64,000 bases of DNA from Candidatus Micrarchaeota archaeon. GTDB taxonomy: Archaea; Micrarchaeota; Micrarchaeia; Anstonellales; Bilamarchaeaceae. Below are positions 1-64,000 of this stretch, in pieces (positions within the stretch are counted from its first letter, which is position 1; every line of letters begins with the position of its first letter). The notes beneath the pieces were generated by a model that saw nothing but the letters and a program-made list of their open reading frames with translations, ran no database searches and was not told where the DNA came from. The stretch is taken from assembly GCA_016212525.1 (NCBI GenBank), contig JACRGD010000005.1, forward strand, positions 1,300 to 65,299. Direction: 5' to 3'. Both the position numbers and the translations under genes were made by a program.

Positions 1-10
1 TGTGATCTTA

Positions 11-1318
11 ATGGATTATGAAAAACTTCTTTCTGCTTTCGATTTTGCAGAGCTTCGTATCGAAAAATCATCTGAGCACTCTTTCCGGCTTACTGAAGAT
101 CAGATAAAACACGCCTTTGGTTCTTCCTATGGCATAAGTGTGCGCATTCTTGAGAATGGCTCCTGGGGGTTTGCTTCTGCCAATTACGGCGAGGATGTTA
201 AAAATCTTCTTAAGCGGGCTAGAAAAATTGCATCTTTATCTAAGGGCAAAATCAGGATCGATCCGGATCTGGAAATAAACAAAAAATCCGTTGGTTCAGT
301 TTCCTCGTCGCTCGATTTTGATTGCGCTCTTTCCAATCTCAAGGAATTACTCGCAGATCTTAAGGGCCCAAAAATCACTTCCCGTACTGTTTCCTGTTCT
401 GATTCTACTTCCATTAAGCAATATTACAATTCTCTGGGATCTAGGATTGTAGAAAAAAGCGCTCGCTCATATCTTTCTGCGGGTGCGGTCTCAAAAGACG
501 GAACCAACGTCCAGAAAGGATCGACTCGCAGTTGGTCCAAATCGGGTTTTGATGATCTCGACTTTTCGATTGCAACTGAGGCACGGTCCATGGCACTGCG
601 TTTACTTAATGCCAAATCTCCACCTAAGGGTCGATTCACGGTGGTTCTTGATCCTGAGATGACTGGTGTCTTATCACACGAGGCGGTTGGTCATGCGAGT
701 GAGGCTGATTCGGTCGTGGATAATGAATCTCTTCTAAAGGACAAGGTCGGATCGAAAATCGGTAACGAAAACGTTACTATAATTGATGATCCCTCTGCAT
801 CTGATTTTGGTTTCTATCAATTTGATGATGAAGGTGTTAGGGCCAAACCCACCGTGCTTGTTCAGCAAGGTGTCTTTTGCAACTATATAAATTCTCGAGA
901 AAGCGGTTATTCTCTTGGTATTCCATTAAACGGGCATGCCCGGGCTGATGGTTATGACAATGTTCCTATAGTTCGGATGAGTAATACCTATTTCCAGAGC
1001 GGTAAATTCTCCAAATCAGATGTTTTTGATGTCAAATCTGGTGTTTATCTAAAGGGTATGAAAGGCGGAAGCGTCGATATATTTACTGGCGGTTTCATGT
1101 TCAAGGCCCAGGAAGCATACTTAATCGATCGGGGTGAACTGGGCCAGATTTTGCGGGATGTAACGATTAGCGGTAACATCCTCAAGACGCTCTATTCCAT
1201 TGATGCTGTTGGCAGAGATTTTGGAACGAGCCCTGGTATCTGTGGCAAGTTCGGTCAGCATGCTCCTGTAAGCGATGGCGGTCCACATATACGCATAACT
1301 AATCTGGCAATCGGCTAG
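11..1318 (+). CDS. tldD: TldD/PmbA family metalloprotease (TldD-like)
   Basis: HEAVGHASEAD (HExxxH), DDEGV, RMSNTY, GICGKFGQ..VSDGGP motifs; ATG at 11 preferred over the window-edge start. Confidence 0.9.
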   Translation: MDYEKLLSAFDFAELRIEKSSEHSFRLTEDQIKHAFGSSYGISVRILENGSWGFASANYGEDVKNLLKRARKIASLSKGKIRIDPDLEINKKSVGSVSSSLDFDCALSNLKELLADLKGPKITSRTVSCSDSTSIKQYYNSLGSRIVEKSARSYLSAGAVSKDGTNVQKGSTRSWSKSGFDDLDFSIATEARSMALRLLNAKSPPKGRFTVVLDPEMTGVLSHEAVGHASEADSVVDNESLLKDKVGSKIGNENVTIIDDPSASDFGFYQFDDEGVRAKPTVLVQQGVFCNYINSRESGYSLGIPLNGHARADGYDNVPIVRMSNTYFQSGKFSKSDVFDVKSGVYLKGMKGGSVDIFTGGFMFKAQEAYLIDRGELGQILRDVTISGNILKTLYSIDAVGRDFGTSPGICGKFGQHAPVSDGGPHIRITNLAIG

Positions 1319-1333
1319 TTTGGGTTCGGTTGT

Positions 1334-2545
1334 ATGGACCTCTATTTCTTATTAGTTCTGATTTTTGGAGGTCTTTTTGTCGGTTTTCTGATCGGCCTTC
1401 TTCCTGCTCTCCACTACTCGCTCCTTATCGGCCTCCTTCCTCTTTTGGGCCTTTCGGGTTTTGAATCTGCAATAGTTCTGCTATCTATCTTTCCATCTTA
1501 CTTAGTTTCCTCGTCTATTTTCTCGATTTTCTTTTCTGTTCCTAAAGGTGAGAATCCAACCTCGCTTCTTCCAGGTCAGCGTTTGATTCTCTCTGGGGAG
1601 GGCGGACTCTTGGTTCGTACGATTGTTATTTCCTTTATTGCCGCAACGCTCTTCTCGCTTCTCCTCTTTCCTCTTTCTTCGTTATTCTATTCCACTACAT
1701 ATTCTCTTGTTCGGCCTTATCTGGGCTACTCACTTATTCTGGCCTCCATTTTTCTAATCGCCCGCTCCAAAAATCTTCTTTTGGGTCTTCTATTGTTCCT
1801 GTCCGCTGGTATCTTTGGAAAATTCGTTTTTACTTTGGGACTTTCGGACCCTTTCCTGCCTCTTTTTACTGGGCTTTTTGCAGTTCCAGCACTGCTTCTT
1901 TCTGGTGATGTCAATCTCGCTACATCTGCAGAATCCGGCTCTTTAGCTTCTCAATCTTCCTCTTCATCCTCGTCCTTTGTGGCTTTAGAAAAATCAGATC
2001 TCAAATCTCTGCTTTCATATTCTCTTTTGGGTACGTTGCTTTGCATGATTTCGAATCTTTTTCCTGCTATTGGTTCTTCTGGTCAGATTGCTGCTTTTGG
2101 GTCGCTCCTGGTTCCTTTTTCGAGCGTCAATTATCTCGCTACTGTGAGTGCAATTACAGTATCCCAGGTCATCTTTTCCTTTTCATCTTCTCTTTCAATA
2201 GACAAATCCCGAATCGGTGCGATCGAGAGTCTTTCTAAATTCAGTTCCATTTCCGATAACCTTTATCTCTTTATTGGATTGTTTGTTTTTGGTCTTTTTC
2301 TCTCATGTATCCTCTCACTGTTTCTCTCGCGTAGGCTATCTGGCTTTGGAACTCTGGAATTTTCCAAATTAAGCAAATTTATCCTTCTATATCTGCTCAT
2401 TTTGGTTTTCTATCTCTCTGGCTTTTGGGGTCTTTTGGTGCTGGTCGTTGGTTCCCTGATCGGCTATCTGGCGATAAAATTCGAAATAGAGCGCATTTTA
2501 CTTATGGGTTGCCTTATTGTACCGACGATATTACTATTACTCTGA
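1334..2545 (+). CDS. Archaeal TctA/DUF112-like multi-pass membrane protein
   Basis: Very hydrophobic; N-terminal GLLPALH and LLPGQRL..GEG motifs typical of archaeal TctA-family proteins. Confidence 0.7.
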   Translation: MDLYFLLVLIFGGLFVGFLIGLLPALHYSLLIGLLPLLGLSGFESAIVLLSIFPSYLVSSSIFSIFFSVPKGENPTSLLPGQRLILSGEGGLLVRTIVISFIAATLFSLLLFPLSSLFYSTTYSLVRPYLGYSLILASIFLIARSKNLLLGLLLFLSAGIFGKFVFTLGLSDPFLPLFTGLFAVPALLLSGDVNLATSAESGSLASQSSSSSSSFVALEKSDLKSLLSYSLLGTLLCMISNLFPAIGSSGQIAAFGSLLVPFSSVNYLATVSAITVSQVIFSFSSSLSIDKSRIGAIESLSKFSSISDNLYLFIGLFVFGLFLSCILSLFLSRRLSGFGTLEFSKLSKFILLYLLILVFYLSGFWGLLVLVVGSLIGYLAIKFEIERILLMGCLIVPTILLLL

Positions 2546-2590
2546 ATGTTTTGTTGTTTGCCTGTTCTAGATAGTTTTTAATAATGTTTC

Positions 2591-2625
2591 GTTATCTATA
2601 GTTATCAACAGTTATTAGAGGTTAT
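2591..2625 (+). promoter_or_regulatory. Four GTTAT direct repeats at 10-bp spacing, putative TA operator
   Basis: GTTAT at 2591, 2601, 2611, 2621; last copy overlaps the antitoxin ATG. Confidence 0.5.
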
Positions 2626-2893
2626 GCCTATGGAAGATGTTACACTTAACATTCACGTAAATGAGTATACGAATAGGGTTCTTGGTGTAATTAAAGAGAT
2701 GTTCGGTCTCAAGAACAAATCCGAGGCCCTCAACAAATTTGTTGAACTCTATGGAGACGAGTTCATATCTCAAGATGTAAAGGAAGAAGTTGTAATGGAA
2801 ATAGTTGAATCTGCGAAGACTCATATTAGGAAGCATGGTATGCGTAAGATGTCTATATCTGAACTTAAGGCTCTATCCGGCGTAAAAAGTTAA
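2624..2893 (+). CDS. DUF2683-like antitoxin (RHH-like)
   Basis: YTNRVLGVIKEMFGLKNKSEALNKFVE signature; directly upstream of a RelE-like gene. Confidence 0.75.
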   Translation: MPMEDVTLNIHVNEYTNRVLGVIKEMFGLKNKSEALNKFVELYGDEFISQDVKEEVVMEIVESAKTHIRKHGMRKMSISELKALSGVKS

Positions 2894-2906
2894 TTCGGGC
2901 GCTTAA

Positions 2907-3188
2907 ATGACCTTTAGTTTCGATCTTTCTGATTCTTTGAGCGAAGTGCTCTCAAAACTAGCCAAACTAGATCCAAGGCGTGCCGAATTGATCTATAAAA
3001 AAATTCGACAAATAATCGAAAGCAGCGATTCTGGAATTGAGCACTATAAGAATCTTAGGTATAACCTATCTGATTACAAAAGAGTTCATATCGATCGGAG
3101 TTTCGTGCTCATATTTCAGGTTTTTAAGACCGAAAAGCACATTCTCTTTATCTCATTTGATCATCACGATAAAATCTACAAGCGATGA
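2907..3188 (+). CDS. RelE/YafQ-family mRNA interferase toxin
   Basis: 93 aa; HYKNLRYNLSDYKRVHID.SFVLIF...DHHDKIY pattern. Confidence 0.8.
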   Translation: MTFSFDLSDSLSEVLSKLAKLDPRRAELIYKKIRQIIESSDSGIEHYKNLRYNLSDYKRVHIDRSFVLIFQVFKTEKHILFISFDHHDKIYKR

Positions 3189-3212
3189 AACTCTGTTTCT
3201 GGCCTCTTTTTT

Positions 3213-6200
3213 TCATTTCCCATATTCGTCGAAAGTTCTGATCGTAAGTTCTTTCTTCTTTATTTTTATCATGGCTTTTAGGAGTTCCTGGGCAGTCTGT
3301 ACATTTGTAATGCATGGTATTCCGATCTGTATGCACTGTCGTCTCATTTTAAATCCGTCTGTATTGGATCTGCCTCCTTTGGTTGGCGTATTTATGACAA
3401 GCGAAATCTGGCCGGATTGGACCAGCTCAAGTATGTCTGGTTTTCCTGTACCTATTTTGGGTATTGCAACTGTTTCTTCTATTGATCCGACTGTTCCAAA
3501 GGTCCCATATATTCTATATCCTAATTCCCGAAGCAATTTGGCTATCTTTGGTGCCTCTTTTTTATCCTCGTCTCGAAGGCTCAAAAATGCTGCTCCTGTT
3601 GGCGACGGCCTAATTCCTGCTGCCAAAAGTGCTTTATAGTAAGCAGTTTCAAAATCTCGGTCTATTCCCATCGTTTCTCCGGTACTTCTCATCTCTGGTC
3701 CAAGTGCTGTATCTGTTCCTGAGAGTTTGAGGAATGGGAAAACGACACTCTTTACGCAATAGTGTGTCTTTAGATCTCTTACTTCGTCCTTTATCGTTCC
3801 GCCTAACATCGCCTTTATTGCGATCTTTGTCATTGGAACATCGATTGCCTTACTTACGAATGGTACTGTTCTGCTTGCTCTGGGATTGGCCTCAAGCACA
3901 TATGTTTTTCCCTCTTTTATGACATATTGCATGTTGACAAACCCGACTACGCCAAGCTCTTTTGAGATTCGTTTTGTGTACTCTATGAGTGTTTCCTTGT
4001 CTTTGTCTGTTAGTCTTATTGCTGGAAGTACTATGTTGGCATCTCCAGAATGGATTCCTGCCGGCTCTATATGTTCCATTATGCCGCCTATAAACATATT
4101 CTTGCCATCTGAAACCGCGTCAACTTCACACTCGATCGCGTTGTCAAGGTACTTGTCAATCAAGACTGGCCGTTTCTGGCTCACCTCGACCGCTTCGTTA
4201 ATGTATCGTCGGAGCTCCTCGTCGTTTCTTACTATTTCCATCGCCCGTCCGGCGATTACGTAACTGGGCCGGACAACTACTGGATATCCTATTTTTCCCG
4301 CCGCTACAAGTGCCTCTTCTTCGCTCTTTGCAACGCCGTTTTCTGGCTGGAGTATCTTGAGTTTTCCTAGTAGCGATCTAAATCGTTCGCGGTCTTCGGC
4401 AAGATCTATTCCGTCAAACTGGGTTCCTAGGATCCTGACTCCTTCTTCGGTTAGTCGCTCTGCGACATTGAGGCTAGTCTGGCCTCCTAGTTGGACTATT
4501 ACTCCTAGGGGCTCTTCGTTTTCGACAATATTCATGACGTCCTCGAATGTGAGGGGTTCAAAGTAGAGCCGGTCGCTCGTATCAAAGTCCGTACTGACTG
4601 TCTCTGGATTGTTGTTAATCATAATGCTCTCATATCCAAGTTTTCTCAGTTCCATTGATGCATGTGTGCAGCAATAATCGAACTCGATACCCTGGCCGAT
4701 TCGAATTGGACCAGATCCGACAATTACGATCTTCTTGCCCTTGGTTTTTACTGATTCATTTTCCATCTCGTATGTTGAATAGTAATATGGTGTAATGGCT
4801 TCGAATTCGCCTGCACATGAATCGACGATCTTATATCCGGGAATTATTCCCATTGATTTTCTTGTTTTTCTAATTTCCCGCTCTGTTCTTCCAGATAAGT
4901 CTGCGATCTGCTGGTCGCTAAATCCAGCCGTCTTCAGTTCGCGCATAAGTTCCTCTTTTAGCGGTTCTTCTCTAGCTCTCTTTTCAAGCTCAACTAGTTC
5001 TTCAAGTCTATTGAGGAACCAGACGTTTATTTTTGTAAGTTCAGATAATTCCTTAGCTTTCTTTCCCGATCTAAGTGCTTGGAGAATTGCAAATATTCGC
5101 AAGTCAGTTGCTGGCATAAGGTGTTTTTCCGGATCGATCTCTTTTGGTATTTTTATTTCAAGGCTTCTAAGTGCTTTGTTGAATGCTTCTTTGAATGTTC
5201 TTCCGATTGCCATTACTTCGCCGGTGCTCTTCATCTGAGTTGTTATTCGTCGGTCGCTCTTTGGGAATTTGTCAAATGGCCATCGGGGAATTTTTATTAT
5301 GATGTAGTCCAGCGCAGGCTCGAACGCCGCACATGTTCCTGTTATTTTATTTTGTATTTCGTCAAGAGTATATCCAAGGGCTATTTTTGTTGCCACTCGT
5401 GCAATCGGATATCCTGTTGCCTTTGATGCAAGTGCAGATGATCGTGAAAGTCTGGGATTGATTTCTATTACATAGAATTCTCCATTTTTCTCATTGAATG
5501 AAAATTGGACATTGCAGCTTCCTTTGATTCCGACTGCATTTACTATTTTTATGGCGGCGTTGCGTAGCGTCTGATGATCACGATCGCTCAATGTCTGTGA
5601 TGGGGCCACTACTATGCTTTCCCCAGTATGTATTCCCATCGGGTCGAAGTTTTCCATGTTGCATATTATCTGGCAGTTTCCCTTACCATCCCGAATGACT
5701 TCATATTCGAATTCGCCCCAGCCTAGAACACTTCGCTCGACTAGCGCTTCTTTTGTTGCACTAAGTCGTAATGCCAGCTCGCAGATTCTTCGGAGTTCTG
5801 TTTCATCTGCTGCCATTCCGCCGCCTGTTCCTCCAAGTGTATATGATGGCCGGATTATTACCGGATATCCGTTTGATTTGGCAAATCCGACTGCACTTTC
5901 TATATCATGAACTACTCTTCCTGGAAGTATCGGAATTCCGATCCTTTCCATAAGTCCGTTGAATTTTTCCCGCGATTCGGCAAGTTCAATCGAATCCGAG
6001 TTCGTTCCAAGAAATTCCACTCCATATTTCTTGAGTATTCCTTTTTCTTCAAGTGCACACGATAAATTCAGGGCCGTCTGGCCGCCGACAGTTGCCATAA
6101 GTGCCTGGGGTTTTTCTTTTTCGATTATCTTTTCTAGTATCTCGATATTTAGTGGCTCAATGTAAACCCGGTCTGCAGTATCCTTGTCTGTTTGTATTGT

Positions 6201-6353
6201 CGCAGGGTTCGAATTTACAAGAACTACTTCAATTCCTTCTTCTTTTAGAGCTCGGCAGGCCTGAGTTCCGGAATAGTCAAATTCCGCACTCTGGCCTATA
6301 ACTATCGGTCCGCTTCCGATGACTAATACTTTTTTGAGCTCTTTTTTTGGCAT
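3213..6353 (-). CDS. carB: Carbamoyl-phosphate synthase large subunit
   Basis: KVLVIGSGPIVIGQSAEFDYSG, duplicated ATP-grasp halves, C-terminal MGS domain; GGAGG precedes ATG at 6353. Confidence 0.98.
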   Translation of the reverse strand: MPKKELKKVLVIGSGPIVIGQSAEFDYSGTQACRALKEEGIEVVLVNSNPATIQTDKDTADRVYIEPLNIEILEKIIEKEKPQALMATVGGQTALNLSCALEEKGILKKYGVEFLGTNSDSIELAESREKFNGLMERIGIPILPGRVVHDIESAVGFAKSNGYPVIIRPSYTLGGTGGGMAADETELRRICELALRLSATKEALVERSVLGWGEFEYEVIRDGKGNCQIICNMENFDPMGIHTGESIVVAPSQTLSDRDHQTLRNAAIKIVNAVGIKGSCNVQFSFNEKNGEFYVIEINPRLSRSSALASKATGYPIARVATKIALGYTLDEIQNKITGTCAAFEPALDYIIIKIPRWPFDKFPKSDRRITTQMKSTGEVMAIGRTFKEAFNKALRSLEIKIPKEIDPEKHLMPATDLRIFAILQALRSGKKAKELSELTKINVWFLNRLEELVELEKRAREEPLKEELMRELKTAGFSDQQIADLSGRTEREIRKTRKSMGIIPGYKIVDSCAGEFEAITPYYYSTYEMENESVKTKGKKIVIVGSGPIRIGQGIEFDYCCTHASMELRKLGYESIMINNNPETVSTDFDTSDRLYFEPLTFEDVMNIVENEEPLGVIVQLGGQTSLNVAERLTEEGVRILGTQFDGIDLAEDRERFRSLLGKLKILQPENGVAKSEEEALVAAGKIGYPVVVRPSYVIAGRAMEIVRNDEELRRYINEAVEVSQKRPVLIDKYLDNAIECEVDAVSDGKNMFIGGIMEHIEPAGIHSGDANIVLPAIRLTDKDKETLIEYTKRISKELGVVGFVNMQYVIKEGKTYVLEANPRASRTVPFVSKAIDVPMTKIAIKAMLGGTIKDEVRDLKTHYCVKSVVFPFLKLSGTDTALGPEMRSTGETMGIDRDFETAYYKALLAAGIRPSPTGAAFLSLRDEDKKEAPKIAKLLRELGYRIYGTFGTVGSIEETVAIPKIGTGKPDILELVQSGQISLVINTPTKGGRSNTDGFKMRRQCIQIGIPCITNVQTAQELLKAMIKIKKKELTIRTFDEYGK

Positions 6354-6354
6354 T

Positions 6355-6792
6355 TCACTTTCCTCCAATTACTCCGTGAAGGTTGTTTCCATGTTCCGCT
6401 CTCCACTGTGTTATCTGGACACTAAGGTCCATCATGAATCGCGATCCCTCGACAAACATGTCTCGTGCCAATTCCTGCTTGGATCTTTCTTTGAGTTTTT
6501 GCTTCTCTCCAGACCACAATTCGTCAAATGCGCTAAGTACCATACTTCCAACGTAATTTGAGAATACTTCTGGCTTATCAAGTGGCAATACAACGTGCAT
6601 TTTTTCCAATTGATCAGGGTGCGTTTCTTTTGTCATTTTAACATAGCAGTCATAGCATGAGTGCTTCTCCATTTGAGCCATGCCTTTTGGAGATTCCATT
6701 TCTGCTGAGCAAAAACTGCATTTTACTTTTACTGTTTCTTCTTTGTGGTTTTTTTCTTTTCCATCGTTTTGTGTGTTTTCCATTTTTTCCAT
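6355..6792 (-). CDS. Hypothetical protein with CxxC...CxxC zinc-ribbon motif
   Basis: CSFC and CYDC motifs; fills the carA-carB gap on the same strand. Confidence 0.65.
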   Translation of the reverse strand: MEKMENTQNDGKEKNHKEETVKVKCSFCSAEMESPKGMAQMEKHSCYDCYVKMTKETHPDQLEKMHVVLPLDKPEVFSNYVGSMVLSAFDELWSGEKQKLKERSKQELARDMFVEGSRFMMDLSVQITQWRAEHGNNLHGVIGGK

Positions 6793-6825
6793 CTCCTTGC
6801 GAACTGCATACTTATGCGGCTCGCC

Positions 6826-7887
6826 CTAAATCATTTTCATGAATTTGTCGAATAAGTATCTCGAATCGTGGGGTCCGCTCTGGGCTTCCGGGTGATATTG
6901 TACACAGAATATGTCTTTATTTTTGTTACAAAGGCCTTCTATTGTTTTATCATTTAAATTTGTGTGGCTTACTTCAAAGCCCTTGGGAACTTTGCCCACT
7001 GCAAAGCCGTGATTTTGGGTTGTTATTGCTATTTTGTCTAGTTCTATGTCCTGTACTGCGTGATTTGCGCCCCGATGGCCGAACTTTAGTTTATATGTAT
7101 CTCCACCAAATGCATGTGCGATTAGTTGGTTTCCAAGACAAATACCAAACATTGGTCGATATCCTTCCAACTCCCGTATCAGTTTGTGGACTCCTGTTAA
7201 TATGGCTGGGTCGCCAGGTCCGTTGGACAGTACTATTCCGTCTGGTTCGAGTTCCTTTATTTCCTGGGCACTAGAACTGTGCGGCATCAGGTACACTTTC
7301 GAATCTCTTTTAGCAAGCTGGTCTATTATTCCATGTTTTACTCCGAAATCGATTAATGCGATTTTGCGTTTCCCTTTCCCGTGTGTCTGGGTTTTTTTGG
7401 TCGATACCTGGGCTACAAAATCGATTGAAGAGTAGTCGAAATTAAGTTTTTCAAGTGCTTTTTTGACATTTATTTTATCCTCTTCAGGGGTTGTTATGAT
7501 TGTTGCTGGCATGACTCCTTTTTCGCGTATGTGCCTTACGAGAAATCTGGTGTCAATTCCGCTGATTCCTGGTATTTTTTGTTCTTTTAGGAATTCATCG
7601 AGCGATTCCTGAGCTTCTCGATGTTGATATTCTTGGCTTAACTGTCGTACGACCAGTCCGCTCTGGTGTATTTTTGGGCTTTCTCGGTCTTTGCCGTTTA
7701 TGCCGTAATTTCCTATCAACGGATATGTGAGAATTAGTATCTGGCCTGCGTAGCTGGGGTCTGTTAGCATTTCCTCATAACCCATCATGGATGTATTAAA
7801 TACGAGTTCACCTGATCGCTCTCCAATGGCTCCAAAACCCGTGCCGTATAACACAGTCCCATCTTTAAGGATAAGCGCAGCTTTCAT
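6826..7887 (-). CDS. carA: Carbamoyl-phosphate synthase small subunit
   Basis: MKAALILKDGT, GELVFNT, SNGPGDP, GICLG (catalytic Cys), QYHPE. Confidence 0.98.
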   Translation of the reverse strand: MKAALILKDGTVLYGTGFGAIGERSGELVFNTSMMGYEEMLTDPSYAGQILILTYPLIGNYGINGKDRESPKIHQSGLVVRQLSQEYQHREAQESLDEFLKEQKIPGISGIDTRFLVRHIREKGVMPATIITTPEEDKINVKKALEKLNFDYSSIDFVAQVSTKKTQTHGKGKRKIALIDFGVKHGIIDQLAKRDSKVYLMPHSSSAQEIKELEPDGIVLSNGPGDPAILTGVHKLIRELEGYRPMFGICLGNQLIAHAFGGDTYKLKFGHRGANHAVQDIELDKIAITTQNHGFAVGKVPKGFEVSHTNLNDKTIEGLCNKNKDIFCVQYHPEAQSGPHDSRYLFDKFMKMI

Positions 7888-7975
7888 ATAATTTCCCCGC
7901 AAACTCAGAACTAGGTATCTATAACACAACTGGCATTTATAATTGTTGTGTGTTTGAGTGTTTTCATTCTCATCT

Positions 7976-8824
7976 TTAAGCCGCTTCTTCAACGCAATAT
8001 GGCGGTATTATTATTCCTTCTCTTGCTGCGATTTTAAGTATGTCTGCTTTCATTTTTTCAAAATCTATGTATCTCTGAGTGTGATCAAACCTCATCGCTT
8101 TTTCAATAACTGGCCAAAATGGTGTTTGGAATTTTACCGGATTTGTATTAGTTGAATTTTGTCCCGTCTCTGTACGGTATACATCTTCCCCTTTTAATAT
8201 TCTATATAATATTGTTCCAGCTGAAAAAATGTCATATCTTCTTCCGCTGTTTCTTTTTTGTAATATTTCTTCCGGAGGGCAATGTTCTGTAGTTGTTTTT
8301 GGTATCTCTTGGTATATCTCTGTGGCAACATCCCTTTTCCTTCGGCTTCTTGCCACTCCAAAATCGGTCAGCGTCATTTGTTTGCCCAGTATAAAATTGG
8401 CTGGTTTTAGGTCTCTATGAACTACTCCGTATCTGTGTGCTCCTTCATGAATCGCATCGAGCATTTCTAAAAATAGGCTGATCTGTTGGCCTAGTGTTAA
8501 TTGAGGATTCAATGTTATTTTATCCGCACTCTCATAAGGACGATATTCCATTGTTAGTTCTGCTCGTTTTTCATCAAATCCTATTGGTTTTGGGATTCGG
8601 GTAGCTCCTAACCTGTCTAGTTCAGTCATGATCTCAAATTCGTGTTTCAATACTCTTTTTAATGGGGGTATTATTTCTCCAGATACTTCTGCAGCATTTA
8701 CTCTTTTTACTACTACTCCTCTGCTTAACTCAACTATGCTATTATCTCTAAAAAGTATTCTGTCTGTATTTGGCTGTTCTTTTAGTTCCATTTTGCCAAA
8801 TAGGAGTAATTTTTTACTTGCCAT
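7976..8824 (-). CDS. Hanks-type Ser/Thr protein kinase
   Basis: VVVK, HRDLKPAN, DFG, PPEE, DIFSAG; Gly-rich loop not evident. Confidence 0.85.
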   Translation of the reverse strand: MASKKLLLFGKMELKEQPNTDRILFRDNSIVELSRGVVVKRVNAAEVSGEIIPPLKRVLKHEFEIMTELDRLGATRIPKPIGFDEKRAELTMEYRPYESADKITLNPQLTLGQQISLFLEMLDAIHEGAHRYGVVHRDLKPANFILGKQMTLTDFGVARSRRKRDVATEIYQEIPKTTTEHCPPEEILQKRNSGRRYDIFSAGTILYRILKGEDVYRTETGQNSTNTNPVKFQTPFWPVIEKAMRFDHTQRYIDFEKMKADILKIAAREGIIIPPYCVEEAA

Positions 8825-8856
8825 TAATATACATTATTTATCAATAATCTATATAA

Positions 8857-9510
8857 TTACTTGTTTTTGCTCTTCGTTCTGAGCGTCGCCTTTTCTATTT
8901 CACAAACGCCTCTTTGCCCATCCCAGTTTTTACTCGTTTTCAGGATTTCTATCCTCTTTTTGAAAAATGGAGCGTCGGTAACGTAAGTTTCGCCCTCGCC
9001 ACCCTCTAAGAATGGATGAACTCCCTTTACGTTCGCCTCTATTATTTTCATATATGGCTGATCCAGAAATTTTTCATCAAGTCCTTCTGCCGCTACTGCC
9101 ATGACCTTTATTTCAAAATATTTTAGTAGTTCTGGCAATAGTTGATCGCCTAAATCCTTGTGCCAAAGCGGAGCAAACGTTGGTATGTCCAACTCTTCTC
9201 CGATACGATCGATTCTGCGGCGCTGATATTCGCTGGCTATTGCACCGGCAACTATTGCCTTCGCACCCATTCGCTTAAACGTTTCCTTGAGTTTTTGGTG
9301 CCAGTTTTCTTCAGTTGTTTTGACAAAAATCTGCTTGAGTCCAAGTGCTTTGGCCTGAAGCTTCGTTTTATCTACGTTTGGATGGTGAAACATCATCGAA
9401 TACTCTGGTGGGATGACACTGACCAGTACCGGTTCAAACCCCTGAAAAAGAGCCCAGAAGGTAGCAAAAACAGAATCCTTACCGCCTGAAAACAAGACCG
9501 CGACTTTCAT
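8857..9510 (-). CDS. dph6: Diphthine-ammonia ligase (diphthamide synthase)
   Basis: LFSGGKDS PP-loop, SMMFH, GAIASEYQ, PLW, EGGEGET.V.DAPFF. Confidence 0.9.
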   Translation of the reverse strand: MKVAVLFSGGKDSVFATFWALFQGFEPVLVSVIPPEYSMMFHHPNVDKTKLQAKALGLKQIFVKTTEENWHQKLKETFKRMGAKAIVAGAIASEYQRRRIDRIGEELDIPTFAPLWHKDLGDQLLPELLKYFEIKVMAVAAEGLDEKFLDQPYMKIIEANVKGVHPFLEGGEGETYVTDAPFFKKRIEILKTSKNWDGQRGVCEIEKATLRTKSKNK

Positions 9511-10040
9511 GTTACTCCTCTGCTCTTATCTACTAGTAGCATATATACGGCGTCCTGGTACTTTCCATCGTGAAGAACCCAGTTTGGAAAACGTGCGATC
9601 TCTCTAAACCCAATTTTGTGATAAAGATTCTGAGCGATTTTGTTTTCATCAAAAACTCGAAGGTAGATATTTTTGGGTTTAAATTTTTTCCTTGCCAGTT
9701 CTATAATTTCTCGTAGAAGTTTTTCTCCAAGTCCTTTACCTCTGTACTCTTTTCTTAGTGCCAGTCCTATTTCGACATTTTGATCATTTTTCCACATCTC
9801 CTTTTTAGCACTGCAATTTCCCGCATGTCTTTCTCCATCCCAGACGCATAGCAATATTTCTTTTCCTTTTTTGACATTGGATAGACGTTCTTTGAACCAG
9901 ACTTTCTGCTCTTTCATAGTTGGTTTTTTATTAATTAGAAGAAATGCGTTTTCGTCAATTAGTTCTGATATGAAATCTAAATATGCCTTTATCGAATCGC
10001 TTTTTTTGGGAGGTCGAATTTCAAGTCCCTTGAACATCAT
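9507..10040 (-). CDS. GNAT-family N-acetyltransferase
   Basis: EYRGKGLG acetyl-CoA motif; N..AQNLYHKIGF. Confidence 0.9.
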   Translation of the reverse strand: MMFKGLEIRPPKKSDSIKAYLDFISELIDENAFLLINKKPTMKEQKVWFKERLSNVKKGKEILLCVWDGERHAGNCSAKKEMWKNDQNVEIGLALRKEYRGKGLGEKLLREIIELARKKFKPKNIYLRVFDENKIAQNLYHKIGFREIARFPNWVLHDGKYQDAVYMLLVDKSRGVT

Positions 10041-10060
10041 AATTCCATCCTCATTGCAGG

Positions 10061-10834
10061 TTATTTCTGTCCATTTTCCTGTTTGGTTTTGCTTCTTCCA
10101 TTTGGCAAGGTCTCTAATAGTTCGTCCGGGTGTACTTTGTATCTCTTTGCAAGATTTTTGGCTATCTCGCCCTTTTCCTTTCCGCTCTGGGCCGGAATGA
10201 GTATCATCTCATCTTCGAGTTTCTCTTTTGCGATCTGAGGTGCAATTACAATTCGCTCTGCCTTTTTGCCGACCTTTAGTGCGAGCGTCATATTCCTAAA
10301 CCATCTACGTTCACCTAGAATTGCGAAAGCACCAGACGGAACAAATCCGCCGCTTATGTTTTTTGTAAGCTGTTCCTTCTTTACACAATATACATCAACC
10401 GCAGCATTCCCATTCTTCCATCCATTGGAATAGCTAGCCGCCATCTGAGCACATTCTGAAAGCTCCTCTTCGCTGGCTTTCTTTCCGTCTTTAAGTACGA
10501 ATACTGCTCCTCCTTGTATGTCTGCATGGAAAAAAAGGTCTTCATCGGTCATCTGTTTCGAAACTATGAGGTCGTTCTGCTGTGCATTTCTTCCGCCGAT
10601 CATGAGTCTTCCCTGCTCATTTAGGTAGTAGTGGAATTTCTCGAACCATTGTTTCTCGCGCTTTATTCGAATGTTCTTTTTCTTTTCTGTTTTCTTTGCC
10701 TTTTCGATCTCTTTTTGGGTTTCTTTTATTGCCTCTTCTATCCCCTTTAATTTCTCCCTGCTGTCTTTTGCCTTATCATAATAATATGCAGCATTTTCGT
10801 GCACATTTTTTTCAAAGAAAATCTTGATCTTCAT
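10061..10834 (-). CDS. NFACT-R (DUF814) domain protein, short Rqc2/NEMF-like
   Basis: ENAAYYYDKAK coiled coil, WFEKF, IGGRNAQQND, FFHADIQG, GAFAILGER. Confidence 0.85.
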   Translation of the reverse strand: MKIKIFFEKNVHENAAYYYDKAKDSREKLKGIEEAIKETQKEIEKAKKTEKKKNIRIKREKQWFEKFHYYLNEQGRLMIGGRNAQQNDLIVSKQMTDEDLFFHADIQGGAVFVLKDGKKASEEELSECAQMAASYSNGWKNGNAAVDVYCVKKEQLTKNISGGFVPSGAFAILGERRWFRNMTLALKVGKKAERIVIAPQIAKEKLEDEMILIPAQSGKEKGEIAKNLAKRYKVHPDELLETLPNGRSKTKQENGQK

Positions 10835-10850
10835 GTATTGTCTCCTTGTC

Positions 10851-12296
10851 TTATCGCAGTGCTTCCATTATGAGTATGTCTGTGGGATTTAAATCGTCCG
10901 TTATTATTTTTCCCCGGTCCAGTTGAACGTGAGCTAACTCTGTTTTGTATTTGTTTTCGAATTCGCTTATGTTCCGATCTGTTGCTATGAGCATTATGTT
11001 CTGTCTTTTTTCATAATCTTTGTTTGTCGGAAACAACACTATCTTCCTGTAGTTATTGGCAAACGTTTTGTATATGCTTTGAAAGAGTTCGCTTCGATCT
11101 CCTTGTATGCTCCCGATCACATTCACTACTACTATAGCGTCTGTAGTTCCTTTCTCCTTTAGTTGTTTTAGAAATTCATCGCTTGTCAGATGAAACGGTA
11201 CGCTTTTGCCCCGATAAGTGTCGATTATGATAAAATCATATCTCTGATCTGTCTTTTCTATGTATCTGCGGGCATCTTCGATTACTATTTCTGTTCTTTC
11301 ATTCTCTGTCAGATTAAAAAATCGCTTTCCAACTTCTATTGTTTTTTCATCTATCTCGACTCCGGTAACTGTGGCATCTGGTTTTGCCTTAAATATTCCA
11401 TCAATAATTGTTCCCGCAGCAACTCCTAACATGAGCACTTTTGGCGTTTTTCCCATTAGTTCATATGTTTTTTGGGTTTGTTTTTCATACTCAAAAATTG
11501 CTTTTCCACCTACTCCGTGTCCGCTACTGATCGCATTGTCCAGAAGTAATATTCTGCTCGATTCATTGAAGAAATCTCCATCAAGGACCCGAATGTGGTA
11601 ATATGGGCTTTCTCCCTCGTAAACGGTCGTTCCTTTGTATATCTCGATTGGTGCGGTTGCAACTGAAAGTGTCATTAAAAAAATCAGTACGATTGTATAT
11701 TTGGGACTGTTCATTTTTATTGCCTTTAGGTAAATCCCAAGTAATGCCATTATGATCCCTGTTCCGATGAAGATCCATTTGACTGGAAGATTCGGGACTA
11801 AGATAAAACCCGTTCCAAGAGTTCCAAGGATGCTTCCAAGCGTCGAAACTGCAAATACTCTCCCTGAATTTTCACCTTCCTTGCCTGCTTTTGATGTAAG
11901 CTTGATTATGTAAGGCGATACAATTCCGTATGTTGCTGCTGCAGGGAAGAATATGAGACTGGTCAATATGCTGGCCGTTGTTATGTCCAATATTGCTGCC
12001 AGCGGGCCTACAAACGTTCCCAAAAGATATGCCAAAAAAGTCGTAATCGAACAAATTATGAAAATTTTTCCAAGTCCTTCTTTAGTGGGATTTTTATCTG
12101 CCATCTTGCCGCCATAGTAATACCCTAGACTAAGTGCACCCAGTACGCTTGCAATTACTGCCGCCCAGCTAAATATTGTGTTTCCTATATACGGGGCCGT
12201 GAGCCTGGGTCCTCCAATTTCAATTACCATAAGGCAAAATCCGGATATGAATGATGCTATTAGTATCTCTTTTTCCTGTTCCATACTATCGTTCAT
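10851..12296 (-). CDS. Fused membrane domain / spermidine-synthase-like SAM-binding protein
   Basis: N-terminal TM helices (R..APY.G; STLGSILGT); C-terminal VEID, EDARRY, YDFIIID, PFHL. Confidence 0.85.
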   Translation of the reverse strand: MNDSMEQEKEILIASFISGFCLMVIEIGGPRLTAPYIGNTIFSWAAVIASVLGALSLGYYYGGKMADKNPTKEGLGKIFIICSITTFLAYLLGTFVGPLAAILDITTASILTSLIFFPAAATYGIVSPYIIKLTSKAGKEGENSGRVFAVSTLGSILGTLGTGFILVPNLPVKWIFIGTGIIMALLGIYLKAIKMNSPKYTIVLIFLMTLSVATAPIEIYKGTTVYEGESPYYHIRVLDGDFFNESSRILLLDNAISSGHGVGGKAIFEYEKQTQKTYELMGKTPKVLMLGVAAGTIIDGIFKAKPDATVTGVEIDEKTIEVGKRFFNLTENERTEIVIEDARRYIEKTDQRYDFIIIDTYRGKSVPFHLTSDEFLKQLKEKGTTDAIVVVNVIGSIQGDRSELFQSIYKTFANNYRKIVLFPTNKDYEKRQNIMLIATDRNISEFENKYKTELAHVQLDRGKIITDDLNPTDILIMEALR

Positions 12297-12336
12297 ATTT
12301 GATTAGGCCTTTATACTTTTGTTTTCTAATCTCCTC

Positions 12337-13608
12337 ATGTCCTCCCTTTTAATCAAAGATACGACTGTTCTTCTTCCTACTGGCTCCGTTTCCGGGCACC
12401 TCTATGTTGATGAGGATAAAATTTCCGACATCGGTTCATTTTCTCTCTCTGGCAAAAAATCCGATTTGGTTATCGATGGTTCTGGCAAGCTCCTGATGCC
12501 TGGCTTTGCCAATATGCACACGCACGTTTCGCTCCAAATATTTCGGGGCTACGGCGAGGGTCTTCCTCTTGAACGGTGGCTAAAAGAGAAGATTTGGCCT
12601 GCGGAAGAAAAACAAACCCCTGCCCAGGTTCGTGCTGCCGCAAATCTGGCATTTTGCGAAATGATCAAAAGTGGGACTACTTGCTTTGCAGATATGTGCA
12701 TCTTCGATCCTCTTCCTGTATTTGACAGTGCGTCCAAATTCGGTATTCGGGGCTCGGTTTCTCGGGGTATACTTAACTCAAATGATGATTCAAAGAATTC
12801 CGATCTTCTCGATGCTGTTCAGAACCTATGTGAATACGGGACAGACCTTGTTTCCCCGTCTATCTCAGCCCATGCTCCATATACCTGTTCAAAGGAGCTT
12901 CTGATTCAAACAAAAAAACTGGCAAAGAAAAAAGGTCTTAAATACCAAATTCATGTTAGTGAGACTCGTAAAGAGGTTTTCGAAATCCTGGATCGAACTG
13001 GAAAATACCCAATTGAGTATCTTGATTCAATCGGTCTTCTGGATTCAGATTCGATTTTCGCACATTGCGGCTGGCTAACCAAACGTGAAATTTCTCTTCT
13101 TGGTAAAAACAAAGTGAATATTGTCAGTTGCCCCGTTAGCAATCTGAAATTGGCTACTGGAGGAATTTGTCAGTTGCACGAACTCGATGCTGCAGGTGCA
13201 AATGTCTCTCTAGGTACTGACAGTGTAGCAAGCAACAATTCGCTCAATATGTTCGAGACGTTAAAATTTGCCGCGCTTCTCCAAAAACACCACTACTGGA
13301 AAGCCGATGTCCTAAGTGCCAAACGTGCGTTCGAGTTTGCTACTGTTAATGGTTATCATGCCCTTGGCTTAAATGGCGGAATCATCAAGAAAGGTGCGCT
13401 TGCAGATATGGTTCTTTTGGATAAGTCCGCAAACCTTAGGCCAGTGAATGATATTTACTCAAACCTGGTCTACTCGGCTTCGCCTGCCAACATTTCCCAT
13501 GTGATCATCGGTGGCAAGCTTATTTTGAAAGACGGGAAATTCACTACTGTTGATGAGGAACAAATCTTTCGCGAGGCGGATAACGCTGCGGCTGATTTGT
13601 TTGGCTAG
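12337..13608 (+). CDS. Amidohydrolase, MTA/SAH deaminase (MtaD-like)
   Basis: PGFANMHTH, HAPYTCS, HVSET, AHC, SNLKLATG, LGTD. Confidence 0.85.
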   Translation: MSSLLIKDTTVLLPTGSVSGHLYVDEDKISDIGSFSLSGKKSDLVIDGSGKLLMPGFANMHTHVSLQIFRGYGEGLPLERWLKEKIWPAEEKQTPAQVRAAANLAFCEMIKSGTTCFADMCIFDPLPVFDSASKFGIRGSVSRGILNSNDDSKNSDLLDAVQNLCEYGTDLVSPSISAHAPYTCSKELLIQTKKLAKKKGLKYQIHVSETRKEVFEILDRTGKYPIEYLDSIGLLDSDSIFAHCGWLTKREISLLGKNKVNIVSCPVSNLKLATGGICQLHELDAAGANVSLGTDSVASNNSLNMFETLKFAALLQKHHYWKADVLSAKRAFEFATVNGYHALGLNGGIIKKGALADMVLLDKSANLRPVNDIYSNLVYSASPANISHVIIGGKLILKDGKFTTVDEEQIFREADNAAADLFG

Positions 13609-13620
13609 ATTAATCTCTAA

Positions 13621-14223
13621 TCAGTTCGTCCTTATTTTTTTCAAAAGTCTTAAGTAAATATATCCAAAAATCAGGCCTCCAAAATGTGCCGAATGCAGTG
13701 CATTTGCTTGAAGTGAGAAAATTCCCAGAACGGCGATTAGTTCGTAGATTAAAAACAATATTGCTGCAGTCTGAACTTTCATTTTTATGAGAAATATCTT
13801 GATATTCAAATTTGGTACTCTGGCAGCGGCTGCCCCCAATAGTGCAGAGACTGCACCGCTGGATCCAAATATTATACTAGTCTCATTTTCCAGTCCAAGT
13901 CCCACAGAAACAAAGTAGGCAATCATTGCCACCATTCCTCCGACAAAAAATATTATCAATAGTTGTTTTTTCCCAAAATTTGTCTCTATTAGATTTCCGA
14001 AAATATAAAGTGCATAGGTATTCAAGAACAGATGAAGCAGATTCAAATGAAGGAAATTGTATGTTAAGATGCGATGCGGCTCGAAAACAATGCGATCTGG
14101 AGAAAAGTAAAATGCCTCAGTATACTCAGGTAAAATGAGTTGTATTACGAATGAAAAAGTTATTGCGAGTGTCAAAATATTTGTTACTGTAAATACTTGC
14201 CCAATCTTCATAATTTTGTTCAT
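13621..14223 (-). CDS. Rhomboid intramembrane serine protease
   Basis: FLH...HL..N, GSSG (Ser), AHFGG (His). Confidence 0.9.
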   Translation of the reverse strand: MNKIMKIGQVFTVTNILTLAITFSFVIQLILPEYTEAFYFSPDRIVFEPHRILTYNFLHLNLLHLFLNTYALYIFGNLIETNFGKKQLLIIFFVGGMVAMIAYFVSVGLGLENETSIIFGSSGAVSALLGAAAARVPNLNIKIFLIKMKVQTAAILFLIYELIAVLGIFSLQANALHSAHFGGLIFGYIYLRLLKKIRTN

Positions 14224-14330
14224 TTGCCAAAGTTTTAAACTACTGCCAAGTCATGTGAATCTGATCTTCTGCCACTGGTCAGACGGCCTCCAATTTCTAT
14301 TCTGGTTTTAAATAATAATCGATCCAAATC

Positions 14331-14340
14331 TGATATATCA
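14331..14340. promoter_or_regulatory. Perfect palindrome TGATATATCA, putative PadR operator
   Basis: Lies between TATA-like TTTTAAATA and the padR start. Confidence 0.4.
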
Positions 14341-14360
14341 AGATTCGATATGTGTATTCT

Positions 14361-14720
14361 ATGACTAAGTCCTCTTCGTGTATGCCTGGAAAAAGGCTAA
14401 ACATTGCCTTTAGCTTTGGCAAAGTCATCTACGCGTCATTTCTTCTTTGGCTCATTTCAAAAAAACCGATTCACGGATACGAGTTAATCAAACTCCTAAA
14501 AACTGAATCAGGATTTTCAAATCTTGGCCCAGGTCATGTCTATCCCTTACTACGCGAGCTAAAGACTCGGGGTTATCTAAGAAGTTCATCTCAAAAAGGA
14601 GGCCGGAAGAAACTTAGTTATTCGATAACCTCTAGTGGTAAAAAGCAACTTGCATTTCTGCGTTCTATTGTATACCAAAAGGGATTGCGATCCGAATATT
14701 TCAAGGAGATGATTTCATGA
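14361..14720 (+). CDS. PadR-family transcriptional regulator
   Basis: HGYELIK, GHVYPLL..L, YSIT..G winged helix; start uncertain. Confidence 0.9.
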   Translation: MTKSSSCMPGKRLNIAFSFGKVIYASFLLWLISKKPIHGYELIKLLKTESGFSNLGPGHVYPLLRELKTRGYLRSSSQKGGRKKLSYSITSSGKKQLAFLRSIVYQKGLRSEYFKEMIS

Positions 14721-15400
14721 AGGAGAAAAAACCTGTTTTATCTCTTAAAAATCTTACAAAATCCTACAAAATGGGATCATCCACTCTCACTGCCCTTGAT
14801 AACGTTTCGCTCGATATTTATGAGGGCGAACTTGTTTGCATTCTGGGCCCCTCTGGTTCTGGAAAAAGTACTCTTCTTCACATCATGGGCCTTCTGGATT
14901 CTCCAACTTCTGGTTTGCGGTTCATATCCGGCATTGACACGTCCTCTATGTCTGATAATGATCAGGCGACTGTTCGCGGTAGCAAGATCGGTTTCGTCTT
15001 CCAGCGTTTTAATCTGATTCCAAGCCTTACTGCGCTTGAAAATGTTGCTTTGCCTCTTGTTATTACTGCTTCAAAATCCGACCGTACGGCCCGGGCTCAG
15101 CAGATGCTCTCTTCTCTTGGAATGGGCGAACGGCTTTCTCACTATCCAAACCAACTCTCAGGAGGTCAGATGCAGCGTGTTGCAATCGCCCGTGCTCTGT
15201 GCAATAATCCCGATATCATTCTTGCGGATGAGCCAACTGGCAATCTGGACTCAAAAACGGGTTATGAAGTCCTTGAAATTCTCAAGTCTCTTAATGCATC
15301 AGGCAAGACTATTGTTGTGATTACGCACGATGAGGCAATAACCAAAATCGCCCAGCGTGTAGTTAGGATAAAAGATGGAAAAATGTATGAATCTAGGTGA
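14717..15400 (+). CDS. ABC exporter ATP-binding subunit (LolD/MacB type)
   Basis: [23 protein letters not shown]. Confidence 0.95.
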
Positions 15401-15404
15401 ATAT

Positions 15405-16886
15405 ATGTTTAATATGAAACTGAATCTGAAGTTTTTGCTTCTGCTGGCTGTGCTATTGCCCTCTTTGTTGTTTGCAGGTATTTCTGTAAATAATTACACT
15501 ATTTCAAAATCCTCTTACCAGCCAGGCGAACCTGGTGTTGTCTCTGTGGGAATTACAAATCCTACTGGTTCTGGAAGGGTTGAAGCTCTTACGCTCTCGA
15601 CCAATTCTCCTTCTGCCCTGGGGATAACAAGTTCACCAAGTCTTGCAGATATCTCGCTTGGCGGATCTACTATTGTTACTGTACCGTTTGTAGTTCGAAG
15701 TGATGCGCGTGCAGGAATATATCTGCTGGATCTTTCCTTTTCGGGAATTTCATTCGATTCCTCAAATGCTCGTACGAGCGCTACCAATACTGTTTCAATT
15801 CCAATAATCGTTGTACGGGACCCCGTGCTCAGCTTTGCTTTAAACGACACTAATCTTGGTGATATTTCAGGTGTCAGACTTACTATCTCTAATGTAGGAG
15901 GTGTTGCAAAAGAACTTAAGATTTCTTCCTCTGGAGATGTATCTCTGGCCAACACAAATCAGGTCTTTGTTCCTTTGGTAACTAACTCTTCAGATATAGA
16001 TCTCAAACTCGATTCACGAAAGGCATCTGCGGGTTCAAACGATTTGGTTTTTCTGGTTTCTTACAAGGATGAATTAGGAGATCAAAAATATGCCAACTAT
16101 TCATTGCGTGTAAATGTCCGCAAGAAAACTCTTGATCTGTCTTTTTCCCAAAAATCCGATGTAGTAACTGGACAAACTGGGAATTTAGTTTTGACAATAA
16201 AGAACAATGGAAATTCGGTTCTCAAGAACGTGCGTCTTTCGTTTAATGATCCATCAGTCCAGCTTAAGGATCGCAGCGAAATAAACTTTGGCGATATAGT
16301 TCCCTCCGCTTCGGCAGATTCTTCAGTTGCGATGCAGGTGAATCTCGCACCTGGTCTTAATCCGGTCAATTCTACCTTGCGGTGGTCTGAAGAAGACACC
16401 GAAAAAGAATCCGATATTTCCTTCCCGCTGACGGTTACTTCTGATGCTGATGTAGGTATTTATTTGGAAGCAAAACCCTCTCCGCTTTTAGTTGGTACAG
16501 ACCATACGATATCTGTTTTGGTTTCTAATTTGGGCTCCTATGCCATCAACAATGTAGATGTAGGTCTCTCTTCAGTAGACCTCAAGTCTCTGGATGTTTC
16601 CGGATCTCAATTTATTGGCAGTTTGAACAAGGATGACTTTAGTACGGTTCAGTTCAAGATGCGTGTTCCAGATAAGGAAGGCCAGTATAATTTGGACATA
16701 AACATCCGATACAAGGATCTTTCGGGCGAATGGAAAACCAAGAACTTTGTTCGTCCGATCAATGTCTACTCGGCCCCTGCCTCTGGTCCCGGGCCTCTTG
16801 TCTATGTGATCGTTTTACTGGTGATCGGGGCTTTGGTCTGGTATTTCAAATTCCGCAAGAAGTCCGAAGCAAAATCCAAGGCATAA
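15405..16886 (+). CDS. COG1361/S-layer-like Ig-fold extracellular protein with C-terminal anchor
   Basis: Signal peptide, repeated beta-rich modules, C-terminal TM plus basic tail; usual partner of archaeal MacB-type systems. Confidence 0.75.
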   Translation: MFNMKLNLKFLLLLAVLLPSLLFAGISVNNYTISKSSYQPGEPGVVSVGITNPTGSGRVEALTLSTNSPSALGITSSPSLADISLGGSTIVTVPFVVRSDARAGIYLLDLSFSGISFDSSNARTSATNTVSIPIIVVRDPVLSFALNDTNLGDISGVRLTISNVGGVAKELKISSSGDVSLANTNQVFVPLVTNSSDIDLKLDSRKASAGSNDLVFLVSYKDELGDQKYANYSLRVNVRKKTLDLSFSQKSDVVTGQTGNLVLTIKNNGNSVLKNVRLSFNDPSVQLKDRSEINFGDIVPSASADSSVAMQVNLAPGLNPVNSTLRWSEEDTEKESDISFPLTVTSDADVGIYLEAKPSPLLVGTDHTISVLVSNLGSYAINNVDVGLSSVDLKSLDVSGSQFIGSLNKDDFSTVQFKMRVPDKEGQYNLDINIRYKDLSGEWKTKNFVRPINVYSAPASGPGPLVYVIVLLVIGALVWYFKFRKKSEAKSKA

Positions 16887-16901
16887 TTTCGAAGGTAGTC
16901 T

Positions 16902-18110
16902 ATGAATATTTTGGAAATGTTTGGGTATTCGATAAATTCGCTTACCCATCGTAGCCTTAGGTCCTGGCTGACCATACTGGGAATCGTAGTAGGCATAACT
17001 GCTATTGTTCTTTTGGTGGGGTTGGTTCAGGGTTTAAAGGATAATTTTACAAGTCAACTTTCTGGTTTTGGTTCAAATGCTGTAATTGTAATTCCTACCA
17101 ACATAGAGCAAAGTGGCGGTGGGCCCAGTTCTTTTATGCCCAGTTCTGGAAAACTCTTTAAAAAAGATGTTGAGAGACTTAAGAAAATTCCCGAGTTGGA
17201 ATTTGTAACTCCGGTTATAATGGGTCGAACGTCCGTGGAATTCAAATCCAAGGCCATAACCGCGTCTGTTCTTGGTGTCGATCCTGATATCTATCGAAGC
17301 ACTGTTGGTACTTTGGAACTCGAGCGCGGTAGATTTCTTTCCTCTGCTGATGTCCATTCGGCAGTCATTGGACATTCCCTTGCCACTGATTCCTTTGATG
17401 ATCCTATCGAGATCTCTTCAAATCTGAACATTGATGGCACGATCTATCGGGTCGTCGGTATTCTTAAACAAACTGGCAATAGTTTTTCAAATATCGACAC
17501 TTCGATTCTCGTACCATTTAAGGAAGCGGAAAATCAATTTTCCTCTGATCTTGTTGAAAATGAAGTTAGTTCGATCCGGGGTTCTTTTGTTACTGGCGCT
17601 TCTCCCTCTGATGTAACCTCCAGAATTGAATCCGAGCTCATCTCATCCCATCGGGTTACTAAGGATAAGAAAGACTTTAGCGTGATTTCCGCGGATTTCA
17701 TTAACCGCCAGCTCGACACCGTTACTGGTCTTTTAACCTTGTTTTTAGGAGGTATAGCTGGTATTGCCCTGCTCGTTGGAGGCATTGGAATTGCCAACAC
17801 AATGTTCATGAGCGTTACTGAGCGACAGCGCGAAATCGGTATTTTGAAGTCCCTTGGTGCGAAACAAGGCGAAATACTAAAACTCTTTTTGGTAGAAAGC
17901 AGCTTGATTGGCATTGCTGGCGGAGTTCTGGGAATTCTTCTGGCGTTTGCCATTGGTGCAATAATTTCCTATTTTGCCAAAATAAACGTTGCCATTTCTA
18001 TCGATGTTGCTCTTTTTGCATCTCTATTTTCTGGTTTGGTTGGGGTAATTTCCGGTCTGGTTCCTGCAAAAAATGCGGCTAAGCTGGATCCGATCGAGGC
18101 ACTGAGGTAA
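16902..18110 (+). CDS. ABC permease, MacB/FtsX family
   Basis: LRSWLTILGIVVG, GGIGIANTMFMSV.ER.REIG, LDPIEALR. Confidence 0.95.
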   Translation: MNILEMFGYSINSLTHRSLRSWLTILGIVVGITAIVLLVGLVQGLKDNFTSQLSGFGSNAVIVIPTNIEQSGGGPSSFMPSSGKLFKKDVERLKKIPELEFVTPVIMGRTSVEFKSKAITASVLGVDPDIYRSTVGTLELERGRFLSSADVHSAVIGHSLATDSFDDPIEISSNLNIDGTIYRVVGILKQTGNSFSNIDTSILVPFKEAENQFSSDLVENEVSSIRGSFVTGASPSDVTSRIESELISSHRVTKDKKDFSVISADFINRQLDTVTGLLTLFLGGIAGIALLVGGIGIANTMFMSVTERQREIGILKSLGAKQGEILKLFLVESSLIGIAGGVLGILLAFAIGAIISYFAKINVAISIDVALFASLFSGLVGVISGLVPAKNAAKLDPIEALR

Positions 18111-18115
18111 TCTTT

Positions 18116-19336
18116 ATGGAATTTACTGATATTCTGGATTACTCGATTAAAAATCTCAAAACCACCAAGCTGCGAACGTATCTTACCGTCATCGGTATTA
18201 TTATCGGTGTAGTTACTATGCTAACTATTTCTTCGATTAGCGAGGGCGTACAGGCCGATATCAACAAACAGCTTTCTTCTTTCGGTCCTGATAAGATGTT
18301 CATTATTCCTACTGCCGTTACTGGAGCCAGTGCATTTTCAAGTCCCAATCAGGCCGCGACAAGTGGAAAATTATTCCTTCGTGATGCAGATATTCTCGAA
18401 AATATCGCAGGTGTAAAATCGCTTGCCAGAACCGCCTATGGTCGTACTACTTTTGGCTTTAAGTCAAAATCAATCACTGCAACTGTATACGGGATCGAGC
18501 CAGTTTATTTTGATCAGTGGGACAATTATCTCGAACTTTCTACCGGTCGCCTCTATACCGAATCCGATCGAAAAGTGGCCGTTCTTGGCTATCGGGCAGC
18601 TAACAATCTTTTTGGACAGAATAAAGTCAATGTTGGAAGCATTGTACGGATCGGTAAAAATGATTATCGGGTTGTTGGAATTCTCAAAGAAATCGGCTCT
18701 TCATTTTCCGGGGCTGATGATTCTTCAATCTATATCCCTTTTGATGATGGCAAAGAAGAATTTAGTTCCCAGCTGGCCAAAAACGAGATTAATTTCATAT
18801 CGATTTCTGTTCTGGATGGATATCCGGCTAAAGACGTTCAGCAGGCGATCGAGGATCGATTGATTTCTCTACACAAAGTTACTTCTGACACCAAGGATTT
18901 TTCAGTTATAACTTCTGATTTTGTTAATCAAACAATCGGTGGATTAATTTCCGGTTTGGCAATTTTCCTTCTTTTTATTACAATGATCGCGACTTTGGTT
19001 GGTGGCATCGGTATCATGAATACTATGTTCATGGCTGTTTTGGAGCGAACCAACGAAATCGGAGTTCTTAAGGCCATTGGAGCTTCCCAGAAGGATATCC
19101 GAATGATTTTTGTTGTTGAATCTACTGCCCTTGGCATTATTGGAGGAATTATCGGACTTATTTTGGGCTCTTTAATTACTGTCTTTATCGGGAGTTTGGG
19201 TGTTCCGTATCTGATTAGTATCCAAACTGTTTTCCTTTCCTTTCTCTTTGCACTTCTAGTTGGTCTTTTTGCGGGTCTTCTTCCTGCAGGCCGGGCTGCC
19301 AAGTTAGATCCAGTGGAAGCACTTAGAGAAGAATAA
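18116..19336 (+). CDS. ABC permease, MacB/FtsX family (paralog)
   Basis: LRTYLTVIGIIIG, GGIGIMNTMF, LDPVEALR. Confidence 0.95.
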   Translation: MEFTDILDYSIKNLKTTKLRTYLTVIGIIIGVVTMLTISSISEGVQADINKQLSSFGPDKMFIIPTAVTGASAFSSPNQAATSGKLFLRDADILENIAGVKSLARTAYGRTTFGFKSKSITATVYGIEPVYFDQWDNYLELSTGRLYTESDRKVAVLGYRAANNLFGQNKVNVGSIVRIGKNDYRVVGILKEIGSSFSGADDSSIYIPFDDGKEEFSSQLAKNEINFISISVLDGYPAKDVQQAIEDRLISLHKVTSDTKDFSVITSDFVNQTIGGLISGLAIFLLFITMIATLVGGIGIMNTMFMAVLERTNEIGVLKAIGASQKDIRMIFVVESTALGIIGGIIGLILGSLITVFIGSLGVPYLISIQTVFLSFLFALLVGLFAGLLPAGRAAKLDPVEALREE

Positions 19337-19359
19337 TTAAACTATCTGTATTATTAAAT

Positions 19360-19384
19360 ATAACTCACTATATAATTTAGTTAT
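19360..19384. promoter_or_regulatory. Inverted repeat ATAACT-N13-AGTTAT, putative AbrB/VapB operator
   Basis: Just upstream of the antitoxin start. Confidence 0.35.
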
Positions 19385-19395
19385 GGTGTTGTCAT

Positions 19396-19593
19396 ATGAA
19401 GATTTTATCTAAAGCGCGTTCTGTCGGAGGATCTTTAGTTGTTACTATTCCCAAAGAAATTGTCGAGACTCAGGAATTGCATGAAGGAGATCTGGTGGAG
19501 CTGGAAGTTCAAAAATCTCGAAAAAGCTTTTTTGGTATTGCACGAGGTATTGCTTCTTTCACTTCGGATGATGAGTTGGTTGCTCATGAGTAG
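19396..19593 (+). CDS. AbrB/MazE/SpoVT-family antitoxin
   Basis: VGGSLVVTIPKEIV...L.EGD.V. Confidence 0.85.
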   Translation: MKILSKARSVGGSLVVTIPKEIVETQELHEGDLVELEVQKSRKSFFGIARGIASFTSDDELVAHE

Positions 19594-19972
19594 ATACACT
19601 ATAGATGCATATGCTTGGATTGAATACTTTGCTGGTACTGAGAAAGGAAAAACCGTTGCAACTATTGTTGAAGATCCATCGAACATTTTGTTTACTAATG
19701 CTGTCACTTCTGCTGAAATTATAAGTAAATTTATCCGACTGAATAAAGATCCATCCACCGCTGCAAAGGCGATCCGTATTCTCTCTAAAATTGATGATGC
19801 TGATTTTGACTGTTCTTCGTTAGCAGGTACTCTGCACGCCCAGATGAAATCAAAGATTTCTGATTTTGGCCTTGCTGACGCATTTGTTTTAGCTACTTCA
19901 AAAAGGCACCAGACCAAAATCCTAACTGGAGATCCCCATTTTAAGTCTCTTTCAAATGTGATCTTAATATGA
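19586..19972 (+). CDS. vapC: PIN-domain VapC-type toxin
   Basis: IDAYAWIEYF, AE, GLADAFVLA, LTGDPHF; overlaps the antitoxin stop. Confidence 0.9.
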   Translation: MSRYTIDAYAWIEYFAGTEKGKTVATIVEDPSNILFTNAVTSAEIISKFIRLNKDPSTAAKAIRILSKIDDADFDCSSLAGTLHAQMKSKISDFGLADAFVLATSKRHQTKILTGDPHFKSLSNVILI

Positions 19973-20601
19973 ATCGCGCCTATTGGGAATCGATTTATGA
20001 AAAACCGCTTTCTGACATTCCATGGGAGATTGAGAAGCCACCTCCTGAACTAATGTTTGTTTTGGAAAAGGGCTGGATAAAAAAAGACGGGCGGGTTTTG
20101 GATGTTGCCTGTGGAACTGGCAACTATTCGTTTTTTCTTGCTAAGCATGGTTTCGAGGTAGAAGGAATAGATCTCTCTCAAAATGCAATATCGATTTCAA
20201 AGTCTCGGATTAGTCAATTTAGTTCATCTAATCCATCGTGTCTTCCACCAATATTTAGCTCCATGGATGTTTTTGATATTCCTTCTCGATTTGAGGGAAA
20301 ATTCGATTTAATTTTTGACTACTCCCTTCTTCATCACATTCAGCATGAACAAACGTCTAAGTATCTTTCAGTAATGACCAATCAACTAAACCAAAAAGGC
20401 AAGTATGTGCTTGTTTGCTACTCTGATCTGGATTCTGAGGGCCAGTCCAGTGTTGTTGGAAAATTTGGAAATGATATTTACTACCGATCGGCAGATGAAA
20501 TTCGAGCTTCTGTTATTGGGTTGAAAGAACTTCACTATTCCAAAACAACGCTTGGAAAGCGAAATCACCACAAAGCACATTTTTTCGTTTTTGAAAAATA
20601 A
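19969..20601 (+). CDS. Class I SAM-dependent methyltransferase
   Basis: YW..IY...PW, VLDVACGTG, GIDLS, FDLIFD..LLHH. Confidence 0.9.
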   Translation: MNRAYWESIYEKPLSDIPWEIEKPPPELMFVLEKGWIKKDGRVLDVACGTGNYSFFLAKHGFEVEGIDLSQNAISISKSRISQFSSSNPSCLPPIFSSMDVFDIPSRFEGKFDLIFDYSLLHHIQHEQTSKYLSVMTNQLNQKGKYVLVCYSDLDSEGQSSVVGKFGNDIYYRSADEIRASVIGLKELHYSKTTLGKRNHHKAHFFVFEK

Positions 20602-20603
20602 TC

Positions 20604-21110
20604 TTATGCAACCAGTTCCAGTCTGTTATATCCTTCGTATCTGAGTATCTCATAAAGTTTTATGTACCTTTGCGGATTCACTTCCATATCTGCCTCTATT
20701 ATTTGCAGCTGGGGGTTTCCTGCTTTTAATATGGCATATAGCTCTCCAGCAAACTCGGCTCGTTCGCAGGCCAGATCTATGCTCCTAAAAAAATCTCCAT
20801 ATGTTCCATTTAGAAATTTTTCGGACTCTCCCCTGCTCATGATTATTATTCTGGCCTGCTCAATAGTTACTCCGGTATTCGCTGCTTCTATTTTGGCTCT
20901 TAGCTCTCCGATTGGAACGTTTTGGGGTCGTGTTTGTAGGCTTGTTCGCTTCCAGCCTCCGTCTATTTTGAAACACAAATTCTGAGTTAGTTCTCTTGCT
21001 ATTTGCGGTTCTGTTATTGGATCTTCTTTTCTAAAGCCAGTAATGGCCGATTCTACTTTTAATCTGGCGAGGCGCATTTCTCTCGCTAGCTCTCTTTCTA
21101 GGGGTTTCAT
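20604..21110 (-). CDS. Hypothetical protein
   Basis: 168-aa ORF filling the gap; AT-rich TATA-like region upstream. Confidence 0.6.
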   Translation of the reverse strand: MKPLERELAREMRLARLKVESAITGFRKEDPITEPQIARELTQNLCFKIDGGWKRTSLQTRPQNVPIGELRAKIEAANTGVTIEQARIIIMSRGESEKFLNGTYGDFFRSIDLACERAEFAGELYAILKAGNPQLQIIEADMEVNPQRYIKLYEILRYEGYNRLELVA

Positions 21111-21183
21111 CGTTTTATCTATGTTTCGATATTATTATAATTAGTGGTATTTTAGTGTTCTATCGGTTGTTAGTTAAAATAAG

Positions 21184-21305
21184 CGCCTCAGCCGGGATTC
21201 GAACCCGGGTCGCGAGAGTTCTATAAACGATTTAGTCAGTTTTTGATCAAACTTTTCTAAAAGTTTGTGACAGTCTCGTATGCTAGACCACTACACTACT
21301 GAGGC
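21184..21305 (-). tRNA. tRNA-Asp(GUC) with 49-nt intron at 37/38 (intron 21219-21267)
   Basis: Acceptor GCCTCAG/CTGAGGC, anticodon arm CGAGA-CTGTCA^C-TCTCG, T-arm CCGGG-TTCGAAT-CCCGG; BHB central helix CUGU/AUAG with two 3-nt bulges. Confidence 0.95.
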
Positions 21306-21454
21306 TGAGAATTTAATTTAACACATTGTGGAAAATTGGTTTTTTAAAGCGATCGTTCTTTTATTCGATCTACCTTAGAGTCGATCGTCTGCCTTCGAAT
21401 ACGAAATCTTTCGCTTCCAAAGCCTTTTAATCCCCTTTTGTCCTAGCTCTATTT

Positions 21455-21590
21455 GGTCTATTGTCCTATAGCGAGTCGCATGTATAATGCAGTTCGCTAA
21501 AGTCGCAAATCACGAACGAAAAGACGATGAAAATTCGTTTCCTTTCGTGGTTTGCTATAGTCTCTGGACTGTTCATCGGGCGGGAGTAGT
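21455..21590 (+). promoter_or_regulatory. Structured 5' leader of purH (candidate cis-regulatory RNA)
   Basis: TATA-like CTTTTAAT at 21424; three hairpins plus an alternative 14-bp pairing; ends at GGGAG SD. Confidence 0.5.
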
Positions 21591-23138
21591 ATGGATATCA
21601 AACGAGCACTTATTAGTGTCTATAATAAGGAAGGAGTTGTCGAATTCGCACGGTTTTTGTCCCAAATGGGAGTCGAAATTCTCTCAAGTGGTGGAACATT
21701 CAAACTACTTTCCCAAAACCATATCCCCGTTATCGAAGTTTCAAAATACACCGGATCCCCAGAACTGATGGATGGACGGGTAAAAACTCTCCACCCAAAG
21801 ATTCACGGTGCAATCCTTGCTGATCGTTCAAACCCCAACCACATGCAGGAAGCAGAAAAAAACGGAATCGTTCCAATCGACTTGGTAGCTGTAAATCTCT
21901 ATCCGTTTGAGGAATCTGCCCTTAAGAATGCTCCATTGGCACAAGTTATAGAACATATTGACATCGGAGGCCCGACTCTGCTTCGGTCGGCTGCAAAAAA
22001 TTACAAAAACGTCGCAGTTATCTGCAATCCTTCCTCATACTCACAGATCATGTCCGAATTGAAAGAATCCAAAATTCTTTCTCCAAAAACCCATGAAAAA
22101 CTGGCGGTTGAAACCTGGACTCATGTTTCGCATTATGATGTCTGCATCGAGCGCTACTTCCGAAATCAGTTCGGATATAAGGACGAAATGCCCGAATACC
22201 TAAACTTAACGTTCCACAAAAAGCAGGATCTTAGATACGGTGAAAACCCTCATCAGGCTTCTGCTGTCTATAAAGATGATTTCTACAGAAATCCATCTAT
22301 CCTAGATGGCAACCAGATTCAGGGCAAACAGATGTCCTATAATAATATCCTCGATTGCAATGCTGCCTTCAAACTAATCCGTGAGTTCGAAGAACCTACT
22401 GCTGTAATTGTCAAGCACAACAATCCCTGCGGTGTTGCTTCGGCCCAGTCTATTCTCGACGCCTACAAGACTGCCAAGGCGGTCGATCCAGAAGCTGCAT
22501 TTGGAGGAATAGTTTTCGTAAATCGACCTGTGGACGAACCGTTGGCAAAGGAAATTACCAGTAGGTTTGTTGAGATTGTAGTTTCTCCAAATTTCACTCC
22601 TGAGGCTTTAGAGATTTTCAAGGCCAAGAAAAATATCCGGGTTATTGTGTCAAACACATTGGATGTCAAGAGACAGCCCTATCGAAAGTATCGTTCCATT
22701 CTTGGAGGTCTTCTTGTCCAGGAAGCAAATGTGAAAATGCTCGAATCGCTTAAAACAGTAACAAAACGCGAGCCTACTAAAGATGAGCTCCAATCTCTCC
22801 TTTATGCCTGGAAGGTCGTCAAGTACGTCAAATCGAACGCAATCGTATATGCCAAAGGCACAAGAGTTATTGCGATCGGTGCGGGCCAGATGAAGCGTAT
22901 TGATGCGGCGAGAATCGGCTCATTAATTGCCCAGGATTATGGAGAAAGTCTCAAGGGCGCAGTCATGGCATCTGATGCATTCTTCCCGTTCCGGGACGGA
23001 ATTGACTTTGCAGCAAAACTCGGAATCACTGCAATCATCCAGCCAGGCGGCTCTGTAAAAGACGAGGAAGTAATCGCCGCTTCAAACGAACATAAAATGG
23101 CCATGGTGTTTACCGGAATCAGACACTTTAGGCACTAA
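21591..23138 (+). CDS. purH: Bifunctional AICAR transformylase / IMP cyclohydrolase
   Basis: [50 protein letters not shown]. Confidence 0.98.
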
Positions 23139-24172
23139 TTCGATGTTTTCGCCCGGATATTGCGTTCCCAGTCGATCATTGGCTCTATTATTTCCCGAAT
23201 TGTCAATCCGGTTGCTTTCATTGCCAGTGATTCTATATCGGCCACTGTATCTGCTATCAATTTTATTGCTTCCACGACCTTATCGCCTGCCTCTTCCAAA
23301 GAGTCTACCTCTCTCGGTTTCATTTTTTTCCTCATTGGATTTTTCCTTATGAATTCTAGCATTGTTTTTGTTACGGGTACTGCTACCTCTGCTAACTTCC
23401 TATCTCCAGTTACTCCCTCCAAAAATCTTATCGCTAATATTCTTTCAACCATTCCCGCTTCTGGATTTATAATCAGGCTATCTCCCAATTGCGTATTTTC
23501 AGGATTTTCTGTCGTTACTACTGCAAGTCTTGTATCCCAATTCTTTTGCAGGACTCTTTCTATCCTTCCCTGCTCGTCTGTTACTATTCCGCATTCAAAG
23601 CCTATGAGATGTTCGTTTCTATCTTCTAAAAGCAAGACTTCGACTATGTCTTGGTGCTCATAGCTCCCATTTTTTCCCATTTCAATTACTTCACGAGCTA
23701 TCATCGCTGCCTCTTCTTTCCCTATTTTTCTACCGACTAATTCCTCACCAATTCGTTTTCCTCTAAATGGTTCAAGCGGTACTGTTCCTAATGCGTAGAA
23801 TTTAGCTTCTTCTATTAGCCTCCTGAATCGTTGTCTATCCTTTGCAATGTTCTGTAGTCCTTCAAGATACTTTACTGGATCTGGAGAAAAACTTGCAATG
23901 TGAACTGCTCGTGTTATTCTTCGTATTTCTAGTTCTGGTGGTACAATGTCTAAGAATGCCTCTAGTCCTGGTTTGAGGCCGCTGCCACCAAATAGGACCT
24001 TATCTCCCAGTTTCTGTGTTCTGTTTTCAAATACTGGATCCTCGATTAACCCTGCCCGAATATCGATTGTGCTAATTCTTCTTAAATTATCTAAATTAGG
24101 CTTGCTCAGACGCTCCAGAGGTCTCATTCCTGGTGCTTTTGTTAGGATATCATAAACACAAACTTTTGCCAT
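23135..24172 (-). CDS. Hypothetical protein
   Basis: 345-aa ORF convergent on purH; TTTATAAA box about 25 nt upstream; no recognised motif. Confidence 0.7.
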   Translation of the reverse strand: MAKVCVYDILTKAPGMRPLERLSKPNLDNLRRISTIDIRAGLIEDPVFENRTQKLGDKVLFGGSGLKPGLEAFLDIVPPELEIRRITRAVHIASFSPDPVKYLEGLQNIAKDRQRFRRLIEEAKFYALGTVPLEPFRGKRIGEELVGRKIGKEEAAMIAREVIEMGKNGSYEHQDIVEVLLLEDRNEHLIGFECGIVTDEQGRIERVLQKNWDTRLAVVTTENPENTQLGDSLIINPEAGMVERILAIRFLEGVTGDRKLAEVAVPVTKTMLEFIRKNPMRKKMKPREVDSLEEAGDKVVEAIKLIADTVADIESLAMKATGLTIREIIEPMIDWERNIRAKTSN

Positions 24173-24333
24173 ATCTTAACATTATTTACAATTATTTATA
24201 AACAGTGCATTTGAATTATTCTTCCCTTCTTCTGTTTCTTCTTATTTTTCTTTTGCTTCTTCTAATAAAAACGATTATAAGGTTGTTTTTCTTATACTTC
24301 TAACTGTTTATACTATTATTGTGGTGAATCCGT

Positions 24334-25743
24334 ATGCCAAGAGCAAAGAAAAAATCTACCGAATCTCCTGCTGTGTCTTCTGAAGTTTCAAAATCTTCGC
24401 CTCCAATGAAGGTTGAGGAATCTAAATCTGGTCTTGTTGCGGTTAAGACTGCTCCAGTTCCGATGGTTGTTTCTCCGCCTGCTCAATCTCAACCTATGTC
24501 GTCCCCATCCGTCCCGTCTCCCTCTATAGAATACGATGCAATTGTCCTTGGTGGCGGTCCTTCTGGCTCTTCAACTACTATTTTCCTCTCAAAAGCAGGC
24601 AAAAAAGCCTTGCTTTTAGACAAACAAAAATTCCCCCGTGATAAGACCTGTGGTGATGGTATTTCCGGTCGATCCGTTCGGATGCTTACTGCACTGGGTG
24701 TTTATGATGATTTCAAAAACGTCGAACACCAGGACATGTACGGTGTAACGTTTTCTTCTCCAAATGGTACTGTTGCGCCAGTTTCTTCTCCAAAATCCAA
24801 AAACGAATCCCCTCCTGGTTTTGTTTGCCGAAGAGAAGTTTTCGATAATGTTTTGTTCCAAAATGCCAAGAGGCTCGCAACAAAGACGATCGAGGGATTT
24901 GTAGGAACCGATCTGATTATGGATGGTTCCAAAGTCGTAGGAGTAAAGGGCATGGTCGAGGGTAAAGAGCAAACCTTCCGGGCCAAGGTCGTAGTTGGTG
25001 CAGATGGCGCTGGCGGAATGACAAGTCGAAAGCTCAATGCATATCACAATGATGAAGATCATCTGTGCGCTGGAATTCGCTGTTACTATGAAAACGTGGG
25101 CGGAATGATTGATCAGATCGAACTCCACTTCGTCAAGGAGGCACTTCCGGGATACTTCTGGATCTTCCCACTTCCAAACGGCAAGGCGAACGTTGGTATT
25201 GGCATGGTTGTCTCTGACATGAAAAAGAAAAAGGTCAACTTGCAAAAAGTCATGTTTGATATAATCGCTAACAATCCTACCTTCAAAGACCGTTTCAAAG
25301 ATGCCAAGCGGACTACTGAGGTCAAGAGCTGGCTTCTTCCATTTGCATCCAAGCGAGTTAAGATGTCTGGCGATGGATATGTCCTGGTTGGAGATGCTGC
25401 ATCGTTGATCGATCCATTTACTGGTGAGGGTATCGGAAATGCCCTTACCTCCGGTCGAGCCGCTTCCACTGCGATAGTTGAGGCACTTAACAAAAATGAT
25501 GTTTCTGCTGCAAGTCTGCACAAGTACGAAGACTTGCTTATGGCCGATATCGAAAAAGAGGTTAAGGACAACTACAAACTCCAAAAGATGGTTAAAGGCG
25601 AATTTCTGCTTAACTTGATCGTCGGCAGGGCGAAAAAGAGCAAATACGTCCAGGGGGTCATCTCCAATGCACTCATCAATCCTGATGCACATAGCACTTT
25701 GAGTGATCCATTATTTGTTTTCAAGGCGCTCTTTGCACCTTAA
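24334..25743 (+). CDS. Geranylgeranyl reductase-family FAD oxidoreductase
   Basis: GGGPSG, FPRDKTCGDG, GADG, GYFWIFP, GDAA..IDPFTGEGI; ~60-aa S/P-rich N-terminal extension. Confidence 0.9.
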   Translation: MPRAKKKSTESPAVSSEVSKSSPPMKVEESKSGLVAVKTAPVPMVVSPPAQSQPMSSPSVPSPSIEYDAIVLGGGPSGSSTTIFLSKAGKKALLLDKQKFPRDKTCGDGISGRSVRMLTALGVYDDFKNVEHQDMYGVTFSSPNGTVAPVSSPKSKNESPPGFVCRREVFDNVLFQNAKRLATKTIEGFVGTDLIMDGSKVVGVKGMVEGKEQTFRAKVVVGADGAGGMTSRKLNAYHNDEDHLCAGIRCYYENVGGMIDQIELHFVKEALPGYFWIFPLPNGKANVGIGMVVSDMKKKKVNLQKVMFDIIANNPTFKDRFKDAKRTTEVKSWLLPFASKRVKMSGDGYVLVGDAASLIDPFTGEGIGNALTSGRAASTAIVEALNKNDVSAASLHKYEDLLMADIEKEVKDNYKLQKMVKGEFLLNLIVGRAKKSKYVQGVISNALINPDAHSTLSDPLFVFKALFAP

Positions 25744-25773
25744 CTTCCTTTTTTCTTTTCTATTTTTCTCTTA

Positions 25774-26679
25774 CTATTCACATCCAAAAAACTGATCTAA
25801 TTTTCGATTAAATCCTTCTGGATCTTCGAACATTGGTCCATGCGAGCATTTTGGAAAATAGCTATGTTCTGAATTTGGAAACTTTGTTCTAAGTTCTTCT
25901 GCTGCCTTTCTATGTACAAAAAAATCCTTTCCTGAGCTGACAATCAGAGTTCGCAAAGTCATTTGCGGAACTTGAGCAAAAATATTATCTCCTTGTTCGA
26001 TCATGGCTTTAAGTGCCGCGCTAACTGCAGTCCTATTTGTAAGGAAATTACGATATAATTCTCCAAACGATCCTCGTTCATATCTGATTCCCATTGCTTG
26101 TATGATCCTGTGTGTCAGCTCCTCTAAGACTGTCTGCTCTGCAAGTCTTCTTGCAATAAGTCCAAGTGTCCCCTCTGCATAACTATGCGCAAATAATTCT
26201 GGATCAAGGACAAGTAGCGGTGCCAATGGAAAATATCTAAGCGGATTTCCTGCTGGAGAGCATACGAACGTTAGTGTTCCTATTGCTGCTTTTGATTGGT
26301 GGCCTCTCGTCATCCCAAGCTGAACTAACCCTCCCATGCTATGAGCTACTAAGTGTACTTTTGCAAATCCCATTTGATTTATCAAATCTTGCAGATCTTT
26401 GGTTGCACTATCTAGATAATTTCCGCTGTCTACAAAAGTACTTCGACCCATTCCCTGTGCGTTATATAAAAAAAGATTCATTCTTCTTAGTGCTGATCTA
26501 TCAGGTCCTTTTGCATCTAATTGTCTTTGCCATTCTGACTTATATGTCGTTCCCCAGCCGTTGGTGAGAATAATTGTTTCTTTTGCTCCTCTGTCTCTAA
26601 AATAATATTCGATGCATGCTCCCTGATTAGTATACATCCGGCCTTCATATCTCCTTTCGTATGGCAGGTGTAAATTCAT
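25774..26679 (-). CDS. Alpha/beta hydrolase
   Basis: GMGRS, AHSMGG nucleophile elbow, GKD, SHGPMFEDP. Confidence 0.88.
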   Translation of the reverse strand: MNLHLPYERRYEGRMYTNQGACIEYYFRDRGAKETIILTNGWGTTYKSEWQRQLDAKGPDRSALRRMNLFLYNAQGMGRSTFVDSGNYLDSATKDLQDLINQMGFAKVHLVAHSMGGLVQLGMTRGHQSKAAIGTLTFVCSPAGNPLRYFPLAPLLVLDPELFAHSYAEGTLGLIARRLAEQTVLEELTHRIIQAMGIRYERGSFGELYRNFLTNRTAVSAALKAMIEQGDNIFAQVPQMTLRTLIVSSGKDFFVHRKAAEELRTKFPNSEHSYFPKCSHGPMFEDPEGFNRKLDQFFGCE

Positions 26680-26735
26680 GTTCTTTTATTGTGGGTAAAT
26701 ATAAATAAGAATTTGTTTTAGAAAAAAATTGATTA

Positions 26736-26865
26736 TCCCGCTTGCCTGATTTGAACAAGCAACCTTCCCGTCTCCGAGCGGCCTTTAGGCCGCGAAGGAA
26801 AAACCTCGTAAAAAATCGAGTCAATCAAACTACAGCGGGACGCTCTACCGTTGAGCTAAAGCGGG
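26736..26865 (-). tRNA. tRNA-Tyr(GUA) with 58-nt intron at 37/38 (intron 26772-26829)
   Basis: C1-G72 acceptor CCCGCTT/AAGCGGG, discriminator A, anticodon arm TCCCG-CTGTAG^A-CGGGA, T-loop TTCAAAT; relaxed BHB. Confidence 0.93.
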
Positions 26866-26968
26866 GTAGAATCAGAATAAAAATGGAGAGAAGTACTTAT
26901 AAACATTCATTTTGTCTCTTGGGCCTCTTTATCCCATGACTTCCAGATTTGACAACTTATGGCCAAAC

Positions 26969-27007
26969 TATATAAACGCATTGTTACATTTAGAATAACG
27001 AACTTTT
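26969..27007 (+). promoter_or_regulatory. TATA box plus TTGTTA-N9-TAACGA element, duplicated at 37900-37937
   Basis: TATATAAACGCATTGTTACATTTAGAATAACGAA. Confidence 0.6.
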
Positions 27008-27682
27008 ATGGCCTCTAATACTAGGTTTGCCCCATCTGCTGTTGCTGCAAAACTTGAGCATTTGGGTTTTCGTTTCATTCATTTCGAAGATAAACCTACA
27101 TTCCAGAAGGATTTTGGCAATGCGTGTGTGCTTGTAGAATTACTTGATCGTCCCGAATCATCACTCCCAAGCCGTGTCGGAGGTGGTTTTCGTGTGCCCT
27201 TTGGAGTTGCTGGCGATTTTTCGCTTGATTATTCTCCTCCAGCATCATCTCGAACTGTGGATGATCCACATACAATATCCAGGATTCTTTATCAGCATGA
27301 TCTTGGCCCATCTGCCAGCGAAGCTTTGGTTCGGTCGCTTGGAACAAAAGACCATCTGGTTCTAGAAGATGGTTCTACCTACTGTGCTTTTTTGAATTCG
27401 GGGCTTGAATTGGAGCAAACAATTGCAGGTGCTCCTGTGCTCTCTTCCCGTTTGGATCAATTTGCCCGAAATCACGATGGTGTGTGTGCGATTTTGGAAG
27501 ATCTTGATGCCTATGCTCAGATTGATCCTGTGGCCCGTGGTCTTCTTAAGGTTAACAATCCTCATGGCGAATTGCTTAGTGCGTATTGTGATCGAATTGC
27601 CCAGCGTGTCTTGAGCAATGTTTATTCTTATCTCGAAGATTTATTGGGTCTTATTGCCGATCGTGCGGTCATCGATCTTTAA
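27008..27682 (+). CDS. Hypothetical protein, paralog of 37938-38624
   Basis: Shares AKL...GF, DFG.A..LVEL..R, ALVR.L.TKDH, DGSTYCA. Confidence 0.75.
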   Translation: MASNTRFAPSAVAAKLEHLGFRFIHFEDKPTFQKDFGNACVLVELLDRPESSLPSRVGGGFRVPFGVAGDFSLDYSPPASSRTVDDPHTISRILYQHDLGPSASEALVRSLGTKDHLVLEDGSTYCAFLNSGLELEQTIAGAPVLSSRLDQFARNHDGVCAILEDLDAYAQIDPVARGLLKVNNPHGELLSAYCDRIAQRVLSNVYSYLEDLLGLIADRAVIDL

Positions 27683-28119
27683 TGCCCGAACTTTAATTGT
27701 AGTTGCCTTTCTTGTCCCTGCGAATCTTTCACCTCATAAATCAGCCAGATAAAATCAGGTCTTCCTTCCTCTCCTTCGATTGGCCCGTCAACGGTTTTTC
27801 CATCCCAGCCATTTAGAACTAATCTTTTTGTTGGCTCGTATGGTTCGGTTTCCCATCTTTCCCAATCTTGAGAGCTTATTGTTTCTATTTTCCAGCTTCC
27901 ACTTGAGCTGCCAAACTGCCAATTTCCATCTTCTTTGATCTCAAGTTTGCGTGAACTTAGTTTACTATAATCTACTTCCCCCTTGTAGTTTGTAGTAGCC
28001 GGATATATTCTCCAGCTGCCAACTAAACCTGTTTCATCTTTAGAACTGTTCTCTGTACATCCAAAAATAATCAACAGTAAGAAAAATACGAATCCTAATG
28101 CGATCAGATTTTTTGTCAT
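27679..28119 (-). CDS. Putative lipoprotein
   Basis: MTKNLIALGFVFFLLLIIFGC lipobox-like signal; ATGA overlap with the upstream gene. Confidence 0.7.
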   Translation of the reverse strand: MTKNLIALGFVFFLLLIIFGCTENSSKDETGLVGSWRIYPATTNYKGEVDYSKLSSRKLEIKEDGNWQFGSSSGSWKIETISSQDWERWETEPYEPTKRLVLNGWDGKTVDGPIEGEEGRPDFIWLIYEVKDSQGQERQLQLKFGH

Positions 28120-28874
28120 TTTGTGGCCTCTGGGCACATTGGGGCACGTTCGCAATTGTGGCAAGCATTTTTCATTTTTGATTCAATAATTTTTGCATAT
28201 CTGTCTGCATCTGCCTGATTTATTGTGTTATCTGGGCCTGTAAGTTCGAAATTCGCAAATACATTTCCAATGTAGAACCTATATTCGTAAGCACTGATTT
28301 TTCCAGCCTGGGGATTTTCAGGGTCGTCAAAATTTACCAAAAATGCCGCGCTTCTATCTCCTAAATTTACGGCATTTTTAAGCTCAGTGGCGTTTTGGTC
28401 TCTAAAGTTTTTTATGATACTGTTCATCTGGCAGTCCATTTTAGACATGTTCTGGTAAAATGATAATCCTGCATATATGCTATTAAGTGGTCTTGACTCA
28501 TTGTCTAATTTTTCATAATATCTTTCATATACTGCAAACCATCCTGCTCTGGTTATGTTCTGTGCTTCTGCCGGATCTCCTGTATAATCTGTTGCATTAT
28601 ATGTCATGCCTGTTTTGTTTTGCCTTAGCATATAATCCAAAGGTATTTCATTCGAACTGAGACTGAATTCGACCATGTCCCCGGCTTCACGTACGAGTCT
28701 ATTTTTTTGGGGCATGATATTTGTGTTGCTCTCTGTCGTCTGATTTTTAGTAATGGTTTGACTATCAATCTGATCTGGTATCGTTGTTGTTTTTTCGTTT
28801 ACACAGCCTACGCTGAAAAGCATAATTAGTAATGCTCCTATTAGAATTCCGATTTTTCCAATGGGACGTTTCAT
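28116..28874 (-). CDS. Putative lipoprotein
   Basis: MKRPIGKIGILIGALLIMLFSVGC signal followed by a Thr-rich linker. Confidence 0.7.
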   Translation of the reverse strand: MKRPIGKIGILIGALLIMLFSVGCVNEKTTTIPDQIDSQTITKNQTTESNTNIMPQKNRLVREAGDMVEFSLSSNEIPLDYMLRQNKTGMTYNATDYTGDPAEAQNITRAGWFAVYERYYEKLDNESRPLNSIYAGLSFYQNMSKMDCQMNSIIKNFRDQNATELKNAVNLGDRSAAFLVNFDDPENPQAGKISAYEYRFYIGNVFANFELTGPDNTINQADADRYAKIIESKMKNACHNCERAPMCPEATK

Positions 28875-28924
28875 GTACTTTGAACCTGTGGAATGTTTTT
28901 ATATTTTCTCTTTGCTTGCAACTT

Positions 28925-31900
28925 GTGAAAAATTTAGATTTGATTTTTCTTGGTGTTGTTTTAATCGGACTGATTTTGGCAGGTGGATTTGTTTTTTTAA
29001 CTCCATCTGAGCTTAAGAACCCCTCTGGACAGGCATCTTCTCCAGGTACAAATATCCGTCCCACAATCAATCCTAATGACCTAGATGCCGATGGACTACC
29101 AGATAATCTGGATAATTGTCCTTCTATCAAAAATCCCTCTCAGGAAGATTCGGATTCCGATGGCAAGGGCGACCTGTGCGATATAAATCTATATACCAAT
29201 TTTGGAATATTTGATCCTGCTAACGAAACCTCTCCTATCCCATCCGAACTTATGGTCCAAAACGAAACTGGTTATTATCTTGTCCAGCTTTACGATCGTG
29301 CTGGCACCGAGAATATTCGCTCCAAAGGCGAAATTCTGGGTTCTGTTCCAAAAGATGCGCTAGTTTTGAAAACTGGCCTTAGTCTCTCTGATTTGAGATC
29401 GCTCCCCTATGTTCGGTATGTGCAGGTTTACCAGCCAGCATACAAGCTTTCCCAAGATCTCGTATCTCTCTATCGTGCTGGTCAGCTTTCAAAGAGTTCT
29501 CTGGATATCTGGGTCACTGTCTTTGGATCTGATTCGAGTGCTTTGGAAGATCTTTCTGCTTTTGGACGACCCAAAAAAGTTACTGATGCGGTTTTTGAAC
29601 TGTCTAATACAAGTGGCGTAGATGTTTTGTCCATCATAAAAATCCCCTCTGTTCAGTTTGTCGAACTAAAACCTCATGATGAACTTGCCAATGCAGTTGC
29701 ACAATCAACCGTTCATGTTATCGATCCTAGTGATGGCGTCTCAAACATTTACGGATTAACTGGTGCTGGCCAGTTCGTTGCTGTTGCAGATACTGGTCTT
29801 GATACTGGTGTGCTTGCCACGTTGAATCCTGATTTTGCCGGTCGTGTTGTTGGTACTTATTCTTCGTCCGTTATGAATTCAGCAGACCCAAATGCGCGTC
29901 CTCTTTGGAGCGATCTTTTTAGTGGCCACGGAACCCATGTTGCAGGAACTGTTTTGGGCAGTGGCGTAAACTCGGCCGGCGTCTGGAAAGGTGCTGCACC
30001 TTTGTCAAGTCTTATCTTCATGTCGATCGAGGGAACTGGCGGTGCCTGGTCTGGAGTGCCTGCTGATTTTAAGAAAATGCTGACTTTGGCATACTCTGAT
30101 CCAAACCGGCCAAAAATAATGACTAATAGCTGGGGTACTAGGGGTGTGTCTTATGGTACTCCAGCAAAACAACTCGATGAATACTCGTTCGATCATAAGG
30201 ATTTTCTTGTCTTATTTGCAGCTGGAAATGAAGGTCCTCTTGCAACTACTCTTCGTGATAAGGCACACTCAAAAAATGCCCTGGTGGTGGGAGCTAGCGA
30301 GAAACTAATGTTCACTACTGGAGGCGGGGTTTTTCCAAATTCTGACGATCTAAATGATATGGCAAACTTTAGCAGTCGTGGCCCTGCCCTTGGAGGCAGA
30401 ATAAAGCCAGATATATCCGCTCCCGGAACCTGGATATTTTCGGTTCGCTCAAGTGCTTGTCAGGGTGGCGCAAGTCCCTGTAATGGCTGGGGGCTTGCCG
30501 GTGGTCCTGTTGGCGGGGGTTTTGGTGTTCTTCCTGGTGGTGCTGCACTATCTCCAACTTATTTCTTTATGGGCGGAACTTCCATGGCTACTCCGCTTGT
30601 TGCCGGCTCGGCCGCTTTGACTCGTGAATATTATCAAAGATTCAAACGGTATTCGACTCCCTCTTCAGCACTAATAAAAGCAACTCTGATAAATGGCGCA
30701 GAAGATATGCCCTCAACCGGGAATGCCGGCTCTTCAACCGGTCCTATTCCAAATAATGATGAGGGATTTGGAAGGATGAATCTTGCAAATTCACTTTTTC
30801 CCGGCGGAACTCAAAATAGGATGAAATACTTTGAAGGTGCAAACTTCACAGATGATGAAGAAACGGACTATGTTTCTTATCTGATCCGGACAAATCAGCA
30901 GTTTCCCCTAAGCGCTACTTTGGTTTGGACTGATGATAATGGATATTTTGTGAGCAACGGTTTCCTGGTTAATGATCTGGATCTTAAGGCGACTTCCCCC
31001 TCTGGAATTAAATACGCCGGAAATCAGATTGGATTAGATGGACAATCGACTCCCAATTCTGCGGCTAAGGATTCGGTAAATAATGTCGAGCGAATTGTTC
31101 TTGGCGGATCAGGTCCCTCTGGCCATCCAGAAGATGGTTTTTACAATATAACTGTCCGCTCATACGATCTTTATGCATTGACTTCCGGACAGGACTATGC
31201 ACTTGTAGTTAGTCAGAGCGTCGGAGTTGACAGTGCATCCAAAACCCAGACCTATTGGTATAATTTTACCTCTAATGATGTTCGTGTAAGTGCGGTCGGG
31301 TTAAACTCGAACGAGAGTGTCGATGTTATTGTTCAATCTTTCAATGGTCCCTCTTATTGGCACAACGGAATCGTTCTTAACTCAAACATTACTTCAAATA
31401 TCACGACAATTAAAGCCGATGAAAACGGAACTATAAACTCCTCCTCATCATCGGTCTGGATCGCTCCTTCAAACTGGATTTATTATGGAGCTGGCGATGG
31501 TCGATACAACTTAGTTCTCGATCGAAAGACTCGGGGTACTTTTGAAATCAAGGACGATCTTGTTGATTACTATAATAAGACTGGTTTTAGGGTTCAGGCC
31601 ATCTCCGCAAGCGACAAAAACAAATCAATTCGCAAAATCTACACTTCTTCAGATCCATATGTCTATGCCTTTGGTGGTGGTTTTGCCCCCGCTGGAATTG
31701 CAGATATATATCTACTTCCCTCGCCCACTAGCGGGTTTGACCCGTTCTATCTCCGCTCGACTGTTGGTGCTGATGGTATAGGTTCATTTAATGTTCGCCT
31801 GCTTAGCAGTCCATCTAATTATATCTACAGATCTGCTCATGCAGATATCTATTCGATTCAGGCCGATACCAATACAACAAATGGTCTATTTAGGTCAGAA

Positions 31901-34900
31901 GAAGATAGCAAAGACCAGGTTTTAATTGATGAAATGGAGCGGGCGGTTTTATCAGCCCCGCTTTCAGAGGGGTCAGTTGGTCAGGGTGTAATACAGCTCC
32001 AATTTTTCCTAAATTCACAGTCTTTGCGGACCCCTGTGAACGGATCATTCTCAAGTGACACTAAAGATGCGCTTAACCTCTACTTCAAGAGTAGGGCGCT
32101 TCCAGAAGATGGGGCCGTACATTCATCAGATCTTCCTAAAATCCGCGATGATGCGCTAAGGAGTTTCCGGGTTTTTGCCACTGCTGCTACAAATGGGGCC
32201 GATCAGATACGAAGGGTTTTTGTTCCTCGTGAATCAGTCTATGCCCGCGGTGCAGGTTTGATTAGCGCAAAAAATGTAACTGTTTATGTAGTAAAGCACA
32301 ACGATTCGCTCAAAGATGGCGATTTACTTTCAGATGTATCAAGTGATGGGCCTAACATCGCAACTCCAAATGAAGCAGGCCTTTTCTCTAGTCTTTTGGT
32401 CTTTGATAATATCACTTCCTTCAATGTCGGCTATTACGATTTGATAATCGATACTGATGGAAATGGCAAATACAACTCAAGTGTCGATACAAAAGACGGA
32501 ATCGGCCTATATGCTCTTACGGAAGAGATTTCTTCCGGTTCAACAATTTCACTTAACTCCAGGGGCGATTCGATTTTTGAAGCAGAAACCTTCCTTAAGG
32601 TTTTTTGGAACCCGGTGATTGTTCCAGATCGGATCTTCGACTCCACATCTATTAGTGCTCTAGTTGCATATCAAAAGAGCCGAGGTCTTGCCCCAAACGG
32701 AATCATTGATAGAGAAACAATGGCCAAAATGAAATCCGAAGCATTGATCAGCTTCAGAATTGAGGCAGTAGAATCAAGTGATGATCAGGCCCAGATAAAA
32801 AGCGTTTTTATTCCTTATGAAAATCCAGTGGTTGAGCAGGATCCGGTTTGCACTAATGAAGATCGGCTTCGTGCTGCCAATGCACTTGAGGGTCTCCACA
32901 CTACTGTCGCGGAAAAACGGTCTTCGATCTATGCACTTGGCGGCGGATTCATCGCAAATAAAAAATCCAAGGTCTATGTAGTTAATGAGAGTTCCTGGAT
33001 TGATGGCAAGAAACTTAATGACGAATCCGGTGGTGCAGAGGAAATAGTTACTGATGCAAAAGGTCAGATAATTAATACTCAAATCTGGAAGGACATCGAG
33101 CGAAAAAATGCAGGGCTTTATGATGTTATTGTTGATGTGGACTCAGATGGCTACTTTAACGATTCGGTTGCCAGTAAAGATACGGCAGATCAACTAATCC
33201 CATGGGGACTAGCGATTCCAAAAGTCGATTCATCAGATCAAACTGGACAAATTAAAGATATCTTTATTGGAGATGATATGATCTATGCAAAGGGGATAGG
33301 GTTCCCCCCCGGCGAATCGTTCGATGTTTATGTTGTCAAAGATAATCGTTCGCTAAAAGATGGGGACGTGTTTAGTGAAAAGGACGTTTCCGAGCAAGTA
33401 GAAAAGGGTAGTGTTGCAGATGGCAAGGGCGAATTTTTAATTCCAGTTTGGCTTGAGACTAAAGTCGGACGCTATGATATTATTGTTGATCGGGACAAAA
33501 ACGGAATTTTCAATGGTACAATCGATGTGATCGATGCAGTAAAATCTACTGGCTTTGAGGTTCGGTCCAACTGGACCTTTATGGTCTATATGGCTGCTGA
33601 AAAAGATCTTCGGGACGAAGCGATCGCAGACCTAAACGAAATGGAATTAATCGGTTCGAACAAGCACGTTTCTGTAGTTGTACAAGTCGATACTTCTTCG
33701 AGCCCTAATGGAGCTACAACAATCGTGCAACAACTCAACTCCACACCAACCCGATTATATGTACGCAAAGATTCCGATCCAATCAAACTCAACTCAACTC
33801 TAATGATGCAGCTTCAGGAAACGAGTATGGGCAGTGCTGAGACATTGCTTGACTTTACAAAATGGGCATCATCCTGCTATCCTGGAGAAAACTATGTCCT
33901 TGTTTTATGGGGAGATGGGGATTCTTGGAAAGTGAATCCTTCAGTTCCCACTGGTCTTCTTACAGATACCGAACCAGCAAAGGATGCAATGGATATGAGC
34001 GAACTAAAGTCCGCAGCAGACTCGATGACTGCGTCTCTTAATGGAACTCGTCTTGGTATATTTGCATTCGATGCACCATTAATGGCCAGTGTTGAAGTTG
34101 CAGCTCAGATCAAGAATACCAGTGACATAATGGTTGCATCTGAGGGCACTAAAGCGGTTATTGGGAAAGAATCTCCCACCAAAAAAGGAACAATCGATTG
34201 GAATTATGAGGATGTTCTAAAACGCCTTAATCACAATCCAAAGCAGAGTATGCGTGACTTCTCAAAGGAGATCGTTGCGCATGCAAAAGACGCAAAACTC
34301 GACACGCTTTCATCTATCTCGCTAACTGGAATCGATGCCCTAATTAAGGAAATCGATTCGCTCGCTTCACCATCTAATTTACGTGGAAATATGATGCCCG
34401 ATTTCGCTCCTGCTTCCTGTCCGCCGTATCTTGGGTCAACTCGATCAGGTCTCTTTGATTACAATGGTGCGGATCAATATTCTGACAATGTCCAAATCGG
34501 TCTTCTTAAGGCAAGATTGGCAAGCCAGACCATGGGCGGAGTAATTGGTTATTCGGTTCAGAAATATGCATACGATCTGGATAATACTCCTGAGGGAGCA
34601 GCTCTTGCTCCTCTTAGACGGACAAAGGACGATCCGGTCTGGGGAGACATTGACATTGTTGATCTTTCTGACCTCTCATCAAAAATTGTCGCTTCCGGTG
34701 AAATTAAATCATCATACAAATCACATGCGCCGACAATTGTTTCTATGCTTGCAAAAGGCGGGCCGATAATTATTGATGAATACCATAGCCCAGCATTCGC
34801 CAATGCGTATGGCCTTTCCATTTACTACCCATTCCAGCAAAAGCGCTCTGGTGCCGATCCACTCCACGAATATTCTTACGATTCACCATCTGATCTTTCA

Positions 34901-36463
34901 TCGTCTATCTATCATTCGACTCCGGGGTTCATTTTCCCGACTAATAAAGGCGCGATTTGGTGGAAGGATGATTCGGATGATCCCAAAGGTCGTGTGTTAA
35001 AACGATACTATACTTCAGTTGCAGATGCCCAGCTTCTTGGTGGCGGAAAAATCAAGGAAGTTATTGTTCCAAGCTGCAATTATCTTAAGGTTTCAGTTAA
35101 GTTCTCAAGTCGTGGTTCGACTGATTCGGATTTCGAAGGGTTTGCCAGTTTTGGAGTAAAGAAAAACGCCCTATATTCCTGGAGTTTTGGTGATGGCGGC
35201 GGATGCACTGAGGCGTGGAATGATAAGGGCAATAATGACGGAATCGATCCTCCAAGCGAGACCTCAAGCTGTGATAAAGTCTTTGATGGATTGGTCGAGC
35301 ATACTTACGAAAAATGCGGTTGTTTTGTAGTTACTATGCAGACAACTGACGACGATGGTGAGTCCGATTCTGATTGGTTGTATGTGAAAATACAAGATGA
35401 TCCAACCTGGATTCCACCTCCTGATAACAGTTCGATAGTTCCCACCTGTGCTGATAACACAAGGACACCAGGTAAACCATACAATTCCTCAATCGCCCGC
35501 TTTATCTGTCATGATAATTGCGAGCAGATCTATGGTCCAGGGTACAAATGCGACCCAGAAGGCTGTTTCTGCAATCCGCCCAAGGTAATTAACGACACAA
35601 ATAGGACCAGAACAGGAAATGACACCTGGATAGCTCCTCGTTGCGGTGATGGGGTAATAACCCCTCCAGAGCAGTGCGATCCAGCAAGTAACGCCACAAA
35701 AGTCTGCACCAATTCAAAATCATGTACTCAAAATTGCGAATGCAAATATGTTGATACCAACCCTCCTTTCTGTGGTGATGGTCGTGTTACTGCACCTGAA
35801 GAGTGCGATCCTGGATCCAGATATACCGATGTCTGCTACAATGGAAATTCCTGTAATAGTTGCAGATGCAGTGCAAGTGTTATTCCTCCCCAAACCCATC
35901 GAGAATGCAGAAGTGGATCGTGCGTTAGTGTTAATGGGTCTGGTTCTGACAGTTGTAGTACTGATTTACAATGTCACCAAACCCAAACTCCGCAAACTCA
36001 CCGGATCTGTAGTTCCGGTTCATGCGTTTCTGTTTCCGGTTCCGGATCTGACCAGTGCACCAGTAATTCGCAGTGTATAGATACTACTCCCATGCACAGT
36101 GCCTGTGATTTTGAGACTCATTCATGCATGGTAGTTGAGGGGCCCGGTTCGAATTCGTGTACTTCTAATTCAGATTGCAGTCCTCCGGTTGTCAACTGTT
36201 CGGTTTATTGTAGTGAACAGGGCTATTCACAAAGTCTTGGAAGCGGATATTCGACTCAGTCTTCCTGCAATGCTGCCGCTGCAGAAGAACCAATAAGCTG
36301 CACTACTACCTGTGTTTATACTAAATTTTACAGCACCTCAAATACTGCCGGAACTACTACTTGCTGCTGCAAGGCCAAAAAACAGTTTATCTGCACAAAT
36401 TGTCCTGGACAAAACCCACAATGTCCAGTTCCAGAAACAATTTGCCCTGCTAATGCTCCTTAA
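28925..36463 (+). CDS. Giant secreted multidomain S8 (subtilisin-like) peptidase with TSP3 repeat, five beta-repeats, two peptidoglycan-binding-like modules, inactive clostripain (C11) domain, PKD-like domain and Cys-rich tail
   Basis: GTG start plus N-terminal TM; DADGLPDNLDNCP; triad VADTG / HGTHVAG / GTSMATP; NWTFMVYMAA; YSWSFGDG; CGDG...EQCD repeats. Confidence 0.9.
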   Translation: MKNLDLIFLGVVLIGLILAGGFVFLTPSELKNPSGQASSPGTNIRPTINPNDLDADGLPDNLDNCPSIKNPSQEDSDSDGKGDLCDINLYTNFGIFDPANETSPIPSELMVQNETGYYLVQLYDRAGTENIRSKGEILGSVPKDALVLKTGLSLSDLRSLPYVRYVQVYQPAYKLSQDLVSLYRAGQLSKSSLDIWVTVFGSDSSALEDLSAFGRPKKVTDAVFELSNTSGVDVLSIIKIPSVQFVELKPHDELANAVAQSTVHVIDPSDGVSNIYGLTGAGQFVAVADTGLDTGVLATLNPDFAGRVVGTYSSSVMNSADPNARPLWSDLFSGHGTHVAGTVLGSGVNSAGVWKGAAPLSSLIFMSIEGTGGAWSGVPADFKKMLTLAYSDPNRPKIMTNSWGTRGVSYGTPAKQLDEYSFDHKDFLVLFAAGNEGPLATTLRDKAHSKNALVVGASEKLMFTTGGGVFPNSDDLNDMANFSSRGPALGGRIKPDISAPGTWIFSVRSSACQGGASPCNGWGLAGGPVGGGFGVLPGGAALSPTYFFMGGTSMATPLVAGSAALTREYYQRFKRYSTPSSALIKATLINGAEDMPSTGNAGSSTGPIPNNDEGFGRMNLANSLFPGGTQNRMKYFEGANFTDDEETDYVSYLIRTNQQFPLSATLVWTDDNGYFVSNGFLVNDLDLKATSPSGIKYAGNQIGLDGQSTPNSAAKDSVNNVERIVLGGSGPSGHPEDGFYNITVRSYDLYALTSGQDYALVVSQSVGVDSASKTQTYWYNFTSNDVRVSAVGLNSNESVDVIVQSFNGPSYWHNGIVLNSNITSNITTIKADENGTINSSSSSVWIAPSNWIYYGAGDGRYNLVLDRKTRGTFEIKDDLVDYYNKTGFRVQAISASDKNKSIRKIYTSSDPYVYAFGGGFAPAGIADIYLLPSPTSGFDPFYLRSTVGADGIGSFNVRLLSSPSNYIYRSAHADIYSIQADTNTTNGLFRSEEDSKDQVLIDEMERAVLSAPLSEGSVGQGVIQLQFFLNSQSLRTPVNGSFSSDTKDALNLYFKSRALPEDGAVHSSDLPKIRDDALRSFRVFATAATNGADQIRRVFVPRESVYARGAGLISAKNVTVYVVKHNDSLKDGDLLSDVSSDGPNIATPNEAGLFSSLLVFDNITSFNVGYYDLIIDTDGNGKYNSSVDTKDGIGLYALTEEISSGSTISLNSRGDSIFEAETFLKVFWNPVIVPDRIFDSTSISALVAYQKSRGLAPNGIIDRETMAKMKSEALISFRIEAVESSDDQAQIKSVFIPYENPVVEQDPVCTNEDRLRAANALEGLHTTVAEKRSSIYALGGGFIANKKSKVYVVNESSWIDGKKLNDESGGAEEIVTDAKGQIINTQIWKDIERKNAGLYDVIVDVDSDGYFNDSVASKDTADQLIPWGLAIPKVDSSDQTGQIKDIFIGDDMIYAKGIGFPPGESFDVYVVKDNRSLKDGDVFSEKDVSEQVEKGSVADGKGEFLIPVWLETKVGRYDIIVDRDKNGIFNGTIDVIDAVKSTGFEVRSNWTFMVYMAAEKDLRDEAIADLNEMELIGSNKHVSVVVQVDTSSSPNGATTIVQQLNSTPTRLYVRKDSDPIKLNSTLMMQLQETSMGSAETLLDFTKWASSCYPGENYVLVLWGDGDSWKVNPSVPTGLLTDTEPAKDAMDMSELKSAADSMTASLNGTRLGIFAFDAPLMASVEVAAQIKNTSDIMVASEGTKAVIGKESPTKKGTIDWNYEDVLKRLNHNPKQSMRDFSKEIVAHAKDAKLDTLSSISLTGIDALIKEIDSLASPSNLRGNMMPDFAPASCPPYLGSTRSGLFDYNGADQYSDNVQIGLLKARLASQTMGGVIGYSVQKYAYDLDNTPEGAALAPLRRTKDDPVWGDIDIVDLSDLSSKIVASGEIKSSYKSHAPTIVSMLAKGGPIIIDEYHSPAFANAYGLSIYYPFQQKRSGADPLHEYSYDSPSDLSSSIYHSTPGFIFPTNKGAIWWKDDSDDPKGRVLKRYYTSVADAQLLGGGKIKEVIVPSCNYLKVSVKFSSRGSTDSDFEGFASFGVKKNALYSWSFGDGGGCTEAWNDKGNNDGIDPPSETSSCDKVFDGLVEHTYEKCGCFVVTMQTTDDDGESDSDWLYVKIQDDPTWIPPPDNSSIVPTCADNTRTPGKPYNSSIARFICHDNCEQIYGPGYKCDPEGCFCNPPKVINDTNRTRTGNDTWIAPRCGDGVITPPEQCDPASNATKVCTNSKSCTQNCECKYVDTNPPFCGDGRVTAPEECDPGSRYTDVCYNGNSCNSCRCSASVIPPQTHRECRSGSCVSVNGSGSDSCSTDLQCHQTQTPQTHRICSSGSCVSVSGSGSDQCTSNSQCIDTTPMHSACDFETHSCMVVEGPGSNSCTSNSDCSPPVVNCSVYCSEQGYSQSLGSGYSTQSSCNAAAAEEPISCTTTCVYTKFYSTSNTAGTTTCCCKAKKQFICTNCPGQNPQCPVPETICPANAP

Positions 36464-36647
36464 TATGTTCTCTCAAAAATCTTTCCGACTCAGAATTTCT
36501 CCCTTTTCTAAACATTCGTCGTCTTAGGTTTTCTCTTGCTCCGGAAACAGTAAAACAAGCTCGGAATTTCTAACCTGTTTGAGTATTTGCATATGTATGG
36601 TTCCTGATTGGCCCAATACTGATTCCAATGCCAGTTTCCCTTAGAAA

Positions 36648-37091
36648 TTAATCCTTCTCAATCTCAGAAAGTATTGCCCATATTGGCAATAAAGAAACCC
36701 CAAGTGTGAAAATTACTAAGCTGCCAACATACATTATGCCTAATATCGATGTAATTATGTTCTCTATAGAAAACGAAGAAAGTCCTATGGAATAAACATT
36801 TAGTCTGTCTAATAACGTAACTAATATCGCACCTACAATGCCCGCTGCTATATTTTCAAATAGTCTTTCTAGTCTTCCTCTATTCTCTTTTTTATATTTT
36901 TTTAGCAGGTACAGGCCGATGGCAATCCCGATTAGTATCAACAGCACAAATATTATCCAGACTATGAGTTCTTTTATGAATGAAAATTCCCCGGGTGTGA
37001 ATATATAAATGATTGTTAAAACTAAAATTAGACTTATCAGTACCAGAAATATTATTCCGGTTTGTTTTGGTGTATCCTTCTTTTGAGCCAC
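36648..37091 (-). CDS. Hypothetical 4-TM membrane protein
   Basis: Four hydrophobic segments. Confidence 0.65.
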   Translation of the reverse strand: MAQKKDTPKQTGIIFLVLISLILVLTIIYIFTPGEFSFIKELIVWIIFVLLILIGIAIGLYLLKKYKKENRGRLERLFENIAAGIVGAILVTLLDRLNVYSIGLSSFSIENIITSILGIMYVGSLVIFTLGVSLLPIWAILSEIEKD

Positions 37092-37201
37092 TAAACTATC
37101 ATTTGCTAAAAATTATTAAATTCTCGGTTGTCTCAACACTGTTCTTTTGGGCGCTATTATCAACCTCAATCTTTTTATCCTTCTTACTTATTTATCCATT
37201 C

Positions 37202-37834
37202 ATGCTTAATCTTTCTCTTTCGGACAATTCAGGCAAATTTCTGATTCTTTCAAATCTCATTTCCCTATGTTTTGCCATTATCTTTGGCTTTGACCTGGGT
37301 TCTTTGATGTGGTTGTATCTTCTAGAGAGTATTCTGATCGGCTTTTTCACATTCCTTTCGCTCCCGATAATTGCCTTTCGAACTAGAAATCTCTTCGCAA
37401 TAGGACTAAGTGTTTTCCTCTCTTTTTTCTTTCTTTTTCACTATGGCGGTTTTCATTTCGTCTATCTTATTTTCCTGTCTGTTCTTCCTTACTTTAAAAT
37501 TAAGATTCCTCTTTTTGAATTTTTCCTGTCTTTACTTCCTCTTTTTTTATCTCATGCATATTCCTTTTTTGAACATGTCCTTTTTAGCAACGATCCAGCG
37601 GATTCCCAGTTGGATATTGGATCAGTTGCATCTAAATTTATTGCTCCCTATTCAAGAATTCTCCCAATGCACCTCACCATTATTTTCTCTGGATTTTTGG
37701 TTGTCTTTGTAGGTCCTGGGGAGTTGGCAACAAAGCTGATTCTCATTGTTTTTATGGTTCTAAAAATCGTTGCAGATCTACACTTTCACAATGTAAAACA
37801 CGGACTTAAGTTTACTACTTTGAATTTTGACTGA
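37202..37834 (+). CDS. Membrane protein, DUF6498-like
   Basis: LY.LES..IG, FF.FHYGGF..V, PYSRILPMH..II, K...D..FH. Confidence 0.7.
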   Translation: MLNLSLSDNSGKFLILSNLISLCFAIIFGFDLGSLMWLYLLESILIGFFTFLSLPIIAFRTRNLFAIGLSVFLSFFFLFHYGGFHFVYLIFLSVLPYFKIKIPLFEFFLSLLPLFLSHAYSFFEHVLFSNDPADSQLDIGSVASKFIAPYSRILPMHLTIIFSGFLVVFVGPGELATKLILIVFMVLKIVADLHFHNVKHGLKFTTLNFD

Positions 37835-37937
37835 TGTTCGTTTGTCCTTTGAAGCTATCGTCATGCGTTTTTGTGTTATTTAATGTTTATTTGATAACTT
37901 ATATAAACTCATTGTTACATAAATGATAACGAATACC

Positions 37938-38624
37938 ATGGTCTTTATACCTAACAATCCTGTTACTGCTTCTGTTGTTGCAAAGTTAGTTGGAAAGGGA
38001 TTTTATTCTGTATCCGTGGGCAACAAATCTGCCTTCAGATCTGATTTTGGTCGTGCTAGCTTGTTGGTTGAATTGAGCAACCGCGTGTCTGATGAAGCTC
38101 CAACTCGCATAGCCACTACTTCTGCATTTGGTTTGGCTCACTCAGAAGATTCTCATACTCTGGCAGTTTCTGGTCTCTCGCTTGGCAAGCCCTCTTTGAA
38201 TGTTGATGTTTCAGCTATCAAAAGAATTGCTTATTTACATGGTCTAGGGTCAGTTTCTGTCGATGCTTTGGTTCGAATTTTATCTACTAAGGATCATCAG
38301 GCTATTGGAGCGGATGGCTCTACTTACTGTGCGATTATCGATCCCACTTTGGATATTGATCGTTTGGTTGGTTCTGTTGGCGGTCTATCAGTCGCACTTG
38401 AGGCATTCGCCTCTTCACAATGTCCAGTTCAAGCACTTCATGCATACGATGCGGCTGTTGCTCTTAATGCTGCTGCCCAGTCTATGACTGCAAATGAAAA
38501 TTACCACGCAACTACCGTTCAAGCTTATTCGGCTGCATTTCTAAACAATGCTTTAGAATTAATCAATTCTTATGTTGGAACCTTATTGTACATTATAAAG
38601 GATCGCTCGGAATTCAGTTATTGA
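37938..38624 (+). CDS. Hypothetical protein, paralog of 27008-27682
   Basis: Motif sharing with 27008; start set by alignment of the shared upstream element. Confidence 0.75.
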   Translation: MVFIPNNPVTASVVAKLVGKGFYSVSVGNKSAFRSDFGRASLLVELSNRVSDEAPTRIATTSAFGLAHSEDSHTLAVSGLSLGKPSLNVDVSAIKRIAYLHGLGSVSVDALVRILSTKDHQAIGADGSTYCAIIDPTLDIDRLVGSVGGLSVALEAFASSQCPVQALHAYDAAVALNAAAQSMTANENYHATTVQAYSAAFLNNALELINSYVGTLLYIIKDRSEFSY

Positions 38625-38861
38625 TTTTCTGAATTTTATATCTCCTTTGCTCCTCTCTCGCCTTCAAGAAAATTTGATGGTTTTTCTTTCTTTCTTATTA
38701 ATGCAATTTGCTCCTATCCAGCACCTTTGGAGTTCAATATTTTCTGTTATTTGAGCTAACGAATTCTTTCCTATTGATGTCTTACCTTGTATATTTTCTA
38801 GTTCTGTTTGAAGAATCGACCATAAGATCACTTTATGTAAGTTTTCTTTCTATCTCAACTT

Positions 38862-39254
38862 ATGGATATTAAATCGATTCTAAAATCTTCAAAAATTATC
38901 GCAGTAGTTGGCTTATCGGATAAACAAGAACGTCCCAGCTATGATGTTGCAACCTATCTGATGGAGCATGGCTACACACTAATTCCAGTTAATCCTATGA
39001 TTTCGCAGTGGAAAGGTCTCAAGGCATATCCGTCGCTTTCCGAAATCCCTCGTGAGATCAAAATCGACATTGTCGATATCTTTAGAAAAAGCGAGGATGT
39101 TCCTCCAATCGTTGATGAGGCAATTTCCATTGGCGCTAAAGTGGTTTGGATGCAGCTGGGAATTGTTAATGAATCTGCTGCAGATAAGGCCAAATCTGCA
39201 GGACTCCAGGTCGTAATGGATAGGTGTATCAAGATCGAGCATGCAAAACTCTGA
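38862..39254 (+). CDS. CoA-binding protein (YccU-like)
   Basis: IAVVGLS....RPS, PVNP, DIVDIFR, VWMQLG, MDRC. Confidence 0.92.
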   Translation: MDIKSILKSSKIIAVVGLSDKQERPSYDVATYLMEHGYTLIPVNPMISQWKGLKAYPSLSEIPREIKIDIVDIFRKSEDVPPIVDEAISIGAKVVWMQLGIVNESAADKAKSAGLQVVMDRCIKIEHAKL

Positions 39255-39418
39255 CTGTGGTTACTGGGTTCACAAAATCAGTATCAAAAAAAGGCTTTTT
39301 CCTCATTTGATTTTATCAATTTTACTTTTTTCATCGATCAACAATCTTTTCTATGTACTTAAATTCACACGAAAATCAACACGCTCACTAATTTAATGGT
39401 CTCCTGAAAATACCCCAT

Positions 39419-39919
39419 ATGATTCGAAAAACCCACTTCCTGGTGATAATCGTTTTCTTTTTGGTATTCACAACTGCCGTTTACTCGGCTAGTTGCGCGC
39501 AAAAAAGCTATACGACTTCGTGTTTAAAATGTACTTTTGATAAAGATGGAAAAATGGATCAGGCCTGTTATCAGAAATATCAGGATAGTGGAGTGGCATG
39601 TCTTTTTTCTGCCTACCCAATCGAAAGCATACAATACAAAATGGGTAACTGTCCGGCTATCGATGTCTGTGTGGATCGGCTCAACACTTGCAAAGCACTC
39701 TATACTCAGGGTAATGACAAATTCGATTGCGATTCCGATTCCATAAATCACTGTTTTGTACGTGGGGATGCGTGTGTTGCACGGGCTGTTAAAGACTGTA
39801 GCGGAACTCCACCTGGAGATCTGGCTAATGATTTGCCTCCGGCAAGTTTTTGCGATGGATTTTTCTTTTTCATTGCATTATTTGCCGGCTTGTTATTTGT
39901 GAAAAATAGAAGGGTCTGA
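39419..39919 (+). CDS. Cys-rich secreted protein with C-terminal membrane anchor
   Basis: Signal peptide, 13 Cys, ends C-DG-hydrophobic stretch-KNRRV. Confidence 0.7.
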   Translation: MIRKTHFLVIIVFFLVFTTAVYSASCAQKSYTTSCLKCTFDKDGKMDQACYQKYQDSGVACLFSAYPIESIQYKMGNCPAIDVCVDRLNTCKALYTQGNDKFDCDSDSINHCFVRGDACVARAVKDCSGTPPGDLANDLPPASFCDGFFFFIALFAGLLFVKNRRV

Positions 39920-39957
39920 TCTGCTTTCTTAAGAACTTTGGGGTTCTGCGTGATATT

Positions 39958-41967
39958 ATGAAAAATCTTCCAGTAAAACGAATCGTGTTCTATAAACATG
40001 GTGTTGGGCATATCGAGCGAAGAGGTAAAATTTCCGATTCCTCGATCGATCTGAGTTTTCCCGTCTCATCTATGAATGACATTCTCAAAAGCCTCACGGT
40101 TATTGATGGCTCGGGTAAGGTCGTGTGCGTCAGCTATGATTCTCATCGGCCAACAAGTGAGCTGATGAAAAATGCACTTGTAATTCCAGATGGCGAGGGT
40201 TTGGTGGGACTGCTCAGGATGCTCGTTGGAGAAGAAATCAAGATCGTGGCCACTAAGACCTTTGCCGGTAAGGTTGTTTCTGTTTCAGAGCAATCACTGG
40301 ATCTTGGATCTGACAATAGTGTTGTGATCAATTCCGAGCTTTCTGTTTCCGCCCAGCTCTCACTAATGGCAGCAGACGGCTCGATCGATCTTATCACAGT
40401 TTCGGATATCAAATCCCTCGAAATCCTTTCTTCCTCTGTAGTAGATGATCTTAAATATTTCCTTGAACTCTCATCTTCTTCAAGAAAGGACGGCATAAAA
40501 AACGTGACCGTTGTACTTGACAACCAGAAATCCCACGACCTTAGCATCAGCTATCTTTCAGAAATGCCGATCTGGCGGGTTTCCTATCGATTTGTCTATG
40601 AAAAAAACAATTCTCTTATTCAGGGTTGGGGTATTGTAGACAATCCATTGCAGGAAGATCTCGAAAACATAGAAGTAAGTTTGGTTGCTGGCCAGCCGGT
40701 TTCATTTGTCTATGATTTCTACGCTCCTCCGTTGGCCAATCGTCCTTATATCTGCGAGCAGCCACGGGCAGTTGCGAATGCAGTCGAGTTTGATGTTGCA
40801 TCCCAGCCTGCCCCTGCGCCATATAAAATGGCAGAATCCGCGGATTATGCTTCTGAGAATGAGGCTGCCGGGCCACGGGATCGCTCTCGAGCCAGTCCCA
40901 AAATGGCCATGTCTCCCGCCTCTTATGCTCCAGGTGCTGGTTTTGCACCTTCCATGTCTTCCTCATCAATGCAATCGAGCATTTCTAGCTCTGCATCAGG
41001 AGCTCAGGTTGGCTCGTTCTTCAAATATGATGTTTTGACACCCGTGACGATCAAGCGGGGTCAGAGTTCGATGCTTCCTATTTTGGGTCAGAAGATCGCT
41101 GCTGATCGTCTTTTACTTTACAATTATGATAAGAATCCAAGCAACCCTGTTGTCTCGCTTCGATTTTTGAACAAGACCGGACTTACTCTCGAGCGCGGGC
41201 CGCTCACTGTCTTTGAAGAAGGAAGTTATGCAGGCGAGGCTATTTTGGCATTTACTGAGTCTGGCGCAGAGCAGATAATTGCATATGCAACTGAGCTGGG
41301 AGTCAAAATCGACCGGAGTTCGAGCACATCGAGCGAATTCAAGTCTGCATATCTTTCGGGCTGGTATCTTATTACTATAAACTTCGAGAAAAGTTACTTC
41401 ACATATCGAATCCAGAACAACAAACCCACGCCTGTTTCGGTCATGGTTGAGCATCCAAAGTCCTCGGGATACGTGCTCCTGGATACCAAAAAACCCGATG
41501 AAGAAACCGCAACAACTTATCGGTGGAAAGTAGACGTTCCTGCGTCCAAATTTGTCGAGTTCCAGGTCATTTTAACTAGAGAAACATCATACAGCGAGCA
41601 TTTGCAAAATCTTTCCGGATCTATAATCGAGAGTTATATGCATAATGGCAGGCTTTCGAAAGATCTCTTTGCTAAACTTGGCTACTCGAGCACCCGGTAT
41701 CAGAAAATAAAAGACCTTAATCAGGAAAAACTGGACTTAGAGGCCGAGCGAAAGCGATTTTTGGAGGAACAGAGTCGTCTGCGTGAGAATATCTCTTCGC
41801 TTTCCAATTCGATGGAAGAAGCTGCCCTGCGTAAGAAATATGTGGCTCAGATGGATTCTCAGGAAACCCGAATACAACAAATTCAAAAGCGTGTTACTGA
41901 GATTGAATCTACAATTAGGACCTTGAACAAGGAAATTGCAGATTTCGTTGCTACTTTATCTAAGTAA
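39958..41967 (+). CDS. DUF4140/DUF4139-like protein with C-terminal coiled coil
   Basis: LPVKRIVFYKHGVG, MNDILKSL, W..SYR, GW.IVDN, TGLTLERGP, EQSRLRENI. Confidence 0.75.
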   Translation: MKNLPVKRIVFYKHGVGHIERRGKISDSSIDLSFPVSSMNDILKSLTVIDGSGKVVCVSYDSHRPTSELMKNALVIPDGEGLVGLLRMLVGEEIKIVATKTFAGKVVSVSEQSLDLGSDNSVVINSELSVSAQLSLMAADGSIDLITVSDIKSLEILSSSVVDDLKYFLELSSSSRKDGIKNVTVVLDNQKSHDLSISYLSEMPIWRVSYRFVYEKNNSLIQGWGIVDNPLQEDLENIEVSLVAGQPVSFVYDFYAPPLANRPYICEQPRAVANAVEFDVASQPAPAPYKMAESADYASENEAAGPRDRSRASPKMAMSPASYAPGAGFAPSMSSSSMQSSISSSASGAQVGSFFKYDVLTPVTIKRGQSSMLPILGQKIAADRLLLYNYDKNPSNPVVSLRFLNKTGLTLERGPLTVFEEGSYAGEAILAFTESGAEQIIAYATELGVKIDRSSSTSSEFKSAYLSGWYLITINFEKSYFTYRIQNNKPTPVSVMVEHPKSSGYVLLDTKKPDEETATTYRWKVDVPASKFVEFQVILTRETSYSEHLQNLSGSIIESYMHNGRLSKDLFAKLGYSSTRYQKIKDLNQEKLDLEAERKRFLEEQSRLRENISSLSNSMEEAALRKKYVAQMDSQETRIQQIQKRVTEIESTIRTLNKEIADFVATLSK

Positions 41968-42026
41968 TCTCTCTTTCTTTTAATCTATATAATAAGAAAA
42001 CAATAAGAAAATATAAAAATAAGAAA

Positions 42027-42419
42027 TTATTGAACCCTTCTTGGGACTGCGTTTCTTGCTTCTGGAGTATTATTCGCAACTACCGTTCTGATCATTTGGT
42101 CGATTAACTGATGTTGTCTATCTGGTGATGGCTCTAATTGTAGTGCGACTAAATCCAGGCATATCCTTGCCGCTTCGAAATTTCCATCTCTGCGGTATCC
42201 TTGTGCCATTCTTAAGTATTCCGTTGCTCTGTCTGATGCTTCTTGACTTAGTCTCGGAGGCATATGGTTTAATATTTCCGAGACTTGACTATTGAGGCTT
42301 CTCTCAATCTGTCCTGTCGAAGTTACCAATTGTCTACTCATATTATTAAGCTCCTCTGTCACTCTGTTTCTTTCGCTGTTACTCATAGATCTTGCCGTCG
42401 TCATTTGGAAAATCAACAT
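42027..42419 (-). CDS. Hypothetical lysine-free protein
   Basis: 130-aa ORF with GGTGA SD; no Lys residue. Confidence 0.65.
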   Translation of the reverse strand: MLIFQMTTARSMSNSERNRVTEELNNMSRQLVTSTGQIERSLNSQVSEILNHMPPRLSQEASDRATEYLRMAQGYRRDGNFEAARICLDLVALQLEPSPDRQHQLIDQMIRTVVANNTPEARNAVPRRVQ

Positions 42420-42494
42420 ACCATTTCACCAGTTTGGTTTTTGGATTTAAGGTTTTTATGTGTTTTGGTCTCCGTGTTCTCGTGTTAGCTAATG

Positions 42495-42700
42495 TTCCTC
42501 TTCGCATCGCTACGCTCCGATCGCAGCTTCGCGTCACTTCGCTCGCGAAACCTGCTTTAGCACAGGTAGCTTCGCAGACCTTCACTCTGCTTCGCCTCCT
42601 TTTGGTCGGCTCGCGGCTGCTCGTCGCTACTCTCCGATCGCGTCGCAAAGCTGGCGCTTCGCTCAAGCGTCGTCGTCCCTTCGGGACGACTCGCGCTTCC
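42495..42700. repeat. GC-rich nested palindrome/hairpin cluster
   Basis: Direct repeat TCGCTAC(G/T)CTCCGATCGC at 42507 and 42624; hairpin GTCGTCCC-TTC-GGGACGAC at 42672; several CTTCG...CTCG units. Confidence 0.75.
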
Positions 42701-42755
42701 GCGGAAATGAGGTGCTGGTTTTTCTTTATATACTCGCTAAACTCTCTTCTTCTTT

Positions 42756-43763
42756 ATGAGTTTTGTTTTAGGAAATTATTTAGTTGATCTGCTTGATTCA
42801 GATGATAAAAAAGAGTCATCTCTGTATCTAAATAATGCTGGTTGGTTAGTGCGAGAAATATGGTGTGATTTGTTATTGTATTCACCGAATTTTAATCAGA
42901 CTCGGCTTTCACTCTCTATTGCTTTAGGTATTAGCAACAACTCTGGCGCTTTATATGCTTACAAAAATAATCGAAAAGCAATATCAATTGAAACTCTGCT
43001 CATTTTACTATATTTCTGGAAACACTGTCTAAATAAATCTGATGCGGATTTGCACAAACGCCTCGATGAATTTTTTTATCGTGAGGATTGGACTCTTTCT
43101 ACTCATTCCAAAAATCAAAAAACTCGAGTACCAAAAGTTATCTCACCAAAACTCGCATATCTGATGGGTTGGATGGTAGGGGATGGTCATCTTAAAAAAT
43201 CTCACAACTATCTTGTAAAACTAAGCGAAAAATCTACTGATCAACTAAATTTCGTCTTAAAGCCCCTATTCAAGGAACTCTTTGATATTAATGTGCCTAT
43301 CTTTAGGCGTTATAAGAATGGATATGCTCTCCAAGTTGGTTCAAAACCCATTTATCGTTTTTTTAAAAATGTTCTTCAGTTAAAAACTGGCAAAATTCCT
43401 GACCTTGTCTGGCATTTCGATGCTTTAAATAAGCGTTATTTTTTAATGGGTGTTTTTGATGCTGAAGGTCATGTTATCTGTTCTTCTACTTGCCGCAGGG
43501 TGGCTATCTCTCAAAAGGACCCTGTTTTTTTAGAGCAACTCAGAATAATTGGTTCTAGTTTAGGCGTTTTATTTAACTCTCCTGTCAAACACGTGACTCG
43601 TTTAGGTGTTTGGTATTCTATTAATCTTGGATCTACTGTTCAGACACGCAATTTTGCCTCACATGTTGGATCTTTACATGTGGAAAAATCAAAAAAGTTA
43701 GAAAAGTTGGTGACTAGGATAGGATCAAGTGAATCTTGTAGGTCCTCTATCTTATACGGGTAA
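42756..43763 (+). CDS. Free-standing double-motif LAGLIDADG endonuclease
   Basis: LAYLMGWMVGDGH and FLMGVFDAEGH; no intein splice residues or host exons seen. Confidence 0.88.
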   Translation: MSFVLGNYLVDLLDSDDKKESSLYLNNAGWLVREIWCDLLLYSPNFNQTRLSLSIALGISNNSGALYAYKNNRKAISIETLLILLYFWKHCLNKSDADLHKRLDEFFYREDWTLSTHSKNQKTRVPKVISPKLAYLMGWMVGDGHLKKSHNYLVKLSEKSTDQLNFVLKPLFKELFDINVPIFRRYKNGYALQVGSKPIYRFFKNVLQLKTGKIPDLVWHFDALNKRYFLMGVFDAEGHVICSSTCRRVAISQKDPVFLEQLRIIGSSLGVLFNSPVKHVTRLGVWYSINLGSTVQTRNFASHVGSLHVEKSKKLEKLVTRIGSSESCRSSILYG

Positions 43764-43825
43764 TAAGCTAGTGGGTGGGTCGTTGGTGTTTATATGGATT
43801 ATTGTGCTGTCTGAGGGTGTTTTGT

Positions 43826-43880
43826 ATGATTTTGGTAAGTCGAGTTGTGGAATGTGGCGCTGATGATTTTGGTAAGTCGA
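43826..43880 (+). repeat. 18-bp direct repeat ATGATTTTGGTAAGTCGA, two copies
   Basis: Copies at 43826-43843 and 43863-43880. Confidence 0.8.
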
Positions 43881-43919
43881 AAGGAGTTAGCCGAGTTGAT
43901 GTCTGTCTTGGTGTGCTGA

Positions 43920-44084
43920 TTGCATGAAACATACCATACCAAAGACGAGGTTATGATAATTGAAGATCTAATAGAAGATCTTTTGTCTTTTAATCCAATA
44001 TTCATTAAAGAGATTGAAAATCGTCGACAAGAATCTAAGGCTCATGTTGTGTCTCTAAACGATCTTCGAAAAAAGATTAAGTAG
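43920..44084 (+). pseudogene. Probable truncated antitoxin remnant
   Basis: 54-codon frame ...IIEDLIEDLLSFNPIFIKEIENRRQESKAHVVSLNDLRKKIK resembles archaeal antitoxin C-termini; no N-terminal DNA-binding part or toxin. Confidence 0.4.
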
Positions 44085-44105
44085 TTAGTCTAGTCCAAAT
44101 ATTTC

Positions 44106-45110
44106 CTATTTTTTCAATTCTTTAATTATATTTTGAATCATTTCGCTCGTTTTCGCAGTTCCACCAACATCCTTGGTCTTAATTCCCTTTTCATAAGTTG
44201 CATCTATTGCGTTTTCGAGTTGTTTTGCCTCTGCACTGTGACCTAGATATTCAAGCATCATTGCAGTTGCCCTAAGCATTCCTGTCGGGTTAACGACGTC
44301 CATTCCAGCATATTTAGGTGCAGAGCCATGAACTGGTTCAAATAATGCATGTTTAAGTCCAATATTGGCTGAAGGCGCGACACCAAGACCTCCAATTAGT
44401 GCAGATGCCTCGTCAGAAAGTATGTCTCCAAACAAGTTTGTCGTTACGATAACTTCGAAATCTGTTGGTGATTTGATTAATCGCATGGCTACCGAATCAA
44501 CTAGGGCATCTTCGCAAACTATTTCTTTGTACTCTGATGCCACATTGCGACCAACTTCGAGAAACAATCCATCGCTCTTTCTTAGTACATTTGCCTTGTG
44601 GACCAGTGTGACTTTTTTGAATCCTTTGGCTTTTGCCTCATCAAAAGCGAATCTGACGATCCGCTCGCTGCCTTTGCGGGTTATGACTCGAAGCGACGTA
44701 GCCCGGTCGGCTGTGGCTTCTTCAATTCCGCTATACATGCCCTCAGTATTCTCGCGAACGATGACAAAATTGAGTTTTGGAAATGGTAAATCGACATTTG
44801 GAAGCGAGACAAAAGGCCGCAAATTGGCATACAAATCAAGTGCCTTTCGCAAGCCAATTATCGCACTTTTATAATTCTCTATATTTGGGGGAGTAGTTAC
44901 TGCACAAAAGAGTATCGCATCGCATTCTTTCGCCTTGTTTACTGTTTCGTTTGGTAGTGCAGTTCCGTGTTTTTTGTATGTTTCGTATCCTGCTTCGCCC
45001 TCTATCCATTCTACTTCAACAAGTGCATCGACAACCTTGCGTGCATGTGCCATCAATTCAGGCCCGACTCCATCGCCATTGATGAACATTACTTTCTTTT
45101 TTGGTGTCAT
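44106..45110 (-). CDS. Homoisocitrate / 3-isopropylmalate dehydrogenase family
   Basis: GDGVGPE, LYANLRP, VRENTEG.Y, HKANV, NLFGDILSD, FEPVHGSAP; lys-operon context. Confidence 0.92.
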   Translation of the reverse strand: MTPKKKVMFINGDGVGPELMAHARKVVDALVEVEWIEGEAGYETYKKHGTALPNETVNKAKECDAILFCAVTTPPNIENYKSAIIGLRKALDLYANLRPFVSLPNVDLPFPKLNFVIVRENTEGMYSGIEEATADRATSLRVITRKGSERIVRFAFDEAKAKGFKKVTLVHKANVLRKSDGLFLEVGRNVASEYKEIVCEDALVDSVAMRLIKSPTDFEVIVTTNLFGDILSDEASALIGGLGVAPSANIGLKHALFEPVHGSAPKYAGMDVVNPTGMLRATAMMLEYLGHSAEAKQLENAIDATYEKGIKTKDVGGTAKTSEMIQNIIKELKK

Positions 45111-45604
45111 TTGGCTCCCTCTAGTTCTTCAAGTTTGTGGTGCTTAAGGAATCCCAGTATTCCTCCGTATTCCTTGAACTTTTTGACAATTGGAGAGACG
45201 ACTACGGGTGCAGTTTTGTTCTTTGTTTTGTTTATGATCTGCGTATCTGTGATCTCAATCTGATCTTCTTCAGAAATGGCATCAACAAACTCGCTGGGGG
45301 CAACCAGGGCAACGACTCCGTTGTTTATGCAGTTACGATAGAAAATCCTTGCAAACGACTTTGCAATAATGGCCGAAATTCTATTGGCCTTAAATGCCAT
45401 GACTGCCGTCTCACGAGAAGAGCCGCAGCCAAAGTTTCTTCCTCCTACGACAATATCTCCTGGTTTCACCTGCTTTGCATACTCCGGTCGGTGCTCGATA
45501 AATGCAATTTTTCCCAGTTCTTCTATGTCATTTGTCATGTTATATCTGCCCGGAGTCATCAAATCCGTATTTATAGAATCGCCAAATTTCCAAATTCTCG
45601 TCAT
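45107..45604 (-). CDS. Homoaconitase / isopropylmalate isomerase small subunit
   Basis: WKFGD.INTD..PGRY, NFGCGSSRE, SFARIFYRN. Confidence 0.92.
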   Translation of the reverse strand: MTRIWKFGDSINTDLMTPGRYNMTNDIEELGKIAFIEHRPEYAKQVKPGDIVVGGRNFGCGSSRETAVMAFKANRISAIIAKSFARIFYRNCINNGVVALVAPSEFVDAISEEDQIEITDTQIINKTKNKTAPVVVSPIVKKFKEYGGILGFLKHHKLEELEGAK

Positions 45605-45655
45605 AATAATCATCTCTATTTTCCTTTATTTCTCCATTTCTTTTGCGTTTTCTTT

Positions 45656-46909
45656 CTATCTTTGCATGTATTTTCTTGGATCTGCAATTTTTCCTGCAAT
45701 TGCCGATGCAACTGCTGTTGCCGGAGATGCCAGGTATATTTGCGCCTTGGGTGATCCCATTCTCCCGGTAAAGTTTCGATTGCTGGTGCTGACACACACG
45801 TCATTATCATCAAGAACTCCCATGTGCCGGCCAAGACATGCTCCGCATCCGGGAGAAGTTACTATTGCTCCCGCCTTTGAAAATTCTTCCAAATATCCCG
45901 CACGTAGCGCCTGCTCATAGACCTGTCTGCTTGCGGGAGTTACGAACATTTTTATCCCGTCTGCAACTTTTCTGCCCTTAATCATCTTGTATGCAATTTC
46001 CAAATCCTCAATTCTGCAGTTTGTACACGAACCAAGGAAAACCTGAGTAATTTCGGTTCCCTCGACCTGACTAACCGGAACATCACGGTCTATGTCCGGT
46101 GGTTTAGCGACCGTTGGTTCAATCTTTGAAATGTCATAAGTTAGAACGTCTGCGAATTGGGCATCTGGATCTGATCTAAGGAATTCGAACTGCTGAGCTC
46201 TGCCCTGGATTTCTAAGTATCTTGCAGTCTGCTCGTCTGCCGGGACAATGCCTGTTTTAGCACCCATTTCCGCGCACATATTACATAGGGTCAGCCGCGA
46301 TGGAACGTTCATTTTCGTCAGAGCCTTTCCGCCAAATTCAATGACCTTGTAGTTCGCTCCCTCTGCTGAAAGCTCCTTTGCGATCGAGAGGATGACATCT
46401 TTAGTATAGACTCCAAAATCAAGCGAACCTTCAAGATTAATCTTAATGGTTTCCGGTACTCGAACCCATGCTTTTCCGGTTGCCATTGCTACTGCAGCAT
46501 CGGTTGATCCAAAACCCGCGCAGAAAGCTCCCAACCCGCCGCCTGTTGGCGTGTGGCTGTCGGCTCCCAAAAGGAATGTATTGGGTCGTAGGAATCGTTC
46601 GGCCATGACCTGATGACAGACTCCATCTGTGTATATCTTGATTCCCTGTTCTTTTGCAAATTGTCTGATTTTTGTGTGGAGCGCTGCTGCCTGGGTACTT
46701 GGAGCCGGATATGCATGATCAAAGAAAATATGGATTTTATCCGGATCAAAAACTTTCTTTGCGATCTGATGAAACGGGTCTATTGCCCATGCGCACGTTG
46801 TATCATGCGCCAGAACATAATCGACATTGACTACTGCCAAATCGCCAATCGAAACTTTTCTGCCTGCTTTGGAAGAGAATATTTTTTCCGTTATAGTCTG
46901 TCCGCTCAT
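45656..46909 (-). CDS. Homoaconitase / isopropylmalate isomerase large subunit
   Basis: DH, GVCHQV, GADSHT, GSCTN, PGCGACLG, SNRNF.GRMG. Confidence 0.93.
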   Translation of the reverse strand: MSGQTITEKIFSSKAGRKVSIGDLAVVNVDYVLAHDTTCAWAIDPFHQIAKKVFDPDKIHIFFDHAYPAPSTQAAALHTKIRQFAKEQGIKIYTDGVCHQVMAERFLRPNTFLLGADSHTPTGGGLGAFCAGFGSTDAAVAMATGKAWVRVPETIKINLEGSLDFGVYTKDVILSIAKELSAEGANYKVIEFGGKALTKMNVPSRLTLCNMCAEMGAKTGIVPADEQTARYLEIQGRAQQFEFLRSDPDAQFADVLTYDISKIEPTVAKPPDIDRDVPVSQVEGTEITQVFLGSCTNCRIEDLEIAYKMIKGRKVADGIKMFVTPASRQVYEQALRAGYLEEFSKAGAIVTSPGCGACLGRHMGVLDDNDVCVSTSNRNFTGRMGSPKAQIYLASPATAVASAIAGKIADPRKYMQR

Positions 46910-46970
46910 AAAATTCAACTCTGATGTTCCATTTCGCTCCGTTATTTTCTATTTTCCCCGTTTTGTTTTC

Positions 46971-47222
46971 TTATTTCTGATGACTCTCGAGAACCAGATA
47001 TGTGCTGGTTTCAGTAACGCCCTTACATGCCCGAATTGCCTCGAGAGTGTCGTTCACCTGTTTGACCGAATGCGATTTGACAAGAACCATCAAGTCATAT
47101 GCTCCTGTAAGTTCCCAAACCTGGCTAACTCCCGAAATGGGCATTATGCCTGCAACTATGTCTGCAGTCTTTATTTTTTCCTCTGTTACTACTCCGATGA
47201 TTACGCTTACTGTGTTTTCCAT
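46971..47222 (-). CDS. Stand-alone Lrp/AsnC ligand-binding (RAM) domain
   Basis: V.ELTGAYDL.V, GV.ET.T.LVL; no HTH. Confidence 0.85.
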   Translation of the reverse strand: MENTVSVIIGVVTEEKIKTADIVAGIMPISGVSQVWELTGAYDLMVLVKSHSVKQVNDTLEAIRACKGVTETSTYLVLESHQK

Positions 47223-47243
47223 GTCTCTACACCCATACAAATA

Positions 47244-48326
47244 TTACAATTCAAATTCAAATACGTCTCCTTTCTTTTCCTTTAGTCTTGCAATTGCCTT
47301 TTCTATTTGTGAATCGCTTAGGCCAAGCTTTAATTCAGATGAAAGATATTTGATGACATTTCTGCCAGAATATTCTCCGACAACAAATCTTCTTCTCTGT
47401 CCGACCGTTTCTGGAGAAAATGCCTCGTATGCCTTTCCATCTGATTTAAGAACCGCGCCAAGATGCGTTCCGCCTTTATGTCTAAAGACGCTCTCTCCGA
47501 CCACTGGACTAAATGCATCGCAATAGAGGCCCGTGTAATCTCCAAATAATTTCGAGAGGTGATGCAATCTTGTTACATTAAGGTCCGTTCGCTGATCATA
47601 AAGGACCCGCAATGCCATAGCCACTTCTGCTAGTTTTGGTATTCCTGCCCGCTCGCCCGCGCCATTTATGCATGCGTGTATGCAATTGGCTCCAGCTTCT
47701 ACTCCTGCGAGCGAGTTTGCTAATGCAAGGCCCAAATCATTGTGGCAATGAACGTCCAGATTGGCTTTTGGAACCTGCTGGTGGACTTCCGAGACAAGTG
47801 AATACATTGACGAGGGTGTCATTATTCCAACTGTATCCGTTATCGAAATCCGGTCTGCACCCCGCTCGTGTACTGCCTTGACCATTTCTGCGAGATATTT
47901 AGCATCTGTTCTGGACGCATCCTCGCATGTGAATCGCATCTTTAGCCCGTGGCTCTTGGCATAATCGATCGATTCGCCCGCCCGATTTAGTGCATCTTCC
48001 CTTGTTGTATGTAATTTGTGCTCCAGATGAATGTCGGAAGTCGAGAGAAATATCGCAATCCATTCTGGATCCAGTTTTAGTAAGAGGTCGATGTCGCTCT
48101 TCATCGCTCTCCCATGGAGTATTAGTTTGGCCTTAAGGCTCGCGTCTTTGAGCTCTTTTGCAGTTTCCATCATGCTTTGCGAGACGATCGGTGAGAGCTC
48201 GATAAAATCGACTCCAAGCGCATCTAATTCCGTTCCTATTTTTACTGCCTGCTCCTTGCTAAAGCGAACTTTAGTTGCCTGCTGTCCTTCCCGAAGAGTA
48301 GAGTCTAATATGAGTATCTTGTCCAT
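47244..48326 (-). CDS. Homocitrate synthase
   Basis: LDSTLREGQQ, EDASR, DTVG, HCHNDLGLALAN, GERAG; lys-operon context. Confidence 0.9.
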   Translation of the reverse strand: MDKILILDSTLREGQQATKVRFSKEQAVKIGTELDALGVDFIELSPIVSQSMMETAKELKDASLKAKLILHGRAMKSDIDLLLKLDPEWIAIFLSTSDIHLEHKLHTTREDALNRAGESIDYAKSHGLKMRFTCEDASRTDAKYLAEMVKAVHERGADRISITDTVGIMTPSSMYSLVSEVHQQVPKANLDVHCHNDLGLALANSLAGVEAGANCIHACINGAGERAGIPKLAEVAMALRVLYDQRTDLNVTRLHHLSKLFGDYTGLYCDAFSPVVGESVFRHKGGTHLGAVLKSDGKAYEAFSPETVGQRRRFVVGEYSGRNVIKYLSSELKLGLSDSQIEKAIARLKEKKGDVFEFEL

Positions 48327-49439
48327 TTATTCCTCCTCCTTGCGCACTGCTGCCGTCTGTTTTATGAGATCTTTTAGAACCAAAATCGCCAGTTCATAAT
48401 CTGACCATCGCAGATATTCCCGATCTGTGTGATCGAGTTTTGAATCTCCCGGGCCATAGGCGATAGTGGGTATTTTAGCATCCATCGTTATGTTCATATC
48501 CGCGCTGCCGGATTTCCTTAGATATCTTGGGGTTATCTTCTGACTTCTTGCTGCACCTACCATCCGTCTGACTAGTGGATCGTTAAGCGAAATTTCACAG
48601 CCCGACAGTTGTTCTGTATTTTCGAAATCGATCTTTAGTCCAGCTGGTGCAAGAGAGATGAGAAGTTCACGTATCTCTGTCGTGCTTCTGGTTGGCGGGA
48701 TTCGGACATCAATGAAGAAATCCAGCGAATCAGGAATCGAGTTGAGTGAGTTTTTCTTTCCGTATTCGATGTGGGTTATGTTGAATATTACTGATTCGAA
48801 TGCGTGGTTGCGCGGGAACTCTGTGGAGAGTTTCTGCTGATATTCGACGAGTTTTTCAATGGGATTCTCTGTTTTCATGCCTGCGTGTGCACTCTCCCCT
48901 CTGACGCTAGCGTGAACAAGTATTCTGCCCTTATATGCAATAGTTATTCCATCGCAATTCGATGGTTCTCCATTGACTGCGTATTTTGGTTTTATATATT
49001 TTAGCAGCTCGCGTATTCCTACTGAGATTGGTGCTTCTTCCTCTGTTACTCCAGCGACGATGAGTTTTATTCCCTCTGGCGGATTTGCACTTGCTTCGAT
49101 GTAGCTGGCTACACATCCCTTTGCATCTACCGCACCCCGTCCGCTGATTCCCTCATTATCTGTTTTCACTGGCCAAAATCCAGCTACTGTATCTAAATGA
49201 GAAAATAGTAACAGATCCGCATTTGGGTCTTTTCTATAATCGTAGTTTGCACCTACAACATTTCCTGCGGAGTCGATATCTACATATTTGTATCCCAATT
49301 CTCGCATTCGCTTTGCACAAACTTCTGCCGCTGCCCTCTCTTGCCCAGAAAAACTTTGAGTCTGGACTAATTCTTCGAGGAATCGATGCGAGGCTGGTGA
49401 GCTGTCGTGTTCGTGCTTTCTTTTATCTGTTGCAATCAT
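48327..49439 (-). CDS. lysK: LysW-lysine carboxypeptidase (M20)
   Basis: HLDTV, GRGAVDAKG, EEE, GEPS, SADMN, YGPGDSKLDHT. Confidence 0.9.
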   Translation of the reverse strand: MIATDKRKHEHDSSPASHRFLEELVQTQSFSGQERAAAEVCAKRMRELGYKYVDIDSAGNVVGANYDYRKDPNADLLLFSHLDTVAGFWPVKTDNEGISGRGAVDAKGCVASYIEASANPPEGIKLIVAGVTEEEAPISVGIRELLKYIKPKYAVNGEPSNCDGITIAYKGRILVHASVRGESAHAGMKTENPIEKLVEYQQKLSTEFPRNHAFESVIFNITHIEYGKKNSLNSIPDSLDFFIDVRIPPTRSTTEIRELLISLAPAGLKIDFENTEQLSGCEISLNDPLVRRMVGAARSQKITPRYLRKSGSADMNITMDAKIPTIAYGPGDSKLDHTDREYLRWSDYELAILVLKDLIKQTAAVRKEEE

Positions 49440-50620
49440 GGTAAAACCGACTCCAGTATTCCTAATGCTTCTTCGTAAACTTCCCGCGTTGTATTAAGAG
49501 GCGGGAGCATTCGAAGTGTCGTATCTCCGGCAGTCAAAATCAAAAGACCCTTTGCCTGTGCTGCCTTTACGATTGGTGTACTCTCAACTTTGAGTTCAAG
49601 CCCGATAAAGAGGCCTTTGCCACGAACCTGAACGATCGATGGTTTTCGTGTCATCATCTGCTGGAGTTTTTGGGAAAGCCACAAGCCATTCTCATCTGCT
49701 CGCTCAAGTAATTTTTCATCTTCAATTGCCTTTATTGTAGCATTCGCAGCAGCGCATGCAAACGGATTTCCTCCGAAGGTCGATCCATGCTCAAGGTTCT
49801 TAAAGACGCAAAATTCCTCGTTTGCAATTGCTGCTCCGATTGGAACTCCGCCTCCAAGTCCTTTAGCCAAAGTAACGACATCTGGATAAACTCCTACATT
49901 TTCAAATGAAAAGAACTTACCTGTTCGTCCCATACCTGCCTGAACCTCGTCAAAGACAAGCAGCGTTCCTTTTTGGCTACAGATCTCGCGGGCTGCGCTT
50001 AGGAATGCAACATCTGCAGGCCGTATTCCTCCTTCGCCCTGAATCACTTCGAGAAATACCGCTGCCGTTTCTTCTGTTACTGCATTTCTAAGGCCCTCAA
50101 TATCGTTCATTCTGATCCTTGTAATTGGTCCGATCAGAGGTTCGAATCTCTCTCGATATTTTAGTTTAAATGTTAATGCAAGACTTCCGGCCGTTCTGCC
50201 ATGAAACCCATTCATCGCTGCAACTAGTGCCTTGCGGCCTGTTTTGGCACGGGCAAGTTTAATTGCGGCTTCGTTTGCCTCTGTTCCAGAGTTGCAAAGA
50301 AAAATCTTTCCGCTTTTTCCGCTTGCACTTCGCCAGCGTGATTCGAGACTCTCTAGTAATCTTGTTCTCTCTCCATTTGCAAATGCTTCATTGCAGGTTA
50401 TCATTTTTGATGCCTGCTCCGCGAGTGCCTGTTTTAAGCCCGGGTGGTTGTGGCCAAGAATTGCGACGCCGATACCACTTGTAAAGTCGATGTATCTTTT
50501 GCCCTCTACGTCCCAGACTATGCTTCCCTCTCCGCGCGAGAGTGCGATGTCCCTTTTCTTATAGACTCCCATTTCTAATTTTGTTTCCCGCTCAACTAGA
50601 GATGCGTTTGTTTCGTTCAT
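49436..50620 (-). CDS. lysJ: LysW-aminoadipate semialdehyde aminotransferase (class III PLP)
   Basis: NSGTEANE, FHGRT, QGEGG, DEVQ.G.GRTG, AKGLGGG. Confidence 0.9.
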   Translation of the reverse strand: MNETNASLVERETKLEMGVYKKRDIALSRGEGSIVWDVEGKRYIDFTSGIGVAILGHNHPGLKQALAEQASKMITCNEAFANGERTRLLESLESRWRSASGKSGKIFLCNSGTEANEAAIKLARAKTGRKALVAAMNGFHGRTAGSLALTFKLKYRERFEPLIGPITRIRMNDIEGLRNAVTEETAAVFLEVIQGEGGIRPADVAFLSAAREICSQKGTLLVFDEVQAGMGRTGKFFSFENVGVYPDVVTLAKGLGGGVPIGAAIANEEFCVFKNLEHGSTFGGNPFACAAANATIKAIEDEKLLERADENGLWLSQKLQQMMTRKPSIVQVRGKGLFIGLELKVESTPIVKAAQAKGLLILTAGDTTLRMLPPLNTTREVYEEALGILESVLP

Positions 50621-50625
50621 AAATA

Positions 50626-51498
50626 TCAATTCTCCTCGCTATTTCCAATTTCTTTGCGATTGGCAGTTATGTGCGTTCCGGATCCGTCAAGTGCTTTGCT
50701 TAGTGGCGCCTCGGTCTTGCCATTCCCAATTACTACTCTCTGGACTCCGCCATCAATTGCTTCTGCGCAGGCGAACAATTTCTTTTTCATTCCGCCAGAT
50801 GCCTTGCCACCGCCTGCAATTTCTATTGCCTCTGTTAGCTGGGCTCGAGTGAGCGAACTGACTAAATCGTTCGGGAAGTTTTTGTAATATCCATCAACAT
50901 CTGTGAGCATGACTACTGTATTGGCCTTTAGTTCAGATCCAATCTTTGCCGCAAGCCGATCTCCATCTATGTTGAGTAGGCTCGTTTCACCAAGTGCCAG
51001 TGCTGCAACTACCGGAACATATCCTTCGCGAAGCAATGTGCGCAACAGTCCACCATTTATCTTTTCAATTTTGCCTGTGTAATCATCCCTTACGATTTTC
51101 TGTTTTCCGCTTTCGTCAACTGATGTGATTATCTTCTGCTTTGCCTCGATCAATCTACCATCACAGCCCGAGAGCCCGATTGCATTTACTCCTGTTGTAT
51201 TGAGCGAGACTACCAGCCTGGAATTCGCTTCTCCCCTTAGTGCAAGTGTATATGCTTGGAGGACCTCTGCATTGGTGTAACGCGATTTGAATCCACCTGG
51301 CGAAGTGATGAATTTGGGTGTTATGTTAAGTCGCTTGCAGAGTTCATTGATCTGTGCGCTTCCGCCATGAACAACTACTATCGAGTATTTTGATTGTAAT
51401 GATGCAATGTCCTTTGCAATTTCCTCCGGCTGTTGCGCAGTGCTGCCACCAATCTTGACGACTATAATTGGGCGTTCGTTCGTTTGTGTGTTTGTCAT
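50626..51498 (-). CDS. lysZ: LysW-aminoadipate kinase
   Basis: VVKIGG, VHGGS, SPGGFKSRYT, NIDGDR, GGMKKK. Confidence 0.92.
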   Translation of the reverse strand: MTNTQTNERPIIVVKIGGSTAQQPEEIAKDIASLQSKYSIVVVHGGSAQINELCKRLNITPKFITSPGGFKSRYTNAEVLQAYTLALRGEANSRLVVSLNTTGVNAIGLSGCDGRLIEAKQKIITSVDESGKQKIVRDDYTGKIEKINGGLLRTLLREGYVPVVAALALGETSLLNIDGDRLAAKIGSELKANTVVMLTDVDGYYKNFPNDLVSSLTRAQLTEAIEIAGGGKASGGMKKKLFACAEAIDGGVQRVVIGNGKTEAPLSKALDGSGTHITANRKEIGNSEEN

Positions 51499-51509
51499 GT
51501 GCATTACAC

Positions 51510-52562
51510 CTAAAGTGGGTGGAACCCCGGCTGCCATAGTCCCATTTTTTCATCTAAGCCAAACATCAGATTAAAATTCTGGATTGCCTGTCCACCTGAG
51601 CCTTTGACCAGGTTGTCTATGGTCGACATGACAATCACTCTGCTGCGCTCAGGATCTATCTCGAATCCAATATCTGCAAAGTTGCTTCCAACGACACATT
51701 TTGGTTCTGGATATCGATAAAGCGTGTCCTTGTCCTTGACAAGTCTGACAAACGGTGATTTCGAATAGAATGATCGATATGCCTTCCACAAGTCGAGGTC
51801 TTTCGTTCCGGCTGTATTGAGCCTTGCGTGGACTGTACTTAGAATCCCTCGAACCATTTCCACGGCGTGAGGAGTCATACCAACGGAAACTTTTGATCCT
51901 GCGATCTCGCTTAATTCCTGCTCGATTTCTGCAGTGTGCCGATGGCCGCTTGGCTTATATGATCGAACTGTTCCCTGCCGCTCTGGGTGGTGAGTTGAAA
52001 GATCAAATGCAGCACCGCTTGCCGAGCTGCCGATCTTGGAATCTGCTATTATATTACTATTATCTATAAGTCCTGCTTTGATCAGAGGCGCCGTTCCAAG
52101 TATGATCGATGTGGCAAGGCAGCCGGCACATGCGACTAACTGGGCCTTCTTTATCTCTTCTCGATGCAACTCAGGAATTCCATAAACTGCCTTTGGTAAA
52201 AGTTCCGGGTGCGGGTGCTCCTGGTAATATTTTGCATATGTGTTCTTATCATGAATCCTAAAGTCCGCTGATAAATCGATGATTTTGACTCCGGTTTCGA
52301 GATACTGCTTCACAAAACCCGCAGAAATCTTGTGCGGCAGGCAAAGAAAAAGTGCATCGATGTCTGTGTTGAGTTCCTTTACTGGTACAAAGTTCGCCGA
52401 TGTAAATCCCCGAAGAGTCGGGTTAAGTTTTGTTACTGGAGTTCCTGCAAACCTCTCGGATGTAAGTTGCTTTACTTCCATCTCCGGGTGCATTAGTGCC
52501 CATCTAAGAAGCTCGCCTCCAGTGTATCCGGATGCGCCTACAATTGATATGTCATATGCCAT
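51510..52562 (-). CDS. lysY: LysW-aminoadipyl-phosphate reductase
   Basis: GASGYTGGEL, DLSADFR, GC, HHPER, HRHTAEI, DNLVKG..GQA. Confidence 0.93.
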   Translation of the reverse strand: MAYDISIVGASGYTGGELLRWALMHPEMEVKQLTSERFAGTPVTKLNPTLRGFTSANFVPVKELNTDIDALFLCLPHKISAGFVKQYLETGVKIIDLSADFRIHDKNTYAKYYQEHPHPELLPKAVYGIPELHREEIKKAQLVACAGCLATSIILGTAPLIKAGLIDNSNIIADSKIGSSASGAAFDLSTHHPERQGTVRSYKPSGHRHTAEIEQELSEIAGSKVSVGMTPHAVEMVRGILSTVHARLNTAGTKDLDLWKAYRSFYSKSPFVRLVKDKDTLYRYPEPKCVVGSNFADIGFEIDPERSRVIVMSTIDNLVKGSGGQAIQNFNLMFGLDEKMGLWQPGFHPL

Positions 52563-52577
52563 AAATATCACGCTTGA

Positions 52578-53429
52578 TTATTTCTTTGACCTCTTTACGA
52601 AATACTCGACCATTTTGCCAGGTATATCCGCGCCGGTTGGCTCGACCGAGTTTCTAAATTCTGTCGTGTGGTTGACTTCATGAACGACCAGTCTTCCGTC
52701 TCCAGTTTCCATCATATCTACGCCGTAAATTCCCTCGCCAAAGACGTTTGCCGCTTTAAGTGCAAGTTCGCGAATTTCGCTTGTAACTGGACAGTTGGAT
52801 GCTGTTCCGCCTCTGCCTGTATTGGTTATCCAGCCCGATTTTTCCGTTGAAGTTCGGTATATTGCCCCGACACACTCATCGCCAATCACAAAGACTCGCA
52901 TGTCTCGTCCGGGTTTGTTAATGTGCTCCTGTAAATAGTAGACTTTCTGGAATGCATGGCCCATCTCTTCGCGGGATTCGAGTTCTGCATCCAGCGCCTC
53001 ATCATCATTTAATTTGTGAACTAATCTCGCCCAGCTTCCAAAAACTGGTTTCATGACTACTGGGAATCCGAGCTTCTTTGCTGCAGCCTTTGCTGCATCT
53101 GGAGTAAAAGCTCCGAATGTTTTTGGAGTTGGGACTCCTGCCTTTCCAAGAAGCACTGATGCGAGGAATTTATCGCCGCATAGTTTGTGTGCCTTATATG
53201 GATTGCACACGAATGTTCCCATCTGCTCGAGGTAGAATGACGAGTAAAGAGTTCTGGCATAAGACGATGATCTCTGAAGAACTCCATCGTATTCTTTCTT
53301 CGAGGCAGTCAGTTCCATCATAAGTTCGCTGTCAAAGACTCGCTCGAGAGTTATGCCTCTTTTAGTGGCACTCTCAAAGATCATTTTGTTTTCTGGAGTA
53401 AGAACCGTAAATAGCATTGCAAGACGCAT
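52578..53429 (-). CDS. lysX: Alpha-aminoadipate-LysW ligase (RimK-type ATP-grasp)
   Basis: KPVFGSW, KPGRDMR, AIYR, WITN, EVNHT.EF.NS. Confidence 0.93.
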   Translation of the reverse strand: MRLAMLFTVLTPENKMIFESATKRGITLERVFDSELMMELTASKKEYDGVLQRSSSYARTLYSSFYLEQMGTFVCNPYKAHKLCGDKFLASVLLGKAGVPTPKTFGAFTPDAAKAAAKKLGFPVVMKPVFGSWARLVHKLNDDEALDAELESREEMGHAFQKVYYLQEHINKPGRDMRVFVIGDECVGAIYRTSTEKSGWITNTGRGGTASNCPVTSEIRELALKAANVFGEGIYGVDMMETGDGRLVVHEVNHTTEFRNSVEPTGADIPGKMVEYFVKRSKK

Positions 53430-53502
53430 TTATACACCTGTGTTATAATCGAAAATTTCTCTTTTCAAAATAGAATAAATTAAGATTAATTTGGGACTTT
53501 CT

Positions 53503-53673
53503 TTACTCTCCCCAATCCTCTTCAACGCTTGGCGCGGTTGCAAGACCAAACGGAGCGACTGATTTTACTTCTAGTTTACTTCCACAATCGCCGCAGGAGA
53601 TAATTTCTCCGACTTCAATACCAGCGCGTTGCGCAATCTGTGCGCCGCATTCGGGACATTCTGCATTTGACAT
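53503..53673 (-). CDS. lysW: Amino-group carrier protein LysW
   Basis: CPECG...CGDCG and C-terminal EDWGE; AAGGTGA SD. Confidence 0.97.
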   Translation of the reverse strand: MSNAECPECGAQIAQRAGIEVGEIISCGDCGSKLEVKSVAPFGLATAPSVEEDWGE

Positions 53674-53760
53674 AGTTTCACCTTGAATCATTCGTATATT
53701 GTCCGACAACCTCTTTATTGGTTATCGTCTATACTCTCTCGTTTTTGTTTTCTTATCGCT

Positions 53761-53826
53761 TTACTATATTCGTAATGTATTTTACGAAATCTTTATAAAA
53801 TGGTCTATTTATTACGATATTCGTAA
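53761..53826. promoter_or_regulatory. Lrp/LysM-type operator boxes
   Basis: TTACTATATTCGTAA (53761-53775) and TTACGA-TAT-TCGTAA (53812-53826) between divergent lysW and lrp. Confidence 0.7.
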
Positions 53827-53845
53827 ATCTATTGGCGGTGTTGAA

Positions 53846-54250
53846 ATGGATCAAATCGATACGAACATACTTAAAATTCTCAAGTTAAACTCGCGCTCTT
53901 CCAATGTCGAATTGGCCCGGGCGATTAATCTTACTGAAGGTGCAGTGCGCAACCGGATCGATCGATTGGTCAAAACCGGCATAATTACCAAGTTCACGAT
54001 CGAAACTTCCTCTTCTGCCGCTCTCTCTGCAATCGTAATGATCAGGGCCAAAGCCGAAACCAAACTAATGATGTCTGAGATTTCCAAATCAGGCCTTGCA
54101 AAAGAATCCTATGAAATTTCAGGTGATTTCGATGGCTGCGTGATTATTGAGGGCGGATCGATGGAAGAACTCGATGAAAAAGTAGATAAAATAAGAAAAA
54201 TTAGTTCGGTTGCAGAAACAAAGACATTCATCTCGTTTAAGAGATGGTGA
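53846..54250 (+). CDS. Lrp/AsnC regulator, LysM-like
   Basis: MDQIDTNIL..L..NSR....ELA..I.LTEGAVRNRI; YEISGDFD; DKIR...V..TKT. Confidence 0.9.
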   Translation: MDQIDTNILKILKLNSRSSNVELARAINLTEGAVRNRIDRLVKTGIITKFTIETSSSAALSAIVMIRAKAETKLMMSEISKSGLAKESYEISGDFDGCVIIEGGSMEELDEKVDKIRKISSVAETKTFISFKRW

Positions 54251-54253
54251 TGA

Positions 54254-55459
54254 TTATATCGTGCCAAGTAGACCTGCAAGTAACAATGGTCTGCTTATTG
54301 CATCACAATCACCCGGATGAACTAAGATGATCTTTTTTTCTGCTGAAAATCCTTTGAATTGTGAGGTACTCTTTGATCGTCCACCAATTTCGATAACAAT
54401 TTCTTTTACTAGGTAATCTGGTGTTTTTTCTCCTCTGTTGGATTTGAGATAATTAACTTCTGCGCCGAGGTATCTCATTGTGTCTGTGAAAAAATCTTCT
54501 CTAAGTGCGCCTATGCATTCTTTTTTATCTCGGTAAAGTAGTCTGTACGGAAGTCCCATTAATATTTTTGGTTCTTTGAGCACATTTGTGCCTCGTGGCA
54601 TAATTCGTTTGAATACAAATGCATGTTCAAGAATCTCCGTATACTTTTCTGCCTTATATCGGGTTATATTAAGATTCTTAGAAATTGTCGTGTAATTCAT
54701 ATTTTCAATTGCAGAATTTCCAACAAACGTTACGAGTTTTCTTATTTCCACTGCTTCTTCTGGGCTTACTTTGCCGCTTAAGATGAGGTCTTTGTTTATT
54801 ATAGTTTCCAGAATGCGACGAAATAATGGCAGCGGGTCCGTTTTACCTATTGTGAATGGATAATTTCTACCTTCGAGATATTTTTCAAATAAATGTTCGA
54901 TATGCATTACTGTTCCATAATATTCTCGAGCCGTTTTTTCTTCTACTAATGTCTCTAAAGAAAGCTCTTGAATTCTTTCTCCTGTTTCAAAAAATACAAA
55001 CTCTCCAAACGAAAAAGGCGGCGCGTTTAATAGTCTTACTCGTCGCGAGAGATCATACGAAAGATCATGAAGCGAAATTGCTGCTGATGAGGTAAATACG
55101 ATGTTAATTTTTAAAAAATCATATATTTTTTTAAGTTCTTTATCAAAACCTGGTGAATTATGTATCTCATCCAGAAGAAGTAGTTTTATGCCGTTTTCTT
55201 CTGCCTCTTTTGCAAATGCGTATACTCCACTTTCTGGTTTTATTGTATCAAGCGAAAGATAGAGAGACGATTTATTTGTGCTATGTATCTGTTTTAGCGT
55301 TATTGTTTTCCCGACGCCTCTAGGGCCTACAAGACCAATAAAAATTCGCTCTGGCAGATGCCGAATCACCGTTTCGTAGAAGAAACGCTTCTTGGAGTAT
55401 TCAGTGCCGTCCTCCTTGGCTCTTGCGCTAAGTTCTAATATTTCTTGATCGATTGCCAT
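54254..55459 (-). CDS. COG1373-type AAA+ ATPase (AAA_14 plus C-terminal nuclease-like domain)
   Basis: GPRGVGKT, LLLDEIH, DLSRR, TPDY....IEIGG. Confidence 0.85.
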   Translation of the reverse strand: MAIDQEILELSARAKEDGTEYSKKRFFYETVIRHLPERIFIGLVGPRGVGKTITLKQIHSTNKSSLYLSLDTIKPESGVYAFAKEAEENGIKLLLLDEIHNSPGFDKELKKIYDFLKINIVFTSSAAISLHDLSYDLSRRVRLLNAPPFSFGEFVFFETGERIQELSLETLVEEKTAREYYGTVMHIEHLFEKYLEGRNYPFTIGKTDPLPLFRRILETIINKDLILSGKVSPEEAVEIRKLVTFVGNSAIENMNYTTISKNLNITRYKAEKYTEILEHAFVFKRIMPRGTNVLKEPKILMGLPYRLLYRDKKECIGALREDFFTDTMRYLGAEVNYLKSNRGEKTPDYLVKEIVIEIGGRSKSTSQFKGFSAEKKIILVHPGDCDAISRPLLLAGLLGTI

Positions 55460-55489
55460 GCTTTAAATACGTTGCTTCAATTTAAAAAT

Positions 55490-55536
55490 ATGCATTTTAG
55501 CAAAATGATTTACTATAATGCATGCATTTTAGCAAA
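55490..55536. repeat. 15-bp direct repeat ATGCATTTTAGCAAA, two copies, upstream of the ATPase
   Basis: 55490-55504 and 55522-55536. Confidence 0.7.
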
Positions 55537-55636
55537 TTCAGTAACTAAAATGTCAAAATGCCGTTAATTTTACTTCTTAGTTGGTAAAAAATAAGAAAAT
55601 TAGTTAGGTTTCAGAAATCAAGACATCTGCGATGTG

Positions 55637-58600
55637 TTATTGCACTTCTTGTTCCAATCTAGCAACTATTCTTGCTATTTCTGATCTATATTGCGCTACT
55701 CTTCTATCAACAGTCAGTGTTGCACTTCCTACTGCTATTACTCGTATTCCTTCATATACTGTGCTCATGCTCAGTCGGTTTCTTTCTAATCTGTGTTTTG
55801 TCTCTACTAGGTCTGCTATTATTATGTCTAAATCTGCAGAAGGAACTGTTCTTAGGGCCGCTCTTATAGCTCGTTCCTCTTCTGCTCTCTCTCTATTTAA
55901 GGCCGCTCCTCTTCTGCTCTCTTCCCATCCTGCACTTTCTCTACTTACAACCGGTCCTCCTCCTTGAATGTTCATCGTTCCTGCCTCTCTCAATAATCTT
56001 TGTTCTTCGGGAGTTAAATCTCTTGGTGCGGGTGTCGGTGTTACTGCTACTCTTGCTCGTGCTTCAAGTTGTGCTGCTCTGTCTCTAAGTCTATCAAGTT
56101 GTTCGACAAATCCCGCGCGGGTTGTTTCTCGTCCTGCTATTGGTCCTTTTTCTGCATCTGTTGCATGTAGTTGATCGAGACTCGAAATAACTCCTGAAAT
56201 ATTTCCTCTATAGACTGTTAGTGAAGTTCCGATTTCGCCTTCTCGTGTTACTCTGTGACTGGTTGCATCGCGACTTCCGATCGTTCTGCGCACGGCCGTG
56301 AGTCGTCTTAATGCCGCAGCCCGATCTGTAGCGATAAGTCGTTCAATTGCATCAAGTTCATTCTGAGCGACCTGGAGATCCCTTCTTGCCTGGGCTTCTC
56401 TTCTTTCAAATGTTGCATCGCGCGTAGTTACTAATTGCGTTACTTGTTCAACTCTTCTCTGTTCTGCCCGTTCTGCTGCACTTGGTCTTCTTGGTGCGGG
56501 TGTCGGTTGCTCCTGTGGCGTCTGCACTGTAGTTGGTTCAGGTCCAAGTATGTCCCTTGCGGTGCTTTCGAGTCTAAATCTTAAAGTTGCAAGTGCTTGG
56601 TCTGGGCCAATTCTTCTACTTAATGTTTGGAGTGCTTCTGCGAACTGTCGATTATTTCGATACGTCGCTGTGAGTTCCATATTATCATTATGTACCCCAT
56701 TGAGTATGTCTGTAACCTGATCCGCTACTGCAGGTGTTCTCAACTGCTCGAGAGTCAGCGTTCCTATATTCGCTGTAGTTACTGTGAACTGTCTTGGTGC
56801 TGGTCTAGTCTGTGCGACTGGGGGTGCGGGTGTCGGTGTCTGTACTGCTACTCTTGCACTTGTTTCTCCTTGTGCTGCTTCGCCAGTTTGACCTGAGGGA
56901 ATTACTATTCCTCTGCTGCGGTTGACTACCTCTCCCGCTGGAATTGGTTGTCCTCTTGCGGCTGCAAGGCTTACTGGGTCTTGAGTTGGCACTGGTGCAG
57001 TTGCTTCTCTTGCGGCCTCTTCTCGTCTTCGTTCCTGAGCCACTGCGATTCTTTGTTCGGCATCTAGTAAGTCTGATCTTAAGGTATATCCGCTCGAAGC
57101 AGGTCTGGTGCGATCAAACGGTTCACGTAGTGCAACCTCAGGAATCCTAAGGGGTGGTTCTTCTGGTCGTATTGTTGCCTCCCGTCTTGCTTGCGGGACT
57201 GTCTGCTGGTCTGTGGCGGCAATCATATTGGTAGTTACTCCTCTTGAAAGATTTGCAATACGGACTGAAATCGGATCATTCTGCGGGATCTGGAGTGCGA
57301 CTCTAAGTTCCTCCAAACCCTGAACAAGTGGAACGCGGCCCATCTGGTTTCTCTGTTGTATATTCCAGGTATTCCAGAAGTTAGTGTTCTGACTCATTTC
57401 TCTAAATAGTGATTCTCCCTGGGCAAGCTGTTCTGAATTTGCTCCTCCTTCTCTCCATCTATACTGGAGATAAATTAGATCTGCCCGAACGAGTCCTTCT
57501 CTTTGGCGTTCCTCAAATTCTGCCTGACTTGTAGGCGGTCTGACCATTGTCATTACTCTTTCAGGTGGATTAAGTCTCGCCATATCATTTTCTCCAGGCA
57601 GATAATTTCCAGCGACTGCTGTTGATGGCTGCCGGTCTGCGTTTGCAGTTGCCTGAGCCACCAATCTGTCTCGCTCTCCAGTTAATCGCAGGAGTTCGCT
57701 GCTTCGTCCATCGACAAAATGCTGCGCCTCGTTAATTGCCATTGCAACATTTCCGTTTGTGCGTCGCAATAATGTCATTGCATCTGAACTCAATTCTGCG
57801 TTTGGATTGTGTAGTCTTGCTTCCAATTCTTCTCTGGTATGCGTGGCTCGTTGGGCTATATGTGTTTCCTCAAGTACGTGCCTTTGGGCATCCAGTTCCG
57901 CTATCGCTCCCTGGGAATCAAATTGGCCATTTACCACGTGTCTGCGTATAAGTGAGACAACTGAACCTGAAGGAAATCTGGATATGAGTGTTGCAGGACT
58001 CCAATTCTGTGCTCCCGCTTCCATGAATGTGTTTTCGAGCGTTCTTAGTTGGTCCATTGTATTTTGATATGTCCAATTTGGATCTCCTGCGACAACCCGT
58101 GCGCCAAATCGCTGGGCAGTTGTGAAAATTTGTTGTGCATATTCCTCGGAATGGACCGTTGCCGGTGTAATTCTCACTTCCTGAGTCGGATGCATTGGTT
58201 GTATCTGAGGAAGCGGTGGCCTAGTTCTAGCTGTGACATGAAAATCTACCAATCCTGCGTTTTCAAGTTCGTGCCTGAGTCCTGAAATTGTATGATTAAG
58301 ATTTTGTATGGGTGAGTGAAAATCTCTGGTTCGGCTTCCCTGGCCTACCATTTGCGCGATTCTCATTTCTTCTGCATTTATCGGATCGTTTCTGACTCCC
58401 TGCCCCAAATCTCTTAGTCTTTCCAATTCATTAAGAACAAAAACCGCTCTCTGATTTCTGGTTTCGTTTGGTCCCATGTATATTCCGTTTGCCTGCTGGC
58501 TCTGGTATACCATTCGCCATTGGTCGCTAAGGTAATTTCGTGCCTCTGGGGCAAGGGCCGGTTGTGTCTGGCCACTTAGTATGTTGGTAACTACGGTATT

Positions 58601-58645
58601 GATCCGGTCTGCATTCCGATCTATTTCTGTTTGTCCACCTACCAT
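55637..58645 (-). CDS. Large hypothetical Arg/Gln/Thr-rich, lysine-depleted protein
   Basis: 1002-aa ORF with AGGTGA SD, 11 bp after AMP phosphorylase; PTPAP repeats. Confidence 0.85.
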   Translation of the reverse strand: MVGGQTEIDRNADRINTVVTNILSGQTQPALAPEARNYLSDQWRMVYQSQQANGIYMGPNETRNQRAVFVLNELERLRDLGQGVRNDPINAEEMRIAQMVGQGSRTRDFHSPIQNLNHTISGLRHELENAGLVDFHVTARTRPPLPQIQPMHPTQEVRITPATVHSEEYAQQIFTTAQRFGARVVAGDPNWTYQNTMDQLRTLENTFMEAGAQNWSPATLISRFPSGSVVSLIRRHVVNGQFDSQGAIAELDAQRHVLEETHIAQRATHTREELEARLHNPNAELSSDAMTLLRRTNGNVAMAINEAQHFVDGRSSELLRLTGERDRLVAQATANADRQPSTAVAGNYLPGENDMARLNPPERVMTMVRPPTSQAEFEERQREGLVRADLIYLQYRWREGGANSEQLAQGESLFREMSQNTNFWNTWNIQQRNQMGRVPLVQGLEELRVALQIPQNDPISVRIANLSRGVTTNMIAATDQQTVPQARREATIRPEEPPLRIPEVALREPFDRTRPASSGYTLRSDLLDAEQRIAVAQERRREEAAREATAPVPTQDPVSLAAARGQPIPAGEVVNRSRGIVIPSGQTGEAAQGETSARVAVQTPTPAPPVAQTRPAPRQFTVTTANIGTLTLEQLRTPAVADQVTDILNGVHNDNMELTATYRNNRQFAEALQTLSRRIGPDQALATLRFRLESTARDILGPEPTTVQTPQEQPTPAPRRPSAAERAEQRRVEQVTQLVTTRDATFERREAQARRDLQVAQNELDAIERLIATDRAAALRRLTAVRRTIGSRDATSHRVTREGEIGTSLTVYRGNISGVISSLDQLHATDAEKGPIAGRETTRAGFVEQLDRLRDRAAQLEARARVAVTPTPAPRDLTPEEQRLLREAGTMNIQGGGPVVSRESAGWEESRRGAALNRERAEEERAIRAALRTVPSADLDIIIADLVETKHRLERNRLSMSTVYEGIRVIAVGSATLTVDRRVAQYRSEIARIVARLEQEVQ

Positions 58646-58656
58646 CGCAATTCACC

Positions 58657-60219
58657 TCAGCGTATGCTCCCAAGAAGCATTTTTCTCATCTCAATTGGTT
58701 CTAAATCCGCCAGCGCCTTTATTGCGAAATCCAGTTTCGCCTCGCTTTCGGCATAAATTGTAAATAATTTGTCGCCGCGTTCGACCCGATCGCCCCTGAT
58801 TCGATGAAGCAGGACTCCTGCTCCCTTGTCCTTTGGCGATCCTGCGATTCGTGCAATCTTGGCCATTGTTTTGTTGTCAATATGGAAAATGCTTCCACTC
58901 ACATCTGCGATTATTGTGTGAGTGTATTTGCCAATGGGAATATCGGTGCGTTTGAAGTTTTTGTTACCGCCCTGGAGTTCTATGATTTCCCTGAATTTGG
59001 AAAGTGCCTTTCCATTTGTAATGAGATCTTCTGCAACCTTGTAGCCTTTTCCTACCGGAACTTTTCCGCACATTTCAAGAATCTTTCCTGCCATGAGTGA
59101 ACTCTTATGTCTCAAATCGTCTGGTCCATCTCCCCCTAATACGTCTAAAACATCAAGGCATTCGAGGCCAGGTCCAATTCCATTACCTACTGGTTCTGCG
59201 CCGTCAGTTATTATTACTTCTATCTTGAGTCCGAGTTTCTCTCCCACTCGTAGGAAATGTTTTGCGAGTTCATTGCCGCGCTCGACGTATGGAATTTTGA
59301 CTCCGCGTCCCACCGGAATGTCAATAAGTACATATTGTGCACCGACACTCTTCTTCTTTCCAAGAATGCTTGCGAGAAGCATTCCTTCTGGGTCTAAACT
59401 TAGCGGGTGTCTTACTCTAATGAGCTTATCGTCAACCGGAGCGAGTTTCATTCCGCCACCCCAGACCATTGCACCTTTTGATTTGAGGACTATTTCCTTT
59501 AGTTCGTCTATGTTGAACGTTACGTCTGCAAGAACTTCTACGGTGTCTGCCGTCCCTGCTGCTGAAGTTATCGATCTTGAAGATGTTTTTGGGATGTAGA
59601 TTCCTGCTGCTGCAATTATCGGTACTACTACCATTGTTGTTCGATTTCCCGCAACTCCTCCGATACAATGCTTATCTACTATTGGCTTTTTGCCTAAGTT
59701 AAGTTTCTCTCCTGATTCCATGGTAGCATGAGTAAGTGAAATAATTTCATCATCAGAAAGTCCATTTATGTATGCCGCAGTAATCCAGGCCGAGGTTTCG
59801 ATTTCGCTTAATTTATCTTCCATAATTTCTCTGACTATTGTATGAATTTCCTCATCATTTAGCGTTCCTTTATCCAGCTTCTTTTTTATGTAACTAATTG
59901 ATGCGGGTTGATTGAGGTGCAAAATTTCAATTGAGTCGCCTTTTTTGATTCCATTATTTGCTGCCATGTCTTTGTATATTCCAACTTCTCCAGGTCTGAT
60001 TGATTCATGGCCTACATCTACAATTGCAACCAGTTTCTTGTTTTTGATGGTCAACTCTGTTCTAAAGCCGCTATATATATCGTGTTCTTTGGCTTCATCA
60101 TCATTAAGGACTATGATGTTTTTTCCAGCACTTATGTCAAGTACTTTTGCTTTTACTAAGTATTTCTTGAGTCTCCAGACATCTACTTTTTTGACTTGTT
60201 TTTCGTTATATTCAACCAT
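58657..60219 (-). CDS. AMP phosphorylase
   Basis: DKHCIGGVAGN, PKTSSRSITSAAGTAD, SLDPEG; N-terminal extension typical of the archaeal enzyme. Confidence 0.95.
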   Translation of the reverse strand: MVEYNEKQVKKVDVWRLKKYLVKAKVLDISAGKNIIVLNDDEAKEHDIYSGFRTELTIKNKKLVAIVDVGHESIRPGEVGIYKDMAANNGIKKGDSIEILHLNQPASISYIKKKLDKGTLNDEEIHTIVREIMEDKLSEIETSAWITAAYINGLSDDEIISLTHATMESGEKLNLGKKPIVDKHCIGGVAGNRTTMVVVPIIAAAGIYIPKTSSRSITSAAGTADTVEVLADVTFNIDELKEIVLKSKGAMVWGGGMKLAPVDDKLIRVRHPLSLDPEGMLLASILGKKKSVGAQYVLIDIPVGRGVKIPYVERGNELAKHFLRVGEKLGLKIEVIITDGAEPVGNGIGPGLECLDVLDVLGGDGPDDLRHKSSLMAGKILEMCGKVPVGKGYKVAEDLITNGKALSKFREIIELQGGNKNFKRTDIPIGKYTHTIIADVSGSIFHIDNKTMAKIARIAGSPKDKGAGVLLHRIRGDRVERGDKLFTIYAESEAKLDFAIKALADLEPIEMRKMLLGSIR

Positions 60220-60252
60220 TTCATTACCTCTGTAGTATTTTTCTTCTAATCT

Positions 60253-61206
60253 CTATTCAATGATTTTTGGATCGTCTATTATTTTCCTGCCTAATTTCTC
60301 GCTTGCAATGCTAAAGAGCGATTGGGGTGGAATGACTCCTGCTTCTGTTATATATCCACTTATGTATCTGGCAGCAGTTGCCTCAAAGGCCGGATTGCGA
60401 ATTTTTAATTTCTTAGGTGCATCTTCCCAAACTTCCCTCGGGTCTCGCTCTTCGATTTTTTCACGTGTTCCAAAGAGCGTCATTGGGTTATATTTGAAGA
60501 GTTCTGCAGCGCAGTAGAATGAGACATCATTCATGTAGGCAATGTGTGCAAGTGTTGATGTTCCGATTTTGTTTATCAGGTCGCCTCGGGAAGTTATCGA
60601 GTCCGCGCCTACAATTACTATGTCTGCTTTTTTCATCTGATGTGCCATTGCGCCATCGACCGATAATGTTACGTCTATTCCAGCGGCAACAAGTTCGGTT
60701 GCTGTTGTTCTACCCTGGTATCTGGGTCTGGTTTCAAAGCAAATGACTGAAAACTTTTTGCCCTCTTTCTTGGCTTCTTTAATTACTTTTGTTGATGTCG
60801 ATGAATGACAATGTGTTAGGACAACCGCATCATCTGGAATCAGTGCGGCTCCATGTCTGGCAAGTTTTTGGGCATCCGCATCCATTTTTGAGAGCAGATT
60901 CTCTTTTTTCTTTCCAATTTCTAAGGCCAGTTTCGATTTTTCCATCGAACTGTTGCTTCGAATCTGCATTAGTGTGAATCTGCAAACATCTTCGAGCAAA
61001 TTTCGCATCATCGGTTCGGTTGGTCTGGATTTGATTAGTGCGTCTGCAATGATGAGAAGATGCTTATAAAGTGCGTCTGAGTTTTTGGCCGTGCTGTTTT
61101 GGGCTTCAATTGCAAATGCTTCGAGTGCTGATTTTGCAACATTTCTTGCGCCTTGTATTTTGAGTGATTTAATGTCGGCTATGATACGCCTGACTTCCGT
61201 GTGCAT
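60253..61206 (-). CDS. Ribose-1,5-bisphosphate isomerase (eIF-2B family)
   Basis: IQGA, RPTEP, THCHS, ETRP.YQG, GAD, NKIGT, NPAF; adjacent to AMP phosphorylase. Confidence 0.92.
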   Translation of the reverse strand: MHTEVRRIIADIKSLKIQGARNVAKSALEAFAIEAQNSTAKNSDALYKHLLIIADALIKSRPTEPMMRNLLEDVCRFTLMQIRSNSSMEKSKLALEIGKKKENLLSKMDADAQKLARHGAALIPDDAVVLTHCHSSTSTKVIKEAKKEGKKFSVICFETRPRYQGRTTATELVAAGIDVTLSVDGAMAHQMKKADIVIVGADSITSRGDLINKIGTSTLAHIAYMNDVSFYCAAELFKYNPMTLFGTREKIEERDPREVWEDAPKKLKIRNPAFEATAARYISGYITEAGVIPPQSLFSIASEKLGRKIIDDPKIIE

Positions 61207-61257
61207 AGACTGCTAATCGATCTAAGCTATATAAAGCTTTCTTACTCAATTTTGGTT

Positions 61258-62295
61258 ATGATACTTCCATTGTTATTTGATTTGCGTCTTGTTGAGCGAA
61301 GAGCCGAGGGCATTTCCCTAAACACTGCAATTGCGCCGCTGCCTCCGCTTATTCAGGGTTATTTAACTTCCAATATCTCTCCTTCCTTGTCTTTAGAGGA
61401 ACGAACTCGAATAATTCTCCAGCGATTTGACGGCCTTTGCAGAAATGCTCTTGGTGAATCTAATCCTCATCAAAGTCAGGCCGACGCTAACTTGAGAAAA
61501 AGCTTTTTGAAAAATCATCTGGGTGATGATTATCTTGCAAACTTAAGGCAGATCAGAACCCAACTTGTTGCTCTTACTCCTGCATTAGCCCGAACAGAAT
61601 CTCCTTTTGAGGTTCGCGATCATCAGGCTGCCCTGGCTCGGACTCCCCATCCAGATCTTTCGAGAACTGTTCCAGAGCCGGTAGCTCAAGGGCCTTCCGG
61701 GGCTGTTCATTTTACTAACCTTGAAAGAATTGCTACTTCTGTGGGTGTGCAATTGCCTCCGGACGGGACTGCTCAGGAGCAGCTGGAATTTCTGCGTCAG
61801 AAGCTAAGAACTATGGAACGTGATCTTATTGGCTTTCCATTACACCATCACCACGATCCAGATGCAGTTCGATTGCGCACATCTCTACATAATCGCAGCG
61901 ATCTTGCACAGGATCGTGTCCGAAGAGCGCAGCGAGAATTGCGACGCCTGGGAGATGAGGCCACTGCTTCAGAAACGGTGCTGAGCCCTACTTCGATTAC
62001 TATTTCGAGAGCTGAAATGGATCGATCAAATCGTCAACATCAGGTTGTGGCTGCTTTGGGGATGCAAGAGGATTCGGAGCAAACCGCGATCGTTCGTGAA
62101 CTTGAGCGGGTTCAGACTGCCCTTCGTGTCAGAACAATAAAAATCGGCTCGCAAAATGTTCCTCTTGAAACTGCGATCCGTGAACACCCAGAGCGGTTTG
62201 ATCCAATGATAAGGCGAATCGTCGAGCAGCAGGGTGGATTGGCTCAAGCGAGAACGTTTGTCGATGAATCGCTCCAAGCATTGAGGTCGAGTTAA
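61258..62295 (+). CDS. Hypothetical Arg/Gln-rich, lysine-poor helical protein
   Basis: 345 aa from ATG 61258; TATATAAA at 61228. Confidence 0.75.
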   Translation: MILPLLFDLRLVERRAEGISLNTAIAPLPPLIQGYLTSNISPSLSLEERTRIILQRFDGLCRNALGESNPHQSQADANLRKSFLKNHLGDDYLANLRQIRTQLVALTPALARTESPFEVRDHQAALARTPHPDLSRTVPEPVAQGPSGAVHFTNLERIATSVGVQLPPDGTAQEQLEFLRQKLRTMERDLIGFPLHHHHDPDAVRLRTSLHNRSDLAQDRVRRAQRELRRLGDEATASETVLSPTSITISRAEMDRSNRQHQVVAALGMQEDSEQTAIVRELERVQTALRVRTIKIGSQNVPLETAIREHPERFDPMIRRIVEQQGGLAQARTFVDESLQALRSS

Positions 62296-62391
62296 TTATT
62301 TTTTAACTTTAGTTCGGTCTCTTTCTAAAATGAAAATCTAAGAATGAGTCAATAGAAAATAAGAAAAATTAAAGAAAGTTAATTGTAAGAT

Positions 62392-62706
62392 TTATCCAAA
62401 CAAGCTTGCCAATCCTTCGGCTGCCTGTTCTTCTTTCTTACCTGTATCTTCTTCTTTCTTTTCTTCTTTAGCTGCTCCGCCTGCTGCTGGTGCTGCTGCA
62501 ACTGGTGCTGCTGCCATCATGGTGGACTGCTTGAGAAGATCTTCGAAGTTAACTCCCTTGACTGCCTCTGCAAGAACTTTTGCTCTTGCGTGGTCAGCTT
62601 CTACGCCTGCTGCCTTTACGACTGCGACGATGTGAGCTTCACTTACTTCCTTGCCTGCCCCGTGAAGGACAAGAACTGCATGCAAATATGGATCTACTTT
62701 AGTCAT
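62392..62706 (-). CDS. rpl12: 50S ribosomal protein L12 (P1)
   Basis: YLHAVLVLH, Ala-rich hinge, acidic tail, GLASLFG. Confidence 0.97.
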   Translation of the reverse strand: MTKVDPYLHAVLVLHGAGKEVSEAHIVAVVKAAGVEADHARAKVLAEAVKGVNFEDLLKQSTMMAAAPVAAAPAAGGAAKEEKKEEDTGKKEEQAAEGLASLFG

Positions 62707-62732
62707 ATATATACACCTCAAATATCAATTAT

Positions 62733-63590
62733 TTATTTTTTCTCCAAGCTGTTTAGAGCCGAACCCTGCCGCATGGCAGAGACGAGAAGCTGCTCCGCAA
62801 AACTTGTTGAGTATAAGTTTCCATTGAGTGCTACGTTCATGGACTGTTTGATTGCATTGCCCAAAAGGATTTCTGCGTTTAATCCGGTTGGATATTGCAA
62901 GTTCAAAGATACGTTAAGGCCCTGACCAATGCATGAGCCTAAATCGGTTGCTGCCGTATCTGCTCCATCAAGTAACTCTCTGGAATATGTATATTCACCA
63001 TCAAAACCAATGATGAATTTTGCCATCGTTTCAAATGGCTGGATGTTAAGGCTCTGAAGTGCCTTGATTTTTTGAACTGTCAGCTTTTCTCCTGCCTTTG
63101 CAAGTGTGCTGTCCTTTGTGACTGCGATCTTACCAGCTTTGATCTGAACGTTCAATCCTGCTGCTTTCAATTCTGAAAGGGCTGGACCTGGAGGTAAGTC
63201 AGTATCTCCTGCCGGAACAACAAGTTCAACATCTGTGATTTCACCAATCTTGGCTGCTCTCTTCTTCTTATTTTGTTTGAAGAAGACGTTCATATCATAT
63301 GGTGACTTGTTTGTAAGTATGAATGCCATCGGTTTGTTGCATTCAGTTGTGTACTTTGCCATTTTTGGAATGCCTTCAAGTACTCTTATTGCGACTGGCT
63401 TTCTTAGAACTAAAACGGTTCCGCCTTCTTGTCTTACTTTCTGCCTTAGCTTCTGAAATAATGCATCTGGCAATTGTCTTAAATCAAGAAGAACTACTGT
63501 CTTGTATTTCTTTACTGCCTTAAGTGCGCTCTGAACTTCCTCTACTTTCTTTTTTACTGCGCTTCGATTAACGTCAATTTTGTATTCCAT
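62733..63590 (-). CDS. rpl10: 50S ribosomal protein L10 (P0)
   Basis: AKIGEI, VPAGDTDLPPGPALSEL, IKAGKI; YP-containing stalk helices. Confidence 0.95.
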   Translation of the reverse strand: MEYKIDVNRSAVKKKVEEVQSALKAVKKYKTVVLLDLRQLPDALFQKLRQKVRQEGGTVLVLRKPVAIRVLEGIPKMAKYTTECNKPMAFILTNKSPYDMNVFFKQNKKKRAAKIGEITDVELVVPAGDTDLPPGPALSELKAAGLNVQIKAGKIAVTKDSTLAKAGEKLTVQKIKALQSLNIQPFETMAKFIIGFDGEYTYSRELLDGADTAATDLGSCIGQGLNVSLNLQYPTGLNAEILLGNAIKQSMNVALNGNLYSTSFAEQLLVSAMRQGSALNSLEKK

Positions 63591-63600
63591 TTGAAATCAC

Positions 63601-63999
63601 CTAATCTCTCTGCACCTGAGCCCGGATTGGTTTGCCCATTGTGAGCTTTACATAAATCGATTTTATGTTTCCTTCACTCACTTTTGCTCGGATTGCTTCG
63701 TAAATAGTTTCAGCGTTTTCTACCAGTTCTTCTGGCGTCATAGTTTCTGTGCCTATGAGTGCCTGTGCGACCGGGAGATATTTTCCCTTGGATAATATTC
63801 TTACGCTCTTTTTGGATCGCTCTATCATATCTTTTACGTTTCCAATGATTGGCTTTGGTAATTTACCTTTCTTACCCAAAACCTGACCTAGTGATTTAGC
63901 AACAGCTCCCATCTGGTTTGGCTGTGCTAAAAGGAAGTAGTTCTTTGCAAGATCAGTTAATTTGTCTTTTGCTGCGTAGTTTGCAATCTCGTTTGGAAG
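63601..63999 (-). CDS. rpl1: 50S ribosomal protein L1, 3' part (runs off window)
   Basis: LGQVLGKKGKLPKP, IGTE.M....L.EN, YVKLTMGKP. Confidence 0.95.
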   Translation of the reverse strand, partial: LPNEIANYAAKDKLTDLAKNYFLLAQPNQMGAVAKSLGQVLGKKGKLPKPIIGNVKDMIERSKKSVRILSKGKYLPVAQALIGTETMTPEELVENAETIYEAIRAKVSEGNIKSIYVKLTMGKPIRAQVQRD

Positions 64000-64000
64000 A

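What the first reader, a model, noticed from the sequence alone, without database searches (positions are those of the whole stretch)
31958..32735. Peptidoglycan-binding-like modules in an archaeal secreted protease
Seen: the 2.5-kaa subtilase carries LSEGSVGQGVIQLQFFL...NGSFSSDTKDAL (about 31958-32150) and LNSRGDSIFEAETFL...DRIFDSTSISALVAYQKSRGLAPNGII (about 32545-32735). Known: these match the PG_binding_1 pattern L..GS.G..V..LQ..L...DG.F...T..A...FQ...GL..DG.., and most archaea make no murein. Inference: the enzyme may dock on bacterial walls, or methanogen pseudomurein, for predation, scavenging or host attachment.
Basis: partly seen in the sequence, partly recalled or inferred. Interest (0 to 1): 0.85.

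Follow-up and report, generated by a model that had tools for sequence, protein, structure and literature searches.

The report
Wall-binding modules in giant archaeal protease
A 2,543-residue surface protease of a small-genome archaeon really does carry two copies of the module that bacteria and phages use to grip bacterial cell wall, which hints, without proving, that this archaeon docks on bacterial walls.

Summary
ORF 28832..36463 (+) encodes a 2,543-aa protein. Pfam finds a Peptidase_S8 domain, one PG_binding_1 (PF01471) hit above the curated cut-off (module 2, residues 1245-1300, 36.5 bits vs 23) and a C11 domain. Module 1 alone scores only 15 bits. It is still real: the same position scores 23.9 bits in a 47%-identical orthologue, 12 of 12 family members hit PF01471, and a family profile matches solved wall-hydrolase PGB domains through module 1. 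An AlphaFold model (pLDDT 81) gives two helical bundles that superpose on SleB, phiKZ gp144, SleC and CtpB domains (Z 12-13, rmsd 1.2-1.7 Å). The host is an archaeon. Its 90%-complete genome showed no Mur-type ligase (the one Mur_ligase_M hit is FolC) and none of the four murein-hydrolase families searched, nor LysM or PMBR. What the modules bind is untested. Murein docking is the best reading (about 0.5), and a structural or dimerising role as in CtpB is the main rival. PG_binding_1 in archaea is already published, fused to peptidoglycan hydrolases (PMC12352652). The fusion to a subtilase is a new variant. The C11 domain has lost its catalytic His and Cys.

The parts
28832..36463 (+). Whole ORF, 2,543 aa (P0001): giant multidomain subtilase. 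A database gene call starts 31 codons later (2,512 aa, P0002).
28940..28999 (+). N-terminal hydrophobic stretch (residues 37-56): presumed signal peptide or membrane anchor
   Evidence: read. Similar stretches are in P0003-P0007. This is inference; no predictor was run.
29075..29143 (+). Thrombospondin type 3 (calcium-binding) repeat, residues 82-104
   Evidence: 24.5 bits, just under the cut-off of 25; 52-57 bits in orthologues
29762..30730 (+). Peptidase_S8 catalytic domain, residues 311-633, with the Asp, His and Ser motifs present
   Evidence: 140.8 bits; motifs DTGL, HGTHV and GTSMATP
31928..32155 (+). PGB module 1, residues 1033-1108: four-helix (1+3) bundle
   Evidence: CtpB C-terminal domain Z 12.5, rmsd 1.7 Å over 79 residues; SleC Z 12.0
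32177..32491 (+). Beta-sandwich (Ig/macroglobulin-like) domain between the two modules, residues 1116-1220. Paralogous copies lie at residues 1363-1450 and 1473-1570.
   Evidence: (Z 8-9 to complement MG domains, neocarzinostatin and archaeal S-layer proteins: generic)
32510..32740 (+). PGB module 2, residues 1227-1303: four-helix (1+3) bundle, with the PF01471 hit at residues 1245-1300
   Evidence: SleB N-domain 6tci Z 13.0, rmsd 1.2 Å over 73 of 73 residues
33584..34369 (+). Clostripain-like (C11) domain, residues 1585-1846, with the catalytic His position reading Asp and the Cys position reading Pro: probable pseudo-peptidase
35162..35368 (+). PKD-like domain, residues 2111-2179
   Evidence: 23.0 bits, just under the cut-off of 23.5
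35447..36460 (+). Cysteine-rich C-terminal repeats: 42 Cys in residues 2206-2538, no Pfam match

Best explanation
The gene encodes a membrane-anchored or secreted giant subtilase of a small-genome archaeon. Its extracellular stalk alternates Ig-like beta-sandwich domains with two paralogous PG_binding_1-fold modules. After these come a catalytically dead clostripain-like domain, a PKD-like domain and a cysteine-rich tail. SHOWN: the domain identities, the fold of both modules, their conservation across a small protein family, the archaeal host, and that no Mur-type ligase was found in its genome. INFERRED: the two modules act as a bivalent anchor for bacterial peptidoglycan, on living cells or on wall debris. 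This would hold the single active protease (S8) against a foreign, protein-rich surface so that the archaeon can harvest peptides or stay attached to a bacterial partner or prey.
For: Module 2 passes Pfam's curated cut-off (36.5 vs 23 bits). Module 1 passes it in the orthologue P0003 (23.9 bits). 12 of 12 family segments hit PF01471. A scan of 1.84 billion representatives with the 293-aa region gave 618 hits at E <= 1e-3. Nine non-family hits were scanned with Pfam, and all 9 are proteins with 3-11 tandem PG_binding_1 repeats. Such hits are reached by module 1 as well as module 2. The family profile hits 7 of 7 solved PGB domains of murein-active enzymes at E <= 0.01: 5tv7, 4xxt, 7rum, 3bkh, 9xps, 1lbu, 6tci. 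The model has pLDDT 81 with two helical bundles. VIA-align gives SleB 6tci Z 13.0, rmsd 1.2 Å over 73/73 for module 2, and SleC 9h68 Z 12.0 for module 1. The modules are as conserved as the rest of the protein: 48% identity in the region against 47% overall. The host is an archaeon. Its only Mur_ligase_M hit is FolC (TIGR01499, 370 bits), so any murein target would be foreign. Tandem PG_binding_1 domains in archaeal secreted enzymes have been tied experimentally to killing of bacteria (PMC12352652, passages read). The S8 domain keeps its triad motifs. An N-terminal hydrophobic stretch, TSP3, PKD and Cys-rich repeats argue for an extracellular location. N-X-S/T sequons number 37 against 24.5 +/- 4.5 in shuffles.
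Against: No binding was measured or can be computed here. The PGB fold is not diagnostic of murein binding. The best structural match of module 1 is the C-terminal domain of the protease CtpB (Z 12.5), and in that protein the domain mediates dimerisation (PMC3808539). At the sequence-profile level module 2's nearest solved relative is also CtpB, though weakly (E 0.015). The repeated DGxxGxxTxxxPho motif is described as important for ligand recognition (PMC12547810). Here it is degenerate: the second Gly is mostly Asp in all four half-motifs, and the Thr is lost in the second half of module 1 (0 of 12 sequences). The genome showed no SLT, Amidase_2, M23, NlpC/P60 or LysM, so there is no accompanying wall-lytic toolkit. 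Subtilases are not known (my recall) to cut murein itself. Ten PGB-bearing ORFs from related genomes were scanned: eight showed only PG_binding-type domains, one has a C39-like peptidase and one a sub-threshold CBM58 hit. The VIA-align notes warn that Z near 13 for helical bundles can reflect a common arrangement.
Confidence: 0.5

Rival explanations
1. The PGB-fold modules are structural or protein-protein interaction units (dimerisation, stalk rigidity, or regulation of the protease), as in CtpB or the matrix-metalloproteinase propeptide. On this reading they bind no cell-wall polymer.
For: Module 1's top structural match is the CtpB C-terminal domain (Z 12.5, rmsd 1.7 Å over 79 residues). 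Module 2's profile hits CtpB at E 0.015. The CtpB paper states that this 4-helix domain resembles the gp144 PGB domain and the pro-MMP-2 propeptide 'despite distinct function' and forms the dimer interface (PMC3808539). Both modules here also have a fourth, N-terminal helix. The ligand motif is degenerate. No murein hydrolase was found in the genome.
Against: At E <= 0.01 the family profile hits only PGB domains of murein-active enzymes (7 of 7), and no MMP appears even at E <= 10. The modules lie about 400 residues downstream of the S8 domain, and the neighbouring C11 domain is dead, so a propeptide-like inhibitory role has no obvious active partner.
Confidence: 0.25
2. The modules bind a polymer of the archaeon's own envelope or of an archaeal host (S-layer glycan, or pseudomurein of a methanogen). 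This would retain the protease at its own surface or attach the cell to an archaeal partner.
For: PF01471 also rings in Methanosarcina acetivorans, which (my recall) has neither murein nor pseudomurein, so archaeal PGB modules need not target murein (control lines). All genomes listed in the phylum sample are 0.6-1.6 Mb, the size range of host-dependent archaea (inference). The beta domains resemble archaeal S-layer domains weakly (7ptp, 8qox, Z 7.7-8.8).
Against: The genome has no pseudomurein-type ligase and no PMBR repeat. The known pseudomurein-binding module is PMBR, not PG_binding_1 (my recall). In the published survey only two of the archaeal PGH homologues come from the pseudomurein-making classes (PMC12352652). 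No data here link the organism to a methanogen.
Confidence: 0.2
3. The resemblance is chance or an annotation artefact, and there are no real PGB modules.
For: Module 1 alone is below Pfam's cut-off (15 bits, E 0.029). Foldseek E-values for the multidomain model are all above 0.001.
Against: Module 2 scores 36.5 bits, E 5.6e-9. The position is conserved in orthologues, and 12 of 12 family members hit the family. Structural matches cover whole domains at rmsd 1.2-1.7 Å.
Confidence: 0.02

Closest known systems
PG_binding_1 (PF01471) cell-wall binding domains of bacterial and phage murein hydrolases (SleB, SleC, phiKZ gp144/KZ144, AP3 endolysin, Streptomyces Zn DD-peptidase)
   Same: Same Pfam family and same helical-bundle fold, with whole-domain superposition at Z 11-13 and rmsd 1.2-2.1 Å. 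Tandem use of two copies also occurs.
   Different: Here the modules are attached to a subtilase, not to a murein hydrolase. They are buried in the middle of a 2,543-aa protein between Ig-like domains. The host is an archaeon, and the DGxxGxxT motif has Asp in place of the second Gly.
Archaeal modular peptidoglycan hydrolases Woldo and Danwoldo of Halogranum salarium (PMC12352652)
   Same: Archaeal, secreted, and carrying two PG_binding_1 domains. The host makes no murein, so the target is taken to be bacterial (passages read).
   Different: Those proteins carry an M23 or glucosaminidase catalytic domain and are small. This one has no peptidoglycan-hydrolase domain in Pfam, so it falls outside that survey's definition of a modular PGH. 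Its catalytic activity would be on proteins, not on murein.
Bacillus subtilis CtpB (S41 protease with a C-terminal PGB-like domain)
   Same: A serine protease carrying a 4-helix PGB-like domain, and the best structural match of module 1.
   Different: CtpB is an S41 PDZ protease of about 450 aa in which the domain forms a dimer interface. Here there are two copies in an S8 protein, and dimerisation is untested.
Clostripain family C11 peptidases (PDB 6n9j, 9cip)
   Same: The C11 domain aligns over about 190 residues, at 86 bits in Pfam.
   Different: The positions aligned to the His and Cys motifs of the solved enzymes read Asp and Pro. The same holds in P0003, P0004 and P0005. Other archaeal and bacterial C11 relatives keep the Cys motif. 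That these are the catalytic residues is my recall of the family.

Membership tests
PG_binding_1 (PF01471) | Score above Pfam's curated gathering cut-off (23 bits) | tested here: met
   Module 2 scores 36.5 bits in the whole protein and 33.9 bits alone. Module 1 alone scores 15.0 bits, which does not pass. The orthologous module 1 of P0003 scores 23.9 bits, and two stretches match in P0004, P0005 and P0007.
PG_binding_1 (PF01471) | Bundle of three antiparallel helices (as described in PMC5674055, and PMC12547810) | tested here: met
   The model shows helices 22-33, 46-58 and 69-79, and helices 217-229, 242-254 and 265-274, each set preceded by a short extra helix. Superposition on 6tci, 9h68, 5nm7, 1lbu and 3bkh gives Z 11-13. 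This is a predicted structure, not a solved one.
PG_binding_1 (PF01471) | Two repeats of the motif DGxxGxxTxxxPho (PMC12547810) | tested here: inconclusive
   Across the 12 family sequences the Thr and the hydrophobic residue are kept in three of the four half-motifs. The Thr is invariant in half 1 of module 1 and present in 11 of 12 in half 2 of module 2. It is absent (0 of 12) in half 2 of module 1. The second Gly is mostly Asp throughout.
PG_binding_1 (PF01471) | Binds peptidoglycan | not testable with these tools
   Needs a sacculus pull-down or muropeptide binding assay.
Subtilases (Peptidase_S8, PF00082) | Asp-His-Ser catalytic triad in conserved motifs | tested here: met
   PF00082 scores 140.8 bits. 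The motifs are DTGL at 320, HGTHV at 366 and GTSMATP at 582.
Clostripain family (Peptidase_C11, PF03415) | Catalytic His-Cys dyad | tested here: not met
   The domain matches at 86.3 bits. In alignments to 6n9j and 9cip the His position is Asp and the Cys position is Pro. This is shared by P0003, P0004 and P0005. It is a homologue by fold and sequence but not an active member.
Modular peptidoglycan hydrolases of archaea (sensu PMC12352652) | At least one PGH catalytic domain plus one cell-wall-binding domain | tested here: not met
   Pfam finds S8, C11, PKD, TSP3 and PG_binding_1 only, with no PGH catalytic domain.
Pseudomurein-binding proteins (PMBR, PF09373) | PMBR repeats | tested here: not met
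   The protein has no PMBR hit at E <= 1, and the genome has none at E <= 0.01.

The most novel reading that the evidence does not exclude
A small-genome (DPANN-type) archaeon uses a membrane-anchored, roughly 2,500-residue subtilase as a grappling hook. Two murein-binding modules on an Ig-domain stalk would fasten it to bacterial cell walls, so that the archaeon lives on, or feeds from, bacteria rather than other archaea. This would be a cross-domain episymbiosis or predation mediated by a protease rather than a wall hydrolase.
Probability: 0.2. Interest if true: 0.8.

Novelty: new variant of a known kind. Interest (0 to 1): 0.45.

Why it matters
Archaea of this size class are thought to depend on partner cells, but their partners and attachment molecules are mostly unknown. 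If a surface protease carrying bacterial-wall-binding modules does bind murein, it would point to bacteria as partners or prey. It would also give a concrete, expressible handle (two roughly 75-residue modules) for fishing out the target. Archaeal anti-bacterial weaponry is so far known from peptidoglycan hydrolases and a phospholipase (listing), and this would extend it to wall-targeted proteases. If the modules prove to be structural, the finding is an ordinary case of domain re-use.

Tried and rejected
Homodimer test: complex prediction with two copies of the 293-aa PGB-Ig-PGB region (alignment A1) returned 'no answer' (score 0.00, mark 0.42). It says nothing for or against dimerisation.

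ESM Atlas look-alike search with residues 640-1580 gave no usable hit.

The search for related loci with alignment A1 failed because no stretch was conserved enough. With the whole protein it returned 11 loci, all relatives of the C11 part only (26-31% identity), in Methanosarcinales, Methanobacteriota, DHVE2-group and Methanomassiliicoccus MAGs, Microseira and others. It returned no S8+PGB relative and no name for the window's own organism.

Foldseek on the three-domain model gave no match at E <= 0.001. The top rows were nevertheless PGB domains (6tci, TM 0.85 normalised to the target). The VIA-align second look resolved both modules.

The ligand-motif test could not discriminate function.

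The gene neighbours are uninformative. ORFs 27008-27682, 28116-28874, 37923-38624, 39419-39919 and 39958-41967 have no Pfam hit at E <= 0.001 beyond a sub-cut-off Snapin_Pallidin match on the last, and 37013-37834 is DUF6498.

A horizontally acquired island was considered and not supported. GC of the gene region (0.43-0.44) is within the window's range of 0.385-0.464, and intron-bearing tRNAs flank it.

Literature: searches (terms DPANN / peptidoglycan-binding / subtilisin; PG_binding_1 / archaea) listed no paper describing an archaeal S8 protease with PG_binding_1 modules. This covers only the held library. The supplementary tables of PMC12352652 (S2 Table of archaeal PGHs) could not be seen and may list relatives or this lineage.

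The second structure job, the look-up of sequencing runs, read laying and the metagenome and viral scans were not used.
Full report
**The gene.** The finding lies inside one very long open reading frame, window 28832..36463 on the + strand, 2,543 codons. A database gene call of the same protein starts 31 codons later (P0002, 2,512 aa). Pfam places the following along it:
- a thrombospondin type 3 repeat (residues 82-104, 24.5 bits, just under the cut-off);
- Peptidase_S8 (311-633, 140.8 bits);
- PG_binding_1 (1245-1300, 36.5 bits against a cut-off of 23, E 5.6e-9);
- Peptidase_C11 (1585-1846, 86.3 bits);
- a PKD-like stretch (2111-2179, 23.0 bits, just under the cut-off).

The last 340 residues hold 42 cysteines in repeats that match no Pfam family.

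**The observation.** Module 2 is a clean, full-length PF01471 match (profile positions 2-57 of 57). Related sequences settle it:
- The closest full-length homologue, P0003 (2,565 aa, 47% identical over the whole length), has its PF01471 hit on module 1 (1022-1069, 23.9 bits).
- P0004, P0005 and P0007 each match PF01471 in two stretches.
- Within the window's protein, module 2 aligns to module 1 at 31.6% identity over 74 residues (E 2.5e-6), so they are paralogues.
- I aligned the 293-residue PGB-Ig-PGB region of the window with 11 relatives (A1, 30-46% identical to the window's segment). All 12 rows hit PF01471.
- A profile of A1 hits seven solved structures at E <= 0.01, every one a PGB domain of a murein-active enzyme (5tv7, 4xxt, 7rum, 3bkh, 9xps, 1lbu, 6tci), and every one through module-1 positions 10-89.
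- Relaxing to E <= 10 adds the CtpB protease through module 2 (E 0.015), a SleB prepeptide and the AP3 endolysin, plus weak unrelated rows (atlastin-3, an affibody). No matrix metalloproteinase appears.

**Fold.** AlphaFold2 with A1 gave a model of mean pLDDT 81.1. Helices lie at 4-12, 22-33, 46-58 and 69-79. A beta-sandwich spans 87-178. Helices lie again at 198-205, 217-229, 242-254 and 265-274. Foldseek against the PDB gave no row at E <= 0.001 for this three-domain query, but rank 1 was the SleB N-terminal domain (TM 0.85 normalised to the target, rmsd 1.0 Å). VIA-align on Foldseek's top 1,000 separated the two modules:
- Module 2 (model 194-279) matches SleB 6tci (Z 13.0, rmsd 1.2 Å, 73 of 73 residues), AP3 endolysin, 4xxt, 5tv7, 1lbu, an L,D-transpeptidase and phiKZ gp144 (Z 11.2-11.9).
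- Module 1 (model 1-83) matches the C-terminal domain of CtpB (Z 12.5, rmsd 1.7 Å, 79 residues), SleC (Z 12.0) and the PGB domains of YcbB and LdtA.
- The tool warns that Z near 13 for helical bundles can be a common arrangement. Here the matches cover whole domains, are all of one family, and agree with the sequence statistics.
- The middle domain gives only generic Ig/macroglobulin-like matches (Z 8-9).

**The organism.** The window is part of a 1.47-Mb assembly of 10 contigs, 89.6% complete. Several results place it among the archaea:
- Its SSU rRNA scores 1419 bits on the archaeal model, which wins over the other SSU models of the clan.
- Two tRNA genes in the window are 122 and 130 nt long, that is intron-bearing. 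Rfam finds them but ARAGORN in bacterial mode does not.
- A geranylgeranyl reductase gene lies 3 kb upstream.
- The gene's GC content does not stand out.

No tool gave a name. The genomes listed from its order and phylum are 0.6-2.0 Mb, which fits a DPANN-type lineage. That is my inference, not a result. The window also holds carbamoyl-phosphate synthase, PurH and AMP phosphorylase, so the organism is not maximally reduced.

**Cell-wall genes in the genome.** The only Mur_ligase_M match is a FolC (TIGR01499, 370 bits). No SLT, Amidase_2, Peptidase_M23, NlpC/P60, LysM or PMBR match was found at E <= 0.01. All of this carries the caveat of 89.6% completeness. So the archaeon probably makes neither murein nor pseudomurein, and it also has no recognisable wall-lytic enzymes from the families searched. 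It has three S8 genes, and only this one carries PGB modules.

**Distribution.**
- The 293-aa region found 618 proteins at E <= 1e-3 among 1.84 billion representatives, 13 of them at E <= 1e-30.
- Those 13 include the protein itself and a family with the same layout. Of the 5 that I scanned whole (P0003-P0007), 5 have S8 plus PG_binding_1 and 3 also have C11.
- Most of the weaker hits listed align to one PGB module and some to the beta-sandwich only. I scanned 9 of the module hits, and all 9 have 3 to 11 tandem PG_binding_1 repeats.
- Among species-representative genomes the region occurs in 3 of 176 genomes of the order, all in the window's own genus.
- PF01471 as such occurs in 11 of 61 relatives and in 27 of 401 sampled genomes of the phylum.
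- Ten such ORFs from relatives were scanned. Eight show only PG_binding-type domains, one adds a C39-like peptidase, and one adds a sub-threshold CBM58 hit.

**What is known.**
- PLoS Biol 2025 (PMC12352652; I read the passages returned by 'find') reports modular peptidoglycan hydrolases in 175 of 3,706 archaeal genomes, prominent in Nanoarchaeota, Thermoplasmatota and Halobacteriota. It describes two Halogranum enzymes with tandem PG_binding_1 domains, in a strain whose supernatant kills bacteria. So PG_binding_1 in archaea, and its reading as a bacterial-wall anchor, are already in print.
- That survey required a hydrolase catalytic domain, which this protein lacks.
- The Cell 2013 CtpB paper (PMC3808539, passages) says the C-terminal 4-helix domain of that protease resembles the gp144 PGB domain and the pro-MMP-2 propeptide 'despite distinct function' and forms the dimer interface.
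- PMC12547810 (passages) gives the family's hallmark as a three-helix fold with two repeats of DGxxGxxTxxxPho.
- In A1 the Thr and the hydrophobic residue are kept in three of the four half-motifs. The second Gly is mostly Asp, and the Thr of the second half of module 1 is absent in 12 of 12 sequences.

**Mechanism.** Shown: domain identities, fold, paralogy, family conservation, archaeal host, and no Mur-type ligase found. Inferred: the protein is exported and possibly stays tethered by its N-terminal hydrophobic stretch (residues 37-56; similar stretches in the 5 homologues printed). The S8 domain, with intact Asp, His and Ser motifs, is the only active protease. The two PGB modules, spaced by an Ig-like domain, give bivalent attachment to bacterial peptidoglycan, so that the protease works on, or the cell stays on, a bacterial surface or wall debris. 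I put this at about 0.5. The main rival (0.25) is that the modules are structural or dimerising, as in CtpB. A further 0.2 goes to binding of another envelope polymer, whether its own, an archaeal host's, or pseudomurein. Nothing here points to pseudomurein in particular.

**A by-product.** The C11 domain is very likely a pseudo-peptidase. Aligned to the solved C11 enzymes 6n9j and 9cip, the residue under the His of their 'SHG' motif is Asp, and the residue under the Cys of their 'FDAC' motif is Pro. The same substitutions, or Ser for the His position in P0005, occur in P0003, P0004 and P0005. Five other C11 relatives from named archaeal and bacterial records keep the Cys motif (L018, L019, L021, L022, L027). 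That these two positions are the catalytic dyad is my recall of the family.

**Verdict.** This is a new variant of a known kind, namely an archaeal wall-binding module on a protease rather than on a wall hydrolase. Interest is moderate (0.45). It would rise sharply if murein binding and an association with bacteria were shown.

Noticed in passing
window 33584-34369 (+), residues 1585-1846 of the ORF: The clostripain-like C11 domain has Asp at the position aligned to the catalytic His and Pro at the position aligned to the catalytic Cys of solved C11 enzymes. The loss is shared by the three other long-form family members, while five other C11 relatives keep the Cys motif. It is a conserved pseudo-peptidase domain of unknown role.
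   Followed up: partly
window 21184-21305 (-) and 26736-26865 (-): Two tRNA genes of 122 and 130 nt (intron-bearing) are found by Rfam (53.6 and 52.3 bits) but missed by ARAGORN in bacterial mode.
   Followed up: no
window 35447-36460 (+), residues 2206-2543: A cysteine-rich C-terminal tail holds 42 Cys in about 340 residues. It contains two 'CGDG...CD' type units and three near-identical units of about 34 residues. It has no Pfam match.
   Followed up: no
window 28832-28925 (+) versus 28116-28874 (-): The start codon is ambiguous. The first ATG (28832) overlaps the upstream minus-strand ORF by 43 nt. The database gene call begins 31 codons later, at about 28925, which removes the overlap and puts the hydrophobic stretch near the N-terminus.
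   Followed up: partly
window 32177-32491, about 32918-33181 and 33248-33541 (+): Three paralogous beta-sandwich domains (36-38% identical to one another) flank the PGB modules. Family members also show a beta+PGB unit upstream, so the stalk seems to have grown by duplication of a beta-PGB unit.
   Followed up: partly
whole ORF 28832-36463: N-X-S/T sequons number 37, against 24.5 +/- 4.5 in 200 shuffles of the same protein (about 2.8 sd). This fits a glycosylated surface protein.
   Followed up: no
L014 (G056:C1:1-1976), ORF 225-980: In a genome of the same order, a 252-aa ORF joins PG_binding_1 to a C39-like cysteine peptidase. This is another peptidase-PGB fusion in this group of archaea.
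   Followed up: no
window 37013-37834 (+): The first ORF of 150 aa or more downstream of the giant protease is a DUF6498 protein (116 bits). The other close neighbours have no Pfam match.
   Followed up: no

Follow-up and report, generated by a model that had tools for sequence, protein, structure and literature searches.

A nearly lysine-free orphan protein and its lysine-poor class in the genome of a groundwater micrarchaeon

Lysine deserts are defined as continuous lysine-free regions that comprise at least 150 residues or at least 50% of a protein (PMC13696103) and have been described for components of the eukaryotic ubiquitin-proteasome system and for bacterial proteomes (PMC10665810, PMC10169902, PMC13696103). 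The cases treated in these sources are cytoplasmic proteins of organisms which run the tagging system themselves, and the prokaryotic examples come from Actinobacteria with GC-rich genomes, so that GC bias is a potential confounder (PMC13696103). Two further systems concern proteins that operate in a foreign cell. The catalytic A chains of AB toxins trafficking through the endoplasmic reticulum are poor in lysine, as discussed in the hypothesis of Hazes and Read from 1997 (PMC13696103), and Mycobacterium phage proteins are enriched in lysine deserts, for which an adaptation to pupylation by the host was proposed (PMC13696103). A full-text search of the literature, with supplementary proteome statistics outside its scope, retrieved no account of lysine depletion in DPANN archaea or Micrarchaeota.

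The protein considered here, termed P0001, is encoded on the minus strand at positions 55637–58645 of the window, a stretch of 64,000 nucleotides from a Candidatus Micrarchaeota genome (G000) whose sequencing runs on record consist of DNA from groundwater metagenomes. The open reading frame comprises 1002 codons and a TAA stop. Its translation contains 121 Arg, 73 of them encoded by AGA, only 2 Lys and no Cys, and is free of tandem repeats. The two lysines (in DAEKG and ETKHR), the lack of cysteine and a lysine-free part of roughly 830 residues had been noticed in an initial annotation of the DNA, and the translation agrees: both lysines, at positions 833 and 950, are encoded by AAA, and the longest lysine-free run spans 832 residues or 83% of the protein. 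P0001 thereby contains a lysine desert according to the published definition, and its K/(K+R) ratio is 0.016. The same-strand neighbours, which the annotation had described as lysine-rich, are indeed so, with K55/R21 in AMP phosphorylase and K30/R18 in ribose-1,5-bisphosphate isomerase. The binomial probability of finding at most 2 Lys among 123 Lys and Arg residues is 2e-45 if the lysine share of the genome (0.6) is assumed and still 4e-13 with an assumed share of 0.25; a lysine scarcity by chance is excluded. P0001 resembles the known lysine deserts in its very long lysine-free stretch, in the retention of arginine, in its predicted, largely disordered or helical character and in the proposed meaning, the avoidance of a lysine-directed tag. 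It differs from them because its genome is AT-rich and its proteome lysine-rich, and because a whole class of mostly exported orphans is affected.

P0001 can be divided into four parts, all given here on the minus strand. The N-terminal tag M-V-G-G (58634–58645), identified by a motif count over 1313 ORFs, is followed by a region of residues 5–460 (57266–58633), which a single-sequence AF2 model depicts at low confidence as mostly helical with three short predicted strands between residues 133 and 186. A linker rich in Pro, Thr, Arg and Ala (residues ~465–625; 56771–57253) has no regular structure in the AF2 model (pLDDT 26–39) apart from a lone predicted helix at residues 530–542. The C-terminal module (residues 701–1002; 55640–56545) is common to a paralogue of the same genome, P0002 (G000:C5:163666-166134), which contains 3 Lys in 822 residues. 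Sequence searches related the two modules with 38–40% identity and E values of 1e-32 to 2e-36, and their alignment (A1) shows 41% identity. Both lysines of P0001 are invariant in P0002, namely Lys833 in the block LHATDAEK (AAA at 56147–56149) and Lys950 in K-H-R (AAA at 55796–55798). The AF2 model of the whole protein from its single sequence, with a mean pLDDT of 42, is unusable. For the Foldseek comparison which the initial annotation had suggested, the C-terminal module alone yielded a usable model (mean pLDDT 77), predicted as a helical bundle with one β-hairpin, but no match to it at E ≤ 0.001 was found in the PDB (best E 0.4). In a VIA-wide search with this model, the matches (best Z 13.3, going down to 9.2, over residues 20–171 of the model and at a helical background of ~13) were exclusively generic helical bundles, such as three-helix bundles of the spectrin-repeat or syntaxin-Habc-like type.

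Searches at the sequence level identify P0001 as an orphan. Scans against Pfam, PHROGs and PADLOC assigned no family, and that against NCBIfam gave one chance match of 11.7 bits and no family. A full-length, word-indexed search of 5.8 billion proteins with candidates of 551–1754 residues retrieved P0001 alone, and phmmer against 1.84 billion representatives retrieved P0001 and its paralogue. The whole protein had no match outside G000 in the genomes of 40 relatives, the C-terminal profile A1 had none in 98 other genomes of the family, the best PDB sequence hit had an E value of 0.98, and the ESM Atlas provided no usable match. A catalytic toxin domain was detected neither with four HMM libraries nor among PDB sequences nor in the C-terminal fold searches. 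Within the first 70 residues no 11-residue window reaches a mean Kyte-Doolittle value of 1.9, and further along no 19-residue window reaches 1.6; as judged by our crude script, P0001 thus lacks a Sec/Tat signal peptide with a hydrophobic core.

The lysine scarcity of P0001 is shared by a distinct class of proteins. G000 has a GC content of 41%, is 89.6% complete and has a median K/(K+R) of 0.60. Among its 938 ORFs of at least 200 residues, called by a crude longest-non-overlapping rule instead of a gene finder, the distribution of K/(K+R) is bimodal: the main mode lies at 0.55–0.70, the lowest bin (0–0.05) holds 24 ORFs, the next four bins hold 9–12 each, and 52 of 938 fall below 0.2. The initial annotation had proposed to look for such a bimodal orphan class and had regarded a continuous distribution as an argument against its idea; a separate, largely orphan lysine-poor class is present, and P0001 lies in the low mode. 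The class consists of ~40–50 proteins and, among ORFs of at least 200 residues, makes up ~9% of the total length. Its longest members (2859–4493 residues) rank with the most strongly purged ones (K/(K+R) 0.011–0.020), and three of 36 members belong to Pfam families (a subtilase, a GDSL lipase and a TPR protein), all three with N-terminal hydrophobic signals. P0001 shares the class characteristics of a K/(K+R) below 0.1 and the lack of a known family, while native codon use was established for the class as a whole. By inspection of the ORF lists by eye, no obvious secretion machinery was found beside four class clusters, which are accompanied by housekeeping genes instead.

Ala, Arg and Pro abound in the class proteins, whose Lys content is 0.3% compared to 7.6% in ordinary ORFs, whereas Asn is unaltered (4.6% vs 4.3%). 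Arg increases from 4.7% to 8.9%, but Lys and Arg together decrease from 12.3% to 9.2%, which indicates that lysine was lost rather than charge gained. In their synonymous codon fractions, 33 class members agree with 774 ordinary ORFs, at a GC3 of 0.32 compared to 0.37. Within the reading frame, the class genes have 0.19 AAA per 100 codons, but 1.8 and 2.1 in the two other frames. The unaltered asparagine content, the native codons and the frame-specific AAA depletion show that genome composition does not explain the lysine loss. Together with the bimodal distribution and the invariant lysines, the codon use and the in-frame AAA loss also imply that the lysine scarcity of P0001 is not a compositional accident. 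The claim that selection is directed specifically against lysine and does not reflect base bias is thus supported by codons, reading frame, invariant lysines and the signal-peptide comparison described below.

A Sec-type signal peptide or a lipobox-like sequence is present in many members of the class. In the 29 members with an N-terminal hydrophobic segment, again assigned by crude scripts for signal detection and topology, the lysine density is 5.4% before the segment (30 Lys in 551 residues) and 0.48% after it (87 Lys in 18,252 residues; Fisher odds ratio 7.8, p 1e-13). In signal-peptide members the purge therefore acts on the exported, mature part. In 141 ordinary membrane proteins of the multi-pass type the predicted outer loops are spared, with a K/(K+R) of 0.61 compared to 0.62 inside, and the predicted outer loops of the same-genus genome G024 likewise have 0.62; conserved signal-peptide proteins of G000 are shifted by -0.075 relative to G024. 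A purge on the exported part combined with spared surface loops fits a destination away from the own cell surface. As many exported lipoproteins of G000 keep normal lysine contents, this argument requires the assumption of two destinations.

P0001 and other members devoid of a hydrophobic signal may be marked for export by short N-terminal tags. Five of 1313 ORFs, P0001 included, have the motif MVG[GP] among their first 40 residues, all with K/(K+R) of at most 0.034, and all six cases of M[FLIV][FLIV]FQ, the M-x-x-F-Q tag, in the same set are lysine-poor (at most 0.083); both motifs were defined after seeing the data so that their p-values overstate the association. MVG with a variable fourth residue is also present in five ordinary ORFs. 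Since the codons of the tags differ between genes, the tags are conserved at the protein and not at the DNA level. In the related genome G009, the 4212-residue counterpart of the 4493-residue giant also begins with MVGP, the counterpart of the 822-residue MVGG protein begins with MVLPLVGQ, and the positional counterpart of P0001 with MTGVEF; the 391 kb sampled contain no M-x-x-F-Q tag. When class export is taken as the presence of either a Sec-type signal or one of the two tags, P0001 is included through MVGG, which we tentatively interpret from its sequence distribution as a putative export mark.

The class is unevenly distributed among relatives of similar GC content, four of which were sampled in part (200–400 kb each). 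In 400 kb of G024, which belongs to the same genus and has 40% GC, none of 280 ORFs has a K/(K+R) below 0.2 (Fisher p 2e-6), nor has any of the 139 ORFs in 200 kb of G049. G009, the closest of the sampled genomes, has 13 such ORFs out of 247 (391 kb), and G002 has 4 out of 131 (200 kb). The parts sampled of G024 and G049, two genomes of the same genus and of similar GC content, are thus devoid of the class. G054 was set aside as a control since its GC content of 62% renders the ORF rule and K/(K+R) uninformative. Class members diverge rapidly: in G009, 8 of 16 have a match in G000 with a median identity of 34%, compared to 230 of 283 ordinary ORFs with 56%. The slot after the AMP phosphorylase gene is occupied in G009 by an ORF of 760 residues, P0003, with 1 Lys and 104 Arg. 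BLASTP reveals no significant similarity between P0003 and P0001 (best E 1.1), and shuffling tests are marginal for the N-terminus (z 2.6, equalled in 10 of 500 shuffles) and the C-terminus (z 3.2, equalled in 4 of 300); a weak collinear similarity is visible over residues 12–93 of P0001. Judged by position, P0003 is likely orthologous to P0001. Orthologues with a normal lysine content had been named as counter-evidence in the initial annotation; no orthologue was found by sequence, and both the paralogue (3 Lys in 822 residues) and the positional counterpart (1 Lys in 760) are as poor in lysine as P0001. The subtilase family of the class was found in 4 of 40 genus genomes and is lysine-poor in G000 (2 copies), G009 (4 copies) and G055.

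Several other explanations have to be weighed against a selection directed at lysine. That the P0001 frame is non-coding is practically negligible as a possibility: the lack of homologues beyond the own genome and of a family, and the low-confidence full-length model, are offset by 1002 open codons at 41% GC, by native codon use with frame-specific AAA depletion, by the invariant blocks and the predicted fold (mean pLDDT 77) of the paralogous module, and by a Shine-Dalgarno-like GAGGTGA (58652–58658, minus strand) read in the sequence 6 nt upstream of the ATG. This site overlaps the TGA stop (58657–58659) of the AMP phosphorylase gene, and the gap of 11 nt between the two genes suggests co-transcription and coupled translation. 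We also disfavour, as close to negligible, a compositional relic in which genes from a GC-rich ancestor or source retain an Arg-rich, Lys-poor make-up. The genus does include members with 56–62% GC, relatives that are close in their AMP phosphorylase sequence have high GC contents, the class genes have 45–50% GC compared to 41% for the genome, and Ala, Arg and Pro are abundant in their products; but synonymous codons equal those of the genome, GC3 is below that of ordinary genes, asparagine is undepleted while lysine falls 25-fold, the very fast divergence would have erased an unselected deficit, and the subtilase homologue of the GC-richer G018 has 46 Lys and 37 Arg. Sparing of lysine during translation under scarce lysyl-tRNA, above all of very long proteins, is likewise disfavoured and most improbable. 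It would be compatible with the strong purge of the longest members and with the failure to find DHDPS of the DAP pathway and a LysA-type decarboxylase in the 89.6%-complete genome. This failure is superseded by the LysW-type aminoadipate pathway of lysine synthesis encoded in the window, where LysX and [LysW]-aminoadipate kinase score above curated cut-offs and genes for LysJ/LysK-like proteins, homocitrate synthase, homoaconitase, homoisocitrate dehydrogenase and a LysM-like regulator are also found. Moreover, DHDPS is absent from all 40 genus genomes irrespective of the class, the same mRNAs tolerate lysine in the signal-peptide n-region, and other giants are lysine-rich.

The remaining alternatives concern the chemistry and place of action of the proteins. 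A general extracellular hazard of the habitat, such as a reactive compound or a foreign protease, would account for the restriction of the purge to the part beyond the hydrophobic segment and for the lower Cys content of the class (0.25–0.74% vs 1.0–1.6%). It is nevertheless very unlikely in view of the undepleted outer loops of ordinary membrane proteins, the many lipobox proteins with K/(K+R) of 0.25–0.7, a signal-bearing giant of 2543 residues with 123 Lys in the window, and the absence of the class from the sampled same-genus genomes of similar GC content, whose habitats may differ. Alternatively, the archaeon might export a lysine-directed enzyme of its own, perhaps one of its lysine-poor subtilases or a giant protein with a lysine-modifying domain, from which co-travelling proteins are protected by shedding lysine. 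Lysine-poor subtilases do occur in G000, G009 and G055, genomes which show the purge; we regard this scenario as quite unlikely because the outer loops and lipoproteins of the archaeon keep their lysine although equally exposed to a secreted enzyme, and because G002 has some lysine-poor ORFs but no match to the subtilase family. Finally, arginine might be wanted rather than lysine avoided, if lysine were out-competed by a need for guanidinium chemistry, for example in binding of anionic polymers or lipids, in crossing the partner membrane as arginine-rich peptides do, or in phase behaviour. The literature describes differences between Lys and Arg in their non-covalent interactions and in phase behaviour (PMC13696103), the Arg content of the class is nearly doubled, and P0001 is predicted to be helical or disordered with many E/R/Q/A stretches. 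This explanation is unlikely given the decreased sum of Lys and Arg, the inclusion of globular enzymes (subtilase, GDSL lipase) and the invariant positions of the remaining lysines, a pattern expected from active lysine removal; nor would a preference for arginine force lysine 25-fold down to 0.3% in an AT-rich genome, where AGA is separated from AAA by a single transition.

We therefore prefer, with a probability of roughly 0.45, to view P0001 as a native, fast-evolving protein which is presumably exported and directed at a host and on which selection against lysine continues to act. It would be the elongated product, composed mostly of helices and an unstructured linker, of a real and very fast-evolving orphan gene, and would belong to a set whose lysines were purged, chiefly by exchange for arginine, and are kept out by purifying selection that acts on the protein product. 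The surviving lysines would be the indispensable ones, in P0001 both within the conserved C-terminal module. The purged set may represent the exported, host-directed repertoire, and in members without a hydrophobic signal, including P0001, the short tags might mark a Sec-independent route. As ~50 fast-evolving, mostly exported orphans share the loss, lysine seems to be harmful wherever they work, conceivably at or inside the partner cell. The likeliest reason would be a lysine-directed process at this destination which inactivates the class proteins; candidates are ubiquitin-like or other conjugation with subsequent degradation, or lysine-specific proteolysis. The idea of the initial annotation, an effector which is delivered into a host cell and evades SAMP/Urm1/ubiquitin conjugation or acetylation, is supported in part, namely in the selection against lysine and in the separate lysine-poor class, while delivery and the type of modification are its hypothetical elements. 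One ThiF-type E1 above cut-off is encoded in G000 itself and is not informative.

In this scenario P0001 and its class would be analogous to the AB-toxin A chains as proposed exported proteins which act in another cell and in which Arg replaces Lys, and in both cases the few remaining lysines would not be a liability; translocated toxins that avoid lysine were also the precedent named in the initial annotation. Unlike those chains, P0001 has no detected catalytic toxin domain, the putative partner is prokaryotic and not a eukaryote with ERAD and ubiquitin, and ~50 unrelated proteins instead of one chain are affected. The Mycobacterium phage case is comparable insofar as proteins of a putative invader lose lysine in response to a supposed prokaryotic host tag; it is confounded by high GC, whereas GC bias is excluded for the P0001 class.

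Several elements are new in this work: the comparison of lysine before and after the signal segment, the control with loops of membrane proteins, the lack of the class in the sampled genomes G024 and G049, the conservation of both P0001 lysines, and the tags at the N-terminus. With GC bias excluded, and with same-genus genomes of similar GC content, as far as sampled, serving as natural controls, the class provides a cleaner case for selected lysine loss than those published. The action of DPANN archaea on their hosts is largely obscure because the presumed interaction proteins are orphans which cannot be sorted by homology. The near-absence of lysine in an AT-rich, lysine-rich proteome, confined to the exported portions of the proteins, may flag this interaction repertoire from sequence, and it yields a concrete list of candidates for proteomics and localisation. 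A more far-reaching proposal, which we consider rather unlikely in its entirety, is that some groundwater DPANN archaea devote ~1/10 of their coding capacity to a lysine-purged, host-directed proteome which evades a lysine-directed defence of the partner, with the tags signifying a Sec-independent route. If true, this defence of a prokaryotic partner would be ubiquitin-like or proteolytic, MVG[G/P] and M-x-x-F-Q would label the members without a signal peptide, P0001 included, for an undescribed route of export or transfer, and the system would be a prokaryote-versus-prokaryote counterpart of the ubiquitin evasion by AB toxins. If the hazard indeed stems from a lysine-directed defence on the side of the partner, an unrecognised layer of conflict between prokaryotes would be indicated.

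The open frame of P0001, a lysine-purged orphan protein, comprises 1002 codons plus TAA on the reverse strand (window 55637–58645) and encodes 2 Lys, no Cys and 121 Arg, the latter by AGA in 73 instances. The two lysines, both specified by AAA, occupy positions 833 and 950, leaving residues 1–832 devoid of Lys, and P0001 is a lysine desert protein by published criteria. On the same strand, the AMP phosphorylase gene (TIGR03327, 612 bits), whose product contains 55 Lys and 21 Arg, ends 11 nt upstream; a GAGGTGA motif located 6 nt 5′ of the P0001 ATG overlaps its stop codon. The initial annotation had remarked on the scarcity of Lys, the lack of Cys, the abundant Arg and the Lys-rich neighbour, and is borne out in all these details.

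P0001 has no family in Pfam, NCBIfam, PHROGs or PADLOC, and a word-indexed protein search retrieved only P0001 itself. A phmmer search against 1.84 billion representatives returned, besides the query, a single protein, the paralogue P0002 of the same genome (G000:C5:163666–166134, 822 aa, 3 Lys, 66 Arg), which has the last 290 residues in common with P0001 at 38–41% identity. Neither a profile of this C-terminal module in 98 further genomes from the same family nor the whole protein as query in 40 relatives gave a match. The whole-length model (pLDDT 42) is unusable beyond hints at helices and, with low confidence, a long Pro/Thr/Arg-rich segment lacking structure around residues 465–625. The C-terminal module, modelled together with the paralogue (pLDDT 77), forms a helical bundle with one hairpin, for which fold searches gave no matches beyond generic three-helix bundles, none rising above the background level of helical folds. 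P0001 contains no tandem repeats and might perhaps be an elongated, non-enzymatic scaffold or tether-like protein. When P0001 is aligned with the paralogue, its two lysines reside within invariant blocks, LHATDAEK and K-H-R. Judged from this comparison, the dispensable lysines have all gone and the two left are conserved, the pattern expected if selection acts against Lys and retains it only at positions that need it. Directly upstream of P0002 lies a gene for a Lys-rich protein with a signal peptide (G000:C5:166435–169425, reverse strand, 996 aa, 45 Lys, 19 Arg), possibly an S-layer protein.

The source genome G000 was examined as a whole (1.47 Mb, 10 contigs, 41% GC) on the basis of 1313 non-overlapping ORFs of at least 100 aa, obtained with a crude home-made calling rule and having a median K/(K+R) of 0.60. 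The distribution of this ratio, which the initial annotation had suggested inspecting for bimodality, is indeed bimodal among the 938 ORFs of at least 200 aa: 24 fall between 0 and 0.05, the four bins that follow hold 9–12 apiece, and the principal peak spans 0.55–0.70. Values below 0.2 are found for 52 of these ORFs, which account for 36,152 of 384,308 residues (9.4%). The class includes giants of 4493, 3192, 2859 and 1839 aa with 8, 3, 4 and 9 lysines, respectively, and a Lys-free run of 981 residues was confirmed in this genome. Pfam assigned no family to 33 of 36 members scanned, the rest being a subtilase, a GDSL lipase and a TPR protein. Protein size as the cause of Lys loss is ruled out by the signal-bearing, Lys-rich giants of 2543 aa (123 Lys) and 2167 aa (218 Lys) in the same genome. 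The former (window 28832–36463, forward strand) has a hydrophobic segment at its N-terminus and a normal Lys content (83 Arg), which shows that giant surface proteins of G000 are not Lys-poor as such. A candidate gene of 364 aa in the window (61201–62295, forward strand; 5 Lys, 41 Arg, an N-terminal hydrophobic segment, no NCBIfam family) overlaps by 6 nt the 5′ end of the ribose-1,5-bisphosphate isomerase gene on the opposite strand.

Comparison of 33 class members with 774 ordinary ORFs revealed near-identical synonymous codon fractions and a GC3 of 0.32 and 0.37, respectively. Lys amounts to 0.3% in the class versus 7.6% in ordinary ORFs, Asn to 4.6% versus 4.3%, and AAA occurs in the class at 0.19 per 100 codons in frame versus 1.8 and 2.1 out of frame. 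Because synonymous codon use is native, Asn is kept and AAA is depleted in frame only, the Lys deficit resides at the amino-acid level. These data, together with GC3, rule out a GC effect, and the native synonymous codon use also rules out recent foreign DNA as the source of the class. As a single transition converts AGA into AAA and the genome is AT-rich, the deficit must be maintained by selection. Selection against lysine, proposed in the initial annotation for P0001 in preference to base bias, is well supported.

Where this selection acts is indicated by 29 class members with an N-terminal hydrophobic segment, many of which continue with a lipobox-like Cys or an A-x-A-Q site. Lys constitutes 5.4% of the residues before the segment (30/551, K/(K+R) 0.32) but 0.48% after it (87/18,252, K/(K+R) 0.057; odds ratio 7.8, p = 1e-13) and is therefore tolerated in the cytoplasmic-side or cut-off piece and purged from the exported one. 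Retention of Lys 5′ of the segment within the same genes argues against translation, lysine supply or nucleotide content as the origin of the loss. Lysine sparing also fits poorly, since the window carries (44106–54250) a LysW-type aminoadipate lysine biosynthesis cluster (44106–53429, reverse strand, assigned by family matches) and beside it a LysM-like regulator (53846–54250, forward strand). The cluster encodes LysX (TIGR02144, 300 bits) and [LysW]-aminoadipate kinase, both above cut-off, as well as ArgC/LysY-like, LysJ-like and LysK-like proteins, homocitrate synthase, both homoaconitase subunits and homoisocitrate dehydrogenase. Moreover, the DHDPS family (PF00701) is absent from all 40 genus genomes, whether or not they possess the trait, whereas the same search was positive in 13 of 14 controls; lysine in the genus seems to be made by the LysW route. 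The regulator lies ca. 1.4 kb from the P0001 gene; since it directly follows the AMP phosphorylase gene in relatives, this adjacency looks ancestral rather than functional. Nor is the hazard simply a matter of being outside the membrane, because membrane loops, conserved signal-bearing proteins and many lipobox proteins are largely spared: in 141 ordinary multi-pass proteins the loops predicted to be outer give a K/(K+R) of 0.61 and the inner ones 0.62 (outer loops of the same-genus genome G024, 0.62), conserved signal-bearing proteins are shifted relative to their G024 counterparts by only −0.075 and cytoplasmic ones by −0.02, and many lipobox proteins of G000 have ordinary lysine. The Lys hazard concerns one particular set among the exported proteins, a lineage-specific one.

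P0001 itself has no hydrophobic signal. Two short N-terminal motifs, defined post hoc from class members lacking such a signal, are MVG[GP], present in 5 of 1313 ORFs (P0001, the 4493-aa and 3192-aa giants, and proteins of 822 and 292 aa), and M[FLIV][FLIV]FQ, present in six; all eleven have a K/(K+R) of at most 0.083. As the tag codons differ from gene to gene and the MVG starts have good Shine-Dalgarno sites ahead of them, the tags are conserved as peptide and not as DNA; past residue five the ORFs do not align. MVGP also starts the counterpart of the 4493-aa giant in the related genome G009; in G009, P0001 and the 822-aa protein have counterparts with other N-termini, M-x-x-F-Q was not seen among the G009 ORFs sampled, and MVG alone occurs at or near the start of five ordinary ORFs. 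We hypothesize that both tags mark a Sec-independent route. One of the six M-x-x-F-Q ORFs lies in the window (42027–42419, reverse strand, 130 aa, 0 Lys, 16 Arg, start MLIFQ, no NCBIfam family).

The GTDB genus spans 36–62% GC (loci L033–L052, L089–L128 and L159–L178 in genomes G002 to G054), and a fair comparison is therefore confined to genomes close to G000 in GC. AMP phosphorylases of the AT-rich G000 and G009 are 76–78% identical to those of GC-rich members versus 70–74% to those of other AT-rich ones. In partial genome samples, which are non-independent through relatedness, K/(K+R) values below 0.2 were found for 0 of 280 ORFs of at least 200 aa in G024 (40% GC, 400 kb), 0 of 139 in G049 (36% GC, 200 kb), 4 of 131 in G002 (39% GC, 200 kb; all 0.09–0.16) and 13 of 247 in G009 (39% GC, 391 kb), where the distribution is bimodal too. 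Two moderately Lys-poor G002 ORFs (G002:C1, ca. 121420–122688 and 194786–195235; L175, L178) start with MVIGR and MVGRP, resembling the MVG tag. The subtilase (Peptidase_S8) family of the class occurs in only 4 of 40 genus genomes. All copies from AT-rich genomes are Lys-poor, those of G000 (L133, L129) having 7–8 Lys and 60–65 Arg, the four of G009 (L130, L134–L136) 5–11 Lys and 54–64 Arg, and the partial one of G055 (L131) 3 Lys and 38 Arg; the homologue of the GC-richer G018 (L132) has normal lysine (46 Lys, 37 Arg). On this sampling, the purge is hence patchy, not genus-wide.

The AMP phosphorylase gene is present in 39 of 40 genus genomes (full-length matches, 68–80% identity). Among 20 genomes read downstream of it (ca. 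6.5 kb each, 2.5–5.3 kb at contig ends), only G009, the closest (80%), carries a long Lys-poor ORF as the immediately following gene (760 aa, 1 Lys, 104 Arg, overlapping the upstream stop). Its similarity to P0001 is not significant (best BLASTP E 1.1; shuffling tests only marginal), so that the slot harbours, in two species, Lys-purged proteins that either diverged past recognition or are unrelated. Of the Lys-poor G009 ORFs sampled, 8 of 16 match G000 with a median identity of 34%, compared with 230 of 283 ordinary ORFs at 56%; the 4493-aa giant and its G009 counterpart are 42% identical, with four of eight lysines aligned to lysines.

The nearest functional precedent comes from AB toxins that traffic through the ER, whose catalytic chains are poor in lysine, a feature interpreted as a means of evading ubiquitin; the nearest prokaryotic one is a proposed adaptation of mycobacteriophage proteins to host pupylation (both reviewed in PMC13696103). 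Unlike in these cases, GC bias is excluded here, the effect extends over some fifty unrelated orphan proteins, most of them exported, and the genome is that of an archaeon recovered from groundwater metagenomes. Full-text literature searches, supplementary files aside, turned up no description of a Lys-purged class in DPANN archaea. P0001 adds a member to an undescribed Lys-purged, fast-evolving and largely exported class; that it leaves the cell, where it would act and why lysine was purged are what we infer. The simplest reading is that the class proteins are bound for elsewhere, onto or into a partner cell.
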